Shown piece by piece: positions 1 to 64,000 of a stretch of 64,000 nt of DNA. Each line of letters begins with the position of its first letter. The first letter of the stretch is position 1. The notes beneath the pieces are model-generated. The model worked only from the letters and a program-made list of their open reading frames with translations, had not been told where the DNA came from and ran no database searches. The position numbers and the translations under genes were made by a program. The stretch spans positions 64,098 through 128,097 of the forward strand of contig CAYOPZ010000001.1 in the NCBI GenBank assembly GCA_964406005.1. Reading direction: 5' to 3'. Origin of the DNA: an uncultured Bacteroidaceae bacterium. Its GTDB lineage: Bacteria > Bacteroidota > Bacteroidia > Bacteroidales > SM23-62.

Positions 1-1116
1 GTTCCCTTCCAGGTAGTTGCGCATTTCCCCGTGGGCGCCTGACACCTCGAGCCAGAGCCTGGAGGCAATCCCGGCGCCCAAAAGATACTCCGGGATCATC
101 CTTCTGCCGGTCCCCTTTTCCGTGACCTCCACCTGGGTGTTCAGATATGTCCCCAGGTACAGGTTCAGGTTTCCCCCTGGAAAAAGTGTGAATCCGCTTC
201 GCAGGAGTATCTGGTCAGCCCCGTTCAGGTTCGAATAGTACCCGCCGAGGGCAATATCCAGTGGACCTGCAGTCTGCTTCAGCGCCAGCCCTCCGGCAAA
301 ATCGGAGGCATGCCGTTCGGTCATCGAGACCTGGCTTTGGGACCCGAACCCGTTTCCTCCCTCGCTGATCACCTGGTAGCGTATCCCCAGGTAATGGAAT
401 GAGGGCGAGGCTGTGAATCCACTGCCCAGGGAGAAGGAAGGAGACAGGTAATACTGGTGCTGGCTTACCTTTCGTCCGTCAACGGTGGTTACTGTCAGGC
501 CGTCGTGATAATACAAAAAATCGGTTTTGTTCAGCCGGGTATAGGCCTGTATGACCGAGATGCCCGGCCCGACCCTTTGCTGCAGGCTGAAGCTGGCATT
601 GTGGTAGTTCCTTGTTATGACCTGATACCCGTATGAATAGTCCCCGAAATAATCCTCCGCCCCTTCAGCAAGATCGTCATTCTGCACCCTGCTGTAAAGG
701 TATTCGGCAGACACGGATTCGATGAATTTTGAATCTTCCGGGGGAAGCTTATCTTCCAGTATCCCCGTAAAGGATTTCTTCAGTATTCCGGCCCGGGCTG
801 TCTGTCCGCTGTAAAGATAACTGTAATAAAGATATTCCAGTGCGACGGGATCCCCTCCGCTGAATTCCAGGGCCTTGTTGAAGTGGCCGGCGGCTGCCCG
901 GTAATTTTGCCGTTCAAAATAAGCGATCCCTATCCGCATCCGCAGGTAATAATAATCCACATCCTTCCGGATGGCCTGTTTCCCCTCGTATACCAGCCGG
1001 TCCCAGTCTCCTTCGAGGTACCTGGCATAGGTGGAGGAATCAATCTCGGTAAAAGACTGCGGGAAGGCGTTTCCGGCCGCAATGCCCGCAAGCAGTATTA
1101 TAAGCGCTCTATGCAT
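1..1116 (-). CDS. Secreted TPR-repeat / beta-strand-rich (outer-membrane-like) protein; C-terminus lies beyond the left window edge
   Basis: The ORF track omits it because it is open-ended. I checked all 372 plus-strand triplets from 1 to 1116 and found no in-frame minus-strand stop. Translation from the ATG at 1116-1114 gives MHRALIILLAGIAAGNAFPQ (signal-peptide-like). A TPR-like stretch follows (YYYLRMRIGIAYFERQNYRAAAGHFNKALE), then Y/G/S-rich alternating segments. The start overlaps the upstream gene stop by 19 nt. Confidence 0.6.
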   Translation of the reverse strand, partial: MHRALIILLAGIAAGNAFPQSFTEIDSSTYARYLEGDWDRLVYEGKQAIRKDVDYYYLRMRIGIAYFERQNYRAAAGHFNKALEFSGGDPVALEYLYYSYLYSGQTARAGILKKSFTGILEDKLPPEDSKFIESVSAEYLYSRVQNDDLAEGAEDYFGDYSYGYQVITRNYHNASFSLQQRVGPGISVIQAYTRLNKTDFLYYHDGLTVTTVDGRKVSQHQYYLSPSFSLGSGFTASPSFHYLGIRYQVISEGGNGFGSQSQVSMTERHASDFAGGLALKQTAGPLDIALGGYYSNLNGADQILLRSGFTLFPGGNLNLYLGTYLNTQVEVTEKGTGRRMIPEYLLGAGIASRLWLEVSGAHGEMRNYLEGN

Positions 1117-3296
1117 TTTGCCCTGATATTGAATTTTTCGCCGTTTATTTCGAGCCGGCTGATCCCCTGTTCGGTGAAGGAAACTATGAAATCTATCCGT
1201 TTCAGCACATGTCCCAGAATAAGATTGACTGCCGATGATTCAAGCCGTATCTCCGTTGCCGAAACCTCGTTGTCTATCCAGGCATATCTGAGCTGAAATT
1301 CAGCATCCAGGAATTTCCAGAACGGAGCCAGGAAATCCTGCAGGCTCAGAAACGGCTGTCTGAACAACAGATTCAGGGGATACCTGTCCTTCAGAACCAT
1401 GTCCTGGTAAAATCCCGATTGCAGCTTGAAGCATGCAAGGAATAAGTAATACAGCAACGAGGTCTTGTCACCCTGGAAGTGCGTGAAAAACAAAAGGTTT
1501 CCGTCATTCGTGAAATATGCCCTGGAGCGGGTGCCCGCGCAGGATATACAGGTGTTGTTATAGGGATCCGTCAGTACCTCCCAGTTTTCCCGGCGGCTGC
1601 TTCCGTTACCGATGATGCCGAAACTCATCTTTTCCCCTGGGATCAGGTGCATGGCCTTTTTCAGCAGGTCGTGATTTTCAATATTCGAAACCTTATCATC
1701 TTTCTGGGGATAGTCAAAGGAAGACAGTCTGAATCTCTCATCCTCGTGAAGTATGTAATGGCTGAAAGGGTAGTCCAACGTAACGGAACCTGTGTAGGGA
1801 GTGGACTGGAACTGGAAATGCAGGTGCGGATATGGGGACCTTCCGGAATTTCCGCAACGCCCCAGGACATCCCCTTCCTTTACCCTTTCTCCCGGTTTTA
1901 CCGTTACGGATCCCGGTTTCAGATGGCTCATGGATGTAAAAAGGTAGTCCGAATGCCTTATGATCACTGTATTCCCCCAGTTGTTCTTCAGGTTCACATC
2001 CCCTATGGTGTTGTCGGGAATTTCATCCGTGACATGTTCTACCGTACCTTCTGCCGGTGCCAGGACCTGCTTGTCATAACAGTAGTAATCCTCCGGGCGG
2101 TCCCCGCTTCCGGAATATTGCCCTCCTTCGGTGCCGGTAATCACAAAATCCCATGCATGGCGGAATTCGTCCTTGTGTGTGTGTTCTCCGTCATGGGCCT
2201 GGGAGACGGTCCAGATCCCGTAAAAGGGAAGTCTGACGGGGATCTTGTCCGCGTGCCGGAAACGGATAAGATCGTTGTGGAAGGAGTAGAGGTTCTTCTC
2301 GGGAGTGTTTTGCTGAATACGGACCTCTGAAAGTCTTTCGGAAGCTTTCGCCCTGAATTTCAACGCATAAAGGAATAACAATACAACCACGTTGAACGGA
2401 AGGGAATAGACGGGCAGACTGAAAACCTGAAATATGCCTGAGACACTGATGGTCACCATGGCCACCATGGGTATCAGTATCAGCACCCACAGGTAGGAAC
2501 GGCGGGAGGGAACGATAAAAAACCCTCCCAGGGCGATGGAGGTGAGAATGTAATTGAATCCTATGTAACTGTAGGAAATCTCCGAAATATTGGCGCCTAT
2601 GACCTGGTAAAATACATAGGCCGTATAAAATCCGAGTAGTGAAAGGGTGAAGGATATACGGGAATAATAAAGCAGCCCTATAGCCAGTATCAATCCGGAC
2701 AAAACACTGTACTGGAAAAGAATGGCGCCCAGCGAGATAAGGTATATCCTGAGTGACCGGGTGATCTGCAGACCGTTCCACCACTCGTAAACCGATACAA
2801 GGGTGCTTCCCCCTACGGTATACAGGTCATTTAATGTAAAGATCCCTCTTTCGCTGATCCCCAGCGTTGCAAATTCCCTGGTGGCCAGTGTCATGATCCA
2901 GATTGACAGCAGGAAGGGTATGCTCAGGAAAGGAAGGGCGTATTTCCCGATCACTCCTTGCATGGAAACAGAAACGAGCAGCGTCAGCACGGCCGAAAGT
3001 ATTACAACAAAAACAAGCAGGGGGCCGGGTTGAAAATAAATACCCAGGCCCAGGCCAACAAGCAGGCTGTTGAAACCGAAAAGACCCCTGGAAACGTTCC
3101 TCCTGTCAAAACCCAGCAAAAAGCCTGCAAGATTAGTCGTCAGTACGGAAAGAAGTCCCAGGGAGCCTGCATAGACATCGAAGAAAGTAATCAGAACAAG
3201 GATCAGGGCAAAAAGTCTGTTGTCGGAGAAAAATACCTGTGAATACGAGTTGGCCATCCCTGTCAGAAAAAGCCTGATGTCTTCCCTTTTGATCAT
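1098..3296 (-). CDS. Three-part fusion: urea-transporter (UT)-like polytopic membrane domain, M23 metallopeptidase domain, and an unknown C-terminal domain of about 230 aa
   Basis: 732-aa ORF with an ATG start. The N-terminus (MANSYSQVFFSDNRLFALIL plus many hydrophobic helices) resembles the UT family. The middle carries M23 motifs: RHAWDF, WGNTVIIRH, SHL and GNSGRSPYPHLHFQF (HxH). I do not recognise the C-terminal third. Confidence 0.8.
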   Translation of the reverse strand: MIKREDIRLFLTGMANSYSQVFFSDNRLFALILVLITFFDVYAGSLGLLSVLTTNLAGFLLGFDRRNVSRGLFGFNSLLVGLGLGIYFQPGPLLVFVVILSAVLTLLVSVSMQGVIGKYALPFLSIPFLLSIWIMTLATREFATLGISERGIFTLNDLYTVGGSTLVSVYEWWNGLQITRSLRIYLISLGAILFQYSVLSGLILAIGLLYYSRISFTLSLLGFYTAYVFYQVIGANISEISYSYIGFNYILTSIALGGFFIVPSRRSYLWVLILIPMVAMVTISVSGIFQVFSLPVYSLPFNVVVLLFLYALKFRAKASERLSEVRIQQNTPEKNLYSFHNDLIRFRHADKIPVRLPFYGIWTVSQAHDGEHTHKDEFRHAWDFVITGTEGGQYSGSGDRPEDYYCYDKQVLAPAEGTVEHVTDEIPDNTIGDVNLKNNWGNTVIIRHSDYLFTSMSHLKPGSVTVKPGERVKEGDVLGRCGNSGRSPYPHLHFQFQSTPYTGSVTLDYPFSHYILHEDERFRLSSFDYPQKDDKVSNIENHDLLKKAMHLIPGEKMSFGIIGNGSSRRENWEVLTDPYNNTCISCAGTRSRAYFTNDGNLLFFTHFQGDKTSLLYYLFLACFKLQSGFYQDMVLKDRYPLNLLFRQPFLSLQDFLAPFWKFLDAEFQLRYAWIDNEVSATEIRLESSAVNLILGHVLKRIDFIVSFTEQGISRLEINGEKFNIRAKCIERL

Positions 3297-3312
3297 GCAG
3301 TAGTGCGTTTTT

Positions 3313-4659
3313 TCACTTCAAATGCCCGGGGATCGTCTCCTGTTGCGTGATGTTTTCAATGGTTTCCCGTTTCCGGATGACATACGTTTTCCCGTCTTTG
3401 CCGATCAGGACAACATTGGGCCGCAGGGTGATGAACTGCATCCACTGTGTCATGTTATATGCACCTACCCGCCTGATCACAAAAGGATCGCCCTTCTTCA
3501 GAAGGGGAAAGGCGATGGCATCCCTGATCACATCAATGTTCATACATAGGGGACCGTACAGGGTTGTCTCCTCGAGATGCTCCGAGACAGGCACTGCGGG
3601 ATACACTTCATGTTCGTACCAGAAGGATGTGAACAACAGGTTTACCCCCACATCCACTATGGTTGCCCTGTTACCTCCCGACAGCCGTTTGTTTGCAATC
3701 ACCGATCCCAGAAGAAATCCCGCATCGTCTATCAGGGCGCGTCCGGTTTCAAGGATCAGTATGGGAAGGTTGTGGGGATCCAGCTCGGAATTCAGCAATC
3801 CGGAAGTAATCGCCTCGGCATACTCTTCGAAGGAAGGTGTGGTATCCGTGCCCGGATAATAGGCTCCTTTCAGCGTGTTTCGGGATGCAAAACCTCCGCC
3901 CATATCGATGTATTTGATATGAATCCCGTACTTCTTATGGACACCATGGGCAAGGTCCGCCAGCTTTCCCGCTGCGAGACCGTATGCATCGGACGACATC
4001 ATATAGGTCCCTATATGGGCGTGGATCCCGGCAAGCTCGATCCTGTCATTGATCATGATCCGGTTTATTGCTTCCCATGCATCCCCGTTTTCATAATTGA
4101 ATCCGAAACGGTCCCACATCGGGTACACTCCCGTATCCATGTTCACCCGGACGGCCACCCTGGGTTTTTTCCCCTGGTTCTCCGCAAGCGCCAGGATTGA
4201 ATACATCTCGTCAAAATGGTCGATATGGATAAATGAGTCGTTCCCGATGGCCTTCTTCAGGCCCTCATCCGTCTTGTCCGGACCGTTGAACAGGATCTGG
4301 CTTCCCTTCACCCCGTTGTGTACCGCCTTGTCGTACTCGAAATCCGAAACCACCTCCGCCCATGATCCTTCCTGGTGAAAGATACGGCAAACAGCATCCA
4401 GGTAATTGGTCTTATAGGACCAGGCAAACTGTATCCTCGGGTAGCGGCTCGAAAAAGCATTTTTTGCCCTGCGGTAAGTCTCCCGCATGGTTTTTTCGGA
4501 GATCACGAACAGGGGTGATCCGAACTCTCCGAGCAGGTCTGATACGGAGTGATCTTCAATATGGGTAACCGGTTCCATACGTGTTTTCATACCGAACTTT
4601 CCCGGCATCCCTGCCTGGAGCCTCTTTATATAAGGTCTTTCAAAAGGTTTTTTGGCCAT
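3313..4659 (-). CDS. PLP-dependent decarboxylase, Orn/Lys/Arg/DAP decarboxylase family (fold-type III)
   Basis: 448-aa ORF. Motifs are SYKTN (PLP lysine position), IDMGGGF, ETGRALI and YGPLCMNID. The substrate cannot be read from the sequence. Confidence 0.8.
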   Translation of the reverse strand: MAKKPFERPYIKRLQAGMPGKFGMKTRMEPVTHIEDHSVSDLLGEFGSPLFVISEKTMRETYRRAKNAFSSRYPRIQFAWSYKTNYLDAVCRIFHQEGSWAEVVSDFEYDKAVHNGVKGSQILFNGPDKTDEGLKKAIGNDSFIHIDHFDEMYSILALAENQGKKPRVAVRVNMDTGVYPMWDRFGFNYENGDAWEAINRIMINDRIELAGIHAHIGTYMMSSDAYGLAAGKLADLAHGVHKKYGIHIKYIDMGGGFASRNTLKGAYYPGTDTTPSFEEYAEAITSGLLNSELDPHNLPILILETGRALIDDAGFLLGSVIANKRLSGGNRATIVDVGVNLLFTSFWYEHEVYPAVPVSEHLEETTLYGPLCMNIDVIRDAIAFPLLKKGDPFVIRRVGAYNMTQWMQFITLRPNVVLIGKDGKTYVIRKRETIENITQQETIPGHLK

Positions 4660-4671
4660 GGTTTGTTTTTT

Positions 4672-5718
4672 TTATAATTCTCCAAGTGCCGAGAGCTTTT
4701 CAAATTCCCCGACATCCGTGATCAGGTCGTAGGAATACCTGATGAACATTTTTCCCGTCTCGTATTTCGTGTAGGTTTTCACGTCCATACCCAGCGCCAG
4801 TTTTACCAGCGCTTCTGGCAGGTTCTGTCCCGCACCGACCGCCAGGTACACCCATGCCGGTATGCGCGGGTTTATCTCTATGACATACAATTCGTTTTCA
4901 TGCGATTTAATGATCTCCAGTTCCATGCCTCCCCTCCATTTCATGTCTGAAATGAGCTTGCGGGTCATTTCGAGCAATCTATCGTCATCCAGCGTGATCC
5001 CCGCCCATGCTTTCCCTTTGTCCGTAATATACTGCTTACGCATGGGTACCGCTCCGATTGTATTCCCTTTCCCGTCGCCAAGGGCTGCTACATTGACCTC
5101 GGTGCCCCGGACATACTCCTGTATGATCACCGGGAGCCCCCATTTGGCAACGATCTCGTTATAATGCATTTTTACCTGTTCGGGATTATAGGCCAGGTAG
5201 GCATCATAAAATTTACCCTTGACCATCAGGGGGTACTCGAAATCCTCTTTCAGTTCCCCGATTTCCTTGTGGCTGGAAACGGGCTTGCTGAACGGAACCC
5301 TGAGACCGTATTTCTTCCCGAAAACCGGGAGATTGGACTTATGCCTTTCCTCGAATTGCCCGAGGGTAGGCAAAAAAGTGCAAATCCCCGCATTTTTCAG
5401 CCTGCCCTCCGATTTCATGAAAGCATACAATTCGGCATCGAAATTCGGGATCAGCAGGTCAATGCGGTCCTTCCCGTGTATTTCCAATATCCGTTGAACA
5501 AGAACATCCGTGCCGTCAGAGGGATAAGGTACCCTGTAGCTCCTGTCCACCACACCGTGCATATAAACGGCAGGCTCGAGGTTTTCATAGGCCAGCCCGA
5601 CGATGCGGGCCTTAAAATCCTGTGATTCACGGATGCCCCTTATGACCGGCACCCCCGGGCCCGGGTTGTCCGTATTGTTAAGTCCGGTCAGCGCAACTGT
5701 GATCTTCTTCCTATTCAT
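4672..5718 (-). CDS. ATP-grasp domain ligase (carboxylate-amine/peptide ligase type)
   Basis: The layout resembles ATP-grasp enzymes: YPLMVKGKFYDA, IIQEYVRGTEVNV, ELYVIEINPRIPAW. I prefer the ATG at 5718 (MNRKKITVAL) over the TTG at 5727 used in the ORF track. This ATG overlaps the last codons of the upstream PqqD-like gene. Confidence 0.75.
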   Translation of the reverse strand: MNRKKITVALTGLNNTDNPGPGVPVIRGIRESQDFKARIVGLAYENLEPAVYMHGVVDRSYRVPYPSDGTDVLVQRILEIHGKDRIDLLIPNFDAELYAFMKSEGRLKNAGICTFLPTLGQFEERHKSNLPVFGKKYGLRVPFSKPVSSHKEIGELKEDFEYPLMVKGKFYDAYLAYNPEQVKMHYNEIVAKWGLPVIIQEYVRGTEVNVAALGDGKGNTIGAVPMRKQYITDKGKAWAGITLDDDRLLEMTRKLISDMKWRGGMELEIIKSHENELYVIEINPRIPAWVYLAVGAGQNLPEALVKLALGMDVKTYTKYETGKMFIRYSYDLITDVGEFEKLSALGEL

Positions 5719-5959
5719 CTTCCTCAATCAGCCGGAATTGCCGCAGCATTCCTATGAAATCATAGTAATATTTTTCAAAACCGGCGATGTCTATTTCGTA
5801 CTTACCGGTCATGGCTTCAGAGATTTGCTCTGCAGATTTTCCCTCCTTCAGGTGCTGAAGAATCTCCCGGCCGACAGGATTGACCGAGTAGGATTCCCCG
5901 CTGGTCGGATCGAATATAAAACCGTTCTCGCTGACGGCCATATTGCTTTTTATTTTCAT
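5711..5959 (-). CDS. PqqD-family small protein (peptide chaperone / RRE-like)
   Basis: 82 aa. VNPVGREILQHLKEGKSAEQISEAMTGKYEIDIAGFEKYYYDFIGMLRQFRLIEE matches the PqqD-fold pattern I know (ligand-binding beta strands followed by a winged-helix-like helical part). It is the first gene of the operon. Confidence 0.65.
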   Translation of the reverse strand: MKIKSNMAVSENGFIFDPTSGESYSVNPVGREILQHLKEGKSAEQISEAMTGKYEIDIAGFEKYYYDFIGMLRQFRLIEEDE

Positions 5960-6071
5960 GTGTAAGTGTTATGATAAAATCGGCATTATTCACCTGCCCG
6001 CAACCTGATACACACATGACATTGCTTCCACCCGTATATTTTCGCTATAATTTAATGATTTTATCCGGAAT

Positions 6072-6620
6072 TTATTCCAGTCCGCTGCGGGATGCATGAA
6101 TATACCAGGCCTTCCTGTGATTCATTGATGCCTTGAGCAGATTCTGGTAGACCATACGAATATCCTCATTGTCAACCTCCCTGTCCAGTGCATCTTCCAG
6201 GTCGGCAATGTCCATATCCTCAATCTGCAAACCTGCCCTGACGGCATCCTCATACGAAGCACTCCCTTCTTCTACCAGCCTTATATAAAGATCCCTGAAC
6301 CGGGGGTCAGAGAATTCCCCGGTTTTGTGATTTTCGGCCGGGTCTTTCAGTTCATACCTGTCTAACAGAGCCTTTACCGAAGACGTATGCTGTTTCTCGC
6401 TCTCCCTGATGTTTTTAAACGCAGGTAATGTGTATTTTTCTGAAAATGCAAGGTAGACATCATGTGCCAGGAATTCCTCCTCCCTCATTTGCCTGAGGCT
6501 TTGTATTTCCTCCCGGGACAGATCTTCTTTGGAAAGCCCCGTTAAACACTGGGCATCGGTCGCGGCATGCATGTGCAGCGCCAGGACAAACACGATAAAT
6601 GTAAATCTGTACGTTTTCAT
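6072..6620 (-). CDS. Secreted ferritin-like DUF2202-type protein
   Basis: It has a signal peptide. REEEFLAHDVYLAFSEKYTLPAFKNIRESEKQHTSSVKALLDRY matches the DUF2202 ferritin-like pattern from memory. Confidence 0.6.
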   Translation of the reverse strand: MKTYRFTFIVFVLALHMHAATDAQCLTGLSKEDLSREEIQSLRQMREEEFLAHDVYLAFSEKYTLPAFKNIRESEKQHTSSVKALLDRYELKDPAENHKTGEFSDPRFRDLYIRLVEEGSASYEDAVRAGLQIEDMDIADLEDALDREVDNEDIRMVYQNLLKASMNHRKAWYIHASRSGLE

Positions 6621-6818
6621 ATTTTGATTTTTTAAAGGTGAATTCTCATATTAGACCATGAGACTATAAAACGGTTTATTTATATATTTCTATATTTATA
6701 TGTTTTAAAACATTCCGTTGCGTACATTTTTATAAATGAAATATTAAACCTTTTCCAATTATAATTGTCCTATAGGATAAAAAAGATCTCTCCGGTCAAC
6801 TTCAAAAAAAACGAATCA

Positions 6819-7469
6819 ATGAAAAAGCAATCCGTCCTCCTTCGTTCACTGTCTTTATCAATGCTGGTATTTTTAGTCATGACCGCCTGTGCGCAAACTC
6901 CGGATACGGAAATCGACAGGAAGGTTCGGGCTTTCCTGGACAGTAATCCGAGAAGAAATTACAATATGAATGTCCCCCGGGCAGACGGAAAATTGTTGCA
7001 CGATATAATCCTTGAAAACAACTATAAAAGCGCCCTGGAGATCGGTACGTCAACGGGCGTATCCGGAATATGGATCGCCTGGGCCCTCAGCAAGACAGGA
7101 GGGAAGCTGATCACCGTCGAGATCGATGAAAACCGTTACAGACAGGCCCTGGAGAATTTCGAGAAGGTGGGCCTTTCCGACTATATAGATGCCAGGCTGG
7201 CCGATGCGCATGACCTGGTGCCCGCCCTTGAGGGGCCCTTCGATTTCGTTTTCAGCGATGCCGACAAGAACTGGTACCGGAATTACTTCATTGCGGTCGA
7301 TCCGAAGCTGGTTGTGAACGGATGCTACGCCACGCACAATGTTTCCGACAGGGGCTACAGACAGAACTCGGCTTACCTGGATTTCCTGAGACAGCTCCCC
7401 AATTATGAAACCACCGTTAATAACAACGGATCGGGAATGGCCATCTCTTACAAGAAATCGGCAAAATAA
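6819..7469 (+). CDS. Secreted class I SAM-dependent O-methyltransferase (caffeoyl-CoA OMT-like family 3)
   Basis: LEIGTSTGVSGIWIAWAL is a SAM-binding glycine-rich motif, followed by FDFVFSDADK. I prefer the ATG at 6819 (MKKQSVLLRSLSLSMLVFLVMTACAQ, signal or lipoprotein-like) over the TTG at 6765. Confidence 0.7.
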   Translation: MKKQSVLLRSLSLSMLVFLVMTACAQTPDTEIDRKVRAFLDSNPRRNYNMNVPRADGKLLHDIILENNYKSALEIGTSTGVSGIWIAWALSKTGGKLITVEIDENRYRQALENFEKVGLSDYIDARLADAHDLVPALEGPFDFVFSDADKNWYRNYFIAVDPKLVVNGCYATHNVSDRGYRQNSAYLDFLRQLPNYETTVNNNGSGMAISYKKSAK

Positions 7470-7475
7470 ACCGGG

Positions 7476-7838
7476 TTACCTGTCATCGTTATGACCGTCA
7501 TTCTCTTCCCGGTCATATTTGCAGCACAGGGGTAATTTGTCATAGGCCTCCTGGCTGGCTTTGAACATTTCGGTATCGTGGCCCGCATCTGCAATGGCCA
7601 TATGGATCTTTTGCAGGTCTGCCTTCCCCGGGTCAAAGGTGACTTCAAACATTTTTGACTCGATGTTCCAGTCTGCAGATTTTACGCCATCAACAGAACC
7701 GGCGGCCTTTTCAATACGCGCCTTGCACATTTCGCAATTCCCGCTCACCCTGAACTTTTCCGTTTTCACATCCTGTGCAAAGGCTGAAATTCCGAATGCC
7801 ATAAGCATCATTAAACTCAGTAAAATTCTTGTCTTCAT
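7476..7838 (-). CDS. Periplasmic heavy-metal-associated (HMA-like) domain protein
   Basis: Signal peptide MKTRILLSLMMLMAFGISAFA starts at the ATG at 7838. It carries an HMA-like FRVSGNCEMCKARIEKAAGSVDGV and a C-terminal LCCKYD. It sits immediately downstream of the Cu ATPase. Confidence 0.7.
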   Translation of the reverse strand: MKTRILLSLMMLMAFGISAFAQDVKTEKFRVSGNCEMCKARIEKAAGSVDGVKSADWNIESKMFEVTFDPGKADLQKIHMAIADAGHDTEMFKASQEAYDKLPLCCKYDREENDGHNDDR

Positions 7839-7868
7839 GATTAAAATATTTAGGTTAAACATCATTCC

Positions 7869-10244
7869 CTATTGTCTTCTCAGTCTCAATGCATTGGATA
7901 TCACCGAAACCGAACTGAAGCTCATTGCCGCAGCTGCGATAATCGGGCTTAGCAGAATGCCGAAGAACGGGAAAAGAATCCCGGCAGCCACCGGAACCCC
8001 GACGGAGTTGTAAGCGAATGCGAAAAACAGGTTCTGCCTGATGTTCCGCATGACCTTCCGGCTCAGGTCCCTTGCCCGAACGATCCCGTTAAGGTCCCCC
8101 CTGACCAGGGTGATCTCGGCGCTCTGCATGGCGATGTCGGTCCCCGTTCCCATGGCTATTCCGACATCCGCCAGTTCAAGCGCCGGGGCATCGTTTATGC
8201 CGTCGCCTGCCATTGCTACTTTTTTCCCCGATTCCTGGAATTCTTTTACCTTTTTAAATTTATCTTCGGGTAAACAATCCGCCTGGTATCCGTCGAGTTT
8301 CAATTCTTCTGCAACCGCCCTGGCCGTGTATTCATTATCACCTGTCAGCATATGCACTTCGACATCCATATTTTGCAGGGCTTTAATTGCTCCGGCTGAG
8401 GTAACCTTGATGGTGTCTGCGACACTTACGATCCCTTCCACCTTTTTCCCTGCCAGTAAATACATGACCGTTTGTCCCGTCGACTGCCACTGCTTTACCA
8501 ATTTTCCCGCTTCGCCGTTAAGTTCTGCGCCAAAGTCTTCCAGCAGCCGGCTGTTCCCCAGCCCGATCTTTCTGCCTTCGTGAATCCCGGTGACCCCTTT
8601 CCCGGTGACCGATTCGAAGTCACTGACCTTCCCGGGTTCAATACCCCTGTCTCTGGCCCCTTTCACAATGGCTTCTGCAACGGGGTGCTCGCTGTATGCA
8701 TCGACACTTGCCGCCAGACGGAGGATCTCCTTGTCGGATGATCCCGAAAATGACGCGTAATTCTTCAGAGCCGGCTTTCCTTCGGTAATCGTGCCGGTTT
8801 TATCGATGATCAGGACGTCAACCTTATTCATTTCCTCTATTGCGCTGGCATCCTTTACGAGGACCCCCGCCTGGGCGCCCCTGCCGGTCCCCACCATGAC
8901 GGACATGGGTGTGGCCAGCCCCAGGGCACAGGGACAGGCAATGATCAGGACCGAGACGGCATTGACAAAAGCATAGACCAGTGCCGGTTCAGGTCCCCAG
9001 AGGGCCCATACGGCAAACGTCACCAAGGCGGTCCCGATGACGATCTGTACGAAGTATTTCGCCACCACGTCGGCCAGTTTCTGGATGGGGGCGCGGGACC
9101 GGCCGGCTTCATTGACCATATCTATAATCTGTGCCAGCAGCGTGTCGGAACCGACTTTTTCCGCCTTCATCTCGAAGGAGGTCTTGCCGTTGATCGTTCC
9201 CCCGGTGACCCTGTCATTTTCCGTCTTATCGGCGGGTATGGGTTCTCCGGTGATCATGCTTTCATCCAGAACGGCATTTCCGCTTGTAATGATCCCGTCC
9301 ACGGGTACCTTCTCCCCGGGCCTGACCCTCAGGACATCGCCGATCACGACATCCTCAAGGGGGATTTCCTCTTCCCTGCTGTTCCGGATGACCCTTGCCA
9401 CCGGCGGCACGAGGCCCAAAAGCGCCTTAATGGCGGAATTTGTCTTGCTGTGCGCCCTTAATTCCAACACCTGTCCTATCAGGACAAGCGTTAGAATGAC
9501 CGCCGCAGCTTCGAAATATAAATGTACGTTACCCTGCTCATCCTTGAACTGAGACGGGAATAAGCCCGGGAACAAAAGGCCCAGTACACTGAACAGATAT
9601 GCCGCACCGACACCTATGGAGATCAGGGTCCACATATTCGGCGAATATCGCCGTATGGAGCTCCATCCCCTTTTGAAAAAATCCCGTCCTGAATAAAAGA
9701 CCACGGGGGTGGCAAGGATGAATTCGATCCAGGACCAGAATTTTTCAGAAGCAAGTTTTTCCGGGTTTAAAAACGGGATTAACCCGGACATGGCAATAAT
9801 AAATAAAGGGATGCTCAATGCCAGGGCGATCCAGAATTTTATCCGCATTTTCCGGTAGGCCCGCTCCTCCTGGCTGCTTTCCTCACCTTTCTCCGGGACA
9901 AGGTTCATGCCGCACTTGGGACAGCTCCCCGGTCCTTCCTGCCTCACCTCGGGGTGCATGGGACAGTAGTAAATGCCCTTGCCTGTCCCTGTTGACTGCT
10001 CCCTGTGAACTGCCGGATCCCCGTGAGATCCATTTATGTGATGCCCGTGGCCACTGGCTGATGTATGTTCCACATGATGAGGAGAACCCGCCGATTCGGA
10101 TTTTTCCCTGCTCAGAGCCTTTCCTTCGGCGGTTTCCTCCCCCAGAGGTACCAGGTGCATGTTGCAGACGGGGCAGTCCCCGGGTTCATCGTATACTTTT
10201 TCCCCCTCACAACGCATCGGGCAGATATATTGCTCCTTGGTCAT
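7869..10244 (-). CDS. copA: Copper/silver-translocating P1B-type ATPase with two N-terminal CPxC-type heavy-metal-binding domains
   Basis: 791 aa. Motifs are CPC ([13 protein letters not shown]), [21 protein letters not shown] and GDGINDAP. The N-terminus has [28 protein letters not shown] and [26 protein letters not shown]. Confidence 0.9.
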
Positions 10245-10264
10245 TTTCTTAATACTGCCTTATT

Positions 10265-10483
10265 TCAGGAGATACTTTGTTTCTGATCAAGGTACTCCTC
10301 CTTGCCTATTTCACCCCTGGCATACCTCTTGTTCAGAATGTCAAGAGCGGAGTTTTTATTACCCCCTGCAGGATTGCCGGAATTGACAAACCTGGCGATT
10401 ATCCACAGGGCGAGAAATAGGATGCCTGCAAAAAGAAACCATCCGACACCCATTCCCCAATGAAATCCATTCATGTGATACAT
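10265..10483 (-). CDS. Small membrane protein with SHOCT-like C-terminal domain
   Basis: 72 aa with one hydrophobic helix, then ILNKRYARGEIGKEEYLDQK (SHOCT pattern). Confidence 0.6.
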   Translation of the reverse strand: MYHMNGFHWGMGVGWFLFAGILFLALWIIARFVNSGNPAGGNKNSALDILNKRYARGEIGKEEYLDQKQSIS

Positions 10484-10515
10484 GATGATCCTCCTTTTAT
10501 TAATTTATTTATAAG

Positions 10516-11076
10516 TTATTGCTGTTCCGACTGTTCACCTTTCGGCTGCGGGCTTGATTCCGGCAAAAAACCTTCCTGGTGCATCATCCGCATCATCATC
10601 TGCATCATATCCGGATGCTGGGCAATCACACCGGTCAGCTGCATGCAAATGGTGGAATCCGTATTACACTGGTCCATCAGGTGCCCCATCTCCTGTAAAA
10701 TCTCCTCATTAACACTGTCACCGGATGCCATGCCCATCATGTTGCCGTATCCGGTCCCCATGTGAGAGGCTTGAGTATTGGTTCCATCGTATCCCATCAT
10801 CCCGTTGCCGTCCCCCATATGGCCATTCTGCATATGGTTACCTTCCAGAAGGTTATTCATCATCACTTGATTTCCTCTCATCATGGTCATGGCATGGGCA
10901 TTCCCGCTCATCTGATCCATGAATTCCATCATGAGATTGTGATCATTCATTATGGTGTTGAATACATCTTCCCTCGTATCCCTGTTCTTCAGCAGGGTTT
11001 CGACATCACCGCTCTGTCCGAGGACGTTAACCGTGAACAGGGTGATCATTGATAAAATCATTGCTGTTGTTTTCAT
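10516..11076 (-). CDS. Secreted Met/His/Gly/Asn-rich protein, putative periplasmic Cu(I)/Ag(I) binder
   Basis: It has a signal peptide. Met/His-rich stretches include AHAMTMMRGNQVMMNN, HMQNGHMGDGNGMMGYDG, HMGTGYGNMMGMASGD and HPDMMQMMMRMMHQ. Confidence 0.65.
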   Translation of the reverse strand: MKTTAMILSMITLFTVNVLGQSGDVETLLKNRDTREDVFNTIMNDHNLMMEFMDQMSGNAHAMTMMRGNQVMMNNLLEGNHMQNGHMGDGNGMMGYDGTNTQASHMGTGYGNMMGMASGDSVNEEILQEMGHLMDQCNTDSTICMQLTGVIAQHPDMMQMMMRMMHQEGFLPESSPQPKGEQSEQQ

Positions 11077-11191
11077 GATATTGAGTCTTTAATTGTTAAT
11101 ATTCCAAGATGCCTTCATAGCATTCACTTGCCGGATCTGCGTGTCCCGTACGGGCCGGGATTCCTCTGGTCCGGCATTAATATGAATGCAT

Positions 11192-11368
11192 TCAAACCGG
11201 CATTAATTTCATATTGCATACCGGACAGTTCCCGGGATGGCTGTAGGTTTTGTCCCCCTCGCAACCCATGGCGCACCGGTATTTAGTAGTCTTTTCTTCA
11301 CTTTCGCCGGATCCGGAATGAGATATCCCGGTATCCTTAATATTACTATGACTTTTTTTCCATTTCAT
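11192..11368 (-). CDS. Stand-alone 58-aa heavy-metal-binding-domain protein (below the ORF-track size cut-off)
   Basis: Manual translation, checked codon by codon: MKWKKSHSNIKDTGISHSGSGESEEKTTKYRCAMGCEGDKTYSHPGNCPVCNMKLMPV, then a stop. The last 30 aa repeat the CopA and CzcB N-terminal motif (C-x-M-x-C ... CPxCxMxL). Confidence 0.55.
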   Translation of the reverse strand: MKWKKSHSNIKDTGISHSGSGESEEKTTKYRCAMGCEGDKTYSHPGNCPVCNMKLMPV

Positions 11369-11455
11369 GATCTTTGATTTTTAGATTTAAATATCCTGAA
11401 ATTCAAGTTCGTTTATTTTGTTCTCTAAAATTACAAAGTCTTAGTAGTCATTGCC

Positions 11456-11486
11456 TTATATAATTATGGGTATGTTTTATATAATT
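11456..11486. repeat. Direct repeat TTATATAATT x2 spaced 21 bp centre to centre
   Basis: TTATATAATT occurs at 11456-11465 and 11477-11486. Both lie in the 245-bp AT-rich gap between the DUF302 gene and the 58-aa HMBD ORF. Confidence 0.6.
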
Positions 11487-11613
11487 CCCGGCGTTAGAAT
11501 AAAATTATTTCTCACGACAATGAATTTGCTTTCAATCCTGCCTGATTTGCCAGTACAATCGCATTTCAACGGGCAAAAGGTATCTTGAGGACCTTCCATT
11601 ATGATTCTTCTGA

Positions 11614-12003
11614 TTATGCCAGTGAATCAATTACTTTCTGAAGTTTTTTCTTAATGTCATCTGCAATTACGGCCAGGTCCGGATTCGTTATGGAAATCAT
11701 TGACGCAACAGGGTTTACTGCGGCAACCTCGGTTGCCCCTGCTTTGGTTTCCTGGACAATCACGTTACAGGGAAGCATAGTCCCTATCTTATCCTCAAGT
11801 AAAAGTGCTTTATGTGCATATGGAGGGTTGCATGCGCCGAGGATTTTATACTGACGGAAATCCACATCCAGCTTTTCCTTCAGCTTTTCATGTATGTCTA
11901 TCTCGCTTAATACACCAAAACCTTCATCCTGCAGAGCTTTTTTTACCTTCCGGACAGCCTCGTCAAAGCTGTCCTTAACTGTTTTATCCAAATAGTATTT
12001 CAT
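11614..12003 (-). CDS. DUF302 domain protein
   Basis: 129 aa. GFGVLSEIDIHEKLKEKL...YKILGACNP is the DUF302 pattern. Confidence 0.7.
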   Translation of the reverse strand: MKYYLDKTVKDSFDEAVRKVKKALQDEGFGVLSEIDIHEKLKEKLDVDFRQYKILGACNPPYAHKALLLEDKIGTMLPCNVIVQETKAGATEVAAVNPVASMISITNPDLAVIADDIKKKLQKVIDSLA

Positions 12004-12029
12004 GTTATATTGATTTTAGGGAACAATGA

Positions 12030-12749
12030 TCAAAAAGCCACCCCAAGGGTGAACAGAGCCTGTGTATCGTACTCCCTTTCTTCGGTTACCGGAACCTGGA
12101 CACCCACACCCAGGGCAGTTTCGTCGGCTATCCTGAATTTAAGCCCAAGCAGTGAATAAAGGCTTGTTCCATCCTGTGTGATTTCCCCCCTGAGTTCCAG
12201 TTCGGGATACAGCATTTCCGATGCCCTGAAAATAAATGAACCCTCGTATTCGGCCATCTTATCGGCCAGGTTGATGTGTGTATTGGCATCCATGACCATG
12301 ATGTCCGGTACGGTGAGCCGGCCCGACACCCCGAAAAGATATTTAAGTTCGTTGGATCCCGGTCCGGGTCCGGTCGGAATGCTGATCTGTCCGAATATGC
12401 TAAGCCCGTTGCGGAGCGAGGCATCATGCAGGGGACTGTACATCAGCATCACCTCGGAATAGCCGGAGGATTTGATCCCGTCAGTGCGGACATGTAATCC
12501 CAGGTTGGGCAGCAGACCTGCTTCAAGATGCAGGGCTATGTCCCTGTCGGCCAGGGAATCCACCCTTTGCTGAAAGGGTGTAACGCGCATGCTCACCTCT
12601 CCGGGTCTGTCAGGCAGTGCCATATGGGCAAGAAAGGGATGGACGAACATATCGGCCATTCCCCCGTTCTCCTCATCCTGGCCCGAAACATTTAAGGCCG
12701 TTGCGGCCAGGAGCAGGGCGGTAAAAACTGAATAATTCATTCTTTTCAT
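12030..12749 (-). CDS. Putative outer-membrane beta-barrel protein
   Basis: It has a signal peptide (MKRMNYSVFTALLLAATALNVSG) and alternating beta-strand-like segments, and ends in aromatic ...TLGVAF. I recognise no specific family. Confidence 0.45.
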   Translation of the reverse strand: MKRMNYSVFTALLLAATALNVSGQDEENGGMADMFVHPFLAHMALPDRPGEVSMRVTPFQQRVDSLADRDIALHLEAGLLPNLGLHVRTDGIKSSGYSEVMLMYSPLHDASLRNGLSIFGQISIPTGPGPGSNELKYLFGVSGRLTVPDIMVMDANTHINLADKMAEYEGSFIFRASEMLYPELELRGEITQDGTSLYSLLGLKFRIADETALGVGVQVPVTEEREYDTQALFTLGVAF

Positions 12750-12799
12750 AATCCTTCTGTTTAATAATCAATCTGTATTTTCTTTCGTTCGGTACAGGT

Positions 12800-13336
12800 T
12801 CAGTCAAACGACTTGAGATAATTCATCAAATCTATAAGGTCGGCATCGCTCATCCGCCACCGGGGCATGTCCCTGTCGAGCGTTTCCCCGTCGGGATGTT
12901 TCCCGTTCTCAACGGCATTCTTGAAGTCCTCGAGAGTGTACTCTTCATGGTTGTGTTCGGCCTCATGCCCGGCTTCTTCCCCTTCTTCTTCCTCGTGGTG
13001 GTGGTTGGCCAGGGCGGACCAGCGTATGTCCGGTGAATCCATGTAAAACATATGCATCATATGGCGGCCACCACTGGCGTCGGTACCGTGGCACGAAACA
13101 CATGCCAGCTGGCCTCCCATCATCATCATCCCCATTTCAGGGCCACCGGTATAGGATATTCCGGATCCGCTTTCACTCGTGGCCGTATAATAAATGCGTT
13201 CCCCGTTTGAGCTGAATGATCCGGGGGCCCAGGCAGTTCCGTACCCTGCAGTCCCGTCGTAGTCCGCCCGTCGGTTACATCCGAACTGCAAAGCGGAGAT
13301 GGCAAGCATTATCGTAAAAATCAGTCGGTATTCCAT
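12800..13336 (-). CDS. Lipoprotein with a single c-type haem motif and a His/Glu-rich tract
   Basis: It has a lipobox-like ISALQFGCN, the haem motif CVSCH (CxxCH), and HHHEEEEGEEAGHEAEHNHEE. Confidence 0.55.
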   Translation of the reverse strand: MEYRLIFTIMLAISALQFGCNRRADYDGTAGYGTAWAPGSFSSNGERIYYTATSESGSGISYTGGPEMGMMMMGGQLACVSCHGTDASGGRHMMHMFYMDSPDIRWSALANHHHEEEEGEEAGHEAEHNHEEYTLEDFKNAVENGKHPDGETLDRDMPRWRMSDADLIDLMNYLKSFD

Positions 13337-13407
13337 AGTTGTTGTTTTATTAAAAATGAGATAAAATTAATACAAGACAGAACTGTAGAAGTCTGTATTC
13401 AGCAGAT

Positions 13408-14493
13408 TTAACCGGCCCTTAACATCTTTTTGACGGCATCATTGATATATTTCTTTGCGCTCAGGACTGCCTTGGCGCCTTCGCCTGAAGCAATAATGAT
13501 GCGCTTTCCCGTAACATTTGTGACGTCCCCACATGCGAAAATGCCTTCAACATTCGTTGAGCAGTCCTTATCTATTACAACCTCTCCTTCCCTGTTCAAT
13601 TCAAGAAGGTTCCCGCAGAATTCCGTATTTGGAACAAATCCGACCTGAATGAAGACTGCCTTGCATGGTATTTCTCTGGTTTTAAGACTCTCTTCAGATT
13701 GAATAACAATGCCTTCGACTTTCTCCCTGCCAAGAATTTCCAGTACATCGTTGCCTTCCAAAATCCTGATATTGTCGTTGTTTGCGAGTCTCTCGATATT
13801 TTCAGGATCAGCCAGCATTTTACCCTGGGTGACTATGGTAACCGTGCAACCGATTTTCAATAATTCCTCCGCTGTCTGAAGTCCCGAATTCCCTCCTCCG
13901 ATAACCACCACATCCAATCCTTTAAACAAGCCAACATCGTGCACCGAACTGTAAGATATTCCCTTGCGCTGCAGCCGGTCCTCCCCCGGTATTCCAAGCT
14001 TCCTCTTTTTCATGCCTGTGGCAATGATAATTGCCTTTGAGGTAATCCTGTCCTTTCCTTTGGTAAAGATTTCAAACTCCCCGTGATGTTTTTCAATTTT
14101 GATCACCTTGTCTATTTTGTGTGCCAGGTAATGTTCATTCAGGAACTGATCCTGGAATTTATCTATCAGTTCTCTCCCTGTAATGAAATCATACCCCATA
14201 TAGTTCTTGATTTTCGAACTGTCTATCGCCTGGCCCCCGATTTCACTGGTAATTAAAAAAGTATTGATTCTTGACAGGGATGCATAAACGGCAGATGTTA
14301 AACCTGCCGGCCCTCCGCCTATGATAACCAGATCATATCCGTATCCCGGGGTGAACTCATTCGGTGAACTTTTAAATTTATCCAGGCAGCCCTGCGAACA
14401 AAAGTAAAAGGTCGTGCCTTCATGCTCGAACCGGTATTGCTCGTCTTCAATCTCCATTCCGCAGACCGGATCTCTATGGCTGTTCTTGTTCAT
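13408..14493 (-). CDS. YHS/TRASH-type metal-binding domain fused to a thioredoxin-reductase-like FAD-dependent oxidoreductase
   Basis: The N-terminal DPVCGMEIEDEQYRFEHEGTTFYFCSQGCLDKF is a YHS/TRASH motif. Then come VIIGGGPAGL (FAD), VVVIGGGNSG (NAD(P)H) and GIFACGDV. I prefer the ATG at 14493 over the TTG at 14505. Confidence 0.75.
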   Translation of the reverse strand: MNKNSHRDPVCGMEIEDEQYRFEHEGTTFYFCSQGCLDKFKSSPNEFTPGYGYDLVIIGGGPAGLTSAVYASLSRINTFLITSEIGGQAIDSSKIKNYMGYDFITGRELIDKFQDQFLNEHYLAHKIDKVIKIEKHHGEFEIFTKGKDRITSKAIIIATGMKKRKLGIPGEDRLQRKGISYSSVHDVGLFKGLDVVVIGGGNSGLQTAEELLKIGCTVTIVTQGKMLADPENIERLANNDNIRILEGNDVLEILGREKVEGIVIQSEESLKTREIPCKAVFIQVGFVPNTEFCGNLLELNREGEVVIDKDCSTNVEGIFACGDVTNVTGKRIIIASGEGAKAVLSAKKYINDAVKKMLRAG

Positions 14494-14556
14494 AATAATG
14501 TACAATTGCAGAATTCAGGCCGTGGCAGTGATTTTCCAACTTATCGTGGTAAGAAT

Positions 14557-14898
14557 TCATATTGCCAGAAGACCTTTTTCGTTTGTTCTCACTTTATAAA
14601 CCTCGTCAACCGGAGACTGAACGATTATCCCATCTCCCTCATAACCTGTTACAGCACTTCTTCGGATCACCGCTATAACCTTATCGGCATGCTCATCTGC
14701 AATCACGATCTCAAGTTTAACAACCTTATAGGACCCGGTAATCGGAAACTTATCACTAATATGGATATTCTCACGATCTGAATACTGCCCTGTCCCCTGG
14801 CATTCAACAAAAGTCATGCAACAGAATCCTGCTTCGTTCAGAGCCTTGTAAACTTCGTCCGTTTTTCTTTGCCTGATATATGCTTTGATTAATTTCAT
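14557..14898 (-). CDS. P-II (GlnB-like) family signal-transduction protein, metal-efflux-associated
   Basis: 113 aa. It aligns by eye along its full length with GlnB (MKLIKAYIRQRK...VKLEIVIADEHADKVIAVIR...GDGIIVQSPVDEVYKVRT). The T-loop region is divergent, with a CC pair. An ATGA overlap joins it to the upstream gene. Confidence 0.7.
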   Translation of the reverse strand: MKLIKAYIRQRKTDEVYKALNEAGFCCMTFVECQGTGQYSDRENIHISDKFPITGSYKVVKLEIVIADEHADKVIAVIRRSAVTGYEGDGIIVQSPVDEVYKVRTNEKGLLAI

Positions 14899-15113
14899 GT
14901 TTTAACAAGTTTGTTGATTTTATTTTCCGGACAGTCTGCCAGATCCTGCAATTGACATTTTGCACAGCCCCCGTCCTCATCCGGATCACCGCCTTCCAGC
15001 GAACAGCCGTGTATCGTGAATTCCGCATTGCGGTTAAACAATAACTTCACGCCAAATGCCAGCATGGAGAAAGCCACGATAAATGCCGATATAATAAAAA
15101 CCTTTAAAAACAT
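14895..15113 (-). CDS. Small single-pass membrane protein with Cys-rich tail (NqrM / FeoB-associated Cys-rich-like pattern)
   Basis: MFLKVFIISAFIVAFSMLAFGV forms the TM segment, followed by HGCSLEGGDPDEDGGCAKCQLQDLADC. I prefer the ATG at 15113 over the TTG at 15125. Confidence 0.5.
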   Translation of the reverse strand: MFLKVFIISAFIVAFSMLAFGVKLLFNRNAEFTIHGCSLEGGDPDEDGGCAKCQLQDLADCPENKINKLVKT

Positions 15114-15210
15114 TTGATCTGACAATAGTTATTTCTCAACACCAAAGTTACAATACATTAACAGTCATTCCTTTACACAATTATGGATTTGATGTTCATA
15201 ATTTTTCCAT

Positions 15211-17082
15211 TTAGAATTCGAGTGTTTCCCTTGTCTCACCGCATCCCATCATGGCTTCCCCGAAATAGGGATTCCGGATCTCCTTAATGCTGCTAAACCA
15301 GTAGGCTCCTTTTTCACCGATGGCCATTGGACAGTACTGGTAATAGACCGTTCCTTTCTCAAGACCGAAGGTTTTCAGGGTGTTGTAAAAGGCCGAATTG
15401 AAGGCCGCAAAGGCAGCCCGCTGTCCTTCAATATCCTTTCCGGCCAGGATTTTATCCATTGCCGGGGCGAGTGCACCCAGTTGAGTCATCCACTGCATAT
15501 GGGCGTTCCCTTTTAAGAGCTCCATATCGACGGACTCCAGCGCTGATTTTACATTTCCGGCATTCTTCAATACCTCTTCCTCATCGGAGGCCACGAAGGC
15601 ATCTTTCATAGTGAGATAGGCATCGTATACACTCTGAAGCTCCTCCCTGAATTCATTGCTCACAACGGTTTCGGCCGCTCCGGATTCCCCGGTTTCTGCT
15701 CCGCCGGCTTCCGGGGTTCCCGGACTTTCTCCGGTACTCCGCTCCATATCCTGACCGGAGGAAGAGCCGTTCCCTGAACCCATGTCCATGTTCATGTGAC
15801 CCGTCGACGCGGTGCCACCCTCAGGGTTCATCATACTCGGGAGTCCCGCGAGCTGCGCCGCCGCATCGATCCTGAACACCCCGTTGACGGCGATTTCCTC
15901 TCCTTCTGCCAGACCCTCGCTTACCACGTAAAAGTCACCGGCTTCCGGTCCCAGAACGATTTCGCGATACAGGAAGGTCGGAGACGGACGATCCGGAATC
16001 TTAACGTAGATCACCGCCCTTTCACCCGTCCATAATACGGCCGATTTGGGGATCATTATCTTATCCGCTCCGCCGGCAATGGTCGAATGCAGCCTGCCGT
16101 TCACGAACATGCCCGGTTTAAGCCGGAGTCCCGGGTTATCCATTTCTATCCTTACCTTCGAGACACGGGTTTTATTGTTAATAAAAGGATCGATGTATGA
16201 AACCTTCCCGCTGAATACTTCTCCCGGCAGCGACTGAACGGAGAAAACGGCTTGGTTTCCCTGTTTTATCCACGGCAGGTCGCTCTCGTAAGCGTCAAGC
16301 ATGATCCAGATCTTTGTCAGATCTATAACCTGGAACAATGCACTCCCCTCCTTTACGTAATCGCCCAGGGCCACGTGACGCATCATTACGGTCCCCGATA
16401 TGGGCGAAAGCACGTCAAAATACAAACGCGGTTCCCCTTTCCTTTCGATGTCTGAGATCTGTTCATCGCTCAGGTCCCAGAGCTTAAGTTTTGTCTTTGC
16501 CGCTGAATAAAGGGCAGGCCTGGTTTCGCGGGTTGCTTCCGCTTCCAGCAGCTCCTTCTGCGCTGCCACCAGGCCGGGAGAATAGATCGTGGCCAGTTTC
16601 TGGCCCCTGGTCACATTCTGTCCCGTATAATTTACAAGGAGTTTTTCGATCCGGCCCCCAAACCGGGCGGTCAGTTCGGCAATGTTCCGTTCGTCCGGTT
16701 CAACCTTGCCCTGCAGGAACAGATCGCGGACCGGTGTCCCCTTGGTGATCCGCAGGGTTTGTATGTCCGCCAGGCTGGCTGACGCCTCGGTCATCGAAAT
16801 TTCGTCAGGATTGAATTCGCCGGATTCGCTCTCGAGAGTGGATAAAGGGATCAGCTCCATCCCGCAGATGGGGCAATTCCCGGGCTTGTCCTCCCTGATC
16901 TGCGGGTGCATGGAGCAGGTCCAGATCGTGGCTTCCGCCTCACTGTGCTCGTGTTCTGCAACGGTTTCCCCGGAACTTTTATCACCGGAATGGAATAACA
17001 CGCCCCCGGCCAGCAATCCGACGATCAGGCCGCCTGCGATCCATCCGAGATTCTGTCTGATTTTTGTGAACCATGTTTTCAT
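15211..17082 (-). CDS. Heavy-metal efflux RND periplasmic adaptor (CzcB/CusB family) with an N-terminal metal-binding domain and a C-terminal DUF3347-like domain
   Basis: 623 aa. The N-terminus has WTCSMHPQIREDKPGNCPICGMELIP. The middle is an MFP barrel/lipoyl core. After a Gly/Ser-rich linker comes a C-terminal helical domain ending YYQYCPMA...GCGE. Confidence 0.85.
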   Translation of the reverse strand: MKTWFTKIRQNLGWIAGGLIVGLLAGGVLFHSGDKSSGETVAEHEHSEAEATIWTCSMHPQIREDKPGNCPICGMELIPLSTLESESGEFNPDEISMTEASASLADIQTLRITKGTPVRDLFLQGKVEPDERNIAELTARFGGRIEKLLVNYTGQNVTRGQKLATIYSPGLVAAQKELLEAEATRETRPALYSAAKTKLKLWDLSDEQISDIERKGEPRLYFDVLSPISGTVMMRHVALGDYVKEGSALFQVIDLTKIWIMLDAYESDLPWIKQGNQAVFSVQSLPGEVFSGKVSYIDPFINNKTRVSKVRIEMDNPGLRLKPGMFVNGRLHSTIAGGADKIMIPKSAVLWTGERAVIYVKIPDRPSPTFLYREIVLGPEAGDFYVVSEGLAEGEEIAVNGVFRIDAAAQLAGLPSMMNPEGGTASTGHMNMDMGSGNGSSSGQDMERSTGESPGTPEAGGAETGESGAAETVVSNEFREELQSVYDAYLTMKDAFVASDEEEVLKNAGNVKSALESVDMELLKGNAHMQWMTQLGALAPAMDKILAGKDIEGQRAAFAAFNSAFYNTLKTFGLEKGTVYYQYCPMAIGEKGAYWFSSIKEIRNPYFGEAMMGCGETRETLEF

Positions 17083-17098
17083 GATATCATGTTTTAAA

Positions 17099-18331
17099 TT
17101 ATTTACCCGTTAAATACATAATGAAGGAGGTGGCTGCCTCATGATCGGCCCTCGCTTTTTCTGTTTCAAGGGCGTATTTGAGCACCTGCCGTTCCATCCG
17201 GAGCACTTCTTCGAAATTTGCGCTGTTTGCCGCATAATCAACCTGGAGCAGATCCACGGATTTCCTCGCCAGGTCGGATTGTTCCCGGTTAAGCTTTATT
17301 CGCCTTTCGGCATCCCTGAGATCGCGCCAGGCACCTTCGAACAGGGTTTCAAGCAGGTTGGTTTTGTCAATTTTTTCTTCCTGCCTGGCCGCTTCCATGT
17401 AGATGGCCTCCCCAACCTTGGCCCGGTATTTTTCCCGGTAGAGAGGTATTGAAATCCCGACGGTTGGAAAAACAAAGGCATCCTTCCCTGCCAGGTTGTT
17501 CTCTCCCTTCCCGGTCACCATGTATTCGAACCCTATTGAAAATCCGGGCAGCCCGGACTTCCTTGCCGCCTCCTGTCCGGACTTCAGGGATTCAATCTGG
17601 CGATCCAGGCTCAGCAGCCGGTGGTTCCCTGCCCGGATACTGTCGAGAAGTGCATCTTTATCCCCGGGCAATGCAGTAAGCCGGAGGACATCGGGCAATT
17701 CAACGGTTTCATCGGTTTCGCTGTTAAGCAGATTGTTGAACCTGGTTGTCTGGACACCCATATTATCTTTAAGCAGGGCCAGCTGGTTCTCCAGGTCCCC
17801 GATCTCTATCTCCAACCTGTAGTTATCCACCGCCGATACCAGGCCCGTTTCAATCTTGACAAGCACCAGGTTCCGGAATGTATTCAGGATTTCCAGGTTT
17901 TCCCCGGTAATGCGGATGGCCTGCTGCGTAACATACAGATTGTAATAAGCATCCCGGATATCGTTAAACAGGCTTGATTTTGCTTCTTCGAAGGCTTCGT
18001 ATTTCGCCTCCGCCATCCGGGTTGCGGCATCCGCCCTGTCTCCCAGCATCCCGAACCAGGGAAACATCTGGCTTGCGGAGAATTTGAATTCCTGAGGGCC
18101 CATCCGGGTTTCAACCGGCCTGATGAAATAGCCGAACATCACTTTCGGGTCCGGCAGGGCTTTGACCTGCGGGATGTTTTCCAGGGCGGCAAGATATTCG
18201 TTGAATTTCACCTTAAGCGCAGCATTGTTCATGGCCGACCTTTCCAGGTAAGTGTCGAGGTAATCCTGCGATGCTGCGCTGAATGAAATGAAGGAAATAA
18301 GCAGAACGAATATGAATTTACTGGTCTTCAT
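17099..18331 (-). CDS. TolC-family outer-membrane efflux protein (CzcC-like)
   Basis: 410 aa with a signal peptide and two OEP-type coiled repeats. It overlaps the stop of the RND pump gene by 14 nt. Confidence 0.8.
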   Translation of the reverse strand: MKTSKFIFVLLISFISFSAASQDYLDTYLERSAMNNAALKVKFNEYLAALENIPQVKALPDPKVMFGYFIRPVETRMGPQEFKFSASQMFPWFGMLGDRADAATRMAEAKYEAFEEAKSSLFNDIRDAYYNLYVTQQAIRITGENLEILNTFRNLVLVKIETGLVSAVDNYRLEIEIGDLENQLALLKDNMGVQTTRFNNLLNSETDETVELPDVLRLTALPGDKDALLDSIRAGNHRLLSLDRQIESLKSGQEAARKSGLPGFSIGFEYMVTGKGENNLAGKDAFVFPTVGISIPLYREKYRAKVGEAIYMEAARQEEKIDKTNLLETLFEGAWRDLRDAERRIKLNREQSDLARKSVDLLQVDYAANSANFEEVLRMERQVLKYALETEKARADHEAATSFIMYLTGK

Positions 18332-21300
18332 TGTATTCCGTTTTAGATGTTTCTACAGGTTTCCTGGTTATTTTATTCTCCTGCCACATACTGTAAAGTA
18401 CGGGAACGACAAAAATGGTCAGCACCTGGAATATCATCCCGCCGAACGAAGGGATGGCCATGGGAACCATAATATCCGATCCCTTGCCGGTTGAAGTAAG
18501 TACCGGGATCAGGGCGATTATCGCGGCAGCGGCAGTCATCATGGCCGGGCGCACCCTGATCGAACCCGCTTCCAGTACCGATTTCCTGACCTCTTCCCTG
18601 GTCCTGGGCTTGTTCCTCCCGAAAACCTGTTGCAGGTAGGTGCCTATTATCACCCCGTTATCGGTGGCGATCCCGAACAATGCCACAAAACCCACCCAGA
18701 CGGCAACACTCAGGTTGATCGGGTGCATGTCGAACATATCGCGTATGTTGATCCCCCCTACCGAAAAATTCATGAACCAGTGCTGCCCGTAAAACCACAT
18801 CATCAGGAATCCCCCCGAGAAGGCCACAAAAATTCCCGTGAATATCATGGAGGAGGTGACAACAGACCGAAACTGGAAATACAGGATAAGAAAGATCAGG
18901 ATAAGGGAGAGCGGTACCACCAGCATCAGGCGTTTGGTCGCCCGTATCTGATTTTCGTAATTACCGGTGAACACGAAGCTTACCCCGGGAGGAATTACCA
19001 GTTCCCCGCTTTCTATCTTTTCATCAATGAACTTGCGGGCATTTTCAACGACGTCCACTTCGGCATAATCCGGTTTTTTATCGAAAATGACATAACCCAC
19101 GAGAAAGGTATTCTCACTCTTGATCATCTGTGGCCCCCTCAGGTAGGTTACCTCCGCCAGTTCCCCCAGGGGCACCTGGGCTCCGGCAGGGGTTGGAATA
19201 AGGATCTTTTTAAGATCCTCGGGGTTGTCACGGAATTCACGTGCATACCTAACACGCACCGGAAATCTTTCCCGGCCTTCGACGGTCGTGCTTAGTTGCA
19301 TGCCACCGACCGTGCCGCTGATGGCAGTCTGAAGGTCTTTGATGCTCAGACCGTACCTGGACGTGGCCCCCCTGTTGATCTTCAATTCCATGTAAGGCTT
19401 GCCGACCACCCGGTCTGCAAAAACCGATCTTGGTTCGATGCCTTCGACCTGTTTAAGGTTCCTTTCCAGCTCGAAGCCTGTTTTTTCGATGGTCTGGAGA
19501 TCAGGTCCGAAAACCTTTATGCCCATTGGGGCCCTCATCCCGGTTTGCAGCATGATCAGGCGGGTCTGTATGGGCTGTAGCTTTGGTGCCGACGTCAATC
19601 CCGGAATATTCGCTTCCTTCACGATCTGATCCCAGATGTCATCGGGCGAGGCAATGTTGTCTCTCCACTGCCTGAAATATTCTCCCTTTTTATCCTCTAT
19701 CAGATTATCCCGGTCAATAAGCCGGAAACCGTCAGTTACGGGATTATAGCGGCCCCCGTCCTTTAACACATAAGATTCGTCCCTGTCTACACGGAACCGC
19801 ATCCTGTGCCCGTCTTCATCGAGTATGTATTCCGGTTTGTAATTGATGATATTTTCGAACATAGAGATCGGCGCCGGATCCAGGGCTGAATTCACCCTTC
19901 CCCATTTCCCGACTACCGATTCGACTTCCGGGATTGAATTCACCTTCTGGTCCAGCATGCGTATTACATCTATGTTCTCCTGGACCCCCGAATGCGGCAT
20001 GGTTGTCGGCATAAGCAGGAAAGAGCCCTCATCCAGGGCCGGCATGAATTCCTTTCCTACTCCCGGCATAACCCGGGCGACCGATTTCCATGCCCCGGTT
20101 TCCTTAATGAAATGCGGCATGAAACCGAACATGCGGTCTACTCCCTGCCAGCTGACAATGCCGAAAAGGATAAATACGATGGGTATGGCCAGGAATTTCC
20201 ATTTATTTGCCAGGGACCACCTCAGGATGCTCCGGTAATATCTTACGATGAGCATCAGGGAACCCAGTACGATGGTAATAATGGATATTACGAACAATAA
20301 ATTGGCTGTCAAGCTGTTTTGAGCCCCGAGCGGCATCCAGATCCCGGTCAGGTAGAAAAGGACCACCAGAAGTGCAACCGCGATGTTAATGTATTTCACA
20401 AAATGCCTTTTATTCTCCGGCCACCTGTCTTCCAGCAGGTTATTCATTCCGACGGCAACCAGGGCAAAAGGTATGATCGAGCGGTCAATGACCCCCGCCA
20501 CCAGACCGATGGCTATAAGGATGATGCTCCAGATTCTTCTTGTACTGATTTTCCGGTTCCGCAAGGCAAACAAGATATTCGCCAATGTGGGAATGATAAT
20601 CAGCCCGATCACCAGTCCCGATACCATGGCAAAAGTCTTCGTGAATGCCAGCGGCTTGAACAGTTTTCCTTCTGCAGCCTGCATGGCAAATACCGGCAGG
20701 AAACTTAAAATGGTTGTGGTCAGCGCCGTGAGTACCGCTCCGGCCACCTCGACGGTGGCGTCATAGATCACGGTAAGCAAGCGTTTCCCCCGGGCATCAC
20801 GGTTCTCGGGCATCTCAAGATGCCGGACTATGTTTTCAGTGAATACGATCCCCACATCCGCCATTACGCCGATGGCGATGGCAATGCCGGAAAGGGCCAC
20901 GATGTTCGCATCCACCCCGAAATTCCTCATGACGATAAAGGTCATCAGTACCCCTATTGGCAGCAGGCTGGAAATCAGAAAGGAGGCTCTCAGGTTCACC
21001 ACCAGCACGATCACCACAATGATGCTGATCAGGATCTCCAGGGTCAGGGCTTCTTCAAGGGTACCCAGGGTCTCCTTGATCAGGCCCGTACGATCGTAAA
21101 ACGGTACGATGGTGACCTTCGAAACCGAGCCGTCGTCCAGGGTTTTTGAGGGAAGGCCGGGGGCGATTTCTGCAATTTTATCCTTGACGTTCCGGATCAC
21201 ATCCATCGGGTTGGCTCCGTACCTGGCTACAACGACCCCTCCCACGGCTTCGGCCCCGCCTTTGTCGAGGCCCCCTCTCCTTGTTGCAGGGCCATAATTG

Positions 21301-22145
21301 ACGTGGGCGACATCCCTGAGCATGATCGGCACGTTATCGTTCACGGCGACCACGCTTTCTTCGAGGTCTTCAATGCTTTTTATATATCCCAGCGCCCTGA
21401 CCAGGTATTCCGCCCGGTTGAATTCTATCGTCCTGGCTCCGATATCAAGGTTGCTGTTTTTTACCGCCGCCATGATCTGGGCGACGTTCACCCCGTGGGC
21501 CTTCATTGCATCCGGGTCGATATCGACCTGGTATTCCTTGATAAATCCCCCGATGGAGGCCACCTCGGATACCCCTTCCGCGGAAGTCAGGGAATACCTC
21601 ACATAAAAATCCTGGATGGTACGCAATTCCTGCGGGTCCCATCCGCCCGAAGGATTCCCTTCTTTATCCCTCCCCTCCAGGGTATACCAGTAAATCTGTC
21701 CCAGGGCGGTCGCATCCGGACCAAGCGCGGGAGTGGCACCTTCCGGAAGTGTCCCTGCAGGGAGTGAGTTGAGCTTTTCCAGGATCCTGGTCCTGCTCCA
21801 GTAGAAATCCACATTGTCATTGAAAATCACGTAGATGCTGGACAGCCCGAAGATGGAATTGCTGCGGATGGTTTTCACCCCGGGGATTCCGAGCAGCGAG
21901 GTGGTAAGGGGATAGGAGATCTGGTCCTCGATGTCCTGGGGGGATCTTCCGGGCCATTCGGTGTATACGATTTGCTGGTTTTCCCCGATGTCCGGGATGG
22001 CGTCCACGGGAACCGGGTCCCGGGGCAGCACGCCCAGATCCCAGCCGAAGGGTGCGGTGACCAATCCCCATGCAATGAACCCTATCAGGACGATGAAGGT
22101 CACCAGCCTGTTTTCAAGGAAAAAACGAATGATTCTGTTTAACAT
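18318..22145 (-). CDS. CusA/CzcA-family heavy-metal efflux RND pump, oversized variant (1275 aa)
   Basis: The N-terminus is typical (MLNRIIRFFLENRLVTFIVL). HME-RND-like periplasmic and TM segments run throughout, with an extra hydrophobic block in the middle. Confidence 0.9.
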   Translation of the reverse strand: MLNRIIRFFLENRLVTFIVLIGFIAWGLVTAPFGWDLGVLPRDPVPVDAIPDIGENQQIVYTEWPGRSPQDIEDQISYPLTTSLLGIPGVKTIRSNSIFGLSSIYVIFNDNVDFYWSRTRILEKLNSLPAGTLPEGATPALGPDATALGQIYWYTLEGRDKEGNPSGGWDPQELRTIQDFYVRYSLTSAEGVSEVASIGGFIKEYQVDIDPDAMKAHGVNVAQIMAAVKNSNLDIGARTIEFNRAEYLVRALGYIKSIEDLEESVVAVNDNVPIMLRDVAHVNYGPATRRGGLDKGGAEAVGGVVVARYGANPMDVIRNVKDKIAEIAPGLPSKTLDDGSVSKVTIVPFYDRTGLIKETLGTLEEALTLEILISIIVVIVLVVNLRASFLISSLLPIGVLMTFIVMRNFGVDANIVALSGIAIAIGVMADVGIVFTENIVRHLEMPENRDARGKRLLTVIYDATVEVAGAVLTALTTTILSFLPVFAMQAAEGKLFKPLAFTKTFAMVSGLVIGLIIIPTLANILFALRNRKISTRRIWSIILIAIGLVAGVIDRSIIPFALVAVGMNNLLEDRWPENKRHFVKYINIAVALLVVLFYLTGIWMPLGAQNSLTANLLFVISIITIVLGSLMLIVRYYRSILRWSLANKWKFLAIPIVFILFGIVSWQGVDRMFGFMPHFIKETGAWKSVARVMPGVGKEFMPALDEGSFLLMPTTMPHSGVQENIDVIRMLDQKVNSIPEVESVVGKWGRVNSALDPAPISMFENIINYKPEYILDEDGHRMRFRVDRDESYVLKDGGRYNPVTDGFRLIDRDNLIEDKKGEYFRQWRDNIASPDDIWDQIVKEANIPGLTSAPKLQPIQTRLIMLQTGMRAPMGIKVFGPDLQTIEKTGFELERNLKQVEGIEPRSVFADRVVGKPYMELKINRGATSRYGLSIKDLQTAISGTVGGMQLSTTVEGRERFPVRVRYAREFRDNPEDLKKILIPTPAGAQVPLGELAEVTYLRGPQMIKSENTFLVGYVIFDKKPDYAEVDVVENARKFIDEKIESGELVIPPGVSFVFTGNYENQIRATKRLMLVVPLSLILIFLILYFQFRSVVTSSMIFTGIFVAFSGGFLMMWFYGQHWFMNFSVGGINIRDMFDMHPINLSVAVWVGFVALFGIATDNGVIIGTYLQQVFGRNKPRTREEVRKSVLEAGSIRVRPAMMTAAAAIIALIPVLTSTGKGSDIMVPMAIPSFGGMIFQVLTIFVVPVLYSMWQENKITRKPVETSKTEYNEDQ

Positions 22146-22238
22146 ACTGAAAAGTTTATGATCTTATTGAACAACCTGGGAAACAGAGGTATCCGTCGTG
22201 CAAGTGGACACAACGGCTGCTGTCTGTTCAACGGAAGA

Positions 22239-22607
22239 TCACAAACGATAGGTCTGCAGGGAAGGCAGGTTCGTATGGGGGTTTGACGGGGGACCAAGTC
22301 CATGCTGTTCCGGAACACAGAAACCGTCCCGAATGGTCAAAGCGTAAATTGTTGTCGTCAGGGGTATCACATGGTAATCCTGATCAGAAGTCAGGTTAAA
22401 GACCGGGGCAGTGTAGTCGACGGCGAGTTTATAGGTGTCGGTCTGCTCGTGACAGCAGCTCTCATCCATGTCGCTGCAGGTTTTCGCCTTGCCGAACAGG
22501 CTGTACGAAACCAGGTTGTCCCCGCAGTAATGCTTATCAATGGTCACTCCCGTGGTACTGATAACCAATACCAGCGAGAAAAAAACATGTATAAGTTTAT
22601 AAAGCAT
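22239..22607 (-). CDS. Small secreted/membrane-anchored protein with HYC, CC and PP motifs (HYC_CC_PP-like)
   Basis: From the ATG at 22607 it reads MLYKLIHVFFSLVLVISTTGVTIDKHYCGD...ESCCHEQ...GLGPPSNP. I recall the family name from NCBI protein-family naming and have not verified it. Confidence 0.5.
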   Translation of the reverse strand: MLYKLIHVFFSLVLVISTTGVTIDKHYCGDNLVSYSLFGKAKTCSDMDESCCHEQTDTYKLAVDYTAPVFNLTSDQDYHVIPLTTTIYALTIRDGFCVPEQHGLGPPSNPHTNLPSLQTYRL

Positions 22608-22775
22608 TGGGAGGCAAAAATATTTACCCTGCAAAGAAAGGGAGAATAATGAAAGAGATTTTATAGAATTTTCGAATAATTGTACAAAATTATTGCCGGC
22701 AGGCATCCCCTGTCAGGTGTTATTTACATATCATCCGGTATGACCGCCAGGTCCTTGAATGGCAGATAATCGGCA

Positions 22776-23357
22776 TCATTCCCCCAAACGATCAATCGGG
22801 ATTCGCTTGATGCTTTTGATTTTTTTGAAATGGGAAGGGCTCAGGCCCGTTACTTTTTTAAACTGGGTGCTGAGATGTTGAGAACTGCTGTATCCCAGCC
22901 TGTAAGCTATCTCGCTGAATGTCAACTCGTCATATACGATCATTTCCTTTATTTTCTCGATCTTCTGAAGGATAATGTATTTTTCGATCGTAATGCCTTC
23001 GACCGATGAGAAAAGCGTGCTGAGACTTGAATAATCGGCCCCGATCTTCCGGGCCAGGTAGGTGGAAAAAACCATATGCGGGGGAATCTCCTCCCCGTGG
23101 TGAATGACGTTGATGATCTCGGTCTTTATCCGGTTTACGGTCCGGCTCTTATGATCGCTGATGATCTCAAATCCCTCCCTGTCAAGAGTCTGTCTCAGTT
23201 TCTCAAATGTTTCAGTATCCGGTCCGGCACCGAGTATGAGTTCCCCCAGACTGACCGATTCGACATCCAGCCCGAGTCCTTCCGCTGATTCCCGCACTGC
23301 CCTGATGCATCGCGGGCAAACCATATGCTTGATATAAATCGTATACTTCTCAGACAT
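22776..23357 (-). CDS. AraC-family transcriptional regulator with an N-terminal CxxC (HMA-like) sensor domain
   Basis: The N-terminus has HMVCPRCIRAVRESAEGLGLDV. The C-terminus is an AraC HTH (FSEIAYRLGYSSSQHLSTQFKKVTGLSPSHF). It heads the czc-like gene string. Confidence 0.75.
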   Translation of the reverse strand: MSEKYTIYIKHMVCPRCIRAVRESAEGLGLDVESVSLGELILGAGPDTETFEKLRQTLDREGFEIISDHKSRTVNRIKTEIINVIHHGEEIPPHMVFSTYLARKIGADYSSLSTLFSSVEGITIEKYIILQKIEKIKEMIVYDELTFSEIAYRLGYSSSQHLSTQFKKVTGLSPSHFKKIKSIKRIPIDRLGE

Positions 23358-23446
23358 AACTTGTATTTCCTTATAAAAATTGACCGGGACAGAAGGTATT
23401 CAGCCTGCTTATCCCGGCTTCCGTCATTATCCGGCCAGGCAGACTA

Positions 23447-24193
23447 TTATTTTTTCTTCGCCTGGGCGGCGACGGCGGCGGCCTTGGCCGCGATCTCCCC
23501 GGGATCTCCCAGGTAATAATGCCTTATGGGCCTGAGATCCCCGTCAAGCTCATAGACCAGGGGGACACCGGTCGGAATGTTCAGCTTGATGACCTCTTCC
23601 TCGCTCATGTCGTCGAGGTATTTTACCAGCGCTCTCAGGCTGTTGCCGTGAGCGGAGACCAGTACCTTTTTCCCGCTCTTTATGGCCGGAGCAATAGTGT
23701 CGAACCAGAAGGGCAGGAAACGGTCAACGGTCAGCTTCAGGGATTCCGTGGTCGGAATGTCCGCCTCGTCCACATCCCTGTATGCCGGGTTATTTCCGGG
23801 GTAACGCTCGTCTGTCTTCTCCAGTGCCGGAGGGGGAACATCATAGCTCCTTCTCCAGAGAAGCACCTGCTCCTCGCCGTGCTTTTCGGCGGTTTCGGCC
23901 TTGTTGAGCCCCTGCAGGGCGCCGTAATGCCGCTCGTTCAGGCGCCAGTTCTTTTCTACGGGTATCCAGAGACGGTCCATTTCCTCGAGGCAGAGCCAGA
24001 GCGTCCGGAGGGCCCGCTTCAGAACGGAAGTATAGGCTATGTCAAAATCATATCCTTCCTCCTTCAGGATACGCCCTGCATTTCTGGCTTCCTCTATCCC
24101 CTGTTCGGTCAGATCCACATCGGTCCACCCGGTAAACCTGTTCTCCTTGTTCCAGGCGCTTTCGCCGTGACGCAATAAAACTACCTTGTACAT
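23447..24193 (-). CDS. gpmA: 2,3-bisphosphoglycerate-dependent phosphoglycerate mutase
   Basis: It carries [18 protein letters not shown] and the RHYG motif. I prefer the ATG at 24193 over the GTG at 24199. Confidence 0.9.
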
Positions 24194-24251
24194 TTCCACT
24201 GGCTTTTAAAATACAATTCGCAACAACGGACCCCAAAGTTAACAAATTAGG

Positions 24252-25040
24252 CTACAAGTTCTGCCTGATGTATTCGGGAAAAAGTTTCACCTTTTCAATT
24301 TCCTCCGCAGGGTATACCAAATTCTTAAAATCAAGTGACTTCATCTGAAAATCCACTGTGTTGCATACTTCCAAAATCCTTTTTTTAAGATCCTCAACGG
24401 AACCGATCTGCAATTTCTCCTTCAGATATTCAATGTTTGGCATGGTTTTGCCCCGGAGATACATGACATCATAGAAGTCCCGTCCCTTCAACCTGTCAAG
24501 CATGGCCGCAATTTTCATCGAAAGCAGGATATCAACCGGGGTCGTACTGATCTGTGTCATGATATTGAACTTCTGAATGATGATCTTGTCCGGGGTATAT
24601 TTAAAATAATGGGGTTCTGCCTCAATTTTTATATGGCACTTTTTTTCTTTATGTCCTGTTAATTTAAGATCAAACAACAGCCCGGGGAAAGAAATTATTC
24701 TTCTGAACGCATTCAGTTTCGAATCGGTACTCCTGTCCTCCGCTTTTACAGCGAAACCTTCGGCATGTAATCTTGCCACTACTATACCGGTCAGATCACT
24801 GAACTCTTCTTTACTCAAATGAAAACAGTCAAAATCCAGATCTTCGCTAAACCTGTTGATCTTATGAATAATCCGAAGGTTGGTTCCGCCGATAAAACTC
24901 AGTTTTTCAGACCATTTTGAATTGAAAATCGCATCCAGCATCCTGTAGTGGATCAACTCTTTTACCATGTATTCATGATACTGGGGATTGCCCCGGAGCT
25001 GCGGTGGAAAATATTTCTGTATTTCTTGTATATCCAGCAT
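24252..25040 (-). CDS. AbiEii/AbiGii-family nucleotidyltransferase toxin
   Basis: SFIGGTNLRIIHKINRFSEDLDFD is the DUF1814/AbiEii signature. It lies 5 nt downstream of the AbiEi-like gene. Confidence 0.75.
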   Translation of the reverse strand: MLDIQEIQKYFPPQLRGNPQYHEYMVKELIHYRMLDAIFNSKWSEKLSFIGGTNLRIIHKINRFSEDLDFDCFHLSKEEFSDLTGIVVARLHAEGFAVKAEDRSTDSKLNAFRRIISFPGLLFDLKLTGHKEKKCHIKIEAEPHYFKYTPDKIIIQKFNIMTQISTTPVDILLSMKIAAMLDRLKGRDFYDVMYLRGKTMPNIEYLKEKLQIGSVEDLKKRILEVCNTVDFQMKSLDFKNLVYPAEEIEKVKLFPEYIRQNL

Positions 25041-25045
25041 TTACA

Positions 25046-25696
25046 TCAGATCAATGAATAGACTGTCATCATGCTTAGAATTCTGTCGTTCAGGGCCCTG
25101 TTGCTGAATCGATCGAGGTAATTATAAAACTTTGCCCTGTCGAGCCCGGCCAGTACATTATGATCGAACCTGAGGTTTTCCATATCACTGCGGGCTTTGT
25201 ACTGAGTACCGATATAAAAAAAATCCAGGATGGCCTTTTCCGGCTCGGCAATTAAAATTTTGCGTGTTCGGGCCGGATCATCAAATGCTGCAGTTGTAAA
25301 ATCCATTAATGTATGACCAAAACCATAAATTGATTCTTTTACCGAGTGATACGAGAAGTTCCCTATCAATGTCTCAAACCCGTTTGTTTTTCTGGTGGTA
25401 ATGGAAGTGGTTGAATAAACTCCTTCCGGGATAAGATTGTAATGGGATAAAGCCGTATGCAGGCTGATATAGGAAGGCTGATAGATCAGGTTTGCGGCAA
25501 GCCAGGGTATGTTTTCCCCGGTTTTGTTACCGGAAAAGCAATACCAACCGTTCCTGATCTTCAGCAGATAACCTTTTTCCTGCCACCTGACCAGATTCAT
25601 CCGGTTCATGCCGGGAAACATTTTCCTGATGTCCCTTATTGAAAAGACTTTGAAAGGCTCCAGCTGCTTTCTGAATTCAAGCCACATTTTTTCCAT
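25046..25696 (-). CDS. AbiEi-family type IV antitoxin / transcriptional regulator
   Basis: It has an N-terminal winged-helix-like segment (FSIRDIRKMFPGMNRMNLVRWQEKGYLLKIRNGWYCF), and its size and position are typical of AbiEi. Confidence 0.7.
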   Translation of the reverse strand: MEKMWLEFRKQLEPFKVFSIRDIRKMFPGMNRMNLVRWQEKGYLLKIRNGWYCFSGNKTGENIPWLAANLIYQPSYISLHTALSHYNLIPEGVYSTTSITTRKTNGFETLIGNFSYHSVKESIYGFGHTLMDFTTAAFDDPARTRKILIAEPEKAILDFFYIGTQYKARSDMENLRFDHNVLAGLDRAKFYNYLDRFSNRALNDRILSMMTVYSLI

Positions 25697-25733
25697 TTTG
25701 AATATAAAAGTATATAATAAATGAAACTAAATC

Positions 25734-25770
25734 AATTTATATTTCTTTTTTTATATAAATTTATATAAAT
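25734..25770. promoter_or_regulatory. Operator-like repeats upstream of abiEi
   Basis: There is an inverted repeat AATTTATAT (25734-25742) / ATATAAATT (25753-25761). There is also a tandem TTATATAAAT x2 (25751-25770). Both sit in the 96-bp AT-rich region upstream of the antitoxin start. AbiEi proteins are known to autoregulate through promoter inverted repeats. Confidence 0.3.
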
Positions 25771-25792
25771 ATGGAAATAAAATTCAGGGTAA

Positions 25793-27094
25793 TCAGGCCT
25801 GGCCTTTGTATTCGTATCCCAGTCTTTCAATGGTTTCCCTGATCCTGGCCAGATCAATGTTTTCCCCGCTCATGGATACTTTCCCGGATGCCAGGTCCGC
25901 ATTCACGCTTTCCACGCCCACGATCTCACGGACGTTATTTTCCACCGTTGCCTTGCAATGGCTACAGGTCATGCCTTTTACGATAATTTCAATATTTCTC
26001 ATAGCTGGATGGATTTTAAATTCCACGTTTTCCGTTCTTCTGTGTCTTCCGAAAAACCCGGACAGGTATTTCCGGTATAAAGCGTGCAGTATCAGGCCGG
26101 CGAGCAAAAGTCCCGATGCTGTCTGCAGCCACCCGGGCAGGATCCCGTGCACATGCCTGCCGGACTGAATGTCTGAAAGGGGACTCAGGAACCAGTCTCC
26201 CGGCATGAAACCATTCACTATGGCCCCGAAGAAAAAGGCGCCGGCGATGATGGACAGCAGGTACAGGATCAGGGTCCTTCTTCCGAGTACATTTCCTATC
26301 ACTGTCATGGTTGCGGCATTGGTTGCCGGTCCGGCCATCAAAAAGACGATGGCCGCCCCGGGCGACAATCCCTTCAGCATGAGTATGGCCGCGATGGGTA
26401 CCGAGCCGGTGGCACATACGTAAAGCGGAACGGCCACGATCAGGATGAGGAGCATCTCGAGGTATTCATTGCCCAGGTAAGCGGTGAAAAAGCTTTCGGG
26501 CACCAGCACATCGATCAGTGCGGCCAGCAGCAGCCCGATCACAAGCCATTTTGCAATGTCTTCCAGGAATTCAACGAAGGCATATTTCAGCATTCCTGCA
26601 AGGCTCCGGTCGGCATCGTCGTTATTGTCACCCCTGTTCTTTGTTTCATTTTTCCCCGCTTCACGGGTCTTTCCGAAACGGTTGGTTATGAATCCCCCGA
26701 AAATCCCGGTGAACAATGCGATAACGGGCCTGATGATGGCCATGGGAAGCCCGAGAAGCGAATAGGTGACCATGATGCTGTCGAGTCCCGTCTGCGGGGT
26801 GGATATCAGGAAGGAAACCGACGAACCCTTAGAGGCCCCGCTGTTGAAAAAAGAGATGCCCGTGGGGATCACGCCGCAGGAACACAGCGGCAGCGGTATA
26901 CCGATAAGGGCGGCATTGACAACGGAGGCTGAATTGGGCCTGCCCAGGTATTTGTATACCTTATTCCTGGGAAACCAGACATACAGAATGCCGGCGAACA
27001 GGAATCCCAGAAGGAGGTAGGGAGCCATTTCCAGGGTAAGGGCCGCCAGGGCCCCCAGGAATTCCGTTACAAGGTTCAGTATCGTCTCCATCAT
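25793..27094 (-). CDS. Permease (SO_0444-like Cu/Zn efflux / ArsP-like family) with a C-terminal HMA domain
   Basis: It is a polytopic membrane protein with the PLCSCGVIP motif. The C-terminal VKGMTCSHCKATVENNV is a classic GMTCxxC HMA domain. Confidence 0.75.
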   Translation of the reverse strand: MMETILNLVTEFLGALAALTLEMAPYLLLGFLFAGILYVWFPRNKVYKYLGRPNSASVVNAALIGIPLPLCSCGVIPTGISFFNSGASKGSSVSFLISTPQTGLDSIMVTYSLLGLPMAIIRPVIALFTGIFGGFITNRFGKTREAGKNETKNRGDNNDDADRSLAGMLKYAFVEFLEDIAKWLVIGLLLAALIDVLVPESFFTAYLGNEYLEMLLILIVAVPLYVCATGSVPIAAILMLKGLSPGAAIVFLMAGPATNAATMTVIGNVLGRRTLILYLLSIIAGAFFFGAIVNGFMPGDWFLSPLSDIQSGRHVHGILPGWLQTASGLLLAGLILHALYRKYLSGFFGRHRRTENVEFKIHPAMRNIEIIVKGMTCSHCKATVENNVREIVGVESVNADLASGKVSMSGENIDLARIRETIERLGYEYKGQA

Positions 27095-27172
27095 TCATAT
27101 CCACGATCCGGGTCCCCGCTCCATTCGGGATGGGAGAACCCATATTCAAACAATCAAGGCATGCCTTTTGTT

Positions 27173-28081
27173 TCAGCTCTTGTTGATCATCCCGGTTTCA
27201 TCACAGCACCCGAATTCCATTTGCAGCGTGACATGCTCCACAAGAAATTTTTCATGAAGCATCCGGCTGACCTGGCGGCGCAATGCATCCGTCTTGCTGA
27301 CGGGGATATCTTCCGAGAGGTCTATATGCCCTTCGAAATGGATCTGCCGGTCGTTCAGGCTCCACGCATGTACATGGTGTATATTGCTTATCCCGTCAAT
27401 TTTTTCAACTTCCTTTTTGATGGCTTCCAGGTCAAGTTCCCTTGGAGAGGACTGCATCAGGATATCGAATGAGTCTTTCAGAAGGAGGTAGGTTTCCCGC
27501 AGGATATACAGGCTGATCAATATCGTGATGAAGGGATCGATCCAGTAGATACCGAATTTCCAGATCAGTATCCCCCCTGCAATGACCACAAGGGAAGAAA
27601 GCGTATCCCCGAGAAGATGCAGGTATGCCGCTTTGATGTTGATGTTCTTCCTCGAATCCGGCCGAAGGAGCACCACCGCAATGAGGTTGGCCGCAAGTCC
27701 TACGGCAGCCACGAAAAACATAACGGCCCCCTTGACGGGAGCGGGATTCCGGAACCGTTCAATGGCCTCATATACCAGGAATATGCAAATGGCGGCGAGG
27801 ATCACCGAATTCAGGAAAGCCGCCAGGATCTCCACGCGCTTGTAACCGAAAGTCTTGCGGGCATTCGATTTACGTTTGCTGATCCTGTGGGCGACGTAGG
27901 CCAGCATAACCGCAAGTCCGTCTCCCAGGTTATGTACGGCATCGGAAAGCAGCGCAAGGCTGCCTGATATGATCCCCCCGGCAATTTCCGCGGCAGTGAT
28001 GGCAAAATTCATAAAGACCGCAGCCAGAAGGTTTTTTTCACTGATGCCCGGGTTCGAATGATGATGAGGGACCTCTTTCAT
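27173..28081 (-). CDS. Cation diffusion facilitator (CzcD/ZitB-like) exporter
   Basis: It has HHH near the N-terminus, LLSDAVHNLGD and HLLGD (HxxxD sites), and a CDF cytoplasmic domain. Confidence 0.85.
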   Translation of the reverse strand: MKEVPHHHSNPGISEKNLLAAVFMNFAITAAEIAGGIISGSLALLSDAVHNLGDGLAVMLAYVAHRISKRKSNARKTFGYKRVEILAAFLNSVILAAICIFLVYEAIERFRNPAPVKGAVMFFVAAVGLAANLIAVVLLRPDSRKNINIKAAYLHLLGDTLSSLVVIAGGILIWKFGIYWIDPFITILISLYILRETYLLLKDSFDILMQSSPRELDLEAIKKEVEKIDGISNIHHVHAWSLNDRQIHFEGHIDLSEDIPVSKTDALRRQVSRMLHEKFLVEHVTLQMEFGCCDETGMINKS

Positions 28082-28092
28082 TTTTGATAAGC

Positions 28093-28902
28093 TTAAATAA
28101 ACAACAGCAGGCTGAGGGCCATCACCGCCATCCCGGCTATCAGGCCGTATATCGAAAGATGATGGTACCCGTATTCCCTGGCTGTTGGAAGCAGTTCGTC
28201 CACGGAAATGAATATCATGATGCCGGCCACCGCACCGAACAGGACCCCGAGCATGGATTCGTTGAACAGGGTTGCCAGGAACAGGTATCCCAGAACGCCT
28301 CCGACAGGCTCGGCAAGGCCGGACAGAAAAGAAAGGAAGAAAGCCTTGCGCTTGTTCCCGGTGGCATAATAGATGGGTACGGATACCGCGATCCCTTCCG
28401 GGATATTGTGTATCGCAATGGCAATGGCAATGGGTATGGCGATGCTTGCATCGTTCATCCCTGCCGCAAAAGTCGCCAGTCCCTCGGGAAGATTGTGCAT
28501 TGAAATGGCAACGGCAATCAACAGCCCTACCCTCATCAGGCCGCTTTTCCTGCTCTTGTCCCCCCGCAGTTGAATGTCTTCGACCCGCCTGATCTCATGC
28601 GGGTTCTGAAAGGCAGGCACAATTGTGTCTATGCTTCCTATAACCAGTATCCCCCCGAAAAACGACAATACCGCATACCAGCTTCCACGAGTGAGCCCGA
28701 AATTGTCCCGGAAGAGCTCAAATGCCTTCCCGAGGATTTCGACAAAGGAAACGTATATCATCACCCCTGCCGAAAATCCAAGCGATGCACTCAGAAACCG
28801 GGTATTGGTGGTTTTCGTGAAAAAAGCCATGGTACTTCCTATGCCTGTTGAAAGACCGGCAAACAATGTCAGTCCGAATGCGAATAATACGTTGCCTTGC
28901 AT
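28093..28902 (-). CDS. zupT: ZIP-family zinc transporter ZupT
   Basis: 269 aa. It carries HNLPEGLA and HNIPEGIAV motifs and a ZupT-like N-terminus. Confidence 0.8.
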   Translation of the reverse strand: MQGNVLFAFGLTLFAGLSTGIGSTMAFFTKTTNTRFLSASLGFSAGVMIYVSFVEILGKAFELFRDNFGLTRGSWYAVLSFFGGILVIGSIDTIVPAFQNPHEIRRVEDIQLRGDKSRKSGLMRVGLLIAVAISMHNLPEGLATFAAGMNDASIAIPIAIAIAIHNIPEGIAVSVPIYYATGNKRKAFFLSFLSGLAEPVGGVLGYLFLATLFNESMLGVLFGAVAGIMIFISVDELLPTAREYGYHHLSIYGLIAGMAVMALSLLLFI

Positions 28903-28980
28903 TCTGAAATATCTGGATCAGGTATCGAAATTCCTGCAAATTAAACTCATACCGGCCATTTAGATAAATTTCCCGTTTGT

Positions 28981-29481
28981 TCAGCCCAGCTCGAGCCGCT
29001 CCAGCCAATCCACAATCCTCAGGTCGGTAAGCTCTGCCTGGTTTTCCTCGTCGATCACCAGCCCCACGAAACCATCCCCTCTCAGGGCCATGGATGCTTC
29101 GAAATCATATCCCGATCTGCGCCATCCGCCTGTTATCCTGCAGCCGCTGCGGCTGATCACGTCATAAAGCTTGCCCAGTGCGTCGGCGAAAGTGTCGGGA
29201 TAGGATTCCTGGTCCCCCAACCCGAATAATGCGACCGTTCTGCCTTTCAGATCCAGCTTTTCCACAACCGGCAGCGCGGCATCCCAGTCTTCCTGCAACC
29301 TCCCGATGCCCCATGTGGGGATCCCAAGGATAAGGTTCCTGTAATTCATCATTTCTTCACACCGGGTCTCGCCTATGTCCAGGAGGGCAGCCCGGTCGTT
29401 TCCCAGCCGCTGGCAAATGCGGACAGCCACCGATTCCGTTTTCCCGGAGGAAGACCCGTAGATTATGCCTGTATCTTTCAT
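28981..29481 (-). CDS. Long-chain flavodoxin
   Basis: It has GIIYGSSSGKTESVA (FMN phosphate loop) and TWGIG. I prefer the ATG at 29481 over the TTG at 29499. Confidence 0.8.
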   Translation of the reverse strand: MKDTGIIYGSSSGKTESVAVRICQRLGNDRAALLDIGETRCEEMMNYRNLILGIPTWGIGRLQEDWDAALPVVEKLDLKGRTVALFGLGDQESYPDTFADALGKLYDVISRSGCRITGGWRRSGYDFEASMALRGDGFVGLVIDEENQAELTDLRIVDWLERLELG

Positions 29482-29582
29482 TCCTGTCTGAAATACCAAA
29501 GCTCCTCACAGCAAGCTGCGGGGAACCGAAGCAAAGCTGAGCTCGACGAAGTCAATGCGCTCGCAGGATTCAAAGATATCAA

Positions 29583-32468
29583 TTAAGTGCCTGCATTGAA
29601 AACTTCCACCCAGTGCCTTGCCTCCACGCCTGTGCCATGTGCAATCTGGTGGCGGCAGCTGAACCCGCAGGCCACGACAGCCGTCGTTTCCTCTTTCCCG
29701 CGGACGGCCGGGAACAGACGGTCCTCTCCCATTTTCAACGAAAGGTCGTAGTGTTCCTTTTCATAGCCGAACGAGCCTGCCATCCCGCAGCATCCCGTAT
29801 CCAGCACTTCGACCGATAACCCGGGAATCCTTTCGAGAACGGTCTTCATGGCATCGGTCCCGTAGAGGGATTTTTGATGGCAATGGCCATGAATCATGAT
29901 CTTCCTGTAGGCGGAAGAAAATTTTCTGTCAATACGGCCGGACTCGATCTCACGGGCAAGAAAAACATCTATCATCATTACATTTTCCCTGATAAGCCTG
30001 CCCAGTTCCACGTCTTCGATCAGGTCGGGAAGGTCGTCCGTAAGGGCAGATGCACAGCCGGGTTCGCAAACCACTATTTTAAGCCCCTCGTCAATGAATT
30101 CCTTCAGGCGGCGTAGTGTTTTTTCTCCCTCTGCCCCGGCTTTCTCCAGGAAGCCGTGGGAAATCCTGGGCCGCTGGCAGCAGCCTGCCTTTGCCAGGAT
30201 CACTTCATACCCGCACGATTCGAGCAGTTCCACGGCTGAGATCCCGACGCTGGTCTCATGATGGTTCATGTATGTATCGTCGAAAAGTACGACCTTCCCT
30301 GTATAGTGCCCGTTCCTGCCGGGCCGGCCGGCAAACCATTTACGGAATGGTTTTTTTGCATAAAAAGGCAGTACACGCCTGCTGTCTATACCCGCCAGCC
30401 TTTGAAGCGACCTGCGGAACAGCATGGTTTTCTGGAGCCGGTTGACAAGGGGCGCCTTCCAGCCTGCCATTCTCGCCGCCATTCCGGCAGATCCCGCAAC
30501 GAGCCTCTCCCTGAGCCCTGTGCCGTTTTCCCTGTGGTAATTCTGAAGGAACTCCCCTTTCAGCTTTGCCATGTCAACACTGCTGGGACATTCCGATTTA
30601 CAGCCCTTGCACGAGATGCACAGGTCCATGATCCCGAAAAGCTCCTGGCTGGTGAATGCATCCTCCCCCATCTGGCCCGTCATTGCCAGGCGCAGGGCAT
30701 TGGCCCGTCCCCTTGTGGAGTGCTCCTCATCCCTGGTGACACGGTAGGAAGGACACATAATCCCTTTCAGGTTCTGCCTGCAGTCTCCCACGCCGTTGCA
30801 CATTTCCACCGCTGCGGCAAAACTTCCTTCATCCCGGTAATGGTATTGAGTCGCAAATGCCGGCGTCTTATAATCCCTGCCGTACCGGAGGTTACTGTCC
30901 ATGGGGCCGGGATCGACAATCACCCCGGGATTCATGATCCCGGCCGGATCGAACAATTGCTTGACCTCCCTGAAAGCCCCGTAGACCCGGGGACCGAAAA
31001 ACTTCTCGAGGAAAGGGCTGCGGACCCGTCCGTCCCCGTGCTCCCCGCTGACGGAGCCTCCGTATTTCCGTACCAGCCCGAATGAGTATTCGGCGATGGC
31101 TTTCATATGATCGATGTCTGCCTGCTGCTTGAGGTTCAGGACGGGCCTGAGGTGTAGCAATCCCACGCTTGCATGCGCGTATATGACCACCGGAACATCC
31201 CGGCTGCGGCAGAATTTCAGTACCCTGTCCACGTATTCCGGCAATGCATCCAGCGGCAGTGAAGCATCTTCTATGAATGCCAGGGGCTTGCGTTCTCCCT
31301 TTATGCCATACAAAAGTCCCAGACCGTCTTTTCTTACGTTCCAGACCATGGCCTGCCCGGCCGGTTCCTCAAGCACCGGCCAGTGATAACCTGTCCCGGC
31401 CGCCTGAAGATCCGCGGAAAGGGCCCCAGTCTTCGCCCTTACCTCCTGCGCAGTGTCCCCGAAGAATTCCACGATCAGAATGCCTCCGGGGTTCCCTTTG
31501 ATGAAACCGCACATCGGGGCCGTTTTCCTGTTTTCCCGTGCCCTGCGAATGACCTCTTCGTCAAGGATTTCAAGGGCCGACGGCTTATGTTCGAGGATGC
31601 GGGGGACGGAACGGATGGCTTCCTGCATATCCTTAAAATGTACCGTACATAGGATCTTATGCCCGGGAAGGGGTTCGAGATTGATCTTCGATTCAAGCAC
31701 AATCCCCAGGGTGCCCTCACTCCCGGCGATAAGACCGGAAAGGTTCCATATACCGGTATTCACATAGGCGTCAAGATTATAGCCCTGTACGCGGCGCATT
31801 GTTTTCGGATATCTCCGTATGATTTCGTCACGGTTCCTGTCAACAATCCCTTTCAGGACCGATACCAGCCGGTATTCCCGTTCGTTCTTCCCTGCGGGAC
31901 CTTCAAGGTAGTCATTTACCAAGATGTCCCTGAAAGTATGTACTGTACCGTCTGAAAGCAGGACCTTTGTTTCCAGTATATGATCCCGGGTAAGGCCGTA
32001 AACTATGCTTCTTGTCCCCGAGGCATTGTTCCCTATCATACCTCCGATCGTTGCACGGCTGCCCGTGGCCGGGTCGGGTGCAAAATGCAGGCCGGTTCGG
32101 GACAGGATGGAATTCAGTTCGTCGAGCACGAGCCCGGGTTGTACCCTTGCCCATCTTTCCCTGACATTGATCTCCAGGACCCGGTTCATGTATTTCGAGA
32201 AATCGATCACCATAGAAGAGCCTGTTGCCTGCCCTCCGAGGCTGGTGCCGCCGCCCCTGGGAAGAATGCTCACATTATGGGCCAGTGCGGTCTTTACTGC
32301 ATGAACAACGTCTTTCGCATCCAGGGGAACCACAAGCGCAACGGGACGGATCTGGTATATGCTTGCATCGGTGGCGTAGATCCCGAGGGTGAAATCCCTG
32401 AATGACACATCTCCCTTTATACCCTTCCGGAGATCAAGCTCAAATTGTTTTCGTCCGGATACTTCCAA
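29583..32468 (-). CDS. FAD-binding oxidase fused to an Fe-S / CCG-domain module (YdiJ / GlcD-GlcF-like 2-hydroxyacid dehydrogenase)
   Basis: 961 aa. It has an FAD_binding_4-like N-terminus (PRGGGTSLGGQ), two CxxCxxC(x)3C-type clusters (CISCKGCKSECP) and C-terminal CCG-type cysteines. The only in-frame start I found is the TTG at 32468, so the start is uncertain. Confidence 0.8.
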   Translation of the reverse strand: MEVSGRKQFELDLRKGIKGDVSFRDFTLGIYATDASIYQIRPVALVVPLDAKDVVHAVKTALAHNVSILPRGGGTSLGGQATGSSMVIDFSKYMNRVLEINVRERWARVQPGLVLDELNSILSRTGLHFAPDPATGSRATIGGMIGNNASGTRSIVYGLTRDHILETKVLLSDGTVHTFRDILVNDYLEGPAGKNEREYRLVSVLKGIVDRNRDEIIRRYPKTMRRVQGYNLDAYVNTGIWNLSGLIAGSEGTLGIVLESKINLEPLPGHKILCTVHFKDMQEAIRSVPRILEHKPSALEILDEEVIRRARENRKTAPMCGFIKGNPGGILIVEFFGDTAQEVRAKTGALSADLQAAGTGYHWPVLEEPAGQAMVWNVRKDGLGLLYGIKGERKPLAFIEDASLPLDALPEYVDRVLKFCRSRDVPVVIYAHASVGLLHLRPVLNLKQQADIDHMKAIAEYSFGLVRKYGGSVSGEHGDGRVRSPFLEKFFGPRVYGAFREVKQLFDPAGIMNPGVIVDPGPMDSNLRYGRDYKTPAFATQYHYRDEGSFAAAVEMCNGVGDCRQNLKGIMCPSYRVTRDEEHSTRGRANALRLAMTGQMGEDAFTSQELFGIMDLCISCKGCKSECPSSVDMAKLKGEFLQNYHRENGTGLRERLVAGSAGMAARMAGWKAPLVNRLQKTMLFRRSLQRLAGIDSRRVLPFYAKKPFRKWFAGRPGRNGHYTGKVVLFDDTYMNHHETSVGISAVELLESCGYEVILAKAGCCQRPRISHGFLEKAGAEGEKTLRRLKEFIDEGLKIVVCEPGCASALTDDLPDLIEDVELGRLIRENVMMIDVFLAREIESGRIDRKFSSAYRKIMIHGHCHQKSLYGTDAMKTVLERIPGLSVEVLDTGCCGMAGSFGYEKEHYDLSLKMGEDRLFPAVRGKEETTAVVACGFSCRHQIAHGTGVEARHWVEVFNAGT

Positions 32469-32484
32469 GATTCATGTTTTTCTT

Positions 32485-33294
32485 TCAATCGGCCCCCTCT
32501 GCATCCCCGGCTGCCTTCCGTCGAAACAGTACAATTATCAGGATCCCCGTCAGCACAAAGGGTATGCTCAGCCACTGACCCATGTTCAGGGCCATGCCGG
32601 CTTCGAACGAAACCTGGTCCTCCTTGATGAATTCGATCAGAAAGCGCATGCCGAAGACAAGGACCAGGAACAAGCCGAAAAGGATCCCGGGGCGGGGTTT
32701 GCCTCCCGTCCTGTTATATATCCGCAACAACAGGATGAAAACAAGCAGATAGGTCAGGGCCTCATAGATCTGGGTGGGATGCTTGGGGACCACTTCCAGG
32801 TTCCGGATGAAAACGAAACCCCACGGAAGACTTGTCTGTATCCCGTAGATCTCGGAATTCATGAGGTTTCCCAGACGGATAAGACATCCTGCAAGGGCAA
32901 CCACCACCACGATGCGGTCAAGGATCCATATGAAAGGTTTCTTATATTTCCTTACAAACAGCCACAATGCCAGCAGGATGCCAACACCGGCACCATGGCT
33001 CGCAAGTCCCCCGTGCCAGATCATAAGTATTTCAAGGGGATTGCTCAGGTAATAACGGGGTTCATAAAACAGGCAGTGTCCGAGTCTTGCCCCGATCACC
33101 GTCCCCAGGGCCATGTAGATGGTAAGCTTGTCGAGAAGCTCAACCGGGAGTCCTTCCTTTTTAAAGAAACGGAGAAAGATCAGGTAGCCGAAGAAAAAAC
33201 CGGAAGCGAACAGAAGCCCGTACCAGCGAATGGCGAAGTTCCCCACCCGGAATATTTCGGGATTCATATCCCAGTTGATTGCACCGATTATCAT
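32485..33294 (-). CDS. lgt: Prolipoprotein diacylglyceryl transferase
   Basis: It has WHGGLASHGAGVG, IRLGNLMNSEIYG and HPTQIYEAL. I prefer the ATG at 33294 over the upstream extension in the ORF track. Confidence 0.85.
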   Translation of the reverse strand: MIIGAINWDMNPEIFRVGNFAIRWYGLLFASGFFFGYLIFLRFFKKEGLPVELLDKLTIYMALGTVIGARLGHCLFYEPRYYLSNPLEILMIWHGGLASHGAGVGILLALWLFVRKYKKPFIWILDRIVVVVALAGCLIRLGNLMNSEIYGIQTSLPWGFVFIRNLEVVPKHPTQIYEALTYLLVFILLLRIYNRTGGKPRPGILFGLFLVLVFGMRFLIEFIKEDQVSFEAGMALNMGQWLSIPFVLTGILIIVLFRRKAAGDAEGAD

Positions 33295-33372
33295 GGTCCT
33301 GTCGTTTAATGAACCGCAGGCATTCTTGCGGTAAAAATAAATATATTTGCAAAACGCCAAAGTTAATCAAAG

Positions 33373-35154
33373 TTGCAGAGAATAATTCACATCCTGATTT
33401 CTATTTTCCTGTTTGCAGGCCTCTGGGATTGCGCCAAAACGGGAAATCCTTCCGGCGGGCCCAAAGACATAACTCCCCCTGTGGTCGTAAGGTCAAGACC
33501 GCTGAACGGGTCTGTGAATTTTACGGGCAGCCAGATTGAAATCACGTTTAACGAGTACATCAGGCCGGAAAATTTCAGCAGGCAAATTGTCGTTTCTCCC
33601 CCGCTCAGGGAGGGGGTTGAAACCCGGATGAGGGGAAAAACACTGGTTATCGACCTGCAGGAGGATCTTCTTGAAAATACAACCTATACCCTGGGTTTCG
33701 GTCAGTCTGTCAAGGACCTGAACGAGGGTAACGTACTGGAGAATTTCACGTTTGTCTTTTCCACCGGGAATTACCTGGATTCACTGGCGGTAACGGGTAC
33801 GGTACTCGGGGCCTTTGATCTTAAACCCCTGGAAGAAGCCGTTTATGTAATGCTGTACGCCAGCCTGGAAGATTCCGTCCCGTACACAGAAATCCCCGAT
33901 TACCTGGGCAAGACAGATGAAAACGGCGCTTTCCTGATCAACCATGCCAGCCCGGGTACCTACCGTGTATTTGCCCTCCAGGATCAGAACCTGAGCCTTA
34001 AATACGACGGCCCTGAGGAACAGATCGGTTTCCTGGATACATCAATTGTCCTGTCCGCCGCCTACAGCATGAAGGACAGCCTGCTTCTGCAGACGAACGA
34101 TACCCTGCTCCTGCCCACAAAGGACAGCCTTCCCTTCAAGGGCCTGGCCCGGTATGCAATGAGGGTTGATCTGCTTGCCTTCCGGGAAGACAACGAACCA
34201 CAATACCTGATCAATAATAAAAGGGAAGACAGGAGAAAGCTGATGCTGCTTTTCAATAGGGAACTGACCGACACGGTGATCCTCGAACCCCTGAATTTCA
34301 GCCCTACGGAAAACTGGTTCCTTTACGAAGAATATGTAATGAAAGACACCCTTGTCTACTGGCTGACCGATTCCCTGATCTATAATATGGACAGCCTGTT
34401 GATCCTGGCCCGATACAGGGTAACCGACAGCCTTATGAATTACGTTCCTTTTAACGACAGCCTGGAATTCTATTACAGGGAGCCCGTACAGCCTACATGG
34501 TGGTTAAGGAGAAGAGAGGCAGTGGAAGAAACGGAAAAGATAAGCCTGGCTTTGAATGTGCGGAACGGACAGCGCTTCGATATTTTCAGGGACATTGTCA
34601 TCGAACCCTCCCACCCGGTACTTGAACCGGATACTTCCAGGATCCGGTTCGAATACATGGAAGATACGCTGTTTATGCCCGCAGCCTGGTCCCTGTACAG
34701 GGATCCTGACCGGCTGCGTGTATACCGCCTCAGCACCATATGGAAGGAAGAATGCCGCTACAGGCTGGTAATATATCCGGGCGCATTCGAAGACATTTAC
34801 GGTGTCACGCACGATACGGTATCCGTCAATCTCCAGACCAGGCACCGGGATCATTATGCCAGGATCAATATATACCTGACGGGAGTGGACGCTCCCAGGA
34901 TTATCCAGGTACTGGATAACAAGGGCAATGTGGTCGCATGGAAAACCACGGATAAGGACGGCATGGTTGAATTCCCCTACATGGAACCTGCCACCTACAC
35001 CCTCAAAATGATTTATGACGACAACGGAAACGGCAGGTGGGATACGGGGGATTACCTCGCGGGAATACAGCCTGAAAAGGTACGGTTTCATCCGGGAACC
35101 CTCGCAGTCCGCTCCAATTTCCATTACGAAATAAACTGGAATTCCGGAGATTGA
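33373..35154 (+). CDS. Ig-like-domain lipoprotein (Bacteroidota conserved hypothetical)
   Basis: It has a TTG start and a lipobox-like FLFAGLWDC. PPVVVRSRPLNGSVNFTGSQIEITFNEYI resembles an SbsA-type Ig-like domain. Confidence 0.5.
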   Translation: MQRIIHILISIFLFAGLWDCAKTGNPSGGPKDITPPVVVRSRPLNGSVNFTGSQIEITFNEYIRPENFSRQIVVSPPLREGVETRMRGKTLVIDLQEDLLENTTYTLGFGQSVKDLNEGNVLENFTFVFSTGNYLDSLAVTGTVLGAFDLKPLEEAVYVMLYASLEDSVPYTEIPDYLGKTDENGAFLINHASPGTYRVFALQDQNLSLKYDGPEEQIGFLDTSIVLSAAYSMKDSLLLQTNDTLLLPTKDSLPFKGLARYAMRVDLLAFREDNEPQYLINNKREDRRKLMLLFNRELTDTVILEPLNFSPTENWFLYEEYVMKDTLVYWLTDSLIYNMDSLLILARYRVTDSLMNYVPFNDSLEFYYREPVQPTWWLRRREAVEETEKISLALNVRNGQRFDIFRDIVIEPSHPVLEPDTSRIRFEYMEDTLFMPAAWSLYRDPDRLRVYRLSTIWKEECRYRLVIYPGAFEDIYGVTHDTVSVNLQTRHRDHYARINIYLTGVDAPRIIQVLDNKGNVVAWKTTDKDGMVEFPYMEPATYTLKMIYDDNGNGRWDTGDYLAGIQPEKVRFHPGTLAVRSNFHYEINWNSGD

Positions 35155-35222
35155 CCCATTCCCGGTCGGTCTATATCAATAATTTATTAAATTAGCTAAA
35201 TCAACACACATCATTCATTGTC

Positions 35223-36077
35223 ATGAAGAATATCATTGTCCCCATTGATTTCTCCAAGGATGCACTGAAAGGGCTCGATCTTGCCCTGATGTTCACGAGA
35301 AAACAATATACCAACATCCAGATGGTGTACGTGCAGAAAAAAAGTTCCGATTATAACAGGCCCGGATCATTCGTAGAAGAAAAGAAATGGGCTGAGAAAA
35401 AGTTCCAGGATATTCTTGCAGACTACGAATCCAAAATGGAGAATGATTCCAAACTCCGCTTCATCATCAAATCCGGAAAAATTTACAAGGAGATCGTCAA
35501 CCAGGCCGAATCATACAAAGATTCCATGGTGGTTGTTTCCACGCACGGAGCTTCCGGATTCGAGGAATTTTTTATCGGCAGCAACGCGTTCAAGATCATA
35601 TCGGCCACTGAAATGCCGGTAATGACAATCCGCACGGGTAAGATCCCCGAAAACATAGACCATATCGTTCTGCCCATCGACGTAACGATAGATACCCGGC
35701 AGAAAGTGCCTCTGACGGCTGAGCTCGCCCAGTTGTTCGGTGCCGAAGTGCATATCATAACCATCAGTTCATCAAGGGGCAAGAGGATCATTTCACGTCT
35801 GAATGCCTATGCAAGCCAGGCTGCCAATTACTTTAAGGCCAAGGACGTGAACTACAGGATTAAGAACCTGTTCGGCGAGAACGTCGTTGACCTTGTCGTG
35901 GTTTATGCGGATTCTGTGGATGCGGATCTGATAACCCTCATGAAGACCCAGTCAAAAAGCATCAGCTTCGTGGGCAATTTTACCCAGCAGATCCTGAACC
36001 GTGCCACCATTCCCGTGCTTACACTTTCAAACAGGGAAACGCATATCATGACCGGGTTCAGCACCTTCGGAGACTGA
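35223..36077 (+). CDS. Tandem universal stress protein (UspA family)
   Basis: 284 aa with two Usp-like halves (IIVPIDFS..., VVSTHGASGFEEFFIGSNAFKI, HIVLPID...). Confidence 0.75.
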   Translation: MKNIIVPIDFSKDALKGLDLALMFTRKQYTNIQMVYVQKKSSDYNRPGSFVEEKKWAEKKFQDILADYESKMENDSKLRFIIKSGKIYKEIVNQAESYKDSMVVVSTHGASGFEEFFIGSNAFKIISATEMPVMTIRTGKIPENIDHIVLPIDVTIDTRQKVPLTAELAQLFGAEVHIITISSSRGKRIISRLNAYASQAANYFKAKDVNYRIKNLFGENVVDLVVVYADSVDADLITLMKTQSKSISFVGNFTQQILNRATIPVLTLSNRETHIMTGFSTFGD

Positions 36078-36872
36078 GCCGGTCAATTCCTTCCTGAACA
36101 TCCGGGCTATGCGCTTTTCCCTTATCCGCACGGGGATCAGTAAAGAAATAAAAAGCAGGACCCTGTTCCAGAAACCGGGAACAATGACCGTTTTTCCCTT
36201 CATCATTCCGTCAATGGCAATTTTTGCGACTCTTTCGGCCGGGAGTATCACCATGCCTGCCTTTTTTCCGTGGCTGTCGATCCGGCCGTAGGTGCCGGTA
36301 TTCGTACGCACTCCATTCGGATTTACGACGGTGACGCCGATCCCGGATCCACTCAGTTCCCTTCTCAATGCCCTGGAAAAACTGAGGACAAAGGCTTTCG
36401 ATGCTGCATACACGCTTTTATAGGCAATGGGATAATAGGCTGACAGGCTTCCCGTATTCAGGATATGGGCCCCGGGTAACTTTTTCAGCTCGGGAATAAA
36501 CAGGCGTGACAGGAGTACAGGGGCACGTACATTCAGCATTATCCTCTCATCGCTGTATTCCGGGGAGGACCTTTCGAATTCTGCAGCCCCGGCAATGCCT
36601 GCATTGTTGACCAGTATCCTGACCCGGTAACTGTTTTTCATGCACCATTTGTGGACCTCCAGGGGAGCGCCGGGCTGTGTCAGGTCTATCCCCAGTGTTG
36701 CTACCTTTACGGAAAACTTTTCCCTTATCTCCACGGCCGTCTGTTCCAGTTCCGGAGTCTCCAGGGCCACCAGCAACAGATCAATCTTCCTTCCGGCACA
36801 TTCCCTTGCAATGGCTTTGCCTATTCCGCTGCTTCCCCCGGTGATCAGTGCATATGTTGTTCGTTCAGCCAT
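36027..36872 (-). CDS. Short-chain dehydrogenase/reductase (SDR)
   Basis: It has TGGSSGIGKA, NNAG and YAASK motifs. Its 3' end overlaps the convergent usp gene by 51 nt. Confidence 0.8.
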   Translation of the reverse strand: MAERTTYALITGGSSGIGKAIARECAGRKIDLLLVALETPELEQTAVEIREKFSVKVATLGIDLTQPGAPLEVHKWCMKNSYRVRILVNNAGIAGAAEFERSSPEYSDERIMLNVRAPVLLSRLFIPELKKLPGAHILNTGSLSAYYPIAYKSVYAASKAFVLSFSRALRRELSGSGIGVTVVNPNGVRTNTGTYGRIDSHGKKAGMVILPAERVAKIAIDGMMKGKTVIVPGFWNRVLLFISLLIPVRIREKRIARMFRKELTGSVSEGAEPGHDMRFPV

Positions 36873-37831
36873 TTTATGGTGATTTTCATTCCTTCCTCGA
36901 AGGGTATGGGATCATATCCCAGCTGGGTTTTTGCTTTCCGGCTCGATACCAGCCAGTCGTACCTGTACCTCCTTACCACATCGGGTGTAAAGGGAGGGAC
37001 TCTTCCCTTCCATCCTGCAAAGATCAGCAATATATATGAAACCCAGACAATCACAGGCACCGGGACACTCACCAGAAAACGCCTCCGGCCCGTGATCCGG
37101 TTCACGATGGCAAACCATTCATTGAAAGAAACATTTTCTCCTCCAAGCAGGTAACGCTCTCCCCTGCGACCTTTTTCCATGGCCAGTATCATACCGTCGC
37201 TTACGTCATCGACATATACATAATTACCGATACCCTTTCCGTTACCCAGACGAATGTGCCATCTGCCTTTCAGGTACAGGTCGAGCAACCTGGCCACATT
37301 GCTGGTGCTCAATTTACCGGGGCCGTATACGCGTGAAGGATTCACAATGACAATGTCCATGCCCCGGCCGACATATTCGCGTACTTTTTGTTCTGCCAGG
37401 GCTTTGGACCGTATGTAATGGGTAAAGAGTTCCGCCGGACAGGGCGCGTTCTCATCCAGCGGTTCCTTCCCTGACGGTCCGAGCACACCTGCAGTCGAGG
37501 TAAATACCACTTTTTTCAGTCCCTGATCCATCGCGCATTCCAGTACATTTACAGTACCTTCCACATTCTGCCTGTAGATCACCTCCGGACTTTTCGCCGT
37601 AAGGGTGGCAAATGCGGCAAGATGATATGCCTGTTCACAACCCTGCATGGCCTTTTCAATGCTTATCCTGTCCGTCAGGTCGCCCCGGAACCAGTGTATC
37701 CTTTCGTGCCGGATGTCCCCGATCCTGGAAACATCCCTGTACAAGGCATGGACCTCTGCGCCGGAGCGGACCAGCTTGAGAACCAGGTTCCCTCCTATGA
37801 ATCCTGTCGCCCCGGTAACAAATATTCTCAT
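36845..37831 (-). CDS. NAD-dependent epimerase/dehydratase (dihydroflavonol-reductase / HpnA-like extended SDR)
   Basis: MRIFVTGATGFIGG starts at the ATG at 37831, which forms an ATGA overlap with the upstream stop. It carries the YxxxK motif YIRSK and a C-terminal hydrophobic segment. Confidence 0.8.
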   Translation of the reverse strand: MRIFVTGATGFIGGNLVLKLVRSGAEVHALYRDVSRIGDIRHERIHWFRGDLTDRISIEKAMQGCEQAYHLAAFATLTAKSPEVIYRQNVEGTVNVLECAMDQGLKKVVFTSTAGVLGPSGKEPLDENAPCPAELFTHYIRSKALAEQKVREYVGRGMDIVIVNPSRVYGPGKLSTSNVARLLDLYLKGRWHIRLGNGKGIGNYVYVDDVSDGMILAMEKGRRGERYLLGGENVSFNEWFAIVNRITGRRRFLVSVPVPVIVWVSYILLIFAGWKGRVPPFTPDVVRRYRYDWLVSSRKAKTQLGYDPIPFEEGMKITIKWLNEQHMH

Positions 37832-38565
37832 TTCTGCGAACGATTGATAGCCAAAACACGCATCTCCGGATTGTAATACAGGGAAAACCATTCAGTGGTA
37901 AGGGCCAGGGTAATGTGCGTCAGCAATGCAAAACATAGGGACCCCGTCTGCAGGCTGAAATAACAGAAAACAAGACCTGCCGGGACGGCCCCGAATGTTT
38001 CCAGGGCCCCCCGGTGTATGTGCGCGAGTGCATAATAAATGACATTGATGGCAATGGCCGGCCAGTACCCGTACGATCCGAAGCTTGCAAACAAAAGGAA
38101 TCCCCTGAACATGAATTCATAACCTGCAATATAGACCATCCAGCTCACCGCGCTCAACAAAACCAGCCCCGTATCCCATACCCTGCAACGGATCTGGGGG
38201 TACAGGGCAAGATTCCTTTCACGGCGTGATATAAAATACACCAGTATGAATATAAGGATGCCTGAAACCAGCCAGAATGGTATGATCCTGCGAAATGCAT
38301 CCGTGTTCAACCCGAAATCCCGAAGCGGCTGCCCGTATAAAAAAAGCACCAGAAGGGCGGGTATGAAACCGAAAAGAAAGGTTCCCAGAAGCCTGCTCAG
38401 AAGTACCCTTCTCACGGATGCCGCCTCCCGGCCAAAGCGACGGTTCAGCCACAGGCGGATCCTCTTCGATCCGGTGAACAGAAAATGCATCGCAAAAAGG
38501 ACAGGAACCACGGCAATGGCAATGTTTCCTTTCAGGGACGCACCGGCTGGCTCAATGACGATCAT
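37828..38565 (-). CDS. CPBP-family intramembrane glutamic endopeptidase (CAAX protease-like)
   Basis: It is polytopic, with GYEFMFRGFLL (EExxxR-type) and YYALAHIHRG motifs. Confidence 0.7.
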   Translation of the reverse strand: MIVIEPAGASLKGNIAIAVVPVLFAMHFLFTGSKRIRLWLNRRFGREAASVRRVLLSRLLGTFLFGFIPALLVLFLYGQPLRDFGLNTDAFRRIIPFWLVSGILIFILVYFISRRERNLALYPQIRCRVWDTGLVLLSAVSWMVYIAGYEFMFRGFLLFASFGSYGYWPAIAINVIYYALAHIHRGALETFGAVPAGLVFCYFSLQTGSLCFALLTHITLALTTEWFSLYYNPEMRVLAINRSQK

Positions 38566-39214
38566 AAAGCCCGAAATTGATGAAACGGTTAAACGGAACC
38601 AGCAGCCTGAAAGCCTTCAGGGTTTCACGGGCCAGGTCGCCTGACAAAAGCAGTTGTTCGTCAAAACCTCTTGTGACCGTATAACTCCTGTATTTGAGCA
38701 GATCAATGTACTCAAAATCCTTCGGAAAACCTTTGGGGGGTGTTTTCAGCCGGTCGCCGTCCCACAGCTCTCCGAAATATTCCACGAATTCCCTGTCCCG
38801 GATAACGCCTGTAAATTCTTCGGCATTCCCGTATATTTCATTACGGATCGCTTTCAGCACGGAAGGTTCGGGGCGGTAAACGCCCCCACCGGCAAACGCC
38901 CCGCCCGGCTCAAGGTGGAAATAGTAACCCGCATTGCCGGATTTTTTCCCTCCCCTGACAATGAAGGCGCCGAAATTTGATTTATAGGGAGACTTGTCCC
39001 TTGAGAACCGAATGTCCCTGTTGATCCTGAAAACCGCTTTCCGGGGATCCACCGGCCCCAGGTCGGGATCCATGATCCCGAGTTCATTCACAATACCTTC
39101 GATAAAGGCAAGGTATTCCCCCCTGGCTTCTTCATAGCGGTCCCTGTTTGCATGGAACCAGTCCCTGTTGTTGTTTGCCTTCAGGTCCTTTAAGAAAGAC
39201 AGGCTTTTTTTCAT
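38552..39214 (-). CDS. DUF2461 (TIGR02453-like) family protein
   Basis: FLKDLKANNNRDWFHANRDRYEEA plus RINRDIRFSRDKSPYK is a characteristic pattern. Confidence 0.7.
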   Translation of the reverse strand: MKKSLSFLKDLKANNNRDWFHANRDRYEEARGEYLAFIEGIVNELGIMDPDLGPVDPRKAVFRINRDIRFSRDKSPYKSNFGAFIVRGGKKSGNAGYYFHLEPGGAFAGGGVYRPEPSVLKAIRNEIYGNAEEFTGVIRDREFVEYFGELWDGDRLKTPPKGFPKDFEYIDLLKYRSYTVTRGFDEQLLLSGDLARETLKAFRLLVPFNRFINFGLYDRH

Positions 39215-39342
39215 GGCATTTCAGGTCTATTTTTTGTATCTTTTTGATGTGTTTCCAATCAAAAACCTCCGGATAATATAATAAAGATTTACTTATTTCA
39301 GGAGCTTCGGAACAGATTAAAACAGACCAGACAACAATCCCG

Positions 39343-40032
39343 ATGAAAAAAACACTTATCCTGGTGGCCGGCGGACAGGGAAAAAGAATGGGTTCTGAGC
39401 TTCCCAAACAGTTCCTCAGCCTGGGAGGACGGCCCCTGTTGATGCAGACCATGGATCTCTTCCACCGCTATGACGGCGCCATGACAATTGTCCTGGGCAT
39501 TGCGGAAGAACATGTCTCCCACTGGAAAAAACTATGCAAACAGTTCCGATTTGATGTACCCCACCTCATCACTCCCGGCGGTGAAACCCGTTTTCATACG
39601 GTGAAAAACGCCCTCCTCAAAGTGCCGGAAGGTTCGCTCGTCGCCATACACGACGCCGTAAGGCCGCTGGTTACCAGGGATACGATCGACCGCTGTTTTA
39701 CCCTGGCACAACATACAGGCGCCGCCATACCCTGCGTCGATGTACCGGGTTCCCTCCGTAAAATCGACAAGGGAAGAAGCAAAAGGGTGGACCGGAACAC
39801 ATTCCGTCTTGTGCAAACGCCACAGGTATTCCTTTATGAAATCCTCATGAAGGCTTACCGGCAGGACCATTCCGATTCATTTACCGATGATGCGGCTGTC
39901 GTGGAAGAAGCAGGATACCCGGTTTCGGTAGTGGAGGGCAATCCGGAAAACCTGAAGATCACTATCCCCGAAGACCTGGTCTGTGCTGAATCCATCCTGG
40001 AGGCATTCAGGGCAAGATCGGGACTCTATTAA
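39343..40032 (+). CDS. ispD: 2-C-methyl-D-erythritol 4-phosphate cytidylyltransferase
   Basis: It has VAGGQGKRMG, VAIHDAVRP and VQTPQVF motifs. Confidence 0.85.
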   Translation: MKKTLILVAGGQGKRMGSELPKQFLSLGGRPLLMQTMDLFHRYDGAMTIVLGIAEEHVSHWKKLCKQFRFDVPHLITPGGETRFHTVKNALLKVPEGSLVAIHDAVRPLVTRDTIDRCFTLAQHTGAAIPCVDVPGSLRKIDKGRSKRVDRNTFRLVQTPQVFLYEILMKAYRQDHSDSFTDDAAVVEEAGYPVSVVEGNPENLKITIPEDLVCAESILEAFRARSGLY

Positions 40033-40047
40033 GATATTGTATCCGGG

Positions 40048-40746
40048 TCAGTCTTCCAGGAAGGTTTCAACGATCTCCCCCTTCAGGCTGGTTTTCCTTT
40101 CCACTTTTTCCGGATTGCCCACATATCCCACAAAACCGCCTGTTGTGGCATCGGCCTTCAGGTACCCGCTTGCCGATACCTTGGCCTTGCCCGTGCCGCT
40201 TGCACTTACGGTGACTTCCCTGCAGTTGAACTGGTAGCCGTTGAAAGTCGCATTCGTTCCGGCCTTGATATCGGCGATCTTTCCCTCTCCCGTCAGGGTA
40301 AGTATGGATCCCTGCGATATATTGGCCTTCAGCGAATCGCAATAAAGCTTCAGCCTCAGGGCCCCTCCATTGTTCATCCTGATATCGAGCCTGTCGAGAA
40401 AAAGTGTCTCGTAAGACCAGACGGCTGCGCGGGCGGTGACCTCCATACCGGTAAGCTGCCTGAAGTGAATCCTGACCTTAAGGTCCGCATCCCTGTAATT
40501 ACCTGTCTTCATCCTGACGGACAGAATCCCGTCCTGAACCTCTGTGATCATCTGTGCCGGCTGTGCTCCCTCAAGGTCGATCTCCACGGATTCCTTCTCC
40601 GAAAGGATCAGCTCCGCATCGATCCCGCTGGTAATACTTATGGCATGAAATGCCTCCAGCTCACGTACGGTATTTACCCTGTCCTGAGACCTTGCGGAAA
40701 AAGAGAGGAAGATCAGGGCTGCAATCAATAAAAATCTTTCGCTCAT
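40048..40746 (-). CDS. Secreted DUF2807 / head-GIN-domain (beta-helix-like) protein
   Basis: A signal peptide runs from the ATG at 40746 (MSERFLLIAALIFLSFSA). Repetitive beta-rich segments end in SASGTGKAKVSASGYLKADATTGG. Confidence 0.5.
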   Translation of the reverse strand: MSERFLLIAALIFLSFSARSQDRVNTVRELEAFHAISITSGIDAELILSEKESVEIDLEGAQPAQMITEVQDGILSVRMKTGNYRDADLKVRIHFRQLTGMEVTARAAVWSYETLFLDRLDIRMNNGGALRLKLYCDSLKANISQGSILTLTGEGKIADIKAGTNATFNGYQFNCREVTVSASGTGKAKVSASGYLKADATTGGFVGYVGNPEKVERKTSLKGEIVETFLED

Positions 40747-40971
40747 AGGTAAAATTTTTTCCAAAATTAAACCAAATTATTTCGGGAATAAAGAATTTTT
40801 ACCGGAACTCCGGGTAGCTTCACCGACGATAAGGCTCTTTTGGCCTATTATTCCGCCTGCAGCAAAAAAATTAACTCCATCTTAACAATGCAATCGGGAG
40901 GATGGGTTATATTTGCGACCCCGGAAACTTTTATTGTATTTATTGTTTCCGCAGTTTAAAATGTTTTCCCT

Positions 40972-41607
40972 ATGAATACGGATCTGCAAAACATTCTGGA
41001 AAAAGTTTCAAAACTATACCGCAAGTACGGGATAAAGAGCATTACCATGGATGATGTGGCAAATGAGCTGGGGATATCCAAAAAGACACTGTATCAATTC
41101 GTGTCGGATAAGACAGAGCTTGTCGAAAAGGTCATTGATTATTCCCGTAACTGCAGCTTTGCAACGATGCTGGAAAAACTGAAAGGCGGATTGAATGCCA
41201 TAGAAGAACTGATTGAGGTAAGCGTCCAGCTTAATGCACTGATGAAGGATTACAGTCCTTCCTATCTCTACGACCTGAAAAAGTACTACCCGGAAATACA
41301 TGAAAAGCATATGTCGGCCCGCAGAAAATACATGTACGAATCCATGCTTGCGAATATAAGGAAAGGAAAGAAGGAAGGCCTTTACAGGATGGACCTTAAC
41401 GATAGGATCATAGCCAGGCTTCATCTCCTGAGGATTGAAAACCTCAGTGAAAGTGAGATCTTCAGGGAAGAGGAACTGCATACCACGGAATTTTTCAGGG
41501 AGGTGTTCGTCTACCACATACACGGGCTGGCCACTGAAAAAGGTCTCAGGGTGCTGGAAAGGAATATGCACAGGCTCGGTTCGCCGGAAAATCAAATGAC
41601 ACAATAA
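40972..41607 (+). CDS. TetR/AcrR-family transcriptional regulator
   Basis: The N-terminal HTH is GIKSITMDDVANELGISKKTLYQFV. It lies directly upstream of the RND efflux operon. Confidence 0.75.
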   Translation: MNTDLQNILEKVSKLYRKYGIKSITMDDVANELGISKKTLYQFVSDKTELVEKVIDYSRNCSFATMLEKLKGGLNAIEELIEVSVQLNALMKDYSPSYLYDLKKYYPEIHEKHMSARRKYMYESMLANIRKGKKEGLYRMDLNDRIIARLHLLRIENLSESEIFREEELHTTEFFREVFVYHIHGLATEKGLRVLERNMHRLGSPENQMTQ

Positions 41608-41618
41608 AACAGACAGAT

Positions 41619-42965
41619 ATGAGAACATTGACCATAATCATGTGCTTTATGATGCTCCCCGCCGCATACAGGGGATACGCACAAACCGGGGAAGGAACGA
41701 AATCCTTCAGCCTGAAGGAAGCCCAGGACTACGCTGTCCTGAACAACAGTACCGTCCTGAATGCCAGGCTGGATGTGGATGCCGCCAGGCAACGGATCTG
41801 GGAAAATACTGCATCCGGCCTGCCGCAAATTTCTGCCAGCGCGGGATATACAGATAACCTTCAGCTGATGACCACACTGATCCCAGCGGAATTTTTCGGG
41901 GGCGATCCCGGTACCTTCATGCCTGTTCAGTTCGGTACGCAGCACAATGCCTCGGCCAGTATCATTGCCAGCCAGCTGCTTTTCAGCGGTCCGTATATCG
42001 TCGGCCTCCAGGCTGCATCCAAATACAAGGACCTTACGGAAAAAACATTAATCAAATCCGAATCCGATATCAGGGAAGCCGTCGCCCAGAGCTATTATTC
42101 CATACTGCTGGCTGAAGCCAGCCGGGATGCTTATGCGGAAAACCTTGAAAGTATGAGGCAGCGGCTGGAGGAAACCAGGGCCATGGTCGAAACGGGTTTT
42201 CTCGAGGAACCGGATCTTGACCAGATACAGATCGCAGTGAGCAACCTGGAAAATGAATACAATTCGGCCGTGCAGATGGCAAAACTTTCATACAGGTTCC
42301 TCCTGTACATTATGGGTTCTGACATAGACGCGGAAATATCCCTCTCGGAGAACCTCGACGACATCATTGCAGACCTTTCGGGAGACCTGCTCCGGCAGGA
42401 GTTCGTTGTCAAAGACCATATAAATTACAAAATTCTCAATACACAGGAACAGCTTGCCTATCTCCAGGTAAAGCTGAACAAATACGAGTACCTGCCTGTG
42501 CTGTCGGTCAATCTGAACCATTCCCAGAGTGCCATGAGAAGGACTTTCAATTTCCTTGACTTTGACCAGGACTGGTATCCTTCCACCCTGCTCAGCTTTA
42601 ACCTGAGCGTACCGGTATTCAGTTCGGGGATGAGAAGGGCCAGGATAGGGCAATCCGAAATCGAGCTTGAGAAAACACAAAATCTCAAAACCGATCTTGT
42701 CAGCGGACTGGAGCTGACCGTTTCGCAGGCAAGGATAGCTTTTAACACGGCATATGAAAAATACCTTAACGAAAAGGACAACGTCAGGCTGGCCCGGAAG
42801 GTGTTCGACAACACTTCCGTAAAATACCGTGAAGGCACGGTAAGCAGCCTTGAGATGAGCGTAGCAAGCGATCAGCTGACCGGTGTGAATACGGGTTATA
42901 TCTCAGCCATGGTGGAACTTCTTAACGCCAGGCTGAAACTGGAAAAAGCCCTTGGAAACCTTTAA
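41619..42965 (+). CDS. TolC-family outer-membrane efflux protein
   Basis: 448 aa with a signal peptide and OEP repeats. Confidence 0.8.
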   Translation: MRTLTIIMCFMMLPAAYRGYAQTGEGTKSFSLKEAQDYAVLNNSTVLNARLDVDAARQRIWENTASGLPQISASAGYTDNLQLMTTLIPAEFFGGDPGTFMPVQFGTQHNASASIIASQLLFSGPYIVGLQAASKYKDLTEKTLIKSESDIREAVAQSYYSILLAEASRDAYAENLESMRQRLEETRAMVETGFLEEPDLDQIQIAVSNLENEYNSAVQMAKLSYRFLLYIMGSDIDAEISLSENLDDIIADLSGDLLRQEFVVKDHINYKILNTQEQLAYLQVKLNKYEYLPVLSVNLNHSQSAMRRTFNFLDFDQDWYPSTLLSFNLSVPVFSSGMRRARIGQSEIELEKTQNLKTDLVSGLELTVSQARIAFNTAYEKYLNEKDNVRLARKVFDNTSVKYREGTVSSLEMSVASDQLTGVNTGYISAMVELLNARLKLEKALGNL

Positions 42966-42976
42966 ACTGTCAATCC

Positions 42977-44113
42977 ATGAATCATATGAAAAAAATATCC
43001 ATTGTTTTAATCCTGCTTGTCCTGTCAGCCTCCTGCGACATGAACAGCCCCGATGCGATCCGTCAGCGGATCACCAGGAAAAAGGATGCGGCCAGAAGAA
43101 TAAACGATAAGATCACCGAGCTTGAAGACGAGCTCGCTGAAGTCGACACTTCTGAAGACACGAAATACCTTGTTCCGGTCTCATTGAAAACCTTGAAGCC
43201 TGAATCATTTGAACATTATTTTGAGATTACCGGCAGGCTGGAAGCCGAAGCGGATGCCTTTATCAGTCCCGAAACCAACGGCCAGATCAAAACCATCCAT
43301 GTGGAAGAAGGTCAGTATGTAAAGAAGGGACAGCTGCTCGTTTCCCTGAATACTTCCGTTACGGAAAGCAGTATCAGGGAGGTCGAAACAGGTCTCGAGC
43401 TGGCCACCAGGCTGTATGAAAAACAGAAGGACCTTTGGGACCAGAACATTGGATCAGAGATACAGTACCTGGAAGCCAAAAACGCCAAGGAGTCTGCCGA
43501 AGCAAGGCTGGCAACGCTCCGGGCCCAGCTGGACATGGCGCGGATCACCGCTCCTTTCTCCGGGGTGGTCGAAAGCATTATGCTCAGGGAGGGTGAACTT
43601 GCATCTCCGGGAATTCAGGTGATACAGCTCGTAAGTCTGAAAAATCTTAAAATTTACGGCGATGTATCCGAACGCTATATAGGCAGCCTGAAAAAAGGAG
43701 ATGTTGTGCTTGTCAGTTTCCCTGACCTGGAAGGCCTGAGCATGAAAGTCCCCATTTACCGGGTCGGAAATGTGATCGACGACAAGAGCAGGACATACCG
43801 GATCGAGATGAAGCTGGAAAACAATGAAAACAAACTGAAACCGAACATGTATACCACCATACTGATCAACGACTTCAGTGCCGGGGAAGCATTGGTCGTA
43901 CCTTCGATCGCGATCAAGCAGGATATACAGGGCAACTATCTGTATGTGGCCAGGGAAGAGAACGGTCGCCTCAAGGCACGAAAAAGATATGTCACAAGCG
44001 GTATGTCATACAACGATCAGACTATGGTCACAGGAGGTCTTTCCGAGGAAGAGGATGTGATCATTGAAGGATCCAGCCTGGTATCCGACGGTGTTGAAAT
44101 TACAACGAGATAA
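42977..44113 (+). CDS. Efflux RND periplasmic adaptor (HlyD/AcrA family)
   Basis: It has a lipoprotein-like SASCD, a coiled-coil hairpin and barrel-sandwich motifs (ITAPFSGVV). Confidence 0.85.
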   Translation: MNHMKKISIVLILLVLSASCDMNSPDAIRQRITRKKDAARRINDKITELEDELAEVDTSEDTKYLVPVSLKTLKPESFEHYFEITGRLEAEADAFISPETNGQIKTIHVEEGQYVKKGQLLVSLNTSVTESSIREVETGLELATRLYEKQKDLWDQNIGSEIQYLEAKNAKESAEARLATLRAQLDMARITAPFSGVVESIMLREGELASPGIQVIQLVSLKNLKIYGDVSERYIGSLKKGDVVLVSFPDLEGLSMKVPIYRVGNVIDDKSRTYRIEMKLENNENKLKPNMYTTILINDFSAGEALVVPSIAIKQDIQGNYLYVAREENGRLKARKRYVTSGMSYNDQTMVTGGLSEEEDVIIEGSSLVSDGVEITTR

Positions 44114-44119
44114 GGGAAA

Positions 44120-47100
44120 ATGAGTGCAAAAGAGATCAAAGACACCGTCATCAGGAATTTCGGGCTGACGACCCTCGCATTGAGAAACAGGAATACCGTA
44201 TTCCTTCTGGCAATCGTTATCCTGATTTTCGGGGGCATTTCATACCGTATACTCCCCAAAGAACTGTTCCCTGAGATTGTCATACCTACCGTCCTCGTTC
44301 AGACGACCTATTCCGGCAATGCCCCGGTTGATATTGAAAACCTGATTACCAGGCCGCTGGAAAAAGAGATCGAGTCTGTAAACGGGATCAAGGAACTTTC
44401 TTCCACCTCCGCCCAGGATGCTTCCATGATCTTCGTGGAATTCAATACGAACGTGAACATTGACAAAGCACTGTCGGACGTAAAGGATGCCGTTGACAAT
44501 GCCAAGAGTGAACTCCCCAACGACCTGATGTTCGATCCCCTGGTGATGGACATAGACCTGTCTGAATTCCCGATCATAAATATCAACCTTTCCGGGGATT
44601 TCAGCCTCGAGGAATTGAGAAACTATGCAGAATACCTGGAAGATGAAATCGAAGGCATCCCGGAAATATCGAAAGTGGAGATTCAGGGATTGAACGAGAA
44701 AGAGGTTACAATCGATGTCGACCTGTACAAGCTGGAAGCCCTGAATCTGTCGTTTTATGATATACAGAGGGCAATCATTGAAGAGAATGTTTCCATTTCG
44801 GGGGGGGAGATCAAGCTCGGTACGGCCAGGCGTGCGATCCGGACCATGGGAGAGTTCAAATCGCTGGAGGAGATCAGAAACATCATTATCAAGCGGGAGA
44901 ACGGGAAGGTCGTATATCTTAAGGACGTGGCCGATGTAACGGAGGGATACCCCGAACCCGACAGTTATGCAAGGCTGAACAGGCAACCGGTGGTATCCGT
45001 CCAGGTGATAAAGAAATCCGGTGAGAACCTTCTCTCCGCCACAGACCAGATCATTGAAACGGTAGACCGTGCAACGGCATCCGGAAAGATCCCCGCAGAG
45101 ATGAGCCTGACCCTTACAAACGATCAGTCGGATTATGTTCGCGTGCAGCTTAAGAACCTGGAGAACAGTATGATCATGGGTGTAATATTCGTTGTGCTCG
45201 TACTGTTTTATTTCCTGGGCACGAGGAATGCCCTTTTCGTTGGCATTGCCATTCCCATGTCCATGTTCACATCCTTCATAGTGTTCAACCTGATCGGCTA
45301 CAACATCAACATGATCATACTGTTCTCCCTGATCCTTGCCCTGGGCATGCTGGTAGACAACGGGATTGTGGTGGTGGAAAACATTTACCGTTTTGTCAGC
45401 AGGGGCTACAAGCCCTTCGAAGCGGCGCGGCAGGCAGTCGGTGAGATCGCCGTGCCCATCATCACCTCCACCGCCACCACGCTGGCCGCCTTTCTGCCGC
45501 TTGCTTTCTGGGGAGGCATAACGGGGGAATTCATGAAAGAGCTGCCCATTACGCTTATCATCGTGCTCAGCTCATCGCTGTTTGTGGCACTGGTAATCAT
45601 CCCGGTGTTCTCGGCCACGTTTATCCGGGTAGGCGGCTCAAGTTATAACAGTACACCCGATACAAAAAAAGGCTATAAAATTGCGCTGGGGATGATTGCC
45701 CTTTCTATCCCATTCTATATTGCGGGTCTCAATATCATCGCAAACCTGTTAAGTCTCTTCGCCCTTATCGGCATCCTTAACCTTGCCTTTTTCCACAAGG
45801 CGGAACTGTGGTTCCAGAAGGTATTCCTGGTCTGGCTTGACAGGATATACCTGAAAACCCTGAAATACGCATTGCGCGGATTCAACCCTGTGCGGTTCTT
45901 CATCGGGACCATCCTCCTGCTTGGCTTTACCATGTTCCTGTTTGCGGTAAGGGCGCCGGAAGTCAATTTCTTCCCTGTAAATGCCCCGAATTACATAAAT
46001 GTCGTCGCCGAATTACCCATAGGCACGGACATCACGGAGACCGACAGGTTCATGCGCGAGCAGCTTGAAGAAGACATTTTCAGGATACTGGAACCCTACA
46101 GGGATATTGTCGAATCGGTGCTTACGACGGTGGGCCAGGGAGGAGACGAGGACCTCAGCAACCTCAGCGTCGGGGGAACCCCCAACAAGGCAGCCTCCAC
46201 CATTACCTTCGTGGATTATGAATACCGCCGGGGAATCGATACAAGAAAGATCATGCGCGAGATCAGCGAGGCCCTTATTGGCGCCTACCCCGGCGTCCAG
46301 CTTTCCATTGAAAAGGACGAAATGGGACCGCCGGCAGGAGAAGCCATCAGCATCGAGATCACCGGAGAGGATTTCAACGAGCTTATGTATCTTGCGGATT
46401 CCATGATGGATTTTATTGACATGGCTGGCATAGACGGGATAGAGGGATTGAAAAGCAACCTGACAATGGGCAAGCCGGAGCTTCTTGTAAATATTGACAG
46501 AGAGAAGGCCAGCAGTTACGGTGTCTCCACCACCCAGATCGCCAATACGATCCGGACCGCCCTGTTCGGACAGGAGATCTCCGATTTCAAGGTCGGCGAG
46601 GATGAATATCCCATCTGGTTGCGGCTCCAGGAAAAATACAGGTACAACGTGCCCTCCCTGATGAACCAGAAGATCATCTTCAATGAGGAAGGAAGGGATA
46701 TCGCGGTGCCTATCTCGTCAGTGGCGGACATCAGCTACAGCACAACATACGGTTCCGTAAGAAGGAAGGATCTGGAGCGGGTCATAACCATTTACTCCAA
46801 TGTAATAGAAGGTTATAATGCGACAAGGATCAATGACAATATAGCCAGTGTTCTCCATGATTTCGAGCTGCCCGAAGGATATACCTACGCATTTACAGGC
46901 GAACAGGAGGAGCAGGAGGAAACCATGGCATTTCTCGGCAGGGCGATGATGATCGCACTGGCCCTTATCCTGCTGATCCTGGTGACACAGTTCAATTCCG
47001 TTGTCCGGCCGCTCATCATTCTTGCCAGTGTGGTTTTCAGCACCATAGGCGTATTCGGTGGGATTTCCACCTTTAAAATGGATTTCATCGTGGTGATGAC

Positions 47101-47575
47101 CGGCATAGGTATCGTATCCCTGGCAGGTATTGTGGTGAATAACGCCATCGTGCTGGTCGACTATATCGAATTGCTCAAGGCGCGCAAGCGTAAGGAACTC
47201 GGTCTTGAGGAAGGGGCCGTTCTCCCGCTCAACGCGGCCACCGAATGTATCATACAGGGAGGCAGGACAAGGCTGCGCCCCGTTCTTCTGACAGCCATTA
47301 CCACGGTGCTCGGGCTGCTTCCGCTTGCCGTGGGACTCAACATAGACTTCGAAGGATTTTTCTCGCACTTTGCACCGAACATTTACTTCGGCGGGCCGCA
47401 GGTAATTTTCTGGGGACCCATGGCCTGGACTGTGATTTTCGGGCTGACTTTTTCAACTTTCCTTACCCTTGTCATTGTACCTGTTATGTACAGGCTTACC
47501 ACGGTGATACAAGACAGATTAACCCATCTTTTCTTGTTCCGTAAAAACAATTCCCATCCGGCTTCCACCGGATAA
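44120..47575 (+). CDS. Efflux RND permease (AcrB/HAE1-like), 1151 aa
   Basis: It shows 12-TM RND topology and typical motifs (GMLVDNGIVVVENI, VNNAIVLVDYI). Confidence 0.9.
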   Translation: MSAKEIKDTVIRNFGLTTLALRNRNTVFLLAIVILIFGGISYRILPKELFPEIVIPTVLVQTTYSGNAPVDIENLITRPLEKEIESVNGIKELSSTSAQDASMIFVEFNTNVNIDKALSDVKDAVDNAKSELPNDLMFDPLVMDIDLSEFPIININLSGDFSLEELRNYAEYLEDEIEGIPEISKVEIQGLNEKEVTIDVDLYKLEALNLSFYDIQRAIIEENVSISGGEIKLGTARRAIRTMGEFKSLEEIRNIIIKRENGKVVYLKDVADVTEGYPEPDSYARLNRQPVVSVQVIKKSGENLLSATDQIIETVDRATASGKIPAEMSLTLTNDQSDYVRVQLKNLENSMIMGVIFVVLVLFYFLGTRNALFVGIAIPMSMFTSFIVFNLIGYNINMIILFSLILALGMLVDNGIVVVENIYRFVSRGYKPFEAARQAVGEIAVPIITSTATTLAAFLPLAFWGGITGEFMKELPITLIIVLSSSLFVALVIIPVFSATFIRVGGSSYNSTPDTKKGYKIALGMIALSIPFYIAGLNIIANLLSLFALIGILNLAFFHKAELWFQKVFLVWLDRIYLKTLKYALRGFNPVRFFIGTILLLGFTMFLFAVRAPEVNFFPVNAPNYINVVAELPIGTDITETDRFMREQLEEDIFRILEPYRDIVESVLTTVGQGGDEDLSNLSVGGTPNKAASTITFVDYEYRRGIDTRKIMREISEALIGAYPGVQLSIEKDEMGPPAGEAISIEITGEDFNELMYLADSMMDFIDMAGIDGIEGLKSNLTMGKPELLVNIDREKASSYGVSTTQIANTIRTALFGQEISDFKVGEDEYPIWLRLQEKYRYNVPSLMNQKIIFNEEGRDIAVPISSVADISYSTTYGSVRRKDLERVITIYSNVIEGYNATRINDNIASVLHDFELPEGYTYAFTGEQEEQEETMAFLGRAMMIALALILLILVTQFNSVVRPLIILASVVFSTIGVFGGISTFKMDFIVVMTGIGIVSLAGIVVNNAIVLVDYIELLKARKRKELGLEEGAVLPLNAATECIIQGGRTRLRPVLLTAITTVLGLLPLAVGLNIDFEGFFSHFAPNIYFGGPQVIFWGPMAWTVIFGLTFSTFLTLVIVPVMYRLTTVIQDRLTHLFLFRKNNSHPASTG

Positions 47576-47620
47576 AAACTTTGCGCTCCGTCTCCGGGCG
47601 GGGCGCAAAGTTTATTATAT
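47576..47620 (+). terminator. Rho-independent-terminator-like hairpin after the RND operon
   Basis: An 11-bp perfect stem AAACTTTGCGC (47576-47586) / GCGCAAAGTTT (47603-47613) has a 16-nt loop and is followed by ATTATATTT. Confidence 0.5.
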
Positions 47621-47627
47621 TTAGGGT

Positions 47628-47933
47628 ATGCAAAAAACGCTGCTGGTCATTCTGCTGTTTGCCATCCTGATCGTCATTTTTGCACTTCAGAACAGCGCCG
47701 AAGTGGTGATCAATCTGTGGTTCTGGAGCATTAACATATCCCTTGCCCTGATCGTGATCCTGGCATTCGCCCTGGGAGCCCTTGTGGGAATTCTTTTTTC
47801 CATTCCGCAAAGGCGAAGGAAAAAATCCCTCTCCCCGGTCCGGGATTCCAATGAGGCGACAGGCGAAGAAAATATGTCTGCAGGCGAAGCAGATGACGGG
47901 GACCCAGAATTTGAAGATCTCACCGAACCCTGA
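47628..47933 (+). CDS. LapA-domain (DUF1049) small membrane protein
   Basis: It has two TM helices (LLVILLFAILIVIFALQN ... LALIVILAFALGALVGILF) and an acidic tail. Confidence 0.6.
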   Translation: MQKTLLVILLFAILIVIFALQNSAEVVINLWFWSINISLALIVILAFALGALVGILFSIPQRRRKKSLSPVRDSNEATGEENMSAGEADDGDPEFEDLTEP

Positions 47934-48342
47934 TCCTTTTCAGGTTTCTCTCATCCATGGGATAACCGAGCCGTTCCCATTCTTCGAGGCCCCCTTCCAG
48001 ATTATAGACCCTGGCAAATCCCCCGTCGGTCAGGAACTCGCATGCAACCGGACTCCTGTAATCATTGGAACAATATGTAAAAACAGGTTGTTCGTGGTCG
48101 CAGGTATCCAGGATCTCTTCGAGGCTCTGTATATCGGGAGCCAGGAGTGCCTCCGGTATCCGTTCTTTCCGGTATTCTTCATAGGTACGCGTATCCAGCA
48201 ACAGCGGATTTTCTGCCTGGTGCAGACGGATGAAAAATTCCTCAGCCGGAAGATGTATGCAATTTAACACCTTATCCGGCTGTGCAGCCGGCTTTATACC
48301 GGCAAACAACGGAAACAGAACCAGTAAAAACCAGGTTTTCAT
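47920..48342 (-). CDS. Secreted rhodanese-like domain protein
   Basis: It has a signal peptide, the active-site loop YCSNDYRS, and a C-terminal GGLEEW. Confidence 0.75.
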   Translation of the reverse strand: MKTWFLLVLFPLFAGIKPAAQPDKVLNCIHLPAEEFFIRLHQAENPLLLDTRTYEEYRKERIPEALLAPDIQSLEEILDTCDHEQPVFTYCSNDYRSPVACEFLTDGGFARVYNLEGGLEEWERLGYPMDERNLKRIRVR

Positions 48343-48444
48343 TTTCTGCGGCTTCGGTTTGCCGTATTTGTCCTGATCAAAGTTAAACTTTTTCAGGTCA
48401 GATGATATTCATGCCACAATTACATAAAGGTGTAAAAAACGGGT

Positions 48445-49137
48445 TTGAGCTGCACCGGCGATTTTCTGAACCTGTTGTTCCCCAGGTTGTGTCCGGCATG
48501 CGAAAATGTGCTGCTGAAAAACGAAGGGCTTATGTGTACTGCCTGTACATTCGGCCTGCCCAGAACCCGTTTCCGCAGTTACCGGGACAATGCCGTGGCC
48601 AGGTTGTTCCAGGGAAGGGTGACGATCGAAAATGCAACTGCGTATTTCCATTACCAGAAGGGCAGCAGGTACCGTAAGCTGATCCACGACCTTAAGTACA
48701 AAGGCCGGAAGGACATCGGCAGGGAGCTGGGAAGGATCATGGGGCTGGAGCTGCTGGACTCGCCCTATGCCGGTGTGAACCTGATCCTGCCCGTGCCATT
48801 GCATCCTGCAAGGCTCCGGCAGAGGGGCTACAACCAGTGTGATTCCATTGCAGAAGGGCTGTCCCGGAGCCTGGGGATCCCGCATTGCGATAACCTGCTG
48901 GTAAGATCACGTCAGTCCGGTCCCCAGACAGGCAAATCCCGTTACCAGCGACGGGAAAATGCAGAACCCGGATTCGGCGTTAAAATGCCCCCCGGGCTTG
49001 AAAACATGCATATCCTTCTGGTTGATGACGTCGTCACCACAGGGGCAACACTCGGTGCCTGTGCCACGGCCGTACTGAATGTGCCCGGAACAAGGGTCAG
49101 CGTTGCCGCACTGGCCTATACAGGAAAGCTGTTCTGA
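48445..49137 (+). CDS. comF: ComF-family phosphoribosyltransferase-domain protein
   Basis: It has a TTG start, the LLFPRLCPAC...CTAC zinc-finger-like N-terminus, and the PRTase motif LLVDDVVTTGATL. Confidence 0.75.
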   Translation: MSCTGDFLNLLFPRLCPACENVLLKNEGLMCTACTFGLPRTRFRSYRDNAVARLFQGRVTIENATAYFHYQKGSRYRKLIHDLKYKGRKDIGRELGRIMGLELLDSPYAGVNLILPVPLHPARLRQRGYNQCDSIAEGLSRSLGIPHCDNLLVRSRQSGPQTGKSRYQRRENAEPGFGVKMPPGLENMHILLVDDVVTTGATLGACATAVLNVPGTRVSVAALAYTGKLF

Positions 49138-49142
49138 ACGGA

Positions 49143-51086
49143 TTACTTCAGGACCACCCAGCCTCTTTCCCTGGAAATGGTCTTGATCAGGGAAGAAATG
49201 GTAATATACTGCTGCATCAGTGGATTCACCGCTTCGATACTGTCATCGCCGGTCTGGATCTCACGGATCTGCTCTTCTTTTTCACGCTGGGCCATTTCGA
49301 GGATCTTGCGCTTGTACTCTACAAGCGCCTTGGGCACGTTCTTTTTCAGGAGCATGTCTTCGGTTTCCACCATGGCTCCCTTGCGCTTGTGAACCTTGCT
49401 GAGGCTGTAGGGTGAGCTCAGCAGGTCAACGGCCAGCCTGCTGATGTCAGGATCATCATGGTTTACAAAATGCTTTATCTCTATCACTTCTCCTTTCTGC
49501 AGAAGGTTGTTTACCTCCTCAAAAATTTTCCGGTAGAGCAGGTTCCTGAATTCAAGTTCATCATTCAGGATCTCATTGACTATATACTCTGCGACCGAAA
49601 TGTATTCGAGCCCGGAGTGTTCGTCCTGGATCTCGAACAATCTTTCGTTGCCGTACTGGAGAAGGAAACGGACCAGTATCTTTTCCTGTTCCTCGCTGTA
49701 CACCTCCCCGATGAATGATGGAAGGGGAGTGGATTGAAGCCGTACTTCTTCCTGCCTGGTTATTTTACTGTACCGTTCTTCGGCTTTCTTTTTTCTCAGC
49801 CTGTACACCTGGGAGTAAAGAATCCTTTCCTCCGTATCGAGCATTTTCGCACATTCCTTTATATAAACGGAGCGTGTAACCGTATCGGGAATCACCGATA
49901 TGGAACGGATCACATCATTGATCAGGCCTGCCTTCCGAACGGGATCACGGCCCGACTCCTCAAGCAGCAGGCGGGTCTTGAAGGAAATGAAATCCTTTTC
50001 ATTCCCTTTTATATATTCAGCAAATTCGGTAGCGCTCATCTTTTTCGACCATGAATCCGGATCTTCCCCTTCCGGCAGGGGGATCACCCTGATGTTAAGA
50101 CCCTCTTCCAGGATCATGTCTATGCCTCTTAACGAGGCTTTTACACCCGCCTCATCCCCGTCATAAATAATGGTTATGTTATTGGTGAAGCGCCTGATCA
50201 GCCTTATCTGCTCGGTTGTCAATGCAGTACCCGATGAAGATACCACATTTTCCACCCCTGCCTGGTGCAGGCCGAGTACATCGGTATATCCTTCAACCAG
50301 GTAACATTTATCCTGCTTCACAATGGCCGACTTGGCAAAATACAATCCGTAAAGTACTCTGCCCTTCTGGTAGATTTCCGATTCGGGTGAATTCAGGTAT
50401 TTTGCCATCCTGTCATCCGACCTGATGATCCTTCCCCCGAATCCGGCCACACTGCCGGTCAATCCGTGAATGGGAAAAATGATCCGCCCGTGAAACCGGT
50501 CGCTCCGGTAATTGTCCTTCTGGATCGTCAGGCCCGTTTTCTCAAGGTATTCCGTCTTATAACCCTCTTTCAACGCGGCCTTTGTAAACGCGTCCTTCTG
50601 CCCGGGGCTGTAACCCAGCTGGAATTTACGGATCACCTCTTCCCTGAATCCCCGTTCCCTGAAATAAGCCATCCCTATGGATTGCCCTTCGGGCGTGTTC
50701 TGAAGGATACCGGTGAAGTACTTCTGGGCAAAGGCCGTCAGTATCAACAGGCTTTCCCGTTCGTTTTTCTGCTGTATCTCCTCCGGACTGGGCTCCTTCT
50801 CGACAATCTCGATACCGTACTTTTTTGCCAGGTACCTCAGGGCCTCCGGATAGGTCAGCCGTTCATGCTCCATCAGAAAACCAACCACATTCCCTCCCTT
50901 GCCCGAACTGAAATCCTTGTAAATACCCTTTGCAGGGGAAACAAAAAAGGAGGGTGTCTTTTCGTTGGTAAAGGGGCTGAGTCCTTTGTAGTTCTGTCCC
51001 GATTTTTTCAGTGTGACAAAATCGGAGATCACCTCGACAATGTCTGCCGTTTCAAAAATCCGGTCTATGGTTTCCCTGTCGATCAT
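49143..51086 (-). CDS. dnaG: DNA primase
   Basis: 647 aa. It has a TOPRIM core (LVEGYTDV, IIYDGDEAG) and an N-terminal zinc-binding-domain homolog in which the Cys/His ligands are replaced (see findings). Confidence 0.9.
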   Translation of the reverse strand: MIDRETIDRIFETADIVEVISDFVTLKKSGQNYKGLSPFTNEKTPSFFVSPAKGIYKDFSSGKGGNVVGFLMEHERLTYPEALRYLAKKYGIEIVEKEPSPEEIQQKNERESLLILTAFAQKYFTGILQNTPEGQSIGMAYFRERGFREEVIRKFQLGYSPGQKDAFTKAALKEGYKTEYLEKTGLTIQKDNYRSDRFHGRIIFPIHGLTGSVAGFGGRIIRSDDRMAKYLNSPESEIYQKGRVLYGLYFAKSAIVKQDKCYLVEGYTDVLGLHQAGVENVVSSSGTALTTEQIRLIRRFTNNITIIYDGDEAGVKASLRGIDMILEEGLNIRVIPLPEGEDPDSWSKKMSATEFAEYIKGNEKDFISFKTRLLLEESGRDPVRKAGLINDVIRSISVIPDTVTRSVYIKECAKMLDTEERILYSQVYRLRKKKAEERYSKITRQEEVRLQSTPLPSFIGEVYSEEQEKILVRFLLQYGNERLFEIQDEHSGLEYISVAEYIVNEILNDELEFRNLLYRKIFEEVNNLLQKGEVIEIKHFVNHDDPDISRLAVDLLSSPYSLSKVHKRKGAMVETEDMLLKKNVPKALVEYKRKILEMAQREKEEQIREIQTGDDSIEAVNPLMQQYITISSLIKTISRERGWVVLK

Positions 51087-51199
51087 ACTGCTAAATTACT
51101 AAACTTTGGCCATCTTTAACTCCGGTTCCCGGGTCATGAAAAGCCGTGCTTTTTTTTTAACTTGGGAAATCATATCCCGGCATCCTTACTCGAGAGAAT

Positions 51200-51886
51200 A
51201 TGAAAAAACTGGTGGTTCTGACCGGTTCCGGAATAAGCGCTGAAAGCGGGATCAAAACCTTCCGTGAGATGGGGGGATTGTGGGAACAATACGACGTTCA
51301 CGAAGTAGCCAGTCCGCAGGGATGGGCCGAAAACATGGACCTTGTTCTCAGGTTTTATAATGAACGCAGGAAAAAACTTCTGGAGGCGGAGCCCAATCCC
51401 GGTCACACCGGCCTGGCCGGACTGGAAAAGCACTTTGATGTGCAGATCATCACCCAGAATGTCGACAACCTTCATGAAAGGGCGGGGAGTACCAGCGTCC
51501 TTCACCTGCACGGAGAGCTTATGAAGGCGCGCAGCACAAACGATCCCTCGCTGATATATGAACTTGACGGGTGGGAACTGAAACGGGGGGATACCTGTGA
51601 AAAAGGCTACCAGCTCCGTCCCCATGTCGTCTGGTTCGGGGAGCCCGTACCGCTGATCGAAACCGCCATTGAAATTACCCGCAGCGCGGATGTTTTTGCC
51701 GTTATCGGCACCTCCCTGGTGGTCTATCCGGCAGCCGGATTGATCGACCACGTCCCTGAAAACGCCCCGATCTACCTGGTCGATCCCAACGATATTCCCG
51801 TTCCCCTGTACAGGAAGGTTGAGATAATAAAGGAAAAAGCCGGAACAGGCGTGGGTATTCTCAGAGAAAAACTGCTCGGTGATTGA
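51200..51886 (+). CDS. cobB: NAD-dependent protein deacylase (Sir2/CobB family)
   Basis: It has TGSGISAESGI, ITQNVDNLHE, HGEL and IGTSLVVYPAA. Confidence 0.85.
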   Translation: MKKLVVLTGSGISAESGIKTFREMGGLWEQYDVHEVASPQGWAENMDLVLRFYNERRKKLLEAEPNPGHTGLAGLEKHFDVQIITQNVDNLHERAGSTSVLHLHGELMKARSTNDPSLIYELDGWELKRGDTCEKGYQLRPHVVWFGEPVPLIETAIEITRSADVFAVIGTSLVVYPAAGLIDHVPENAPIYLVDPNDIPVPLYRKVEIIKEKAGTGVGILREKLLGD

Positions 51887-51892
51887 ACCATC

Positions 51893-53422
51893 TCAGAAGC
51901 TGATCCTGTAAAATGAAAGTTCCCTGAACCTCAGTGACGGGATGACCATCTCGTCATCCAGAGGGTCGTACCAGGCCAGGGGCACGGGTGTCTTCATTCT
52001 CCTTTTTGTCTTGCGGTAAAGTATGGCGCTTGTCATTTCGCCGGAAGGTCCGATTCCAACGGATTTCAGGGCAACCTTGTTGGTATAGTTGAAGGGACGG
52101 ACCTTTTCCTCTGCCGGCCAGGCCCCGTTTTTCAGATTGTCGTTATAAACAATCTCGACCTGGTTCTCATACCATGGTGCATGTACTGCATAAGAGCAGT
52201 AATTGTAACCGTATTTGGGGTCGTAGTTCTGCCTTTTTACAATGTTTCTCTTCCAGTTCAGGTTCCCGCCCGGGCTGAAGCTTGCCACCATAATATTCAT
52301 GTAGGTATTGTAGGTCTGGTCATACTGGTTTTCCGCAAGCATGATCATGTCTCCGTTGTCCCTGAGGATCAAATGATTCATATGGAAACCGTACATTTCT
52401 TCCAGCTCTTTTTTCCCTTCCAGGTTCATAACCTCATTCAGAAAATAAGGCTCGAGTTCGTTAAAACGGATATTTTCGAACCGGTTTTCCCGGTTGTTGA
52501 CCTCGAAATACACAATCCCTTCGATGGCATAACGGTTATGACTCGGAGAATAAAACCCCACGCAGCTCAGATCATGGTCCCTGCCCGGCTCTATCTGCAT
52601 GTCTCTGATATACAGATTCGGGAAATCCACAGGGTACTGGTTTACCGTCCTGCCGCTGTCGGTGAGCGCCATAAGGAAATACCTGTTTTTCATTTCCCCG
52701 AACAGGCTTAAAATGTTCTGGGCATCCTTCAGGCTCATTATGAAAACATCCCCCTTGTCATTTACTTTCACGATGGATTCCCTGGGAGCCCTTTTCTCGT
52801 AAATGATTCTTTCATCCCTTTCCCATTCCAGAGAAAGATCCTTCCCGTACATCTGAAAATGCAGGTCCTGTATATTCTTGCTGTAAACATCCTGCTGACT
52901 GTAAACGAGAAGCCTGTCTTCCTTCCTCGAGAGCTTGAAATTGAATTCAGCGAACCAGCCTTTGAAATGTGGGATTTCCATCACCTTGCGCTCATCGTCC
53001 AGTTGCCGGAGATTGCTTTTATCGATGGTTTGCACATACAGGATTTCCCTGTTAAACCTCAATTCGGAAGTGAACAAATAGATCCTGTCGCAGAAGTAGA
53101 AAATGGCTTCCAGGTCCCTTTCGCGAAGGCCCCGGTGAAGGATTAAATAATTGTCGTCGGTGGAGTGAAAATCATTGTCATAGTGTTCCAGGTAATACCG
53201 GTGGTCCATGCCCAGTGCATAATAACCTGTCTCATCCCGACCGAAAATCTGTGGAATCTCACGGGAAGTGGGTATGACCATCTCTTCGCCCTGTTCCAGG
53301 GTGATATCCTCATTTTGTTCCCGGAAGATCTGTTCTCCGGTGCCCTGCCCGCAGATTGAAAGCACTCCGGTCAAAATAAAAATATGTAAATACAGGATTC
53401 TTAACACCGGTGATTTTTCCAC
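51893..53422 (-). CDS. Secreted hypothetical protein (509 aa), no recognisable domain
   Basis: The long ORF has a GTG start and a signal-peptide-like N-terminus (LRILYLHIFILTGVLSICG). It is rich in Tyr, Asn and Arg. I recognise no family. Confidence 0.5.
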   Translation of the reverse strand: MEKSPVLRILYLHIFILTGVLSICGQGTGEQIFREQNEDITLEQGEEMVIPTSREIPQIFGRDETGYYALGMDHRYYLEHYDNDFHSTDDNYLILHRGLRERDLEAIFYFCDRIYLFTSELRFNREILYVQTIDKSNLRQLDDERKVMEIPHFKGWFAEFNFKLSRKEDRLLVYSQQDVYSKNIQDLHFQMYGKDLSLEWERDERIIYEKRAPRESIVKVNDKGDVFIMSLKDAQNILSLFGEMKNRYFLMALTDSGRTVNQYPVDFPNLYIRDMQIEPGRDHDLSCVGFYSPSHNRYAIEGIVYFEVNNRENRFENIRFNELEPYFLNEVMNLEGKKELEEMYGFHMNHLILRDNGDMIMLAENQYDQTYNTYMNIMVASFSPGGNLNWKRNIVKRQNYDPKYGYNYCSYAVHAPWYENQVEIVYNDNLKNGAWPAEEKVRPFNYTNKVALKSVGIGPSGEMTSAILYRKTKRRMKTPVPLAWYDPLDDEMVIPSLRFRELSFYRISF

Positions 53423-53503
53423 AAAAATAATGCCTCCGTCCCAATATTACACGTAATTGTCAGGGTAAGTTCTTCCGCCCGGCATAAAGAAACAGGCAAA
53501 CCC

Positions 53504-53534
53504 TTGAAAAATAATCCCTAATTCCTTAATATTG
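53504..53534 (+). promoter_or_regulatory. Candidate Bacteroidota-type promoter for the tRNA
   Basis: TTG at 53504-53506 and TAATATTG at 53527-53534 (compare the TAnnTTTG -7 consensus) lie 17 nt upstream of the tRNA 5' end. Confidence 0.25.
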
Positions 53535-53551
53535 CACTCCGGTACTGCCCC

Positions 53552-53628
53552 GGGCCCATAGCTCAGTCGGTCAGAGCATCTGACTCATAATCAGGGGGTC
53601 GCTGGTTCGAGCCCAGCTGGGCCCACCA
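53552..53628 (+). tRNA. tRNA with anticodon CAT: elongator Met or, more likely, Ile2 (lysidine-modified), with encoded CCA
   Basis: It folds as a cloverleaf. The acceptor stem is GGGCCCA/TGGGCCC, the D arm is AGCTCAGTCGGTCAGAGC, the anticodon loop is CTCATAA and the T arm is CTGGTTCGAGCCCAG. The variable and T region resemble E. coli ileX as I remember it. Confidence 0.9.
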
Positions 53629-53629
53629 T

Positions 53630-53653
53630 AACAGCCTCAGGGCTGTTTTTTTA
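53630..53653 (+). terminator. Rho-independent terminator after the tRNA
   Basis: A 7-bp stem AACAGCC (53630-53636) / GGCTGTT (53641-53647) has a 4-nt loop and runs into a T tract. Confidence 0.6.
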
Positions 53654-53696
53654 TTCACGCTGGGCTCGAAGCTGCCCTGCAACCTGGCCCCTCCCT

Positions 53697-53719
53697 GAAA
53701 TGATCCACAGGATCATTTC
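53697..53719. repeat. Perfect 10-bp inverted repeat with a 3-nt loop
   Basis: GAAATGATCC (53697-53706), ACA, GGATCATTTC (53710-53719). Confidence 0.8.
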
Positions 53720-53734
53720 TTTACGGTCGGTCCT

Positions 53735-53752
53735 GAGCCCAGCTGGGCCCAC
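53735..53752 (+). repeat. Exact 18-bp direct repeat of the tRNA 3' end (att-like)
   Basis: GAGCCCAGCTGGGCCCAC occurs at 53609-53626, inside the tRNA, and again at 53735-53752. Confidence 0.85.
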
Positions 53753-53776
53753 ATATGATAACCGTCCACTTGGACT

Positions 53777-54427
53777 TTAGTAGGCTATTACAGGTTTCTG
53801 ATGCACAAATTCATTTGAGTTCATTTGCTTTATAATAAAGTCTGCGAGGTCGGCACGACTGATTTTTCGTCCACCCTTGGGACAATGATTCGATCGAACT
53901 CTGTATTTTCCTGTATAAGGTTTATTGGTTAGATAAGTTGGACGTACGCAAATCCAGTTAATATCCTGCGTATCGTCCAAAACTGTTTCCCATCTGGTTT
54001 GATCGTAATACACTTTGTTGAAATTAGGACGTATGATGCGGTTCATGAAGAAGTTGTCAGTAGAAGGATCACTCATATCAATTAATCCCGAAGTGATTGT
54101 GATAAGCTTTTCTATTCCTGCAGATCTCATTGCAACAAGGATATTTCTGCCACCCCGGGAATATATTTCGGTATAACCATTATCTGTACCTGTACCCAAT
54201 GCAGATATAATCAAGTCACAACCTGTAAAAAACTCTTTAAGTTTATCAAGGTCGAAAACTCCTCCTTCACACATTTCAATCTGACCTTCATGCAATTGCT
54301 GAATATCTTCAAGGTCAAACTTTGCGGGACTGCGTACCAACACTTTTACGTCAAGATTATCCTGAACCAGTCTTTTTAATATCTCGGATCCGGTTTTCCC
54401 CGTTGCTCCTAATAAAAATACCTTCAT
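53777..54427 (-). CDS. NAD(P)H-binding atypical SDR (NmrA / BVR-B-like)
   Basis: MKVFLLGATGKTGSEILKRL is a Rossmann motif. The gene is visibly AT-richer than its neighbours; this was not computed. Confidence 0.7.
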   Translation of the reverse strand: MKVFLLGATGKTGSEILKRLVQDNLDVKVLVRSPAKFDLEDIQQLHEGQIEMCEGGVFDLDKLKEFFTGCDLIISALGTGTDNGYTEIYSRGGRNILVAMRSAGIEKLITITSGLIDMSDPSTDNFFMNRIIRPNFNKVYYDQTRWETVLDDTQDINWICVRPTYLTNKPYTGKYRVRSNHCPKGGRKISRADLADFIIKQMNSNEFVHQKPVIAY

Positions 54428-54610
54428 CTTTTTCTAAATTCTGTTAATCCTGAAATTCTGACAAAGTTAGGTATACTGGATATGCTGTGCTTTTAAGAAT
54501 CGTATAAAAACTGGGACAAACCGTGCATTTTTAAAATCTGATCATTAATTTCATTTAATATGTGTATGGAAAAAGGTTTTTTATGGAAGTTCGTTCTGAC
54601 GATAAAGCGC

Positions 54611-56338
54611 TTACATTGTAGCGGAAGCCCTGCCTCCCTTAACGCTTTCGACCTTAACTGTATATTTATTTCCCCCTTTAACGATCCACCTCACCTTGAC
54701 CCGGCTGTGACCGGGGATATTTTCCACTTCAATCCTGGCCGGATTGTCCTTCTGCTCGGTACAGATGTTCATATCCTCGTTGATGACATACATTCCTGCA
54801 ACCACTTCACCGCCTTCAATTGTAACATAATCGGGCGGGTCTATCCTGTACCTGAGATTCTGACCTGAATGAGTGGGCATCATCCGGCGGTTTGCAATTG
54901 TGGCAGTGACCTGTTTAAGGTTTCCTTCGATCTTTACTATCTTAATATCGGATACTTCCAGCTTTGGTGTCTGGTACGCATGGTAGATGCAGAAAGCACT
55001 GTTCCTGTGAGCGTCAGCTTCCAGAAGGAAACCCGGGTGCAGCCTTCCGTAATTCTTGTCAAAACCGCCGATTTCAACCATACCGTACACCGGGTGATCA
55101 TATTCCTCCCAGGGAATGAATGCATCTTCAAATAGCAGTAATTTATCGAATTCATAACTGTCCACGTTGTCTTCATCGTAGAACATCAGATAAGATGTCC
55201 ACAGTTCATTTGAATAGATATAGGTTCCGAGGAATCCGTACCACCAGTCGAGTTCTCCCCCGTATACGGTATACAGGTCATCCCATATGGTAAGCAGGCT
55301 GTAGCCCGGGATCATTTTTTCTCCCACTTTCCCGATCTCGTTCATCACAAATTCATCCGCCCTTGTATAAACTTCGGAGCCACCTCCCTGTATACTCGGT
55401 CCCTTGAGGATCATCCCCCCGGAATTATGGAATGTCTGGGCGCCTGCAATATTCCGATGCTTCAGTCCGAAGTCCCTGACGGCCCTGTTTTCCGGGAAAG
55501 TGAACGGATATTTGTCTGCCCCGTACTGCACATAATCAGGTTCCCAGTTGTAGCCCCAGTCACGGTTTGGATCATAAAAACCCGGTCTGTCCTCGTTTAC
55601 CAGCCCGTCGCCATCGTTATCCAGCCCTTCATATCCGAGCAGCTCATATTCTCCTTTTTCCCCGGGAGCCACACGTATCATTCGCCTGGGGTCGGAAGGA
55701 TCAACCCTGTACTCCCCCTCCGGGTTTTTCCGCCTTATCTGGCTGATCACGCCGTCATTGTTCAGATCATCAAATCCGTCTTCGTCAACCAGTCCGTCGC
55801 GGTCGTCATCCCTGGGCATCATGCCTGACCTGGGGGAGTGCTGGGTATTGGCCTCGTAAATAAAATCTTCACGGGCATCAGGATTTATAGTGGGTATGAT
55901 ATAGAAGACCTTTTCATCGAGAAGCTCATGTATAAAATCATTCTCCCCGTACATTTCGGCAAGGTACCATGCGGTATACATAGCCATCTCCGAACCCTGC
56001 AACTCGTTTGAATGGATGTTCCCGTCGATATAATATCCGGGCTTGCTGCCAGGGTCGAGGTTCCTGTGATTGGTAACGATAAGGACAAGCATGTCCCTGC
56101 CTTGATATGATTTTCCGGCAGATTCCACCTTTACCAGATCGGGATAGGCCTTTTCAAGCTTTCCGGCGAAATCGCTTATGCCTGAATATGTATAATACTT
56201 ATCCCAGCTCATATTAACCTTTGGATTTACAGGCGTGCCGGCAGCCTTGAAGAACAATTCGCTGTCCTGTGCTGAAAATTTCATGCCTATCAGCAATGCA
56301 GCTGTTATCAACAGTATTTTACGGATCTTATTCATCAT
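54611..56338 (-). CDS. Secreted M14-family zinc carboxypeptidase with Asp-rich Ca-binding-like inserts
   Basis: It has a signal peptide, the HxxE motif (GNIHSNELQG), the second zinc His (TFHNSGG), and the inserts DDDRDGLVDEDGFDDLNNDG and LDNDGDGLVNED. Confidence 0.8.
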   Translation of the reverse strand: MMNKIRKILLITAALLIGMKFSAQDSELFFKAAGTPVNPKVNMSWDKYYTYSGISDFAGKLEKAYPDLVKVESAGKSYQGRDMLVLIVTNHRNLDPGSKPGYYIDGNIHSNELQGSEMAMYTAWYLAEMYGENDFIHELLDEKVFYIIPTINPDAREDFIYEANTQHSPRSGMMPRDDDRDGLVDEDGFDDLNNDGVISQIRRKNPEGEYRVDPSDPRRMIRVAPGEKGEYELLGYEGLDNDGDGLVNEDRPGFYDPNRDWGYNWEPDYVQYGADKYPFTFPENRAVRDFGLKHRNIAGAQTFHNSGGMILKGPSIQGGGSEVYTRADEFVMNEIGKVGEKMIPGYSLLTIWDDLYTVYGGELDWWYGFLGTYIYSNELWTSYLMFYDEDNVDSYEFDKLLLFEDAFIPWEEYDHPVYGMVEIGGFDKNYGRLHPGFLLEADAHRNSAFCIYHAYQTPKLEVSDIKIVKIEGNLKQVTATIANRRMMPTHSGQNLRYRIDPPDYVTIEGGEVVAGMYVINEDMNICTEQKDNPARIEVENIPGHSRVKVRWIVKGGNKYTVKVESVKGGRASATM

Positions 56339-56359
56339 TTCGGGTTTATTGTTGTTTGA

Positions 56360-58012
56360 TTATTTCAGCTCGAATGTTATTTCAGCCGATCCGCATTGAA
56401 TCGCACCGATGGTAATGGTATATTTACCTGTTCCCATGACGAGCCAGTTCGTTTCCCTGGTTTCATCGCCGTTTAACCGTTCAAAGGATCCTATCGCCCT
56501 GCCGCTGAGCAACGTAAAATCATTATCCGATTTCAGTACAATTCGCATGTTTTTGACCCACTTTACCCTTTCACCTATTTTACTTGTAGTTGCGAAAACA
56601 CCTTTATTGTGAACCTTAACGGTGATCCGGAAAATATCATTGTCAAGCTTCTCTGTTTCAAGGTCGAGAAACTCCAGTCCGGGATGCATCTTTGCAGCAC
56701 CGGTAATAAAGGTAAAGTTTGATTCTATTAAACTGTCGAGTGACCCGGCAGGGGGAGTGGTCAGTGCAAAAGGCGGAATGCCTCCTACCTCGACCTGTTT
56801 CCCGGGGAAATCGGGGTGGTCAAGCTTTTCCCACGGAATAAAAACATCCTCATAGGAATGATCGGCCGCAAATTTAAGAAAGGAGGCTTCTTTCGATAAT
56901 CCTTTTTCGGCAGGGAACCACCATCCGGGGGTTGAATAACTGTATCTGCCGTAGTGGTAGTAGGCCCATTCCATGAAATTGCCCGCTTCCCTTTCAAATC
57001 CGGGTGAACCGGTCAGTCCTGTAATTTCAAGATATTTTTCAGACATCAGGTTGTTAAGAATTTCATCTTCTTCCAGGATCGTGGTGATTTTTGCGGGCCC
57101 CCTGCTTCTGCCTTCTCCGCTTCCTTCTCCACCTTCTCTGACTTCCCTTGCCTTGAAAGGTTCGCCCAGGTTATCCTGGGGTCCATATGAGAAAACAACA
57201 AATACATTGAAGTGATCATACAGATAATCGGCAACTGCCCTGGATTCATTTTCCGAATTGGCATTAATGCCGGCCAGACGCCCGTATTCTTCATACTCGA
57301 AAGTAAAATTATTGTTAAAGTTCACGCCTCCCTCGGTATCTTCGTTAAAAGAGCCGTCCCCGTCATTGTCTATCCCTTCGGTCAATACAATCCAGTCTCC
57401 TGTTTCCCCTTTGGCAAGGTCCGCTTCTATCATCAGCCTGGGATCATCTGCGTCAGTAATATAAGTTCCCGAAGGATCCTTAATACGCATGAGTGTAATG
57501 ATACCATCCCCGTTCAGGTCCTCATAAGGATCTTCATCGGTTCTGAAATCCCTGTCGTTATCGGTGGGGTTGGCATTGACCAGCCGTTCATACTTCGGAT
57601 TTCCGAAATACTGGCCGGTGGCATCCGGATTGACATTCGGGAAAAGGTAGAATGTTACCTCATCCAGCAGGGATGTGATATCGGGATCACCTGCCTTTTC
57701 AAGGAGCCTGGCGGCAAAACCTGCGACCAACTCACAGCCCAGGGGATACCTGCCATCGATCCCGCCCAGGATGGCTACCCCCGGCTTGCCGTCGGCGTCA
57801 TCCCGGCCGATCTTCAATACCAGGATATCATTGCCTGCAGCAGTCCTTGCAATGGATTCCAAACTGCACAGGTCCGGGTAATTCCCGCTCAGTTCCTTCA
57901 ATATCCGGTTCATCTCGTCGAGGGTATGATAACCCGACCGGGCATTGGCCTGAGAAGTCCAGCATACCACACAGATGGTCATACATAAAATAAACCTGTA
58001 AAGAATTTTCAT
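56360..58012 (-). CDS. Secreted M14-like paralog lacking zinc ligands (probable pseudo-peptidase)
   Basis: It shares the architecture and inserts of its neighbour (DNDRDFRTDEDPYEDLNGDG, IDNDGDGSFNED). However, IDGRYPLGCEL replaces IDGNIHSNEL, and VFSYGPQD replaces TFHNSGGM. Confidence 0.7.
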   Translation of the reverse strand: MKILYRFILCMTICVVCWTSQANARSGYHTLDEMNRILKELSGNYPDLCSLESIARTAAGNDILVLKIGRDDADGKPGVAILGGIDGRYPLGCELVAGFAARLLEKAGDPDITSLLDEVTFYLFPNVNPDATGQYFGNPKYERLVNANPTDNDRDFRTDEDPYEDLNGDGIITLMRIKDPSGTYITDADDPRLMIEADLAKGETGDWIVLTEGIDNDGDGSFNEDTEGGVNFNNNFTFEYEEYGRLAGINANSENESRAVADYLYDHFNVFVVFSYGPQDNLGEPFKAREVREGGEGSGEGRSRGPAKITTILEEDEILNNLMSEKYLEITGLTGSPGFEREAGNFMEWAYYHYGRYSYSTPGWWFPAEKGLSKEASFLKFAADHSYEDVFIPWEKLDHPDFPGKQVEVGGIPPFALTTPPAGSLDSLIESNFTFITGAAKMHPGLEFLDLETEKLDNDIFRITVKVHNKGVFATTSKIGERVKWVKNMRIVLKSDNDFTLLSGRAIGSFERLNGDETRETNWLVMGTGKYTITIGAIQCGSAEITFELK

Positions 58013-58048
58013 GAGTTATTGGTTATTTAAATTAAAACACCCTTTAAA

Positions 58049-61000
58049 TTACGACTTATTTTTCTTGCCTGATAATTTTATATGTGCCTCACTGATTTTT
58101 TTATCCGGTAAAACCGATGGGCTGCCGAACATCAGATCTTCCCCGGTGCCGGTTTTCGGGAATGCAATTACTTCCCTGATCGAGGTCTTCTTTTCCAGTA
58201 TCATAATTAACCTGTCTATGCCCCATGCAATACCTCCGTGCGGAGGCGCACCGTATTCAAAGGCCTCAAGCATATGGCCAATGCTTTTTTTCATGTTTTC
58301 CAGGTCATATCCCATGTTTCTGTAGGTCGCCTCAAGTATTGCTTTTTTGTGCGCACGTATCGACCCTCCCCCGATTTCATTGCCGTTAACGACCAGATCA
58401 TATTGCTGGGAAATGATACTTCCTATATTCTTTCCCTCAAGGTGATCCTGCAGGGATCCTTTTACAGGCATCGAGAAAGGATTGTGTGAAAACGTCCACC
58501 CGCCGTTGTCTGTTTCTTCAAACAGGGGGAATTCAATGACCCATGCCGGGTGTAATTCATTTGCCCTGATCAGGTTGATCATTTTTCCCAATTCCAGCCT
58601 CACTTCAGAAAGTGCCTTATTGGCCGTTTTATAATCTGCCGCCGAGAAAAATACAATGTCTCCCGGAATTGCTTCGACCCTCTGAATGATCCTGCCGGCA
58701 ATATCTTCCCCTAAATACTTTATTATCGGAGATTGCAGCTCATTTTCATTTACCATGATATAAGCCAGTCCGCCCAGGCCGTTTTTCCGCGCAACCGCAG
58801 TTAAATGTTCGATCTGCCCTTTCGACAAGCGTTTTTCAGATAAGCTGCCGCCTACCTTTATACATTTTACGATACCGCCTTCATCAATGGGTTTTGTAAA
58901 CACCTGGAAGGAAGTTTCCTTAACGATATCGGTAATGTCTTCCATTTCCAGGCCGAAACGCAGATCGGGCCTGTCTGTGCCGTATTTTTCCATCGCCTCG
59001 TAATACCTGAATACCTTAAATGGAAAAAGCTTCCATTTATTCCCGTAAATCCTTTTGACAATCTCGTTGAATAAATTCGTATTGACGTCAATGACATCCT
59101 GCATGCTCACATATGCCATTTCAATATCAAGCTGGGTAAATTCCGGCTGCCTGTCTCCCCTTGAATCCTCATCCCTGAAGCAACGGGCAATCTGAAAGTA
59201 TTTGTCGAATCCCCCGACCATCAGGAATTGTTTGAATTGCTGCGGGGCCTGGGGTAATGTGTAAAATCTCCCCGGGAATTTCCGGCTTGGAACAATAAAC
59301 TCCCGTGCTCCCTCATCCGTGCCGGAACTTAAGATCGGAGTTTCTATTTCAATGAAATTTTTTTCGTCCAGGATATCCCTGATGAGTTTAATGACCCTGT
59401 GGCGGTTTATAATTGTATTTCTTATCACGGTATTCCTGTGGTCAAGGAACTTGTACTTGAACCTGACATTCTCGGAAGATTTTACCGCTCTTCTTATTTC
59501 GAACGGCAGCGTCCTGGCCGTATTCAATATTTCAAGTTCCGTTGTATCCAGTTCCAGTGTACCCGTTCTTATCCCCGGATTGAAATCATCTTCACTTCTG
59601 TGAATGATCTTCCCGCTTACCATAATTACAGATTCCGGTGATATTTTTGCCAGTTCATCCAGACCGGGAAAGTTCTTTCTGTTTAACCTGACCTGAAAAA
59701 TTTCATGACTGGCATCTCTCAGGTCAATAAAAACAAGCTCCCCGTGATCGCGCACACTCGATACCCAGCCTGAAAGAGTGACCGTTTCAGATAAGTTGCC
59801 GGTTGTGAGTTCAGAAACATAATGTGTTCTGTACCGATCCTTTATTATGATATCGGTCCTTCCCCGCCCGCCGGCAGTGGTATCCCCGGTTTCTTTCGTA
59901 ATTTCTATTCCCGGGCTTGTGTCCGTGCTTGTTTCTTCATCCCTGGTTTCAATGCCGGACAACCTGCCGATGATTTTATCCCGGACAAGCTTTCCTGAAG
60001 CTCCTTTCCCGACCTTCGACATGACCATGCCAACCAGTATGCCGGCCCTTTTCAGGTTCCCTGCTTTTATATCACCGGCAATACCGGCATTCTCTTTAAT
60101 GACCTCTTCAATACTTGATTCAAGCTTTTCATCCGAAATGCTGTTATTCTCGATATAGGTTCTATAATCGAAATCCGGATTATTCAGCAGTTCCCCTGCT
60201 GCATGCTGAAAGAGAACAACCGATATTTTTCCCTCTCTGAACAGAGAAAAAATCTCCGTAAAAGCGGGAATGTTGGTGACTTTATGATACTCTTCCGGCT
60301 TCAGGTTATTTGTCAGTGTTTTGGCAACAAATTTCGGATCGTTGATTTTTTCATTAATGCTTAAAAATATGTGCGACCTGACGGGATCGAACGTAAAGAA
60401 TTTGGCATCCTGGGGCAGCACCCCTCCGCCAATCAGGATTGATTCGACAGGAAAGGGCAATAAACTGCTGTCAACCTGTATTTCCTCAACCGCGCTTTTA
60501 ATATTCACAAGAGGGATATCCGGTTCCTGTGCATACCTGTAATCTGCCGAGAACTCCTTCTTACGCATGGTTTTGGTTTGCTTTAAATCGGCATCAAACA
60601 GAACCGTTGTCTGGTCGGGTCTCGGACTTTTGTGCCTGATGAAATAATCAAGCTGTTTTGACACCTCTTCTGTGATGGCCTCCACCATGAACTTGAACGA
60701 GTTGAGATTCTTGATCTCTGCACGTGGATTCAACTCATTCGTTCCTTTCTTACGAAGGGATACGCTGACGTCTGATTTGAATTCACCTTTTTCCAGGTTT
60801 GCTTCCGAGATCTTTAAATTCTGTACGATGCGCTGAAGGTATTGAGCATAGGTTGAAGCATCCTGTATGCGGTGGATACAGGGCTTGGTAACAACCTCGA
60901 TCAGGGGCACACCGGATTTATTGAAATCGACCAGGGTTACACCCCGTTCATGCACCAGTTTTGCCGCATCCTCTTCGATATGCACCTGTTCAAGCTCAAC

Positions 61001-61387
61001 GGAAAACGTTGTTCTGTCATTCCTGTAACATTCAACCCTCCCATCGGGAATGACAGGTTTCTGAAATTGTGTCAGCTGAAAATTCTTCGGCAGGTCGGGG
61101 TATTCATAGTGTTTCCTGTCCCAGCAAATCAGGGTATTGCTCATACTCGAATGAACCGCCTTGCCAAAATAAATCGCCTTACGGATGGCTTCCTTGTTAA
61201 CAGCCGGAAGAACACCCATCTGACCCGTGCAGACCGGGCATATATTCCGGTTTGGCCGGTCAACATCCTCAGTTGCACAGGAACAGAACAATTTTGTCAA
61301 AGTGTTCAGCCTGATATGGGTTTCAAGGCCGATCACCACTTCCAGTCCATACCGGTCCAGCTTCTCCTCTATGTGATTTAATTCCAT
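58049..61387 (-). CDS. gatB-aspS: In-frame fusion of Asp/Glu-tRNA amidotransferase subunit B (GatB) with a complete bacterial-type aspartyl-tRNA synthetase
   Basis: A single 1112-codon ORF. GatB motifs are GLETHIRL, CPVCTGQMGVLP, YPDLPK, HIEEDAAK, EIKNLNSF, ADYRY and a YqeY-like tail. A roughly 40-aa S/T/D/E/G-rich linker follows. AspRS motifs are RTHYVSEL, VTLSGWVSSVRDHGELVFIDLRD, FRDEDSRGDRQPEFTQLDIEM, a GAD insert, GGGSIRAH and AFPKT. Confidence 0.8.
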   Translation of the reverse strand: MELNHIEEKLDRYGLEVVIGLETHIRLNTLTKLFCSCATEDVDRPNRNICPVCTGQMGVLPAVNKEAIRKAIYFGKAVHSSMSNTLICWDRKHYEYPDLPKNFQLTQFQKPVIPDGRVECYRNDRTTFSVELEQVHIEEDAAKLVHERGVTLVDFNKSGVPLIEVVTKPCIHRIQDASTYAQYLQRIVQNLKISEANLEKGEFKSDVSVSLRKKGTNELNPRAEIKNLNSFKFMVEAITEEVSKQLDYFIRHKSPRPDQTTVLFDADLKQTKTMRKKEFSADYRYAQEPDIPLVNIKSAVEEIQVDSSLLPFPVESILIGGGVLPQDAKFFTFDPVRSHIFLSINEKINDPKFVAKTLTNNLKPEEYHKVTNIPAFTEIFSLFREGKISVVLFQHAAGELLNNPDFDYRTYIENNSISDEKLESSIEEVIKENAGIAGDIKAGNLKRAGILVGMVMSKVGKGASGKLVRDKIIGRLSGIETRDEETSTDTSPGIEITKETGDTTAGGRGRTDIIIKDRYRTHYVSELTTGNLSETVTLSGWVSSVRDHGELVFIDLRDASHEIFQVRLNRKNFPGLDELAKISPESVIMVSGKIIHRSEDDFNPGIRTGTLELDTTELEILNTARTLPFEIRRAVKSSENVRFKYKFLDHRNTVIRNTIINRHRVIKLIRDILDEKNFIEIETPILSSGTDEGAREFIVPSRKFPGRFYTLPQAPQQFKQFLMVGGFDKYFQIARCFRDEDSRGDRQPEFTQLDIEMAYVSMQDVIDVNTNLFNEIVKRIYGNKWKLFPFKVFRYYEAMEKYGTDRPDLRFGLEMEDITDIVKETSFQVFTKPIDEGGIVKCIKVGGSLSEKRLSKGQIEHLTAVARKNGLGGLAYIMVNENELQSPIIKYLGEDIAGRIIQRVEAIPGDIVFFSAADYKTANKALSEVRLELGKMINLIRANELHPAWVIEFPLFEETDNGGWTFSHNPFSMPVKGSLQDHLEGKNIGSIISQQYDLVVNGNEIGGGSIRAHKKAILEATYRNMGYDLENMKKSIGHMLEAFEYGAPPHGGIAWGIDRLIMILEKKTSIREVIAFPKTGTGEDLMFGSPSVLPDKKISEAHIKLSGKKNKS

Positions 61388-62796
61388 CAGATTATTCCCG
61401 TTAAGAATCCGGCAAACTTTAAAATTATCTGCTCCTGGTTTTTAGGGGCCGTTATCTGAATACCCGTCTCCGTTCCGACAGGAGATGTCAGCGTGGGTAA
61501 GCCCCCTAAACTGAAACCCACCGTGAAAGCGTCCGATAAATACATTTCCAGCGGATTATCCAGACTGCTGCCGATTTTCGGCGGAGTAACCGGTGACACC
61601 GGTGAGACGATAATGTCAACCTTCTTGAAATCCCGGTTAAAACTACCGGTGATCTGGTTCCTTAAGGCTCTTGCTTTCAAATAGATTTCTTCTGAATGTC
61701 CGTGGGATAATATCTGGTTTCCCCCGATGATTCTTCTTTTGGTTTCTTCTGTAAAATTCCCGGACCTGGTCAGGGCATAACCCTCTTTTAAGGTTTCGGC
61801 CGTTTGCCTTTCGCCGTAACTCATACCGTCCAGCCGTGCCAGGTTCGAAGCGGTTTCTGCCATGGCCAGAATATAATAGGTCGAAACCAGGATATCGGCA
61901 TCAAAGAAATCCAGTACTTCAACCTCAATATCATATTGCTTCAATCTGTCGATAAGCGTTAAGAAATCCTCCTTGATATTTGGATTCAGACTGCTGTTCT
62001 TTATGAAGCTGTTATAATAGCCTATTCTGAAGCCATCTTCGGGAAATTTTTCTTTAAAGATATCCCCGGAAACCGGCGTGGATTCAATGCTTGTCTGGTC
62101 ATGCCGGTCCTTGCCGCTCATAGTGTTCAGTAAAATGCGGATGTCCTCGAGACTTTTGGAAAGGGGTCCCACACAATCCGTGGAAGATGCGTAAGCCATA
62201 AGCCCGTACCTCGAAATTCTCCCATAGGTCGGCTTCAATCCGTAAACCCTGTTAAAACCTGCAGGCTGCCTGATGGATCCGCCCGTATCTCCCCCGATTG
62301 AAAACAAGGTATATCCCCTGGCCACATTAACGGCACTACCCCCGCTCGAACCGCCGGGAACAAGCGCTTCGTCCAATGCGTTCCTTGCCGGTCCGAAAAC
62401 AGTGTTTTCAGTGCTGCTGCCATGCCCGAAACTATCGCAATTCTCCTTAACCACAGGGATTGCTCCTGCATCAACCAATTTTTGAATGGCTGTGGCGGTA
62501 TAGGGAGATTTATAATTTCTGAGAAAATCCGAACTTGCAGATGCGTTGGCGCCCTGAAGAAGAAATACGTCTTTTACTCCGAAAGGAATTCCTTCCAGCA
62601 GTCCGATTTCATTGCCTGCATTTAACTTCTCATCAACTTTCAGTGCCTGCTCCATAGCTGTATCGGTGAGAAGTAAGTTTGCCGTATTATTCGGACTTCC
62701 CTTCAGTTCTTCAATTTTCTGTTTCACCAGACCGGTACATGAAATTCTGCCTTCCTTAAGATCCTGGTGTACTTTGTTTATTTCCGATTCCATCAT
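61387..62796 (-). CDS. gatA: Asp/Glu-tRNA amidotransferase subunit A (amidase signature family)
   Basis: It has GIPFGVKD, GSSTENTVFGPARN, GGSSGGSA and GGDTGGSIRQPA. I prefer the ATG at 62796 over the TTG at 62808. Its stop shares one nt with the gatB-aspS ATG. Confidence 0.85.
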   Translation of the reverse strand: MMESEINKVHQDLKEGRISCTGLVKQKIEELKGSPNNTANLLLTDTAMEQALKVDEKLNAGNEIGLLEGIPFGVKDVFLLQGANASASSDFLRNYKSPYTATAIQKLVDAGAIPVVKENCDSFGHGSSTENTVFGPARNALDEALVPGGSSGGSAVNVARGYTLFSIGGDTGGSIRQPAGFNRVYGLKPTYGRISRYGLMAYASSTDCVGPLSKSLEDIRILLNTMSGKDRHDQTSIESTPVSGDIFKEKFPEDGFRIGYYNSFIKNSSLNPNIKEDFLTLIDRLKQYDIEVEVLDFFDADILVSTYYILAMAETASNLARLDGMSYGERQTAETLKEGYALTRSGNFTEETKRRIIGGNQILSHGHSEEIYLKARALRNQITGSFNRDFKKVDIIVSPVSPVTPPKIGSSLDNPLEMYLSDAFTVGFSLGGLPTLTSPVGTETGIQITAPKNQEQIILKFAGFLTGII

Positions 62797-62797
62797 T

Positions 62798-63070
62798 CTA
62801 GTCCTCAATTACTTTCGGAACAACCAGAAACCCGTTCTTTTCCCTGGGAAAGTTTTTCCTGATCAGTTCTTTTTCTTTTTCAGGGCATCTTTCAATGACA
62901 TCGCTTCTTAAACCTTCAACAGAAACAGCATCAGCATTTGATTCAGGTATGCCATCTCCTTTATTATCCGGAACCGCTTTTTTTATTACACCGAACAATT
63001 TATCTACCGCTTCTGATGATCTGGCTCCTTTAATGCTGGATAAAAGATCCAGGGGCATTATTTTATCCAT
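62798..63070 (-). CDS. gatC: Asp/Glu-tRNA amidotransferase subunit C
   Basis: 90 aa. The C-terminal LRSDVIERCPEKEKELIRKNFPREKNGFLVVPKVIE matches the GatC tail pattern (LRxD...P...dGyf.VPkv). The position upstream of gatA agrees. Confidence 0.7.
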   Translation of the reverse strand: MDKIMPLDLLSSIKGARSSEAVDKLFGVIKKAVPDNKGDGIPESNADAVSVEGLRSDVIERCPEKEKELIRKNFPREKNGFLVVPKVIED

Positions 63071-63132
63071 TGTTTTAATTTATCCCATTTAAATATTTCA
63101 AATCATTATATATCAAGCAACAAAAGTAATAA

Positions 63133-63172
63133 ATTGATATTATTTATCAATATTTATTATCAATTTATCATA
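63133..63172. repeat. Palindrome plus iterated TATCAAT boxes upstream of gatC
   Basis: ATTGATA (63133-63139) and TATCAAT (63145-63151), separated by 5 nt, form a palindrome. A further TATCAAT lies at 63158-63164 and TATCATA at 63166-63172. All sit in a 170-bp AT-rich intergenic region. Confidence 0.6.
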
Positions 63173-63240
63173 GAAAAATAAGAATTCCTTTAACACTGAA
63201 TGTTAAAAGCAATAATCTGCCCTTAGGCCATAATGACATC

Positions 63241-63531
63241 TTACTTTGTATTCCTGCCGTGCTTCAGAAGGCTGTTATGCTTCAATACTACCTCCGACAA
63301 TATTAGCCTGAAAATTGAACCTATTAAGTCGGGATTTAAAGACAATAATTCAGATTTTTCTGCAAGTCTGGACAGAATTTGGTTTTCCCTGCTTTTATCC
63401 AAAGCCGGCAAATCATTACAGGCCTTTAAAAGGCCGATCTCATCTGTGATCTTAAATCTCCTGGAAATTAACTCGGTAATTTGATCATCGATATCATCAA
63501 TTTTTTGTCTCAGAACATTAAGGTCGTTCAT
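63241..63531 (-). CDS. Chorismate mutase (AroQ class, monofunctional)
   Basis: 96 aa. LRQKIDDIDDQITELISRRFKITDEIGLLK is the AroQ signature. Confidence 0.8.
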   Translation of the reverse strand: MNDLNVLRQKIDDIDDQITELISRRFKITDEIGLLKACNDLPALDKSRENQILSRLAEKSELLSLNPDLIGSIFRLILSEVVLKHNSLLKHGRNTK

Positions 63532-63588
63532 GCGGGTCTCAAAAATTTGGCTGGTAAATTAAATCAACGCAATATGCTTATCCTGCTT

Positions 63589-64000
63589 TTACTTGAAAAC
63601 ATCGTCCATAAATTCCAGAGACATATCCAGAGCCTGAATGCTTGCCGCCCTGGTGCTTTCCGCAGTCTCCCCTATGTAGCTGTGCGCCACGTTTGGAATA
63701 ACGTGCACGCTTGACCGGATGTTGTGAGCTGTAAGCAGGTCATTGAAGTCCACGGACTGCTGGTAGTCAATGACGGGATCTTCCGATCCGTGAATCAGTA
63801 AAAAGGCGCCATCCGATTCATCCACATAGGTAACCGGGCTGGCCTCTGCAAGCCATCCGGCAAAATATCCGCCGGGTCCGCCTCTTTCACCCATTTCAGT
63901 TAGATCGTAGATTCCGTACCAGCCTATGGTTGCTTGAACGCGGTCAGATTCAGTGGCAAGTTCGTCGGGTAAATTATCGGGTTCCAGTTCAACTGCACCC
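63589..64000 (-). CDS. Alpha/beta hydrolase (esterase / prolyl-oligopeptidase-like C-terminal part); N-terminus lies beyond the right edge
   Basis: The ORF track starts at an internal Met (63894). My translation upstream stays open to position 64000 (...IGWYGIYDLTEMGERGG...). The C-terminus has LLIHGSEDPVID and a catalytic-His-like VAHSY. Confidence 0.6.
   Translation of the reverse strand, partial: GAVELEPDNLPDELATESDRVQATIGWYGIYDLTEMGERGGPGGYFAGWLAEASPVTYVDESDGAFLLIHGSEDPVIDYQQSVDFNDLLTAHNIRSSVHVIPNVAHSYIGETAESTRAASIQALDMSLEFMDDVFK

Follow-up and report, generated by a model that had tools for sequence, protein, structure and literature searches.

A six-gene envelope-spanning operon whose four-gene core looks like an undescribed pathway

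Layout of the operon

The left end of the window (the whole 64,000-nucleotide stretch that was analysed, from an uncultured Bacteroidaceae bacterium) carries genes 1 to 5 of an operon that has six genes and spans the envelope. The first-pass annotation had described a five-gene operon that continued past the left edge. Its five minus-strand reading frames, with their overlaps and small gaps, were exact to the nucleotide, and only the gene count has to be raised to six. The features are as follows.

5711..5959 (-): gene 1, PqqD-family RiPP-recognition-element (RRE) protein of the lasso B1 type, 82 aa
4672..5718 (-): gene 2, ATP-grasp ligase, 348 aa; the start codon lies within the end of gene 1
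3313..4659 (-): gene 3, alanine-racemase-fold PLP decarboxylase, FigC/FslC-like, 448 aa
4588..4659 (-): N-terminal leader-like tail of gene 3, residues 1-24, MAKKPFERPYIKRLQAGMPGKFGM; F6-x-x-P9-x-I11 and, after nine residues, K21-F-G
1098..3296 (-): gene 4, fusion of a urea-transporter (UT)-fold pore, an M23 metallopeptidase and a C-terminal beta domain, 732 aa
2283..3269 (-): UT-fold membrane domain of gene 4, residues 10-338; aligns with residues 17-334 of the 340 in Desulfovibrio vulgaris UT
1797..2225 (-): M23 peptidase domain of gene 4, residues ~358-500; predicted to be cytoplasmic
1101..1784 (-): C-terminal domain of gene 4, residues 505-732, mostly beta; AF2 pLDDT mostly 76-92, ~62 near residues 640-660
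1..1116 (-): gene 5, signal peptide, TPR and outer-membrane beta-barrel; first 372 of 444 aa, cut by the window edge
748..1053 (-): three TPR-like helical pairs of gene 5, residues 22-123 (AF2 model)
1..729 (-): outer-membrane beta-barrel of gene 5, from residue 130, the part within the window (AF2 model)
Outside the window, past the left edge: gene 6, periplasmic TPR protein of ~207 aa, seen in the loci of relatives

The ATG of the ATP-grasp gene (5718-5716) shares 8 nt with the last PqqD codons (...GAA GAT GAA TAG / ATG AAT AGG). We place the start there rather than at TTG 5727 because the database copy of the protein (P0121) is 348 amino acids long. Gaps of 12 nt (4660-4671) and 16 nt (3297-3312) flank the decarboxylase gene, and the UT::M23 gene overlaps gene 5 (ATG 1116) by 19 nt (1098-1116). 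The window ends 72 residues short of the gene 5 C-terminus and contains no part of gene 6. That the operon extends beyond the left edge is confirmed by the full-length gene 5 product (P0391, 444 aa) and by gene 6, which follows gene 5 in every locus that is long enough to reveal it.

All five of the original domain assignments stand, with Pfam matches above the gathering scores for PqqD, ATP-grasp, decarboxylase, UT and M23. The 82-aa reading frame of gene 1 belongs to the PqqD family (PF05402, E = 3.5e-10, 40.5 bits versus a cutoff of 23.4). Gene 2 matches ATPgrasp_Ter (PF15632, 2.1e-12, 47.4 bits) and ATP-grasp_3 (PF02655, 8.4e-08, 32.9 bits); gene 3 matches Orn_Arg_deC_N (PF02784, 98.5 bits) and Orn_DAP_Arg_deC (PF00278, 45.7 bits); and gene 4 matches UT (PF03253, 9.9e-63, 212.5 bits) and Peptidase_M23 (PF01551, 9.8e-16, 58.2 bits). 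Gene 5 had been called a TPR/beta-rich secreted protein. It is TPR and beta-rich, but instead of a generic secreted protein, the AF2 model (mean pLDDT 89.2, pTM 0.83) and the fold search indicate an outer-membrane beta-barrel preceded by TPR helices. FadL, OmpG and TodX, all barrels, are the top fold matches, and BcsC, which combines TPR with a barrel, ranks sixth. Pfam TPR matches fall under the threshold, and homologues end in ...SWKF.

Conservation of the gene set

At E ≤ 1e-10, 4349 database proteins match the UT::M23 gene, which was matched in 295 species-level genomes. Among 80 species-level genomes carrying it, gene order and strand never differ: all six genes are present in 52 (the same order and strand in 52/52 genomes with enough contig), and all 28 incomplete loci end at a contig edge, which excludes chance juxtaposition. 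In an independent metagenome scan that was seeded with decarboxylase patterns only, a UT gene lay downstream of the decarboxylase in 61 of 69 loci, an ATP-grasp gene lay upstream in 56 of 60, and a PqqD gene preceded the ATP-grasp gene in 48 of the 49 loci with enough contig. A few loci (L085, L102, L116 and L125) lack the UT gene.

The four-gene core (PqqD, ATP-grasp, PLP decarboxylase and UT-fold pore::hydrolase) was found in contigs of 26-73% GC, and spans sediment Bacteroidales and unrelated low- and high-GC bacteria, which are distant lineages. PqqD::ATP-grasp (P0329) and ATP-grasp::decarboxylase (P0284) fusions also occur. Strict synteny, these fusions and the recurrence of the core in unrelated lineages bear out the proposal that the genes form one functional unit. 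The ATP-grasp protein is 64-82% identical across 63 genomes, versus 26-54% for the barrel; enzymes that are far better conserved than envelope parts are expected for metabolism under purifying selection. Inheritance of the operon appears to be vertical.

Recognition protein, decarboxylase tail and ligase

In profile searches, the gene 1 family is closest to the lasso B1 proteins TfuB1 (6jx3, 1.3e-14) and TbiB1 (5v1u, 2e-13), and authentic PqqD matches it weakly (0.009-0.016). A likely target for such a protein is encoded two genes further on, in the decarboxylase tail. FERPxI, within the FERPxI-x9-KFG tail, is kept in 65 of 65 related genomes, and [YFW]xxPx[ILVM] is found in 70 of 72 independent metagenome loci; in 65 of these 70, a lysine follows close downstream (nine residues past the I/L in the examples we inspected). 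Alignments to FigC and LysA begin only at residue 34, no PDB chain of the decarboxylase fold matches the tail, and the motif was not found in FigC, LysA or BtrK. The residues after KFG vary between loci, and the ATP-grasp::decarboxylase fusion variant has arginine in place of the conserved lysine. In 56 loci, no conserved small reading frame precedes the PqqD gene, nor was one seen in the intergenic gaps; this supports the earlier remark that no precursor-peptide gene is visible. We consider it likely that the PqqD protein's partner is the decarboxylase's own leader-like tail.

Could this be a conventional RiPP pathway? If so, the RRE would present a peptide for modification by the ATP-grasp enzyme and the decarboxylase, and the precursor would be encoded elsewhere, or else the tail would be a fused precursor that is consumed when M23, as leader peptidase, cuts between the F and the G of K-F-G. 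M23 enzymes do prefer bonds that adjoin glycine, enzyme-fused precursors are known from borosins, and the RRE belongs to the lasso B1 type. Lasso leaders carry YxxPxL at positions -17 to -12 and T at -2, and the tail copies this motif and its spacing up to the -2/+1 junction, so that the lasso cleavage site falls at the F/G bond (PMC10368454). But the 56 loci and the gaps offer no precursor, a lasso B2 protease and C cyclase are missing, and the sequence after KFG is variable, unlike a core peptide. Furthermore, SIR2, which is not a protease, stands in for M23 in sister systems, a UT pore would be unusable for a peptide product, and stoichiometric use of a 448-aa enzyme would be costly. We regard this explanation as distinctly unlikely.

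For the ATP-grasp enzyme, the closest solved relatives in a profile search of the PDB are 2pn1 (8e-27; deposited as carbamoyl-phosphate synthase large subunit), carbamoyl-phosphate synthetase (1e-22) and biotin carboxylases; D-Ala-D-Ala ligase (1e-6) and RimK (1e-4) are far behind. We therefore reject a graspetide, LysX/RimK or PGM1 type, examples that had first been cited for such enzymes. Its closest relatives activate bicarbonate, so its reaction may be other than simple carboxylate-amine ligation. In SIR2-type systems, its relatives also occur as tandem double domains.

Among PDB entries, the decarboxylase is nearest to the N-citrylornithine decarboxylase FigC/FslC (7kh2, 2.7e-57), followed by the diaminopimelate (DAP) decarboxylase LysA (3.4e-38) and BtrK (7e-27), but it scores under the NCBIfam cutoffs for both FslC (229.7 versus 500) and LysA (218.6 versus 297.9). 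Its Cys loop reads CMNID; the loop of FigC is CMQHD, and that of the DAP decarboxylase 1twi is CESSD. FigC shares its clade with SbnH, AcsE, MccE and BtrK, whose substrates are conjugated (PMC7857480). This fits the first-pass idea of ligation followed by decarboxylation of a conjugated amino acid, of which the chemistry and the product are still inference.

The same kinship suggests another arrangement, in which the PqqD protein and the tail are just a docking pair derived from lasso B1 and leader, and the two enzymes use free small molecules, much as the NIS synthetase FslA and FslC make N-citrylputrescine. The product might be an N-acyl-diamine or a symmetric diacyl-diamine, maybe a metal chelator, with the UT::hydrolase serving recycling or uptake. 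Tandem ATP-grasp domains would be apt for two ligations in a row, as in rhizoferrin. Metal-related genes also occur nearby: by ORF clustering, 31 related genomes have an HMA-domain AraC regulator directly upstream of PqqD (~39 by tblastn), a copper ATPase, an HMA protein and a DUF2202 gene adjoin the cassette in the window, and ArsR-type regulators flank two high-GC loci. However, the loci of one whole Bacteroidales clade, like those of Marinimicrobia, lack such genes, and the window's own HMA-AraC gene is 17 kb from the cassette, beside an RND pump. The predicted citrate contacts of FigC, H357 and R387, align with Ile and Gln (PMC7857480), the conserved gene set has no TonB-dependent receptor, MFS or RND exporter, and a metal complex could not get through a UT pore. 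This arrangement seems to us unlikely.

Pore, hydrolase and a proposed pathway

The UT domain retains the motifs SQVFF, GLFGFN and LPxxSxPF (twice), but the polar urea-recognition positions are changed: both Thr are Ser, and the Q/E of the Pb helix is A191 (motif from PMC11589576). Since conservation of these residues across the family is poor, the product may not pass through this domain at all. AF2 modelled the UT part with low confidence. The alignment to D. vulgaris UT implies that no extra transmembrane helix follows the domain.

Five residues, H374, D383, H458, H491 and H493, are the expected metal-binding and catalytic ones of M23; 58 orthologues keep every one of them without exception, as does a 41%-identity relative (L094). 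AF2 gives most of the M23 domain a pLDDT of ~82-96, with lower values at its start (near residues 370-380), and the model resembles LytM domains (DipM and EnpA) and M23 proteins (ShyA and Csd1-Csd2). For the C-terminal domain, a Pfam search was empty at E ≤ 1, and the best 50 fold matches listed for the whole chain were all UT or M23.

Across systems with the four-gene core, the pore is fused to M23, SIR2, SIR2+GNAT or an alpha/beta-hydrolase; 48 of 50 complete metagenome cases have a hydrolase as this partner (36 M23 and 12 SIR2). SIR2 or SIR2+GNAT occupies the position of M23 in sister systems, and periplasmic TPR proteins accompany both types. SIR2 and GNAT depend on cytoplasmic cofactors (NAD+ and acetyl-CoA). 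Together with the lack of a helix after the pore, this predicts a cytoplasmic M23 domain, and not a cell-wall enzyme that acts on peptidoglycan cross-bridges.

All three enzyme families do include members that act on stem peptides: LysA on meso-DAP, the ATP-grasp D-aspartate ligase on the lysine side chain, and M23 on cross-links. UDP-MurNAc-peptide might thus be edited, with the decarboxylase acting on the free D-centre of meso-DAP and the other enzymes adding or removing a side-chain residue. Alternatively, the exchange of M23, SIR2 and alpha/beta-hydrolase on a constant scaffold resembles the effector variation of a conflict or defence system. Both ideas leave the RRE and the tail unexplained. 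Mur, flippase and penicillin-binding-protein genes are not linked to the operon, PADLOC had no match for any component, and highly conserved enzymes in an apparently vertical operon are unlike arms-race systems. We consider cell-wall editing or defence very unlikely.

UT channels are passive and bidirectional, and bacterial ones normally feed a cytoplasmic hydrolase (Yut and UreI with urease). By analogy, a small neutral amide- or ureide-type compound might enter via the barrel, which resembles the uptake channels FadL, OmpG and TodX, and the UT pore; the hydrolase would cleave it at once, pulling the flux, and the ATP-grasp enzyme and decarboxylase would process the products. A pore::hydrolase fusion suits such trapping, as does a pore that stays constant while the hydrolase changes. 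Yet the peptide- or protein-borne substrates of M23 and SIR2 cannot cross a UT pore, ATP-consuming ligation straight after hydrolysis would be odd for catabolism, and the RRE and the tail would have no role. Uptake with trapping is distinctly unlikely, in our view.

The reading we prefer, with a probability of roughly 0.4, is ligation, decarboxylation of the conjugate, and hydrolytic release of a small metabolite at the pore. The B1-like protein would grip (Y/F)xxPx(I/L) on the decarboxylase tail and so hold the ATP-grasp enzyme and the decarboxylase together. The ATP-grasp enzyme would join a carboxylate and an amine as an amide, leaving one partner with a free alpha-amino-acid end; candidate conjugates are N-acyl-ornithine, -lysine or -DAP, or side-chain-linked Glu/Asp. 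That partner might be tethered to the conserved lysine nine residues past the motif. The FigC-like enzyme would then decarboxylate the conjugate, and the cytoplasmic hydrolase on the pore (M23 here; SIR2, SIR2+GNAT or alpha/beta-hydrolase elsewhere) would cut it at the pore mouth. The small product would leave by facilitated diffusion, and the TPR protein and the TPR-barrel would carry it across the periplasm and outer membrane. As SIR2 enzymes are N-epsilon-acyl-lysine deacylases, a SIR2 partner fits isopeptide cleavage at a side-chain amine; but SIR2 chemistry moves the acyl group onto ADP-ribose instead of freeing it, so the jobs of M23 and SIR2 may not be equivalent.

Several observations count against the preferred reading. 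Ligating, decarboxylating and hydrolysing amounts to mere decarboxylation unless conjugation serves a further purpose. UT-type pores are very narrow and pass only small, probably uncharged molecules, and a simple diamine or amino acid is charged. The Lys to Arg change in the fusion variant, the few loci without a UT gene, the low-confidence UT model and the bicarbonate-type ATP-grasp enzyme also tell against it.

We found no published description of such an operon, and the four-gene core looks like a conserved pathway that is so far undescribed. Its recognition protein is nearer to lasso B1 leader-binding proteins than to authentic PqqD, and FERPxI-x9-KFG on the decarboxylase reproduces the lasso leader YxxPxL-x9-T in both pattern and spacing (PMC10368454).

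Gene order and conservation

All five open reading frames that the first-pass annotation described at the left end of the window were found on the minus strand, with the boundaries that it gave.

Genes of the operon in the window
5711-5959, minus strand: PqqD-like gene
4672-5718, minus strand: ATP-grasp gene (ATG at 5718; 8-nt overlap with the end of the PqqD-like gene)
3313-4659, minus strand: PLP decarboxylase gene (12-nt gap to the ATP-grasp gene)
1098-3296, minus strand: UT::M23 gene, a urea-transporter (UT) fold joined to an M23 domain (16-nt gap to the decarboxylase gene)
Start at 1116, running off the left window edge, minus strand: gene 5 (19-nt overlap with the UT::M23 gene)

The domain calls held up against family models: PqqD, ATP-grasp, both decarboxylase domains, UT, and M23 all scored above the Pfam gathering scores. 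For gene 5, which had been described as a TPR and beta-rich secreted protein, the Pfam TPR match was below threshold. In its AlphaFold model (mean pLDDT 89), a signal peptide and three TPR-like helical pairs precede an outer-membrane beta-barrel. FadL, OmpG, and TodX are the nearest barrels, and the TPR-barrel exporter BcsC is also among the fold matches. As had been proposed, the operon continues past the left edge. Extending the contig leftward by exact-protein look-up gave only a 2.9-kb Logan contig, and we obtained the full-length gene 5 protein (P0391, 444 aa) from a homology search; it is followed by gene 6.

To find related operons, we used a UT::M23 alignment to scan GTDB genomes, with each species represented once, and found 295 relatives. 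The best 80 are all from uncultured Bacteroidales/Bacteroidota, along with a few Marinimicrobia. When these were searched with the window proteins (tblastn), the PqqD gene was followed by the ATP-grasp, decarboxylase, and UT::M23 genes, then gene 5, and last gene 6, whose product is a TPR protein of about 207 aa that carries a signal peptide. The original description as a five-gene operon was thus right about the first five genes but not about the total. All six genes were present in 52 of these 80 loci, the 28 incomplete loci all end at a contig end, and no change of order or strand was seen in any of the 80. Whether the five genes co-travel had been proposed as a check, and they do. In Marinimicrobia, the six genes are kept and the flanking genes are unrelated. 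The enzymes are the most similar in sequence to their window counterparts, and the barrel is the least similar.

Amino acid identity to the window protein in related genomes
ATP-grasp: 64-82%
Decarboxylase: 59-84%
UT::M23: 52-74%
PqqD: 43-73%
Gene 5 (barrel): 26-54%

The surroundings of the operon vary. In the window, the operon lies among genes for metal handling: a copper-type P-type ATPase (7869-10244), a periplasmic HMA protein (7476-7865), and an HMA-type AraC regulator (22776-23357), together with DUF2202 (6072-6620), a secreted O-methyltransferase (6765-7469), and a long ORF that is a putative RND-type pump (18318-22145). An HMA-AraC gene lies directly upstream of the PqqD gene, in either orientation, in 31 loci by ORF clustering or about 39 by tblastn. 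The loci with a metal-gene neighborhood are L002-L033 and L059-L077; another Bacteroidales clade and the Marinimicrobia loci lack it.

Some loci also carry extra genes. In about 23-25 loci, the gene after gene 6 encodes a protein of about 262 aa whose C-terminus is a type IX secretion sorting domain (for example, L082 14172-14963) and whose N-terminal domain has no family assignment. In four loci, the gene for such a protein interrupts the operon and separates the ATP-grasp gene from the decarboxylase gene (L069 4750-5571; also L073, L075, and L076). Between the decarboxylase and UT::M23 genes of L034 (3603-4004) there is a four-helix-bundle gene, by eye like the 23S rRNA intervening-sequence protein type, which disrupts the tight gene spacing; a remnant is in L038 (253-426). 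Rfam and promoter/terminator scans of nt 1-12000 of the window gave nothing above chance.

The decarboxylase, the ligase, and a leader-like tail

The decarboxylase belongs to the alanine-racemase-fold family (PF02784, 98.5 bits; PF00278, 45.7), and its SYKTN, GGG, and GPLCM motifs are invariant in divergent decarboxylases. Its closest solved relative is FigC/FslC (7kh2; 2.7e-57), as compared to about 1e-38 for diaminopimelate (DAP) decarboxylases and 7e-27 for BtrK. The FigC clade includes SbnH, AcsE, MccE, BtrK, DAP decarboxylases, and D-ornithine decarboxylase, and apart from the DAP and D-ornithine decarboxylases, its members act on amino acids that are conjugated to larger groups (PMC7857480). 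The window protein and FigC have a C-M-x-x-D loop in common. The residues that align with H357 and R387 of FigC, which are predicted to contact citrate (PMC7857480), are Ile and Gln in the window protein, so the conjugated group is probably not citrate. Assignment as an N-citrylornithine decarboxylase (FslC/FigC, NF041039) was rejected because the score was 229.7 bits against a cutoff of 500 and the citrate residues are absent. Similarly, LysA (TIGR01048) was rejected at 218.6 versus 297.9 bits, with the loop CMNID in place of the CESSD of 1twi.

The ligase is a member of the ATP-grasp superfamily (PF15632, 47.4 with a cutoff of 29.1; PF02655, 32.9 with a cutoff of 23.2), and across 61 diverse members K167, Q200, E281, N283, and R285 vary little or not at all. 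When its profile was compared to the PDB, the best match was 2pn1 (8e-27), an entry that was deposited as a carbamoyl-phosphate synthase large subunit. The next nearest were carbamoyl-phosphate synthetase (1e-22), PurD (1e-9), and biotin carboxylases, with Ddl (1e-6) and RimK (1e-4) behind. No graspetide ligase appears among the 60 matches shown of 73. The subfamilies that had been named as background on ATP-grasp enzymes (graspetide, RimK/LysX, or PGM1-type ligases) are not the closest ones and were set aside.

The PqqD protein matches its family model (PF05402, 40.5 bits with a cutoff of 23.4, E 3.5e-10); the best matches of the operon's PqqD-family profile are the lasso B1 proteins TfuB1 (6jx3, 1e-14) and TbiB1 (5v1u, 2e-13), and authentic PqqD scores only about 0.01. 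The NCBIfam lasso PqqD models gave 30.5, under their cutoff of 70. B1 proteins are PqqD-like; they bind lasso leaders and deliver them to processing enzymes (PMC5067487). Neither the window operon nor about 160 related loci contain a lasso B2 protease, a C cyclase, or a short precursor gene, so the operon does not classify as a lasso peptide biosynthetic system.

The absence of a visible precursor-peptide gene, noted at first in the window only, extends to the related loci. In 56 loci, we looked for a conserved small ORF in the 300 nt before the PqqD gene, and likewise in unusually long intergenic gaps, and found none; the long gaps contain the sorting-domain protein or the four-helix-bundle insertion. 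A RiPP pathway is a rival explanation; the B1-like protein is what such a pathway would use as a RiPP recognition element (RRE), and the precursor would have to be remote or fused to an enzyme.

An enzyme-borne leader has a specific candidate. About 33 residues extend the decarboxylase at its N-terminus, and FigC, LysA, and BtrK lack this extension. The peptide of the window protein that carries the motif is MAKKPFERPYIKRLQAGMPGKFGM; the consensus of the extension reads meKk.FERP.Ikkl.AGmPsKFGMk. All 65 of 65 related genomes have F-x-x-P-x-I, and (Y/F/W)xxPx(I/L/V) is present in 70 of the 72 complete N-termini from divergent systems (the other two have YEPMTL). A lysine lies close downstream of the motif in 65 of those 70, exactly nine residues past the I/L in the examples that we inspected. 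In lasso leaders, YxxPxL occupies positions -17 to -12 and residue -2 is a conserved Thr (PMC10368454); the spacing from motif to lysine in the tail is the same as the spacing from YxxPxL to this Thr. Judging from these motifs, the tail, FERPxI-x9-K, is a candidate ligand of the PqqD protein. We infer that the tail of the decarboxylase itself is what the PqqD protein binds, which would account for the lack of an accompanying precursor gene. Such binding also fits both of the fusion architectures described below (PqqD::ATP-grasp and ATP-grasp::decarboxylase).

The Bacteroidota PqqD proteins (window 5711-5730; L002-L081) have an acidic end of variable length (..LIEEDE, ..LLDEEHEN), encoded where the gene overlaps the ATP-grasp start codon; high-GC and low-GC relatives lack it. 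We considered whether this could be the end of a LysW-like carrier and rejected the idea, as the last residue is not conserved, distant members lack the tail, and in a PqqD::ATP-grasp fusion (P0329) the end is blocked by the ligase.

The core in other lineages and the pore fusion

Four of the genes (PqqD, ATP-grasp, decarboxylase, and the UT fusion) form a core that is found far outside Bacteroidota. A homology search with the ATP-grasp protein returned only close orthologs, and we reached distant systems by a representative search combined with context look-ups. An exhaustive ATP-grasp search gave 225 clusters (50% identity, E<1e-30), some of which are proteins of about 710 aa with two ATP-grasp domains in tandem. 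Eight of the nine ATP-grasp relatives that we examined have a PqqD gene and a gene for an alanine-racemase-fold decarboxylase as neighbors, and a UT-fold protein comes next in six of these eight. The C-terminal partner of the UT domain differs by lineage.

C-terminal partners of the UT domain in distant loci
L083, L096: SIR2
L088: SIR2 and GNAT
L089: zinc-ribbon region, transmembrane helix, and dienelactone-hydrolase-type domain
L094 (26% GC): M23

In another locus (L092), the contig stops a few codons into the next gene, whose start resembles the UT N-terminus. In L085, a soluble protein of 637 aa stands where the UT fusion would be; its C-terminus is weakly adenylate/guanylate-cyclase-like (E 0.05). 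That locus (8001-12583), like L086 and L087, has an 871-aa ATP-grasp::decarboxylase fusion with its own PqqD gene, and in this type of fusion (P0284) the tail has Arg in place of the Lys that is conserved in other systems. The UT fusion of L089 (8233-10893, 886 aa) has a SIR2-like middle beside the zinc ribbon, and its extra helix would put the dienelactone-hydrolase-type domain outside the cytoplasm; a 202-aa signal-peptide protein is encoded between the PqqD and ATP-grasp genes. A solitary ATP-grasp paralog (45% identity) was seen beside the GcpE and PorZ genes of a Bacteroidota-like contig (L084 8001-9056), without a PqqD, decarboxylase, or UT partner.

A metagenome scan seeded on the decarboxylase motifs only gave at least 600 matches. 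We counted neighbors in the best 80 (L097-L176), using for each feature only the loci with enough contig.

Gene context in metagenome loci (best 80 of at least 600 matches)
UT gene after decarboxylase: 61 of 69
ATP-grasp before decarboxylase: 56 of 60
PqqD gene before ATP-grasp: 48 of 49
UT partner M23, SIR2, or other: 36, 12, and 2
Single ATP-grasp in M23-type loci: 27 of 27
Double ATP-grasp (fused or split) in SIR2-type loci: 8 of 9

Among these 80, three loci lack a UT gene. The M23 type has a TPR gene downstream, while the SIR2 type usually has a large TPR protein (about 450-1150 aa) upstream of the PqqD gene.

The UT domain of the window protein (PF03253, 212.5 bits) aligns end to end with the Desulfovibrio UT and keeps most of the pore-helix motifs. 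It scores 123.7 bits against the TIGR03441 equivalog, whose cutoff is 274.6. The polar motif that recognizes urea is Q(Pa)-T(5a)-T(5b)-Q(Pb) (PMC11589576). In the window this motif is Q-S-S-A (Thr is replaced by Ser twice, and Q/E by Ala), and it is eroded further in sister systems, so urea is unlikely to be the permeant. Authentic urea and DAP functions were both rejected on the equivalog cutoffs and motif changes.

The M23 domain (PF01551, 58.2 bits) has the metal ligands and catalytic histidines of an endopeptidase: H374, D383, H458, H491, and H493 are invariant in 58 orthologs, and all five are also present in a relative with 41% identity. Its model (pLDDT about 82-96 over most of its length) has a LytM-type fold and matches DipM, EnpA, and ShyA. 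No transmembrane helix follows the UT domain. The termini of the UT fold are cytoplasmic, SIR2 requires NAD+, and GNAT requires acetyl-CoA. Because there is no such helix, and because SIR2 or GNAT occupies the homologous position in relatives, we predict from the sequences that the M23 domain is cytoplasmic, and not in the periplasm or cell wall as expected for peptidoglycan endopeptidases. This location would rule out the usual peptidoglycan role and would bring the domain together with the three soluble proteins in one compartment. The C-terminal beta domain of UT::M23 (230 aa) had no Pfam match at E<=1, and a fold search with the whole chain found only UT and M23 among the top 50 hits and no match for the C-terminal domain.

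Editing of cell-wall precursors, or a conflict system, is a rival explanation for the gene set. The PADLOC defense models gave zero matches for four window proteins and three UT fusions.

Proposed mechanism and known systems

Comparative evidence shows that the parts function together and that the decarboxylase bears a leader-like tail; we infer the rest of the mechanism. The RRE and the tail would unite the ligase and the decarboxylase. The ATP-grasp enzyme would form an amide that leaves an alpha-amino-acid end free, and the FigC-like enzyme would decarboxylate this conjugate. The pore-fused hydrolase would then cut the conjugate at the mouth of the pore, and the small product would leave by diffusion through the UT-fold pore and then via the TPR protein and the TPR-barrel. 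The earlier interpretation, of ligation and decarboxylation on a peptide or small carrier followed by passage across the envelope, is supported in part and refined.

In the most specific version, the precursor is built into the enzyme: a B1-like RRE would bind a lasso-type leader (YxxPxI-x9-K), the ATP-grasp would make N-epsilon-acyl-lysine on it, and self-decarboxylation and pore-coupled release would follow. The tail would be a swinging arm, the enzyme would decarboxylate its own tethered cargo, and the SIR2 or M23 domain fused to the UT-fold pore would free the product straight into the pore. We consider this self-carrier version unlikely, with a probability of roughly 0.15. SIR2 is a lysine deacylase, and an acyl-lysine tether would make sense of SIR2 as an alternative to M23. 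The tether is weakened by the change from Lys to Arg in the ATP-grasp::decarboxylase fusion. In a rival explanation, the tail serves for docking only, in a metabolon that would act on free small molecules, possibly a metal chelator.

The main weaknesses of the proposed mechanism are that the UT pore is narrow, that SIR2 and M23 differ in their chemistry, that the ATP-grasp resembles bicarbonate-activating enzymes, and that the net reaction looks futile unless conjugation has some further purpose. Another rival is uptake with metabolic trapping.

The first-pass annotation could assign no pathway to the cluster, and PADLOC, NCBIfam, and our literature searches gave no description of the gene combination either. 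Specifically, no protein of the window operon scored above any curated NCBIfam cutoff, which implies that none of them belongs to a named equivalog family; we found no published description of this gene combination; and no curated NCBIfam equivalog model describes the gene set. The feature is real, widespread, and uncharacterized. The gene set is not rare, as relatives of UT::M23 number in the thousands in databases and 295 in species-level genomes. We regard the operon as a variant on RRE-guided and conjugate-based biosynthesis, and there is a real chance that its mechanism is new in kind. If our reading is right, then RREs recruit whole enzymes via leader-like tails, M23 peptidases have cytoplasmic jobs, UT-fold pores are outlets or inlets for a biosynthetic product, and a small metabolite is common in anoxic-sediment Bacteroidales and in many other bacteria. 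The self-carrier version, if true, would amount to a novel type of biosynthesis, self-carrying and channel-coupled; it would also be the first time that a physiological role is assigned to a cytoplasmic M23 domain or to UT-fold pores beyond urea transport. The tail motif and the B1-like RRE form a concrete hypothesis that is directly testable.

The family-membership tests placed the proteins at the broad superfamily level and no lower, and each of the closest known systems has one piece of logic or one homologous part in common with the operon. Francisella rhizoferrin biosynthesis (FslA/FigA and FslC/FigC) has the same logic of ligating first and then decarboxylating the conjugate, but its ligase is an NIS synthetase instead of an ATP-grasp, and the fsl locus has no counterpart to the RRE, the tail, the UT::hydrolase, or the TPR-barrel. 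In butirosin biosynthesis (BtrI, the carrier; BtrJ, the ATP-grasp; BtrK, the PLP decarboxylase; and BtrG), once the ATP-grasp has charged the carrier with an amino acid, this tethered residue is the substrate of an alanine-racemase-fold decarboxylase, and a protecting group is taken off by a later enzyme. The operon has no acyl carrier protein, its decarboxylase is more distant from BtrK than from FigC or LysA, and release would be by the pore-fused M23 or SIR2 domain. The LysW/LysX system is similar in concept (an ATP-grasp links an amino acid to a small carrier by an isopeptide bond, the tethered amino acid is modified, and hydrolysis releases it), but the operon lacks a zinc-ribbon carrier with an EDWGE tail, and its ATP-grasp is far from RimK/LysX. 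The likeness to lasso B1 proteins and their YxxPxL leaders lies in the best profile matches of the PqqD protein (TfuB1/TbiB1) and in the (Y/F)xxPx(I/L) of the tail. However, the operon's "leader" is the N-terminus of a 448-aa enzyme rather than part of a short precursor, it has Lys where the lasso leader has Thr at -2, and there is no B2 protease or C cyclase. Urea channels (Yut or UreI with urease; the Desulfovibrio UT) share the fold and the coupling of a passive pore to a cytoplasmic hydrolase, whereas the operon's hydrolase, a peptidase or a deacylase, is joined to the pore covalently. Finally, gene 5 resembles the polymer exporters BcsC, PgaA, and AlgK/AlgE in having periplasmic TPRs and an outer-membrane barrel, but it is much smaller (444 aa), has no sequence-family match, and has a barrel closest to FadL/OmpG; and unlike the BcsC-type systems, the operon has no glycosyltransferase or polymer synthase.

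Follow-up and report, generated by a model that had tools for sequence, protein, structure and literature searches.

A gatC-gatA-gatB::aspS operon lies on the reverse strand of the window (the whole 64-kb stretch of DNA analysed here), and its last gene is a single reading frame that links GatB, which binds tRNA and acts as kinase/transamidase within the GatCAB amidotransferase, to aspartyl-tRNA synthetase (AspRS; Table 1). The initial annotation had described one uninterrupted 1112-codon frame that places a complete GatB in frame with a complete bacterial-type AspRS, and both statements hold: the frame is seen in the ORF listing and its translation, Pfam, NCBIfam and alignments to solved chains agree on the two enzymes, and the strings that had been quoted (GILVGMVMSKVGKGASGKLV, the linker SGIETRDEETSTDTSPGIEITKETGDTTAGGRGRTDIIIKD, YRTHY and AFPKT) are all found in the translation. 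By our own estimate a frame this long would stay free of stops with a probability of about (61/64)^1112, roughly 1e-23, so a chance origin is not expected.

Table 1. Features of the gatC-gatA-gatB::aspS locus, in window coordinates
Feature	Position	Strand	Description and basis
gatB::aspS fusion ORF	58049..61387	(-)	ATG start; 1112 aa + stop; uninterrupted; five Pfam domains, two NCBIfam equivalogs
AspRS part, residues 518-1112 + stop	58049..59836	(-)	OB anticodon-binding domain, class II core, GAD insertion; Pfam, NCBIfam
Interdomain linker, residues 477-517 (41 aa)	59837..59959	(-)	hydrophilic, predicted disordered; homolog alignment and AF2
GatB part, residues 1-476	59960..61387	(-)	catalytic domain, helical domain, YqeY-like tail; Pfam, NCBIfam, structure alignment
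gatA	61387..62796	(-)	469 aa from ATG (alternative TTG start at 62808: 473 aa); Pfam Amidase 375 bits
Divergent gatC-like gene	62798..63070	(-)	86-90 aa; ends 2 nt before gatA ATG; weak family matches
TACTTTTG, candidate Bacteroidota-type -7 promoter element (TAnnTTTG)	63121..63128	(-)	~50 nt ahead of gatC; AT-rich spacer of 170 nt

Two complete enzymes in one reading frame

Five Pfam domains are recognised in the fusion, GatB_N (residues 17-299), GatB_Yqey (341-473), tRNA_anti-codon (536-621), tRNA-synt_2 (639-1079) and GAD (830-926), and both halves score above the cut-offs of NCBIfam equivalogs. The GatB half matches GatB_N at 304.5 bits, GatB_Yqey at 50.1 bits and the NCBIfam gatB model PRK05477.1-2 (NF004012) at 392.3 bits (cut-off 338) over residues 15-476, and it can be aligned with the Aquifex and T. 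maritima GatB chains to their last residues, residue 476 falling at 478/482 of the T. maritima chain. Among the positions invariant in 81 homologs are E22, H24, R91, K92, H136, E138, E139, D140, E164, K226 and N227, of which we take E22 and H24 (LExH), H136, E138, E139 and D140 (HxEED) and E164 (PLxE) to form the metal/ATP site, as in the S. aureus GatCAB structure. The half thus combines full-length GatB domains and metal/ATP site motifs with encoded partner subunits, GatA and GatC.

The AspRS half carries the N-terminal OB domain, class II core motifs 1-3 and GAD insertion of a bacterial-type enzyme, and matches NCBIfam aspS PRK00476 (NF001750) at 702.7 bits (cut-off 443; residues 518-1107) and TIGR00459 at 639 bits (cut-off 374). 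Its alignment starts at residue 2-10 of solved AspRS chains, in agreement with the earlier remark that this part begins where free AspRS proteins do (YRTHY), and among solved structures it scores highest with the Aspartate--tRNA(Asp/Asn) ligase from the P. aeruginosa transamidosome (4WJ3, 492 bits). Residues F737, R738, D739, E740 and D741 of motif 2, G1056, D1058 and R1059 of motif 3, and K719, R1011 and H548 are invariant across 81 homologs, as are the FRDED, GGGSIR and GxDR motifs. These alignments indicate that both enzyme halves are under purifying selection, their catalytic motifs being invariant in all 81 sequences.

The stop codon of gatA shares one base with the start of the fusion (TGATG). 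GatA scores 422.6 bits against TIGR00132, below the cut-off of 481, and its translation contains KDVF, GGSSGGS and GGDTGGSIRQP; an independent Logan assembly has the gene called as well, and related loci with enough flanking sequence carry it upstream of the fusion. The gatC-like gene is matched by TIGR00135 at E=8.7e-5 and by Pfam GatC at E=0.2, and in related loci with enough flank a homolog (47-77% identity) immediately precedes gatA, so that we would assign it to GatC mainly on position and conservation. With GatC barely recognisable and GatA under its NCBIfam cut-off, the amidotransferase is divergent. The gene order, with the fusion last, is conserved wherever the flank is long enough, and the fusion is co-transcribed with gatC and gatA and probably coupled to them in translation. 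Upstream, TACTTTTG fits TAnnTTTG, which we take to be the Bacteroidota -7 promoter consensus, and is a weak candidate for a promoter element, given that a chance match is possible in AT-rich DNA. The sole tRNA in the 64-kb window is tRNA-Met, with tRNA(Asn) absent, and in none of 60 related loci did a tRNA-Asn accompany the operon. No asnS, glnS, asnA, asnB or second aspS was found among the scanned window ORFs (about half of the large ORFs), nor did the 10 kb flanking the fusion on each side contain a second AspRS in any of 80 loci.

The linker and the integrity of the fusion

The linker had been noted to lack Met and stop codons, and its DNA in fact lacks any in-frame stop, ATG, GTG or TTG codon. 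Across 118 homologs the variable core, which corresponds to residues 477-511 of the window's protein, ranges from 31 to 41 aa in length (median 35); its hydrophobic content is 22% and its pairwise identity 15%, against values of 70% and 75% in the GatB and AspRS domains. AF2 assigns residues 478-510 a pLDDT of about 25 and no secondary structure, and it yields no defined GatB-AspRS interface (pTM 0.50). Conservation of length despite free drift in sequence suggests a spatial requirement, and the constraint argues that this segment works as a linker.

A frameshift or lost stop might have merged two separate genes during sequencing or assembly, a concern that is natural for an uncultured organism and is sharpened by a related locus from a nanopore-derived MAG (L004) with frameshifts in gatA and gatB. 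Yet a protein identical to the window's fusion is present in an independent Logan assembly, 78 of 81 fusion loci from different species are stop-free over >1090 codons (isolates and the complete chromosome of Tamlana fucoidanivorans, NZ_CP074074.1, included), the homologs are full length at 67-85% identity, and a stop occurs in none of the 118 linkers; GC content also shows no break at the GatB/AspRS junction. Misassembly and frameshift, against which the initial annotation had advised a check, are rejected on the identical Logan protein and the intact loci: the artefact reading is effectively refuted, and the ORF encodes a genuine bifunctional gene product with both halves complete. Alternatively, the product might be processed, by proteolysis of the linker or internal initiation, into an ordinary separate GatB and AspRS. 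A segment that is exposed and disordered in the AF2 model would be accessible to proteases, but the window's linker offers no in-frame ATG, GTG or TTG, neither a Met nor a cleavage motif is conserved across the 118 linkers, and the length constraint favours a linker role for the 31-41 aa segment; we therefore consider processing very unlikely.

Distribution, independent origins and related systems

The fusion is represented by more than 120 full-length protein clusters from NCBI, JGI, ENA and Logan and by 246 species-level genome matches, the best 80 of which are all full length. Its carriers are mostly Bacteroidota, within which their distribution is patchy. The closest relatives of the window's protein come from uncultured Bacteroidales, the nearest genome matches being 79-85% identical, and named RefSeq relatives (67-71% identity, 99-100% coverage) include Jiulongibacter, Marinilongibacter, Urechidicola, Tamlana, Polaribacter and others. 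The protein is a member of the family that NCBI and UniRef call 'bifunctional amidotransferase subunit GatB/aspartate--tRNA ligase AspS', which has the same five-domain architecture, length (~1100-1120 aa) and gatC-gatA-fusion operon; the window's copy differs from it in no structural respect and is distinguished by its source, an uncultured Bacteroidales lineage. The architecture is thus already catalogued in databases, and the window adds one more member. The earlier suggestion that no GatB-AspRS fusion had been described accordingly holds only for the literature searched, as a full-text search of openly licensed papers found none that describes or tests such a fusion, and does not hold for the databases, where it is common and named. 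IMG labels the fusions only "aspartyl-tRNA synthetase", and some NCBI records give only GatB or only AspRS. A published gene-count survey of 547 genera assigns one aspS to each Bacteroidetes genome and makes no mention of the fusion.

A second GatB-AspRS family occurs in Clostridia (Anaerovoracaceae/Aminipila) with the same domain order and operon order as the window's, the halves being joined by disordered linkers of 35-123 aa. Its halves are 33-39% identical to those of the window and each is nearer to standalone enzymes, which identifies the Clostridial fusion, as judged from these comparisons, as an independent origin. Unlike the window's, the Clostridial fusions have a canonical GatB and GatC, and their NCBI name is only 'aspartate--tRNA ligase'. 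A diverged relative of the window's family is found in an organism that reads UGA as Gly.

The fused AspRS is 41% identical to 6WOM, a standalone AspRS of Flavobacteriales, and falls in a separate subfamily. We re-rooted the NJ tree of AspRS on 6WOM, since midpoint rooting is misleading owing to the long branches of P0122 and P0124, which stem from mistranslated UGA codons. A QAPQQ/HNPFSMP signature was considered as a mark of the fusions alone and rejected, because standalone AspRS representatives carry it too. The longer AspRS representatives with this signature were likewise rejected as AspRS-GatC fusions, the only one being P0184, a PRK12820-like protein outside the clade; P0169, another long representative, has a YbaK-like domain, and the remaining ones have insertions or unidentified extensions. 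A search for standalone AspRS with P0188, the representative closest to 6WOM (64% identity), returned Saprospiraceae-type proteins with no species shared with the fusion carriers.

The P. aeruginosa transamidosome (4WJ3; ND-AspRS, GatCAB and tRNA(Asn)) and the H. pylori complex have the same components as encoded here, including a bacterial-type AspRS with GAD, and the chemistry proposed below for the fusion would by analogy be that of the P. aeruginosa particle. Those complexes consist of separate proteins and, like bacterial-type transamidosomes in general, are dynamic and tRNA-dependent (PMC3367201; PMC9499178), whereas GatB and AspRS of the window share one polypeptide, so that their association is independent of concentration and tRNA. 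The T. thermophilus transamidosome (3KFU) also pairs an Asn-dedicated AspRS with GatCAB, despite the presence of AsnRS and GlnRS in the organism (PMC4206432), but its AspRS is a separate protein of archaeal type without GAD and a demonstrated second AspRS, in contrast to the bacterial-type, fused enzyme of the window. AspRS is also found covalently joined in nature to a GatCAB subunit in the family catalogued as NF009460 / PRK12820 ('bifunctional aspartyl-tRNA synthetase/aspartyl/glutamyl-tRNA amidotransferase subunit C'; example P0184), in which the partner is GatC, at the C-terminus of an AspRS of another lineage, rather than GatB at the N-terminus. Membership of the window's protein in NF009460 was rejected, as it scores 489.4 bits against a cut-off of 1379, covers positions 13-614 of the 723 in the profile and has no C-terminal GatC. 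Finally, the GlnRS-YqeY fusion of Deinococcus covalently attaches a tRNA-binding module resembling the GatB tail to a synthetase of the Asx/Glx system (PMC1865053); this fusion has only the YqeY-like domain, without an amidotransferase catalytic domain, and enhances tRNA binding by an enzyme of the direct pathway.

A putative tethered Asn-transamidosome

The best-supported explanation, and one we consider probable, is that the fusion forms a covalently tethered Asn-transamidosome in which GatB is joined to AspRS by a flexible linker of about 35-41 residues, given the conserved operon and catalytic residues, the length-constrained disordered linker and the independent second origin. Its tRNA(Asn) charging, channelling, stoichiometry and physiological role we infer. 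The AspRS half would charge tRNA(Asn) with aspartate, and the tethered GatCAB would then bind the same tRNA, the Asp-bearing acceptor end leaving the AspRS site and entering that of GatB for phosphorylation and for amidation with ammonia made by GatA from glutamine. Asn-tRNA(Asn) would be released while free Asp-tRNA(Asn) would be kept from EF-Tu, the covalent tether replacing the weak tRNA-dependent protein contacts of bacterial-type transamidosomes. As AspRS is a homodimer, the expected particle would be (GatC-GatA-GatB~AspRS)2, in which each AspRS subunit carries one amidotransferase.

A hint that the AspRS half is non-discriminating comes from H548 (RDHG), which we take to be the equivalent of P. 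aeruginosa H31, an ND-AspRS signature in the anticodon-binding domain. It aligns with a His in 4WJ3 and 4RMF, both named Aspartate--tRNA(Asp/Asn) ligase in the PDB, where the T. thermophilus Aspartate--tRNA(Asp) ligase has Leu and 6WOM has Lys; H548 is invariant in the aligned family, and RDHG is present in at least 114 of 120 fusion sequences. However, the same His is found in 70 of 84 bacterial AspRS representatives with a readable motif and, being so common, is weak evidence for tRNA(Asn) charging. The residues at the L1-loop positions ('RSEDDFNPGI') correspond to neither of the patterns, ND or D.

Genomic context points in the same direction as the proposed pathway. GlnRS and a discriminating GluRS are found in nearly all Bacteroidetes, and gatCAB is missing in 12 of the 14 surveyed (PMC3927822). 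The three-gene gatC-gatA-gatB::aspS operon is therefore most likely an Asn-specific module, complete in itself, by which asparagine is made on tRNA. Bacterial GatCAB requires the U1-A72 pair of tRNA(Asn). This pair is reported for Bacteroidetes entries of a published survey, and Polaribacter sp. MED152, from a genus with many fusion carriers, is entered there with no asnA or asnB, one each of gatCAB, asnS and glnS, and a U1-A72 tRNA(Asn) (PMC4206432 Table S1). In the survey entry for this strain, only one aspS is given.

[quoted passage not shown] Neighbouring operon genes fuse easily, the gatCAB-aspS order is found in two unrelated lineages, and AF2 does not predict a fixed interface. We nevertheless regard this explanation as unlikely, as linker length stays within 31-41 aa in Bacteroidota and the Clostridial linkers all have at least 35 aa, the fused AspRS shares just 41% identity with 6WOM and belongs to another subfamily, and the carriers are patchy in a phylum whose surveyed genomes mostly lack gatCAB; the subfamily difference and the patchy carriers are more easily explained by the addition of a module than by the replacement of a housekeeping gene. 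It is also conceivable that the partner activities are unrelated, the amidotransferase half serving Gln-tRNA(Gln) or the AspRS half being strictly discriminating, as bacterial GatCAB is generally dual-specific in vitro and sequence is no reliable guide to tRNA specificity. With GlnRS and a discriminating GluRS in Bacteroidetes, however, a Glu-tRNA(Gln) substrate is not expected (PMC3927822), and two independent fusions in which AspRS, specifically, is the partner of GatB point to the Asp/Asn pathway, which makes unrelated activities highly improbable.

Beyond the tethered transamidosome itself, we offer tentatively, and at somewhat less than even confidence, a broader proposal: the operon may be a portable, self-contained Asn-synthesis module with a dedicated second, non-discriminating AspRS, permanently attached to its amidotransferase, and obligate channelling of the mischarged tRNA. 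Such a module would have arisen two or more times, in a Bacteroidota-type and a Clostridial-type form; the geometry of tRNA hand-over would demand a tether of no fewer than ~31-35 residues, and in the UGA=Gly lineage a GatD-like glutaminase appears to stand in for GatCA.

Indirect charging carries the risk that escaped Asp-tRNA(Asn) would put Asp at Asn codons, and the known bacterial transamidosomes limit this escape by transient, tRNA-dependent complexes. The matter is also one of annotation, in that some records name the fusions after one half only and the gene-count survey does not mention them. Present in hundreds of species and invented at least twice, the single-chain GatB-AspRS is a natural test system, which lets one ask whether tethering raises fidelity or efficiency, what tether length is needed for tRNA hand-over, and how a whole Asn-synthesis module comes to spread through bacteria already equipped with AsnRS.

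Architecture and integrity of the GatB-AspRS fusion

The window encodes GatB and AspRS as one polypeptide whose Pfam domains follow each other in a single frame (see the table below). Both halves score above the curated cut-offs of NCBIfam equivalog models: 392.3 bits against 338 for PRK05477.1-2 in the GatB half (residues 15-476) and 702.7 bits against 443 for PRK00476 in the AspS half (residues 518-1107). The alignment of the GatB part with solved GatB chains stops no more than a few residues short of their C-termini, and the AspRS part begins at the same point as free AspRS proteins. The 41-residue linker between them (477-517) contains no stop codon and no ATG, GTG or TTG, and base composition is unbroken over the junction. 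The initial annotation, which had described a 1112-codon ORF with a GatB-like part and a complete AspRS, a linker lacking Met and stop codons, and an AspRS part beginning like the free enzyme, is borne out by the ORF with its Pfam and NCBIfam matches, the linker DNA and the alignment, and was correct in every detail checked.

The same annotation had raised the concern of an assembly or frameshift artefact, which is refuted by an independently assembled Logan contig carrying the identical fusion protein in the same gene order and by the 81 fusion loci, 78 of which have an uninterrupted frame of over 1090 codons; two loci clearly depart from this, one at a contig end and the other in a nanopore MAG with frameshifts. 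The linker is free of stop codons in every homolog. A search of 5.8 billion proteins further recovered over 120 clusters, 1098-1127 aa long and with all five domains and 67-84% identity to the window fusion, whose sources are NCBI, JGI, ENA and Logan, and the artefact explanation is accordingly rejected. The closest genome match (L004, an uncultured Bacteroidaceae MAG with 85% identity) has frameshift-like breaks in gatA and the GatB N-terminus, which probably reflect errors in the long-read consensus and not biology.

An alignment of 118 full-length homologs gives mean pairwise identities of 70% for GatB and 75% for AspRS, against 15% for the linker, the variable core of which (window residues 477-511) spans 31-41 residues with a median of 35 and is composed of many E, S, K and T and few hydrophobic residues. 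AlphaFold2, run with an 81-sequence alignment, predicts both halves as folded (mean pLDDT 76) and residues 478-510 as lacking secondary structure (pLDDT about 25), with no fixed orientation of the GatB half relative to the AspRS half (pTM 0.50). The 81 sequences show no variation at the residues assigned to the metal/ATP site of GatB, to motifs 2 and 3 of AspRS and to Asp binding. Given these invariant residues, the maintained linker length and the predicted disorder, both fused enzymes appear to be active, with a flexible tether of restricted length between them.

Features of the fusion, its operon, the window and related loci
Feature	Location	Strand	Remarks
GatB-AspRS fusion ORF	window 58049-61387	-	single ORF, 1112 codons
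GatB_N	fusion residues 17-299		Pfam
GatB_Yqey	fusion residues 341-473		Pfam
OB anticodon-binding domain	fusion residues 536-621		Pfam
Class II core	fusion residues 639-1079		Pfam
GAD insertion	fusion residues 830-926		Pfam
gatA	directly upstream of fusion	-	same strand; Pfam Amidase 375 bits; amidase-signature motifs
gatC-like short ORF	upstream of gatA		weak GatC resemblance; same position kept in related loci
Amidotransferase partners	window 61387-63070	-
M14-like peptidase pair	window 54611-58012	-	575 and 550 aa, 28% identical
Metal-resistance gene cluster	window 7869-28081	-	dense
CopA-type P-type ATPase	window 7869-10244	-
CusB/CzcB-like, TolC-like and CusA/CzcA genes	window 15211-22145	-
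SO_0444-family Cu/Zn efflux protein fused to CopZ-like domain	window 25793-27094	-
CDF transporter	window 27173-28081	-
732-aa ORF	window 1098-3296	-	urea-transporter-like (residues 16-309) and M23-type peptidoglycan endopeptidase (~438-500)
Decarboxylase and ATP-grasp ligase genes	window 3313-5727	-	adjoining
Frameshift-like breaks	L004:8579-11432		gatA and GatB N-terminus
Clostridial fusion operons	L082:6226-11273; L083:6164-11414		proteins P0123, P0422
P0122 fusion gene	L084:2138-6586		ENA metagenome scaffold, 27% GC organism

Operon and genomic surroundings

The TGA stop of gatA overlaps the ATG of the fusion, and a 170-nt AT-rich spacer precedes the gatC-like ORF. The amidotransferase partners are unusually divergent, yet both are conserved across fusion-carrying loci: GatA reaches 422.6 bits, below the TIGR00132 cut-off of 481, and Pfam and NCBIfam barely pick up GatC. 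Starting 36 nt downstream of the fusion are two tandem paralogous M14-like peptidase genes, in which the Pfam Peptidase_M14 match is confined to the N-terminal ~100 residues; the pair has no NCBIfam match and was not found beside the operon in related genome loci.

Among the large ORFs scanned, about half of those in the window, are metal-efflux systems, a DNA primase and proteins of other functions, with no further aminoacyl-tRNA synthetase and no asparagine synthetase; the sole tRNA in the window is tRNA-Met. Elsewhere, the 732-aa ORF shows an unusual pairing of domains, and a PLP-dependent decarboxylase (FslC/LysA-like, below cut-offs) adjoins an ATP-grasp ligase, and the two may make up a small biosynthetic pair of the amine or siderophore type.

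Distribution and repeated origin

When one genome was scanned for each species, 246 relatives were identified, the best 80 of which all span fusion residues 1 to about 1105. The nearest are uncultured Bacteroidales MAGs (79-85% identity), and carriers extend to Flavobacteriaceae (many Polaribacter species, Flavobacterium, Tamlana, Flavivirga and others), Cytophagales, Chitinophagales, Lentimicrobium, Marinilabiliaceae and one Melioribacteraceae MAG. The name 'bifunctional amidotransferase subunit GatB/aspartate--tRNA ligase AspS' is already in use at NCBI and also appears in UniRef, while IMG labels the same protein 'aspartyl-tRNA synthetase'. The window protein is a member of an NCBI family that already has a name but is apparently uncharacterised, and the initial claim of novelty is weakened because the architecture is both common and database-named.

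Among 1.84 billion representatives (50% identity clusters), searched exhaustively, only three with fused GatB-AspRS were found: P0121, P0122 and P0123. P0123 represents at least 119 full-length clusters of 1089-1214 aa from Clostridia (Anaerovoracaceae, Aminipila), named by NCBI only 'aspartate--tRNA ligase', with a shared gatC-gatA-gatB::aspS order and A-, E- and K-rich linkers of 35-123 residues. Its AspRS half shares 50-52% identity with standalone AspRS representatives versus 39% with the AspRS half of the window fusion, whose GatB half shares 41% with a standalone GatB versus 33% with that of P0123, and an NJ tree places P0123 among standalone enzymes, apart from the Bacteroidota clade. 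These sequence comparisons indicate that the architecture, its orientation and a similar minimum tether arose at least twice. In our view, no other comparative evidence speaks as strongly for the tether being useful in itself.

P0122, the third fused representative, groups with the Bacteroidota clade. Its gene contains 45 in-frame TGA codons, and as most align with conserved Gly, they indicate an organism reading UGA as Gly (genetic code 25). Located 25 nt upstream, in place of gatA, is an asparaginase-family, GatD-like protein of 399 aa; neither gatA nor gatC is on the 9-kb scaffold, and the locus may encode a GatD-like/GatB hybrid amidotransferase. Other AspRS fusions encountered were a HisRS-AspRS protein (P0135, 1029 aa) and AspRS with a C-terminal YbaK/tRNA_edit-like domain (P0132 and P0169, 744-748 aa). 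The known AspRS-GatC fusion family (NF009460) is excluded as an identity for the window protein, which reaches 489 bits where the cut-off is 1379, lacks a GatC domain and differs in AspRS lineage.

AspRS type and the proposed tethered transamidosome

Of the solved structures, 4WJ3, the Aspartate--tRNA(Asp/Asn) ligase from the transamidosome of P. aeruginosa, matches the AspRS half best. The His of the 'RDHG' motif in the window fusion, invariant in the aligned fusion family, is also His in 4WJ3 and 4RMF, both named Aspartate--tRNA(Asp/Asn) ligase in the PDB, and is Leu in the T. thermophilus Aspartate--tRNA(Asp) ligase and Lys in 6WOM, a standalone AspRS from the Flavobacteriales genus Elizabethkingia. 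Bernard et al. (2006) reportedly found that the His contributes to tRNA(Asn) recognition, but as it is common across bacterial AspRS generally, it is only a hint of tRNA(Asn) charging.

The fused AspRS is 41% identical to 6WOM and falls in a distinct subfamily with the signatures QAPQQFKQ and HNPFSMP, to which standalone enzymes also belong; judged by sequence, it is therefore no recent derivative of the canonical standalone type (6WOM and its Saprospiraceae relatives). This distinctness, together with the patchy occurrence of carriers, favours a second, standalone AspRS in carrier genomes, which we consider rather likely; that the fusion is their only AspRS is a lesser but real possibility. 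A search for standalone AspRS from carrier species returned a different family, and the one aspS counted in the survey entry for Polaribacter sp. MED152 could, by the counting method, fit either gene (PMC4206432).

Nearly all of the Bacteroidetes surveyed possess GlnRS together with a discriminating GluRS, and gatCAB is missing in 12 of 14 (PMC3927822), so the gatC-gatA-fusion operon is probably Asn-specific and accessory. The MED152 entry in the 547-genera survey gives asnA and asnB as absent and lists gatCAB, asnS, glnS and a U1-A72 tRNA(Asn) (PMC4206432), a pattern that would be expected if the operon supplies asparagine.

AspRS is a dimer, and the particle would therefore have the composition (GatC-GatA-GatB~AspRS)2. 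Within it, tRNA(Asn) would be aspartylated by the AspRS half and engaged by the tethered GatCAB, its acceptor end moving out of the AspRS site and into that of GatB before release of Asn-tRNA(Asn). Bacterial-type (GAD-containing) transamidosomes have been described as dynamic and tRNA-dependent (PMC3367201; PMC9499178); a covalent GatB-AspRS link would free association from dependence on concentration and tRNA. The fusion would work like the Asn-transamidosomes known from P. aeruginosa, H. pylori and T. thermophilus, which are non-covalent. Its reading as a tethered Asn-transamidosome is plausible and strengthened. The fusion represents an unstudied natural experiment in the substrate channelling of mischarged tRNA.
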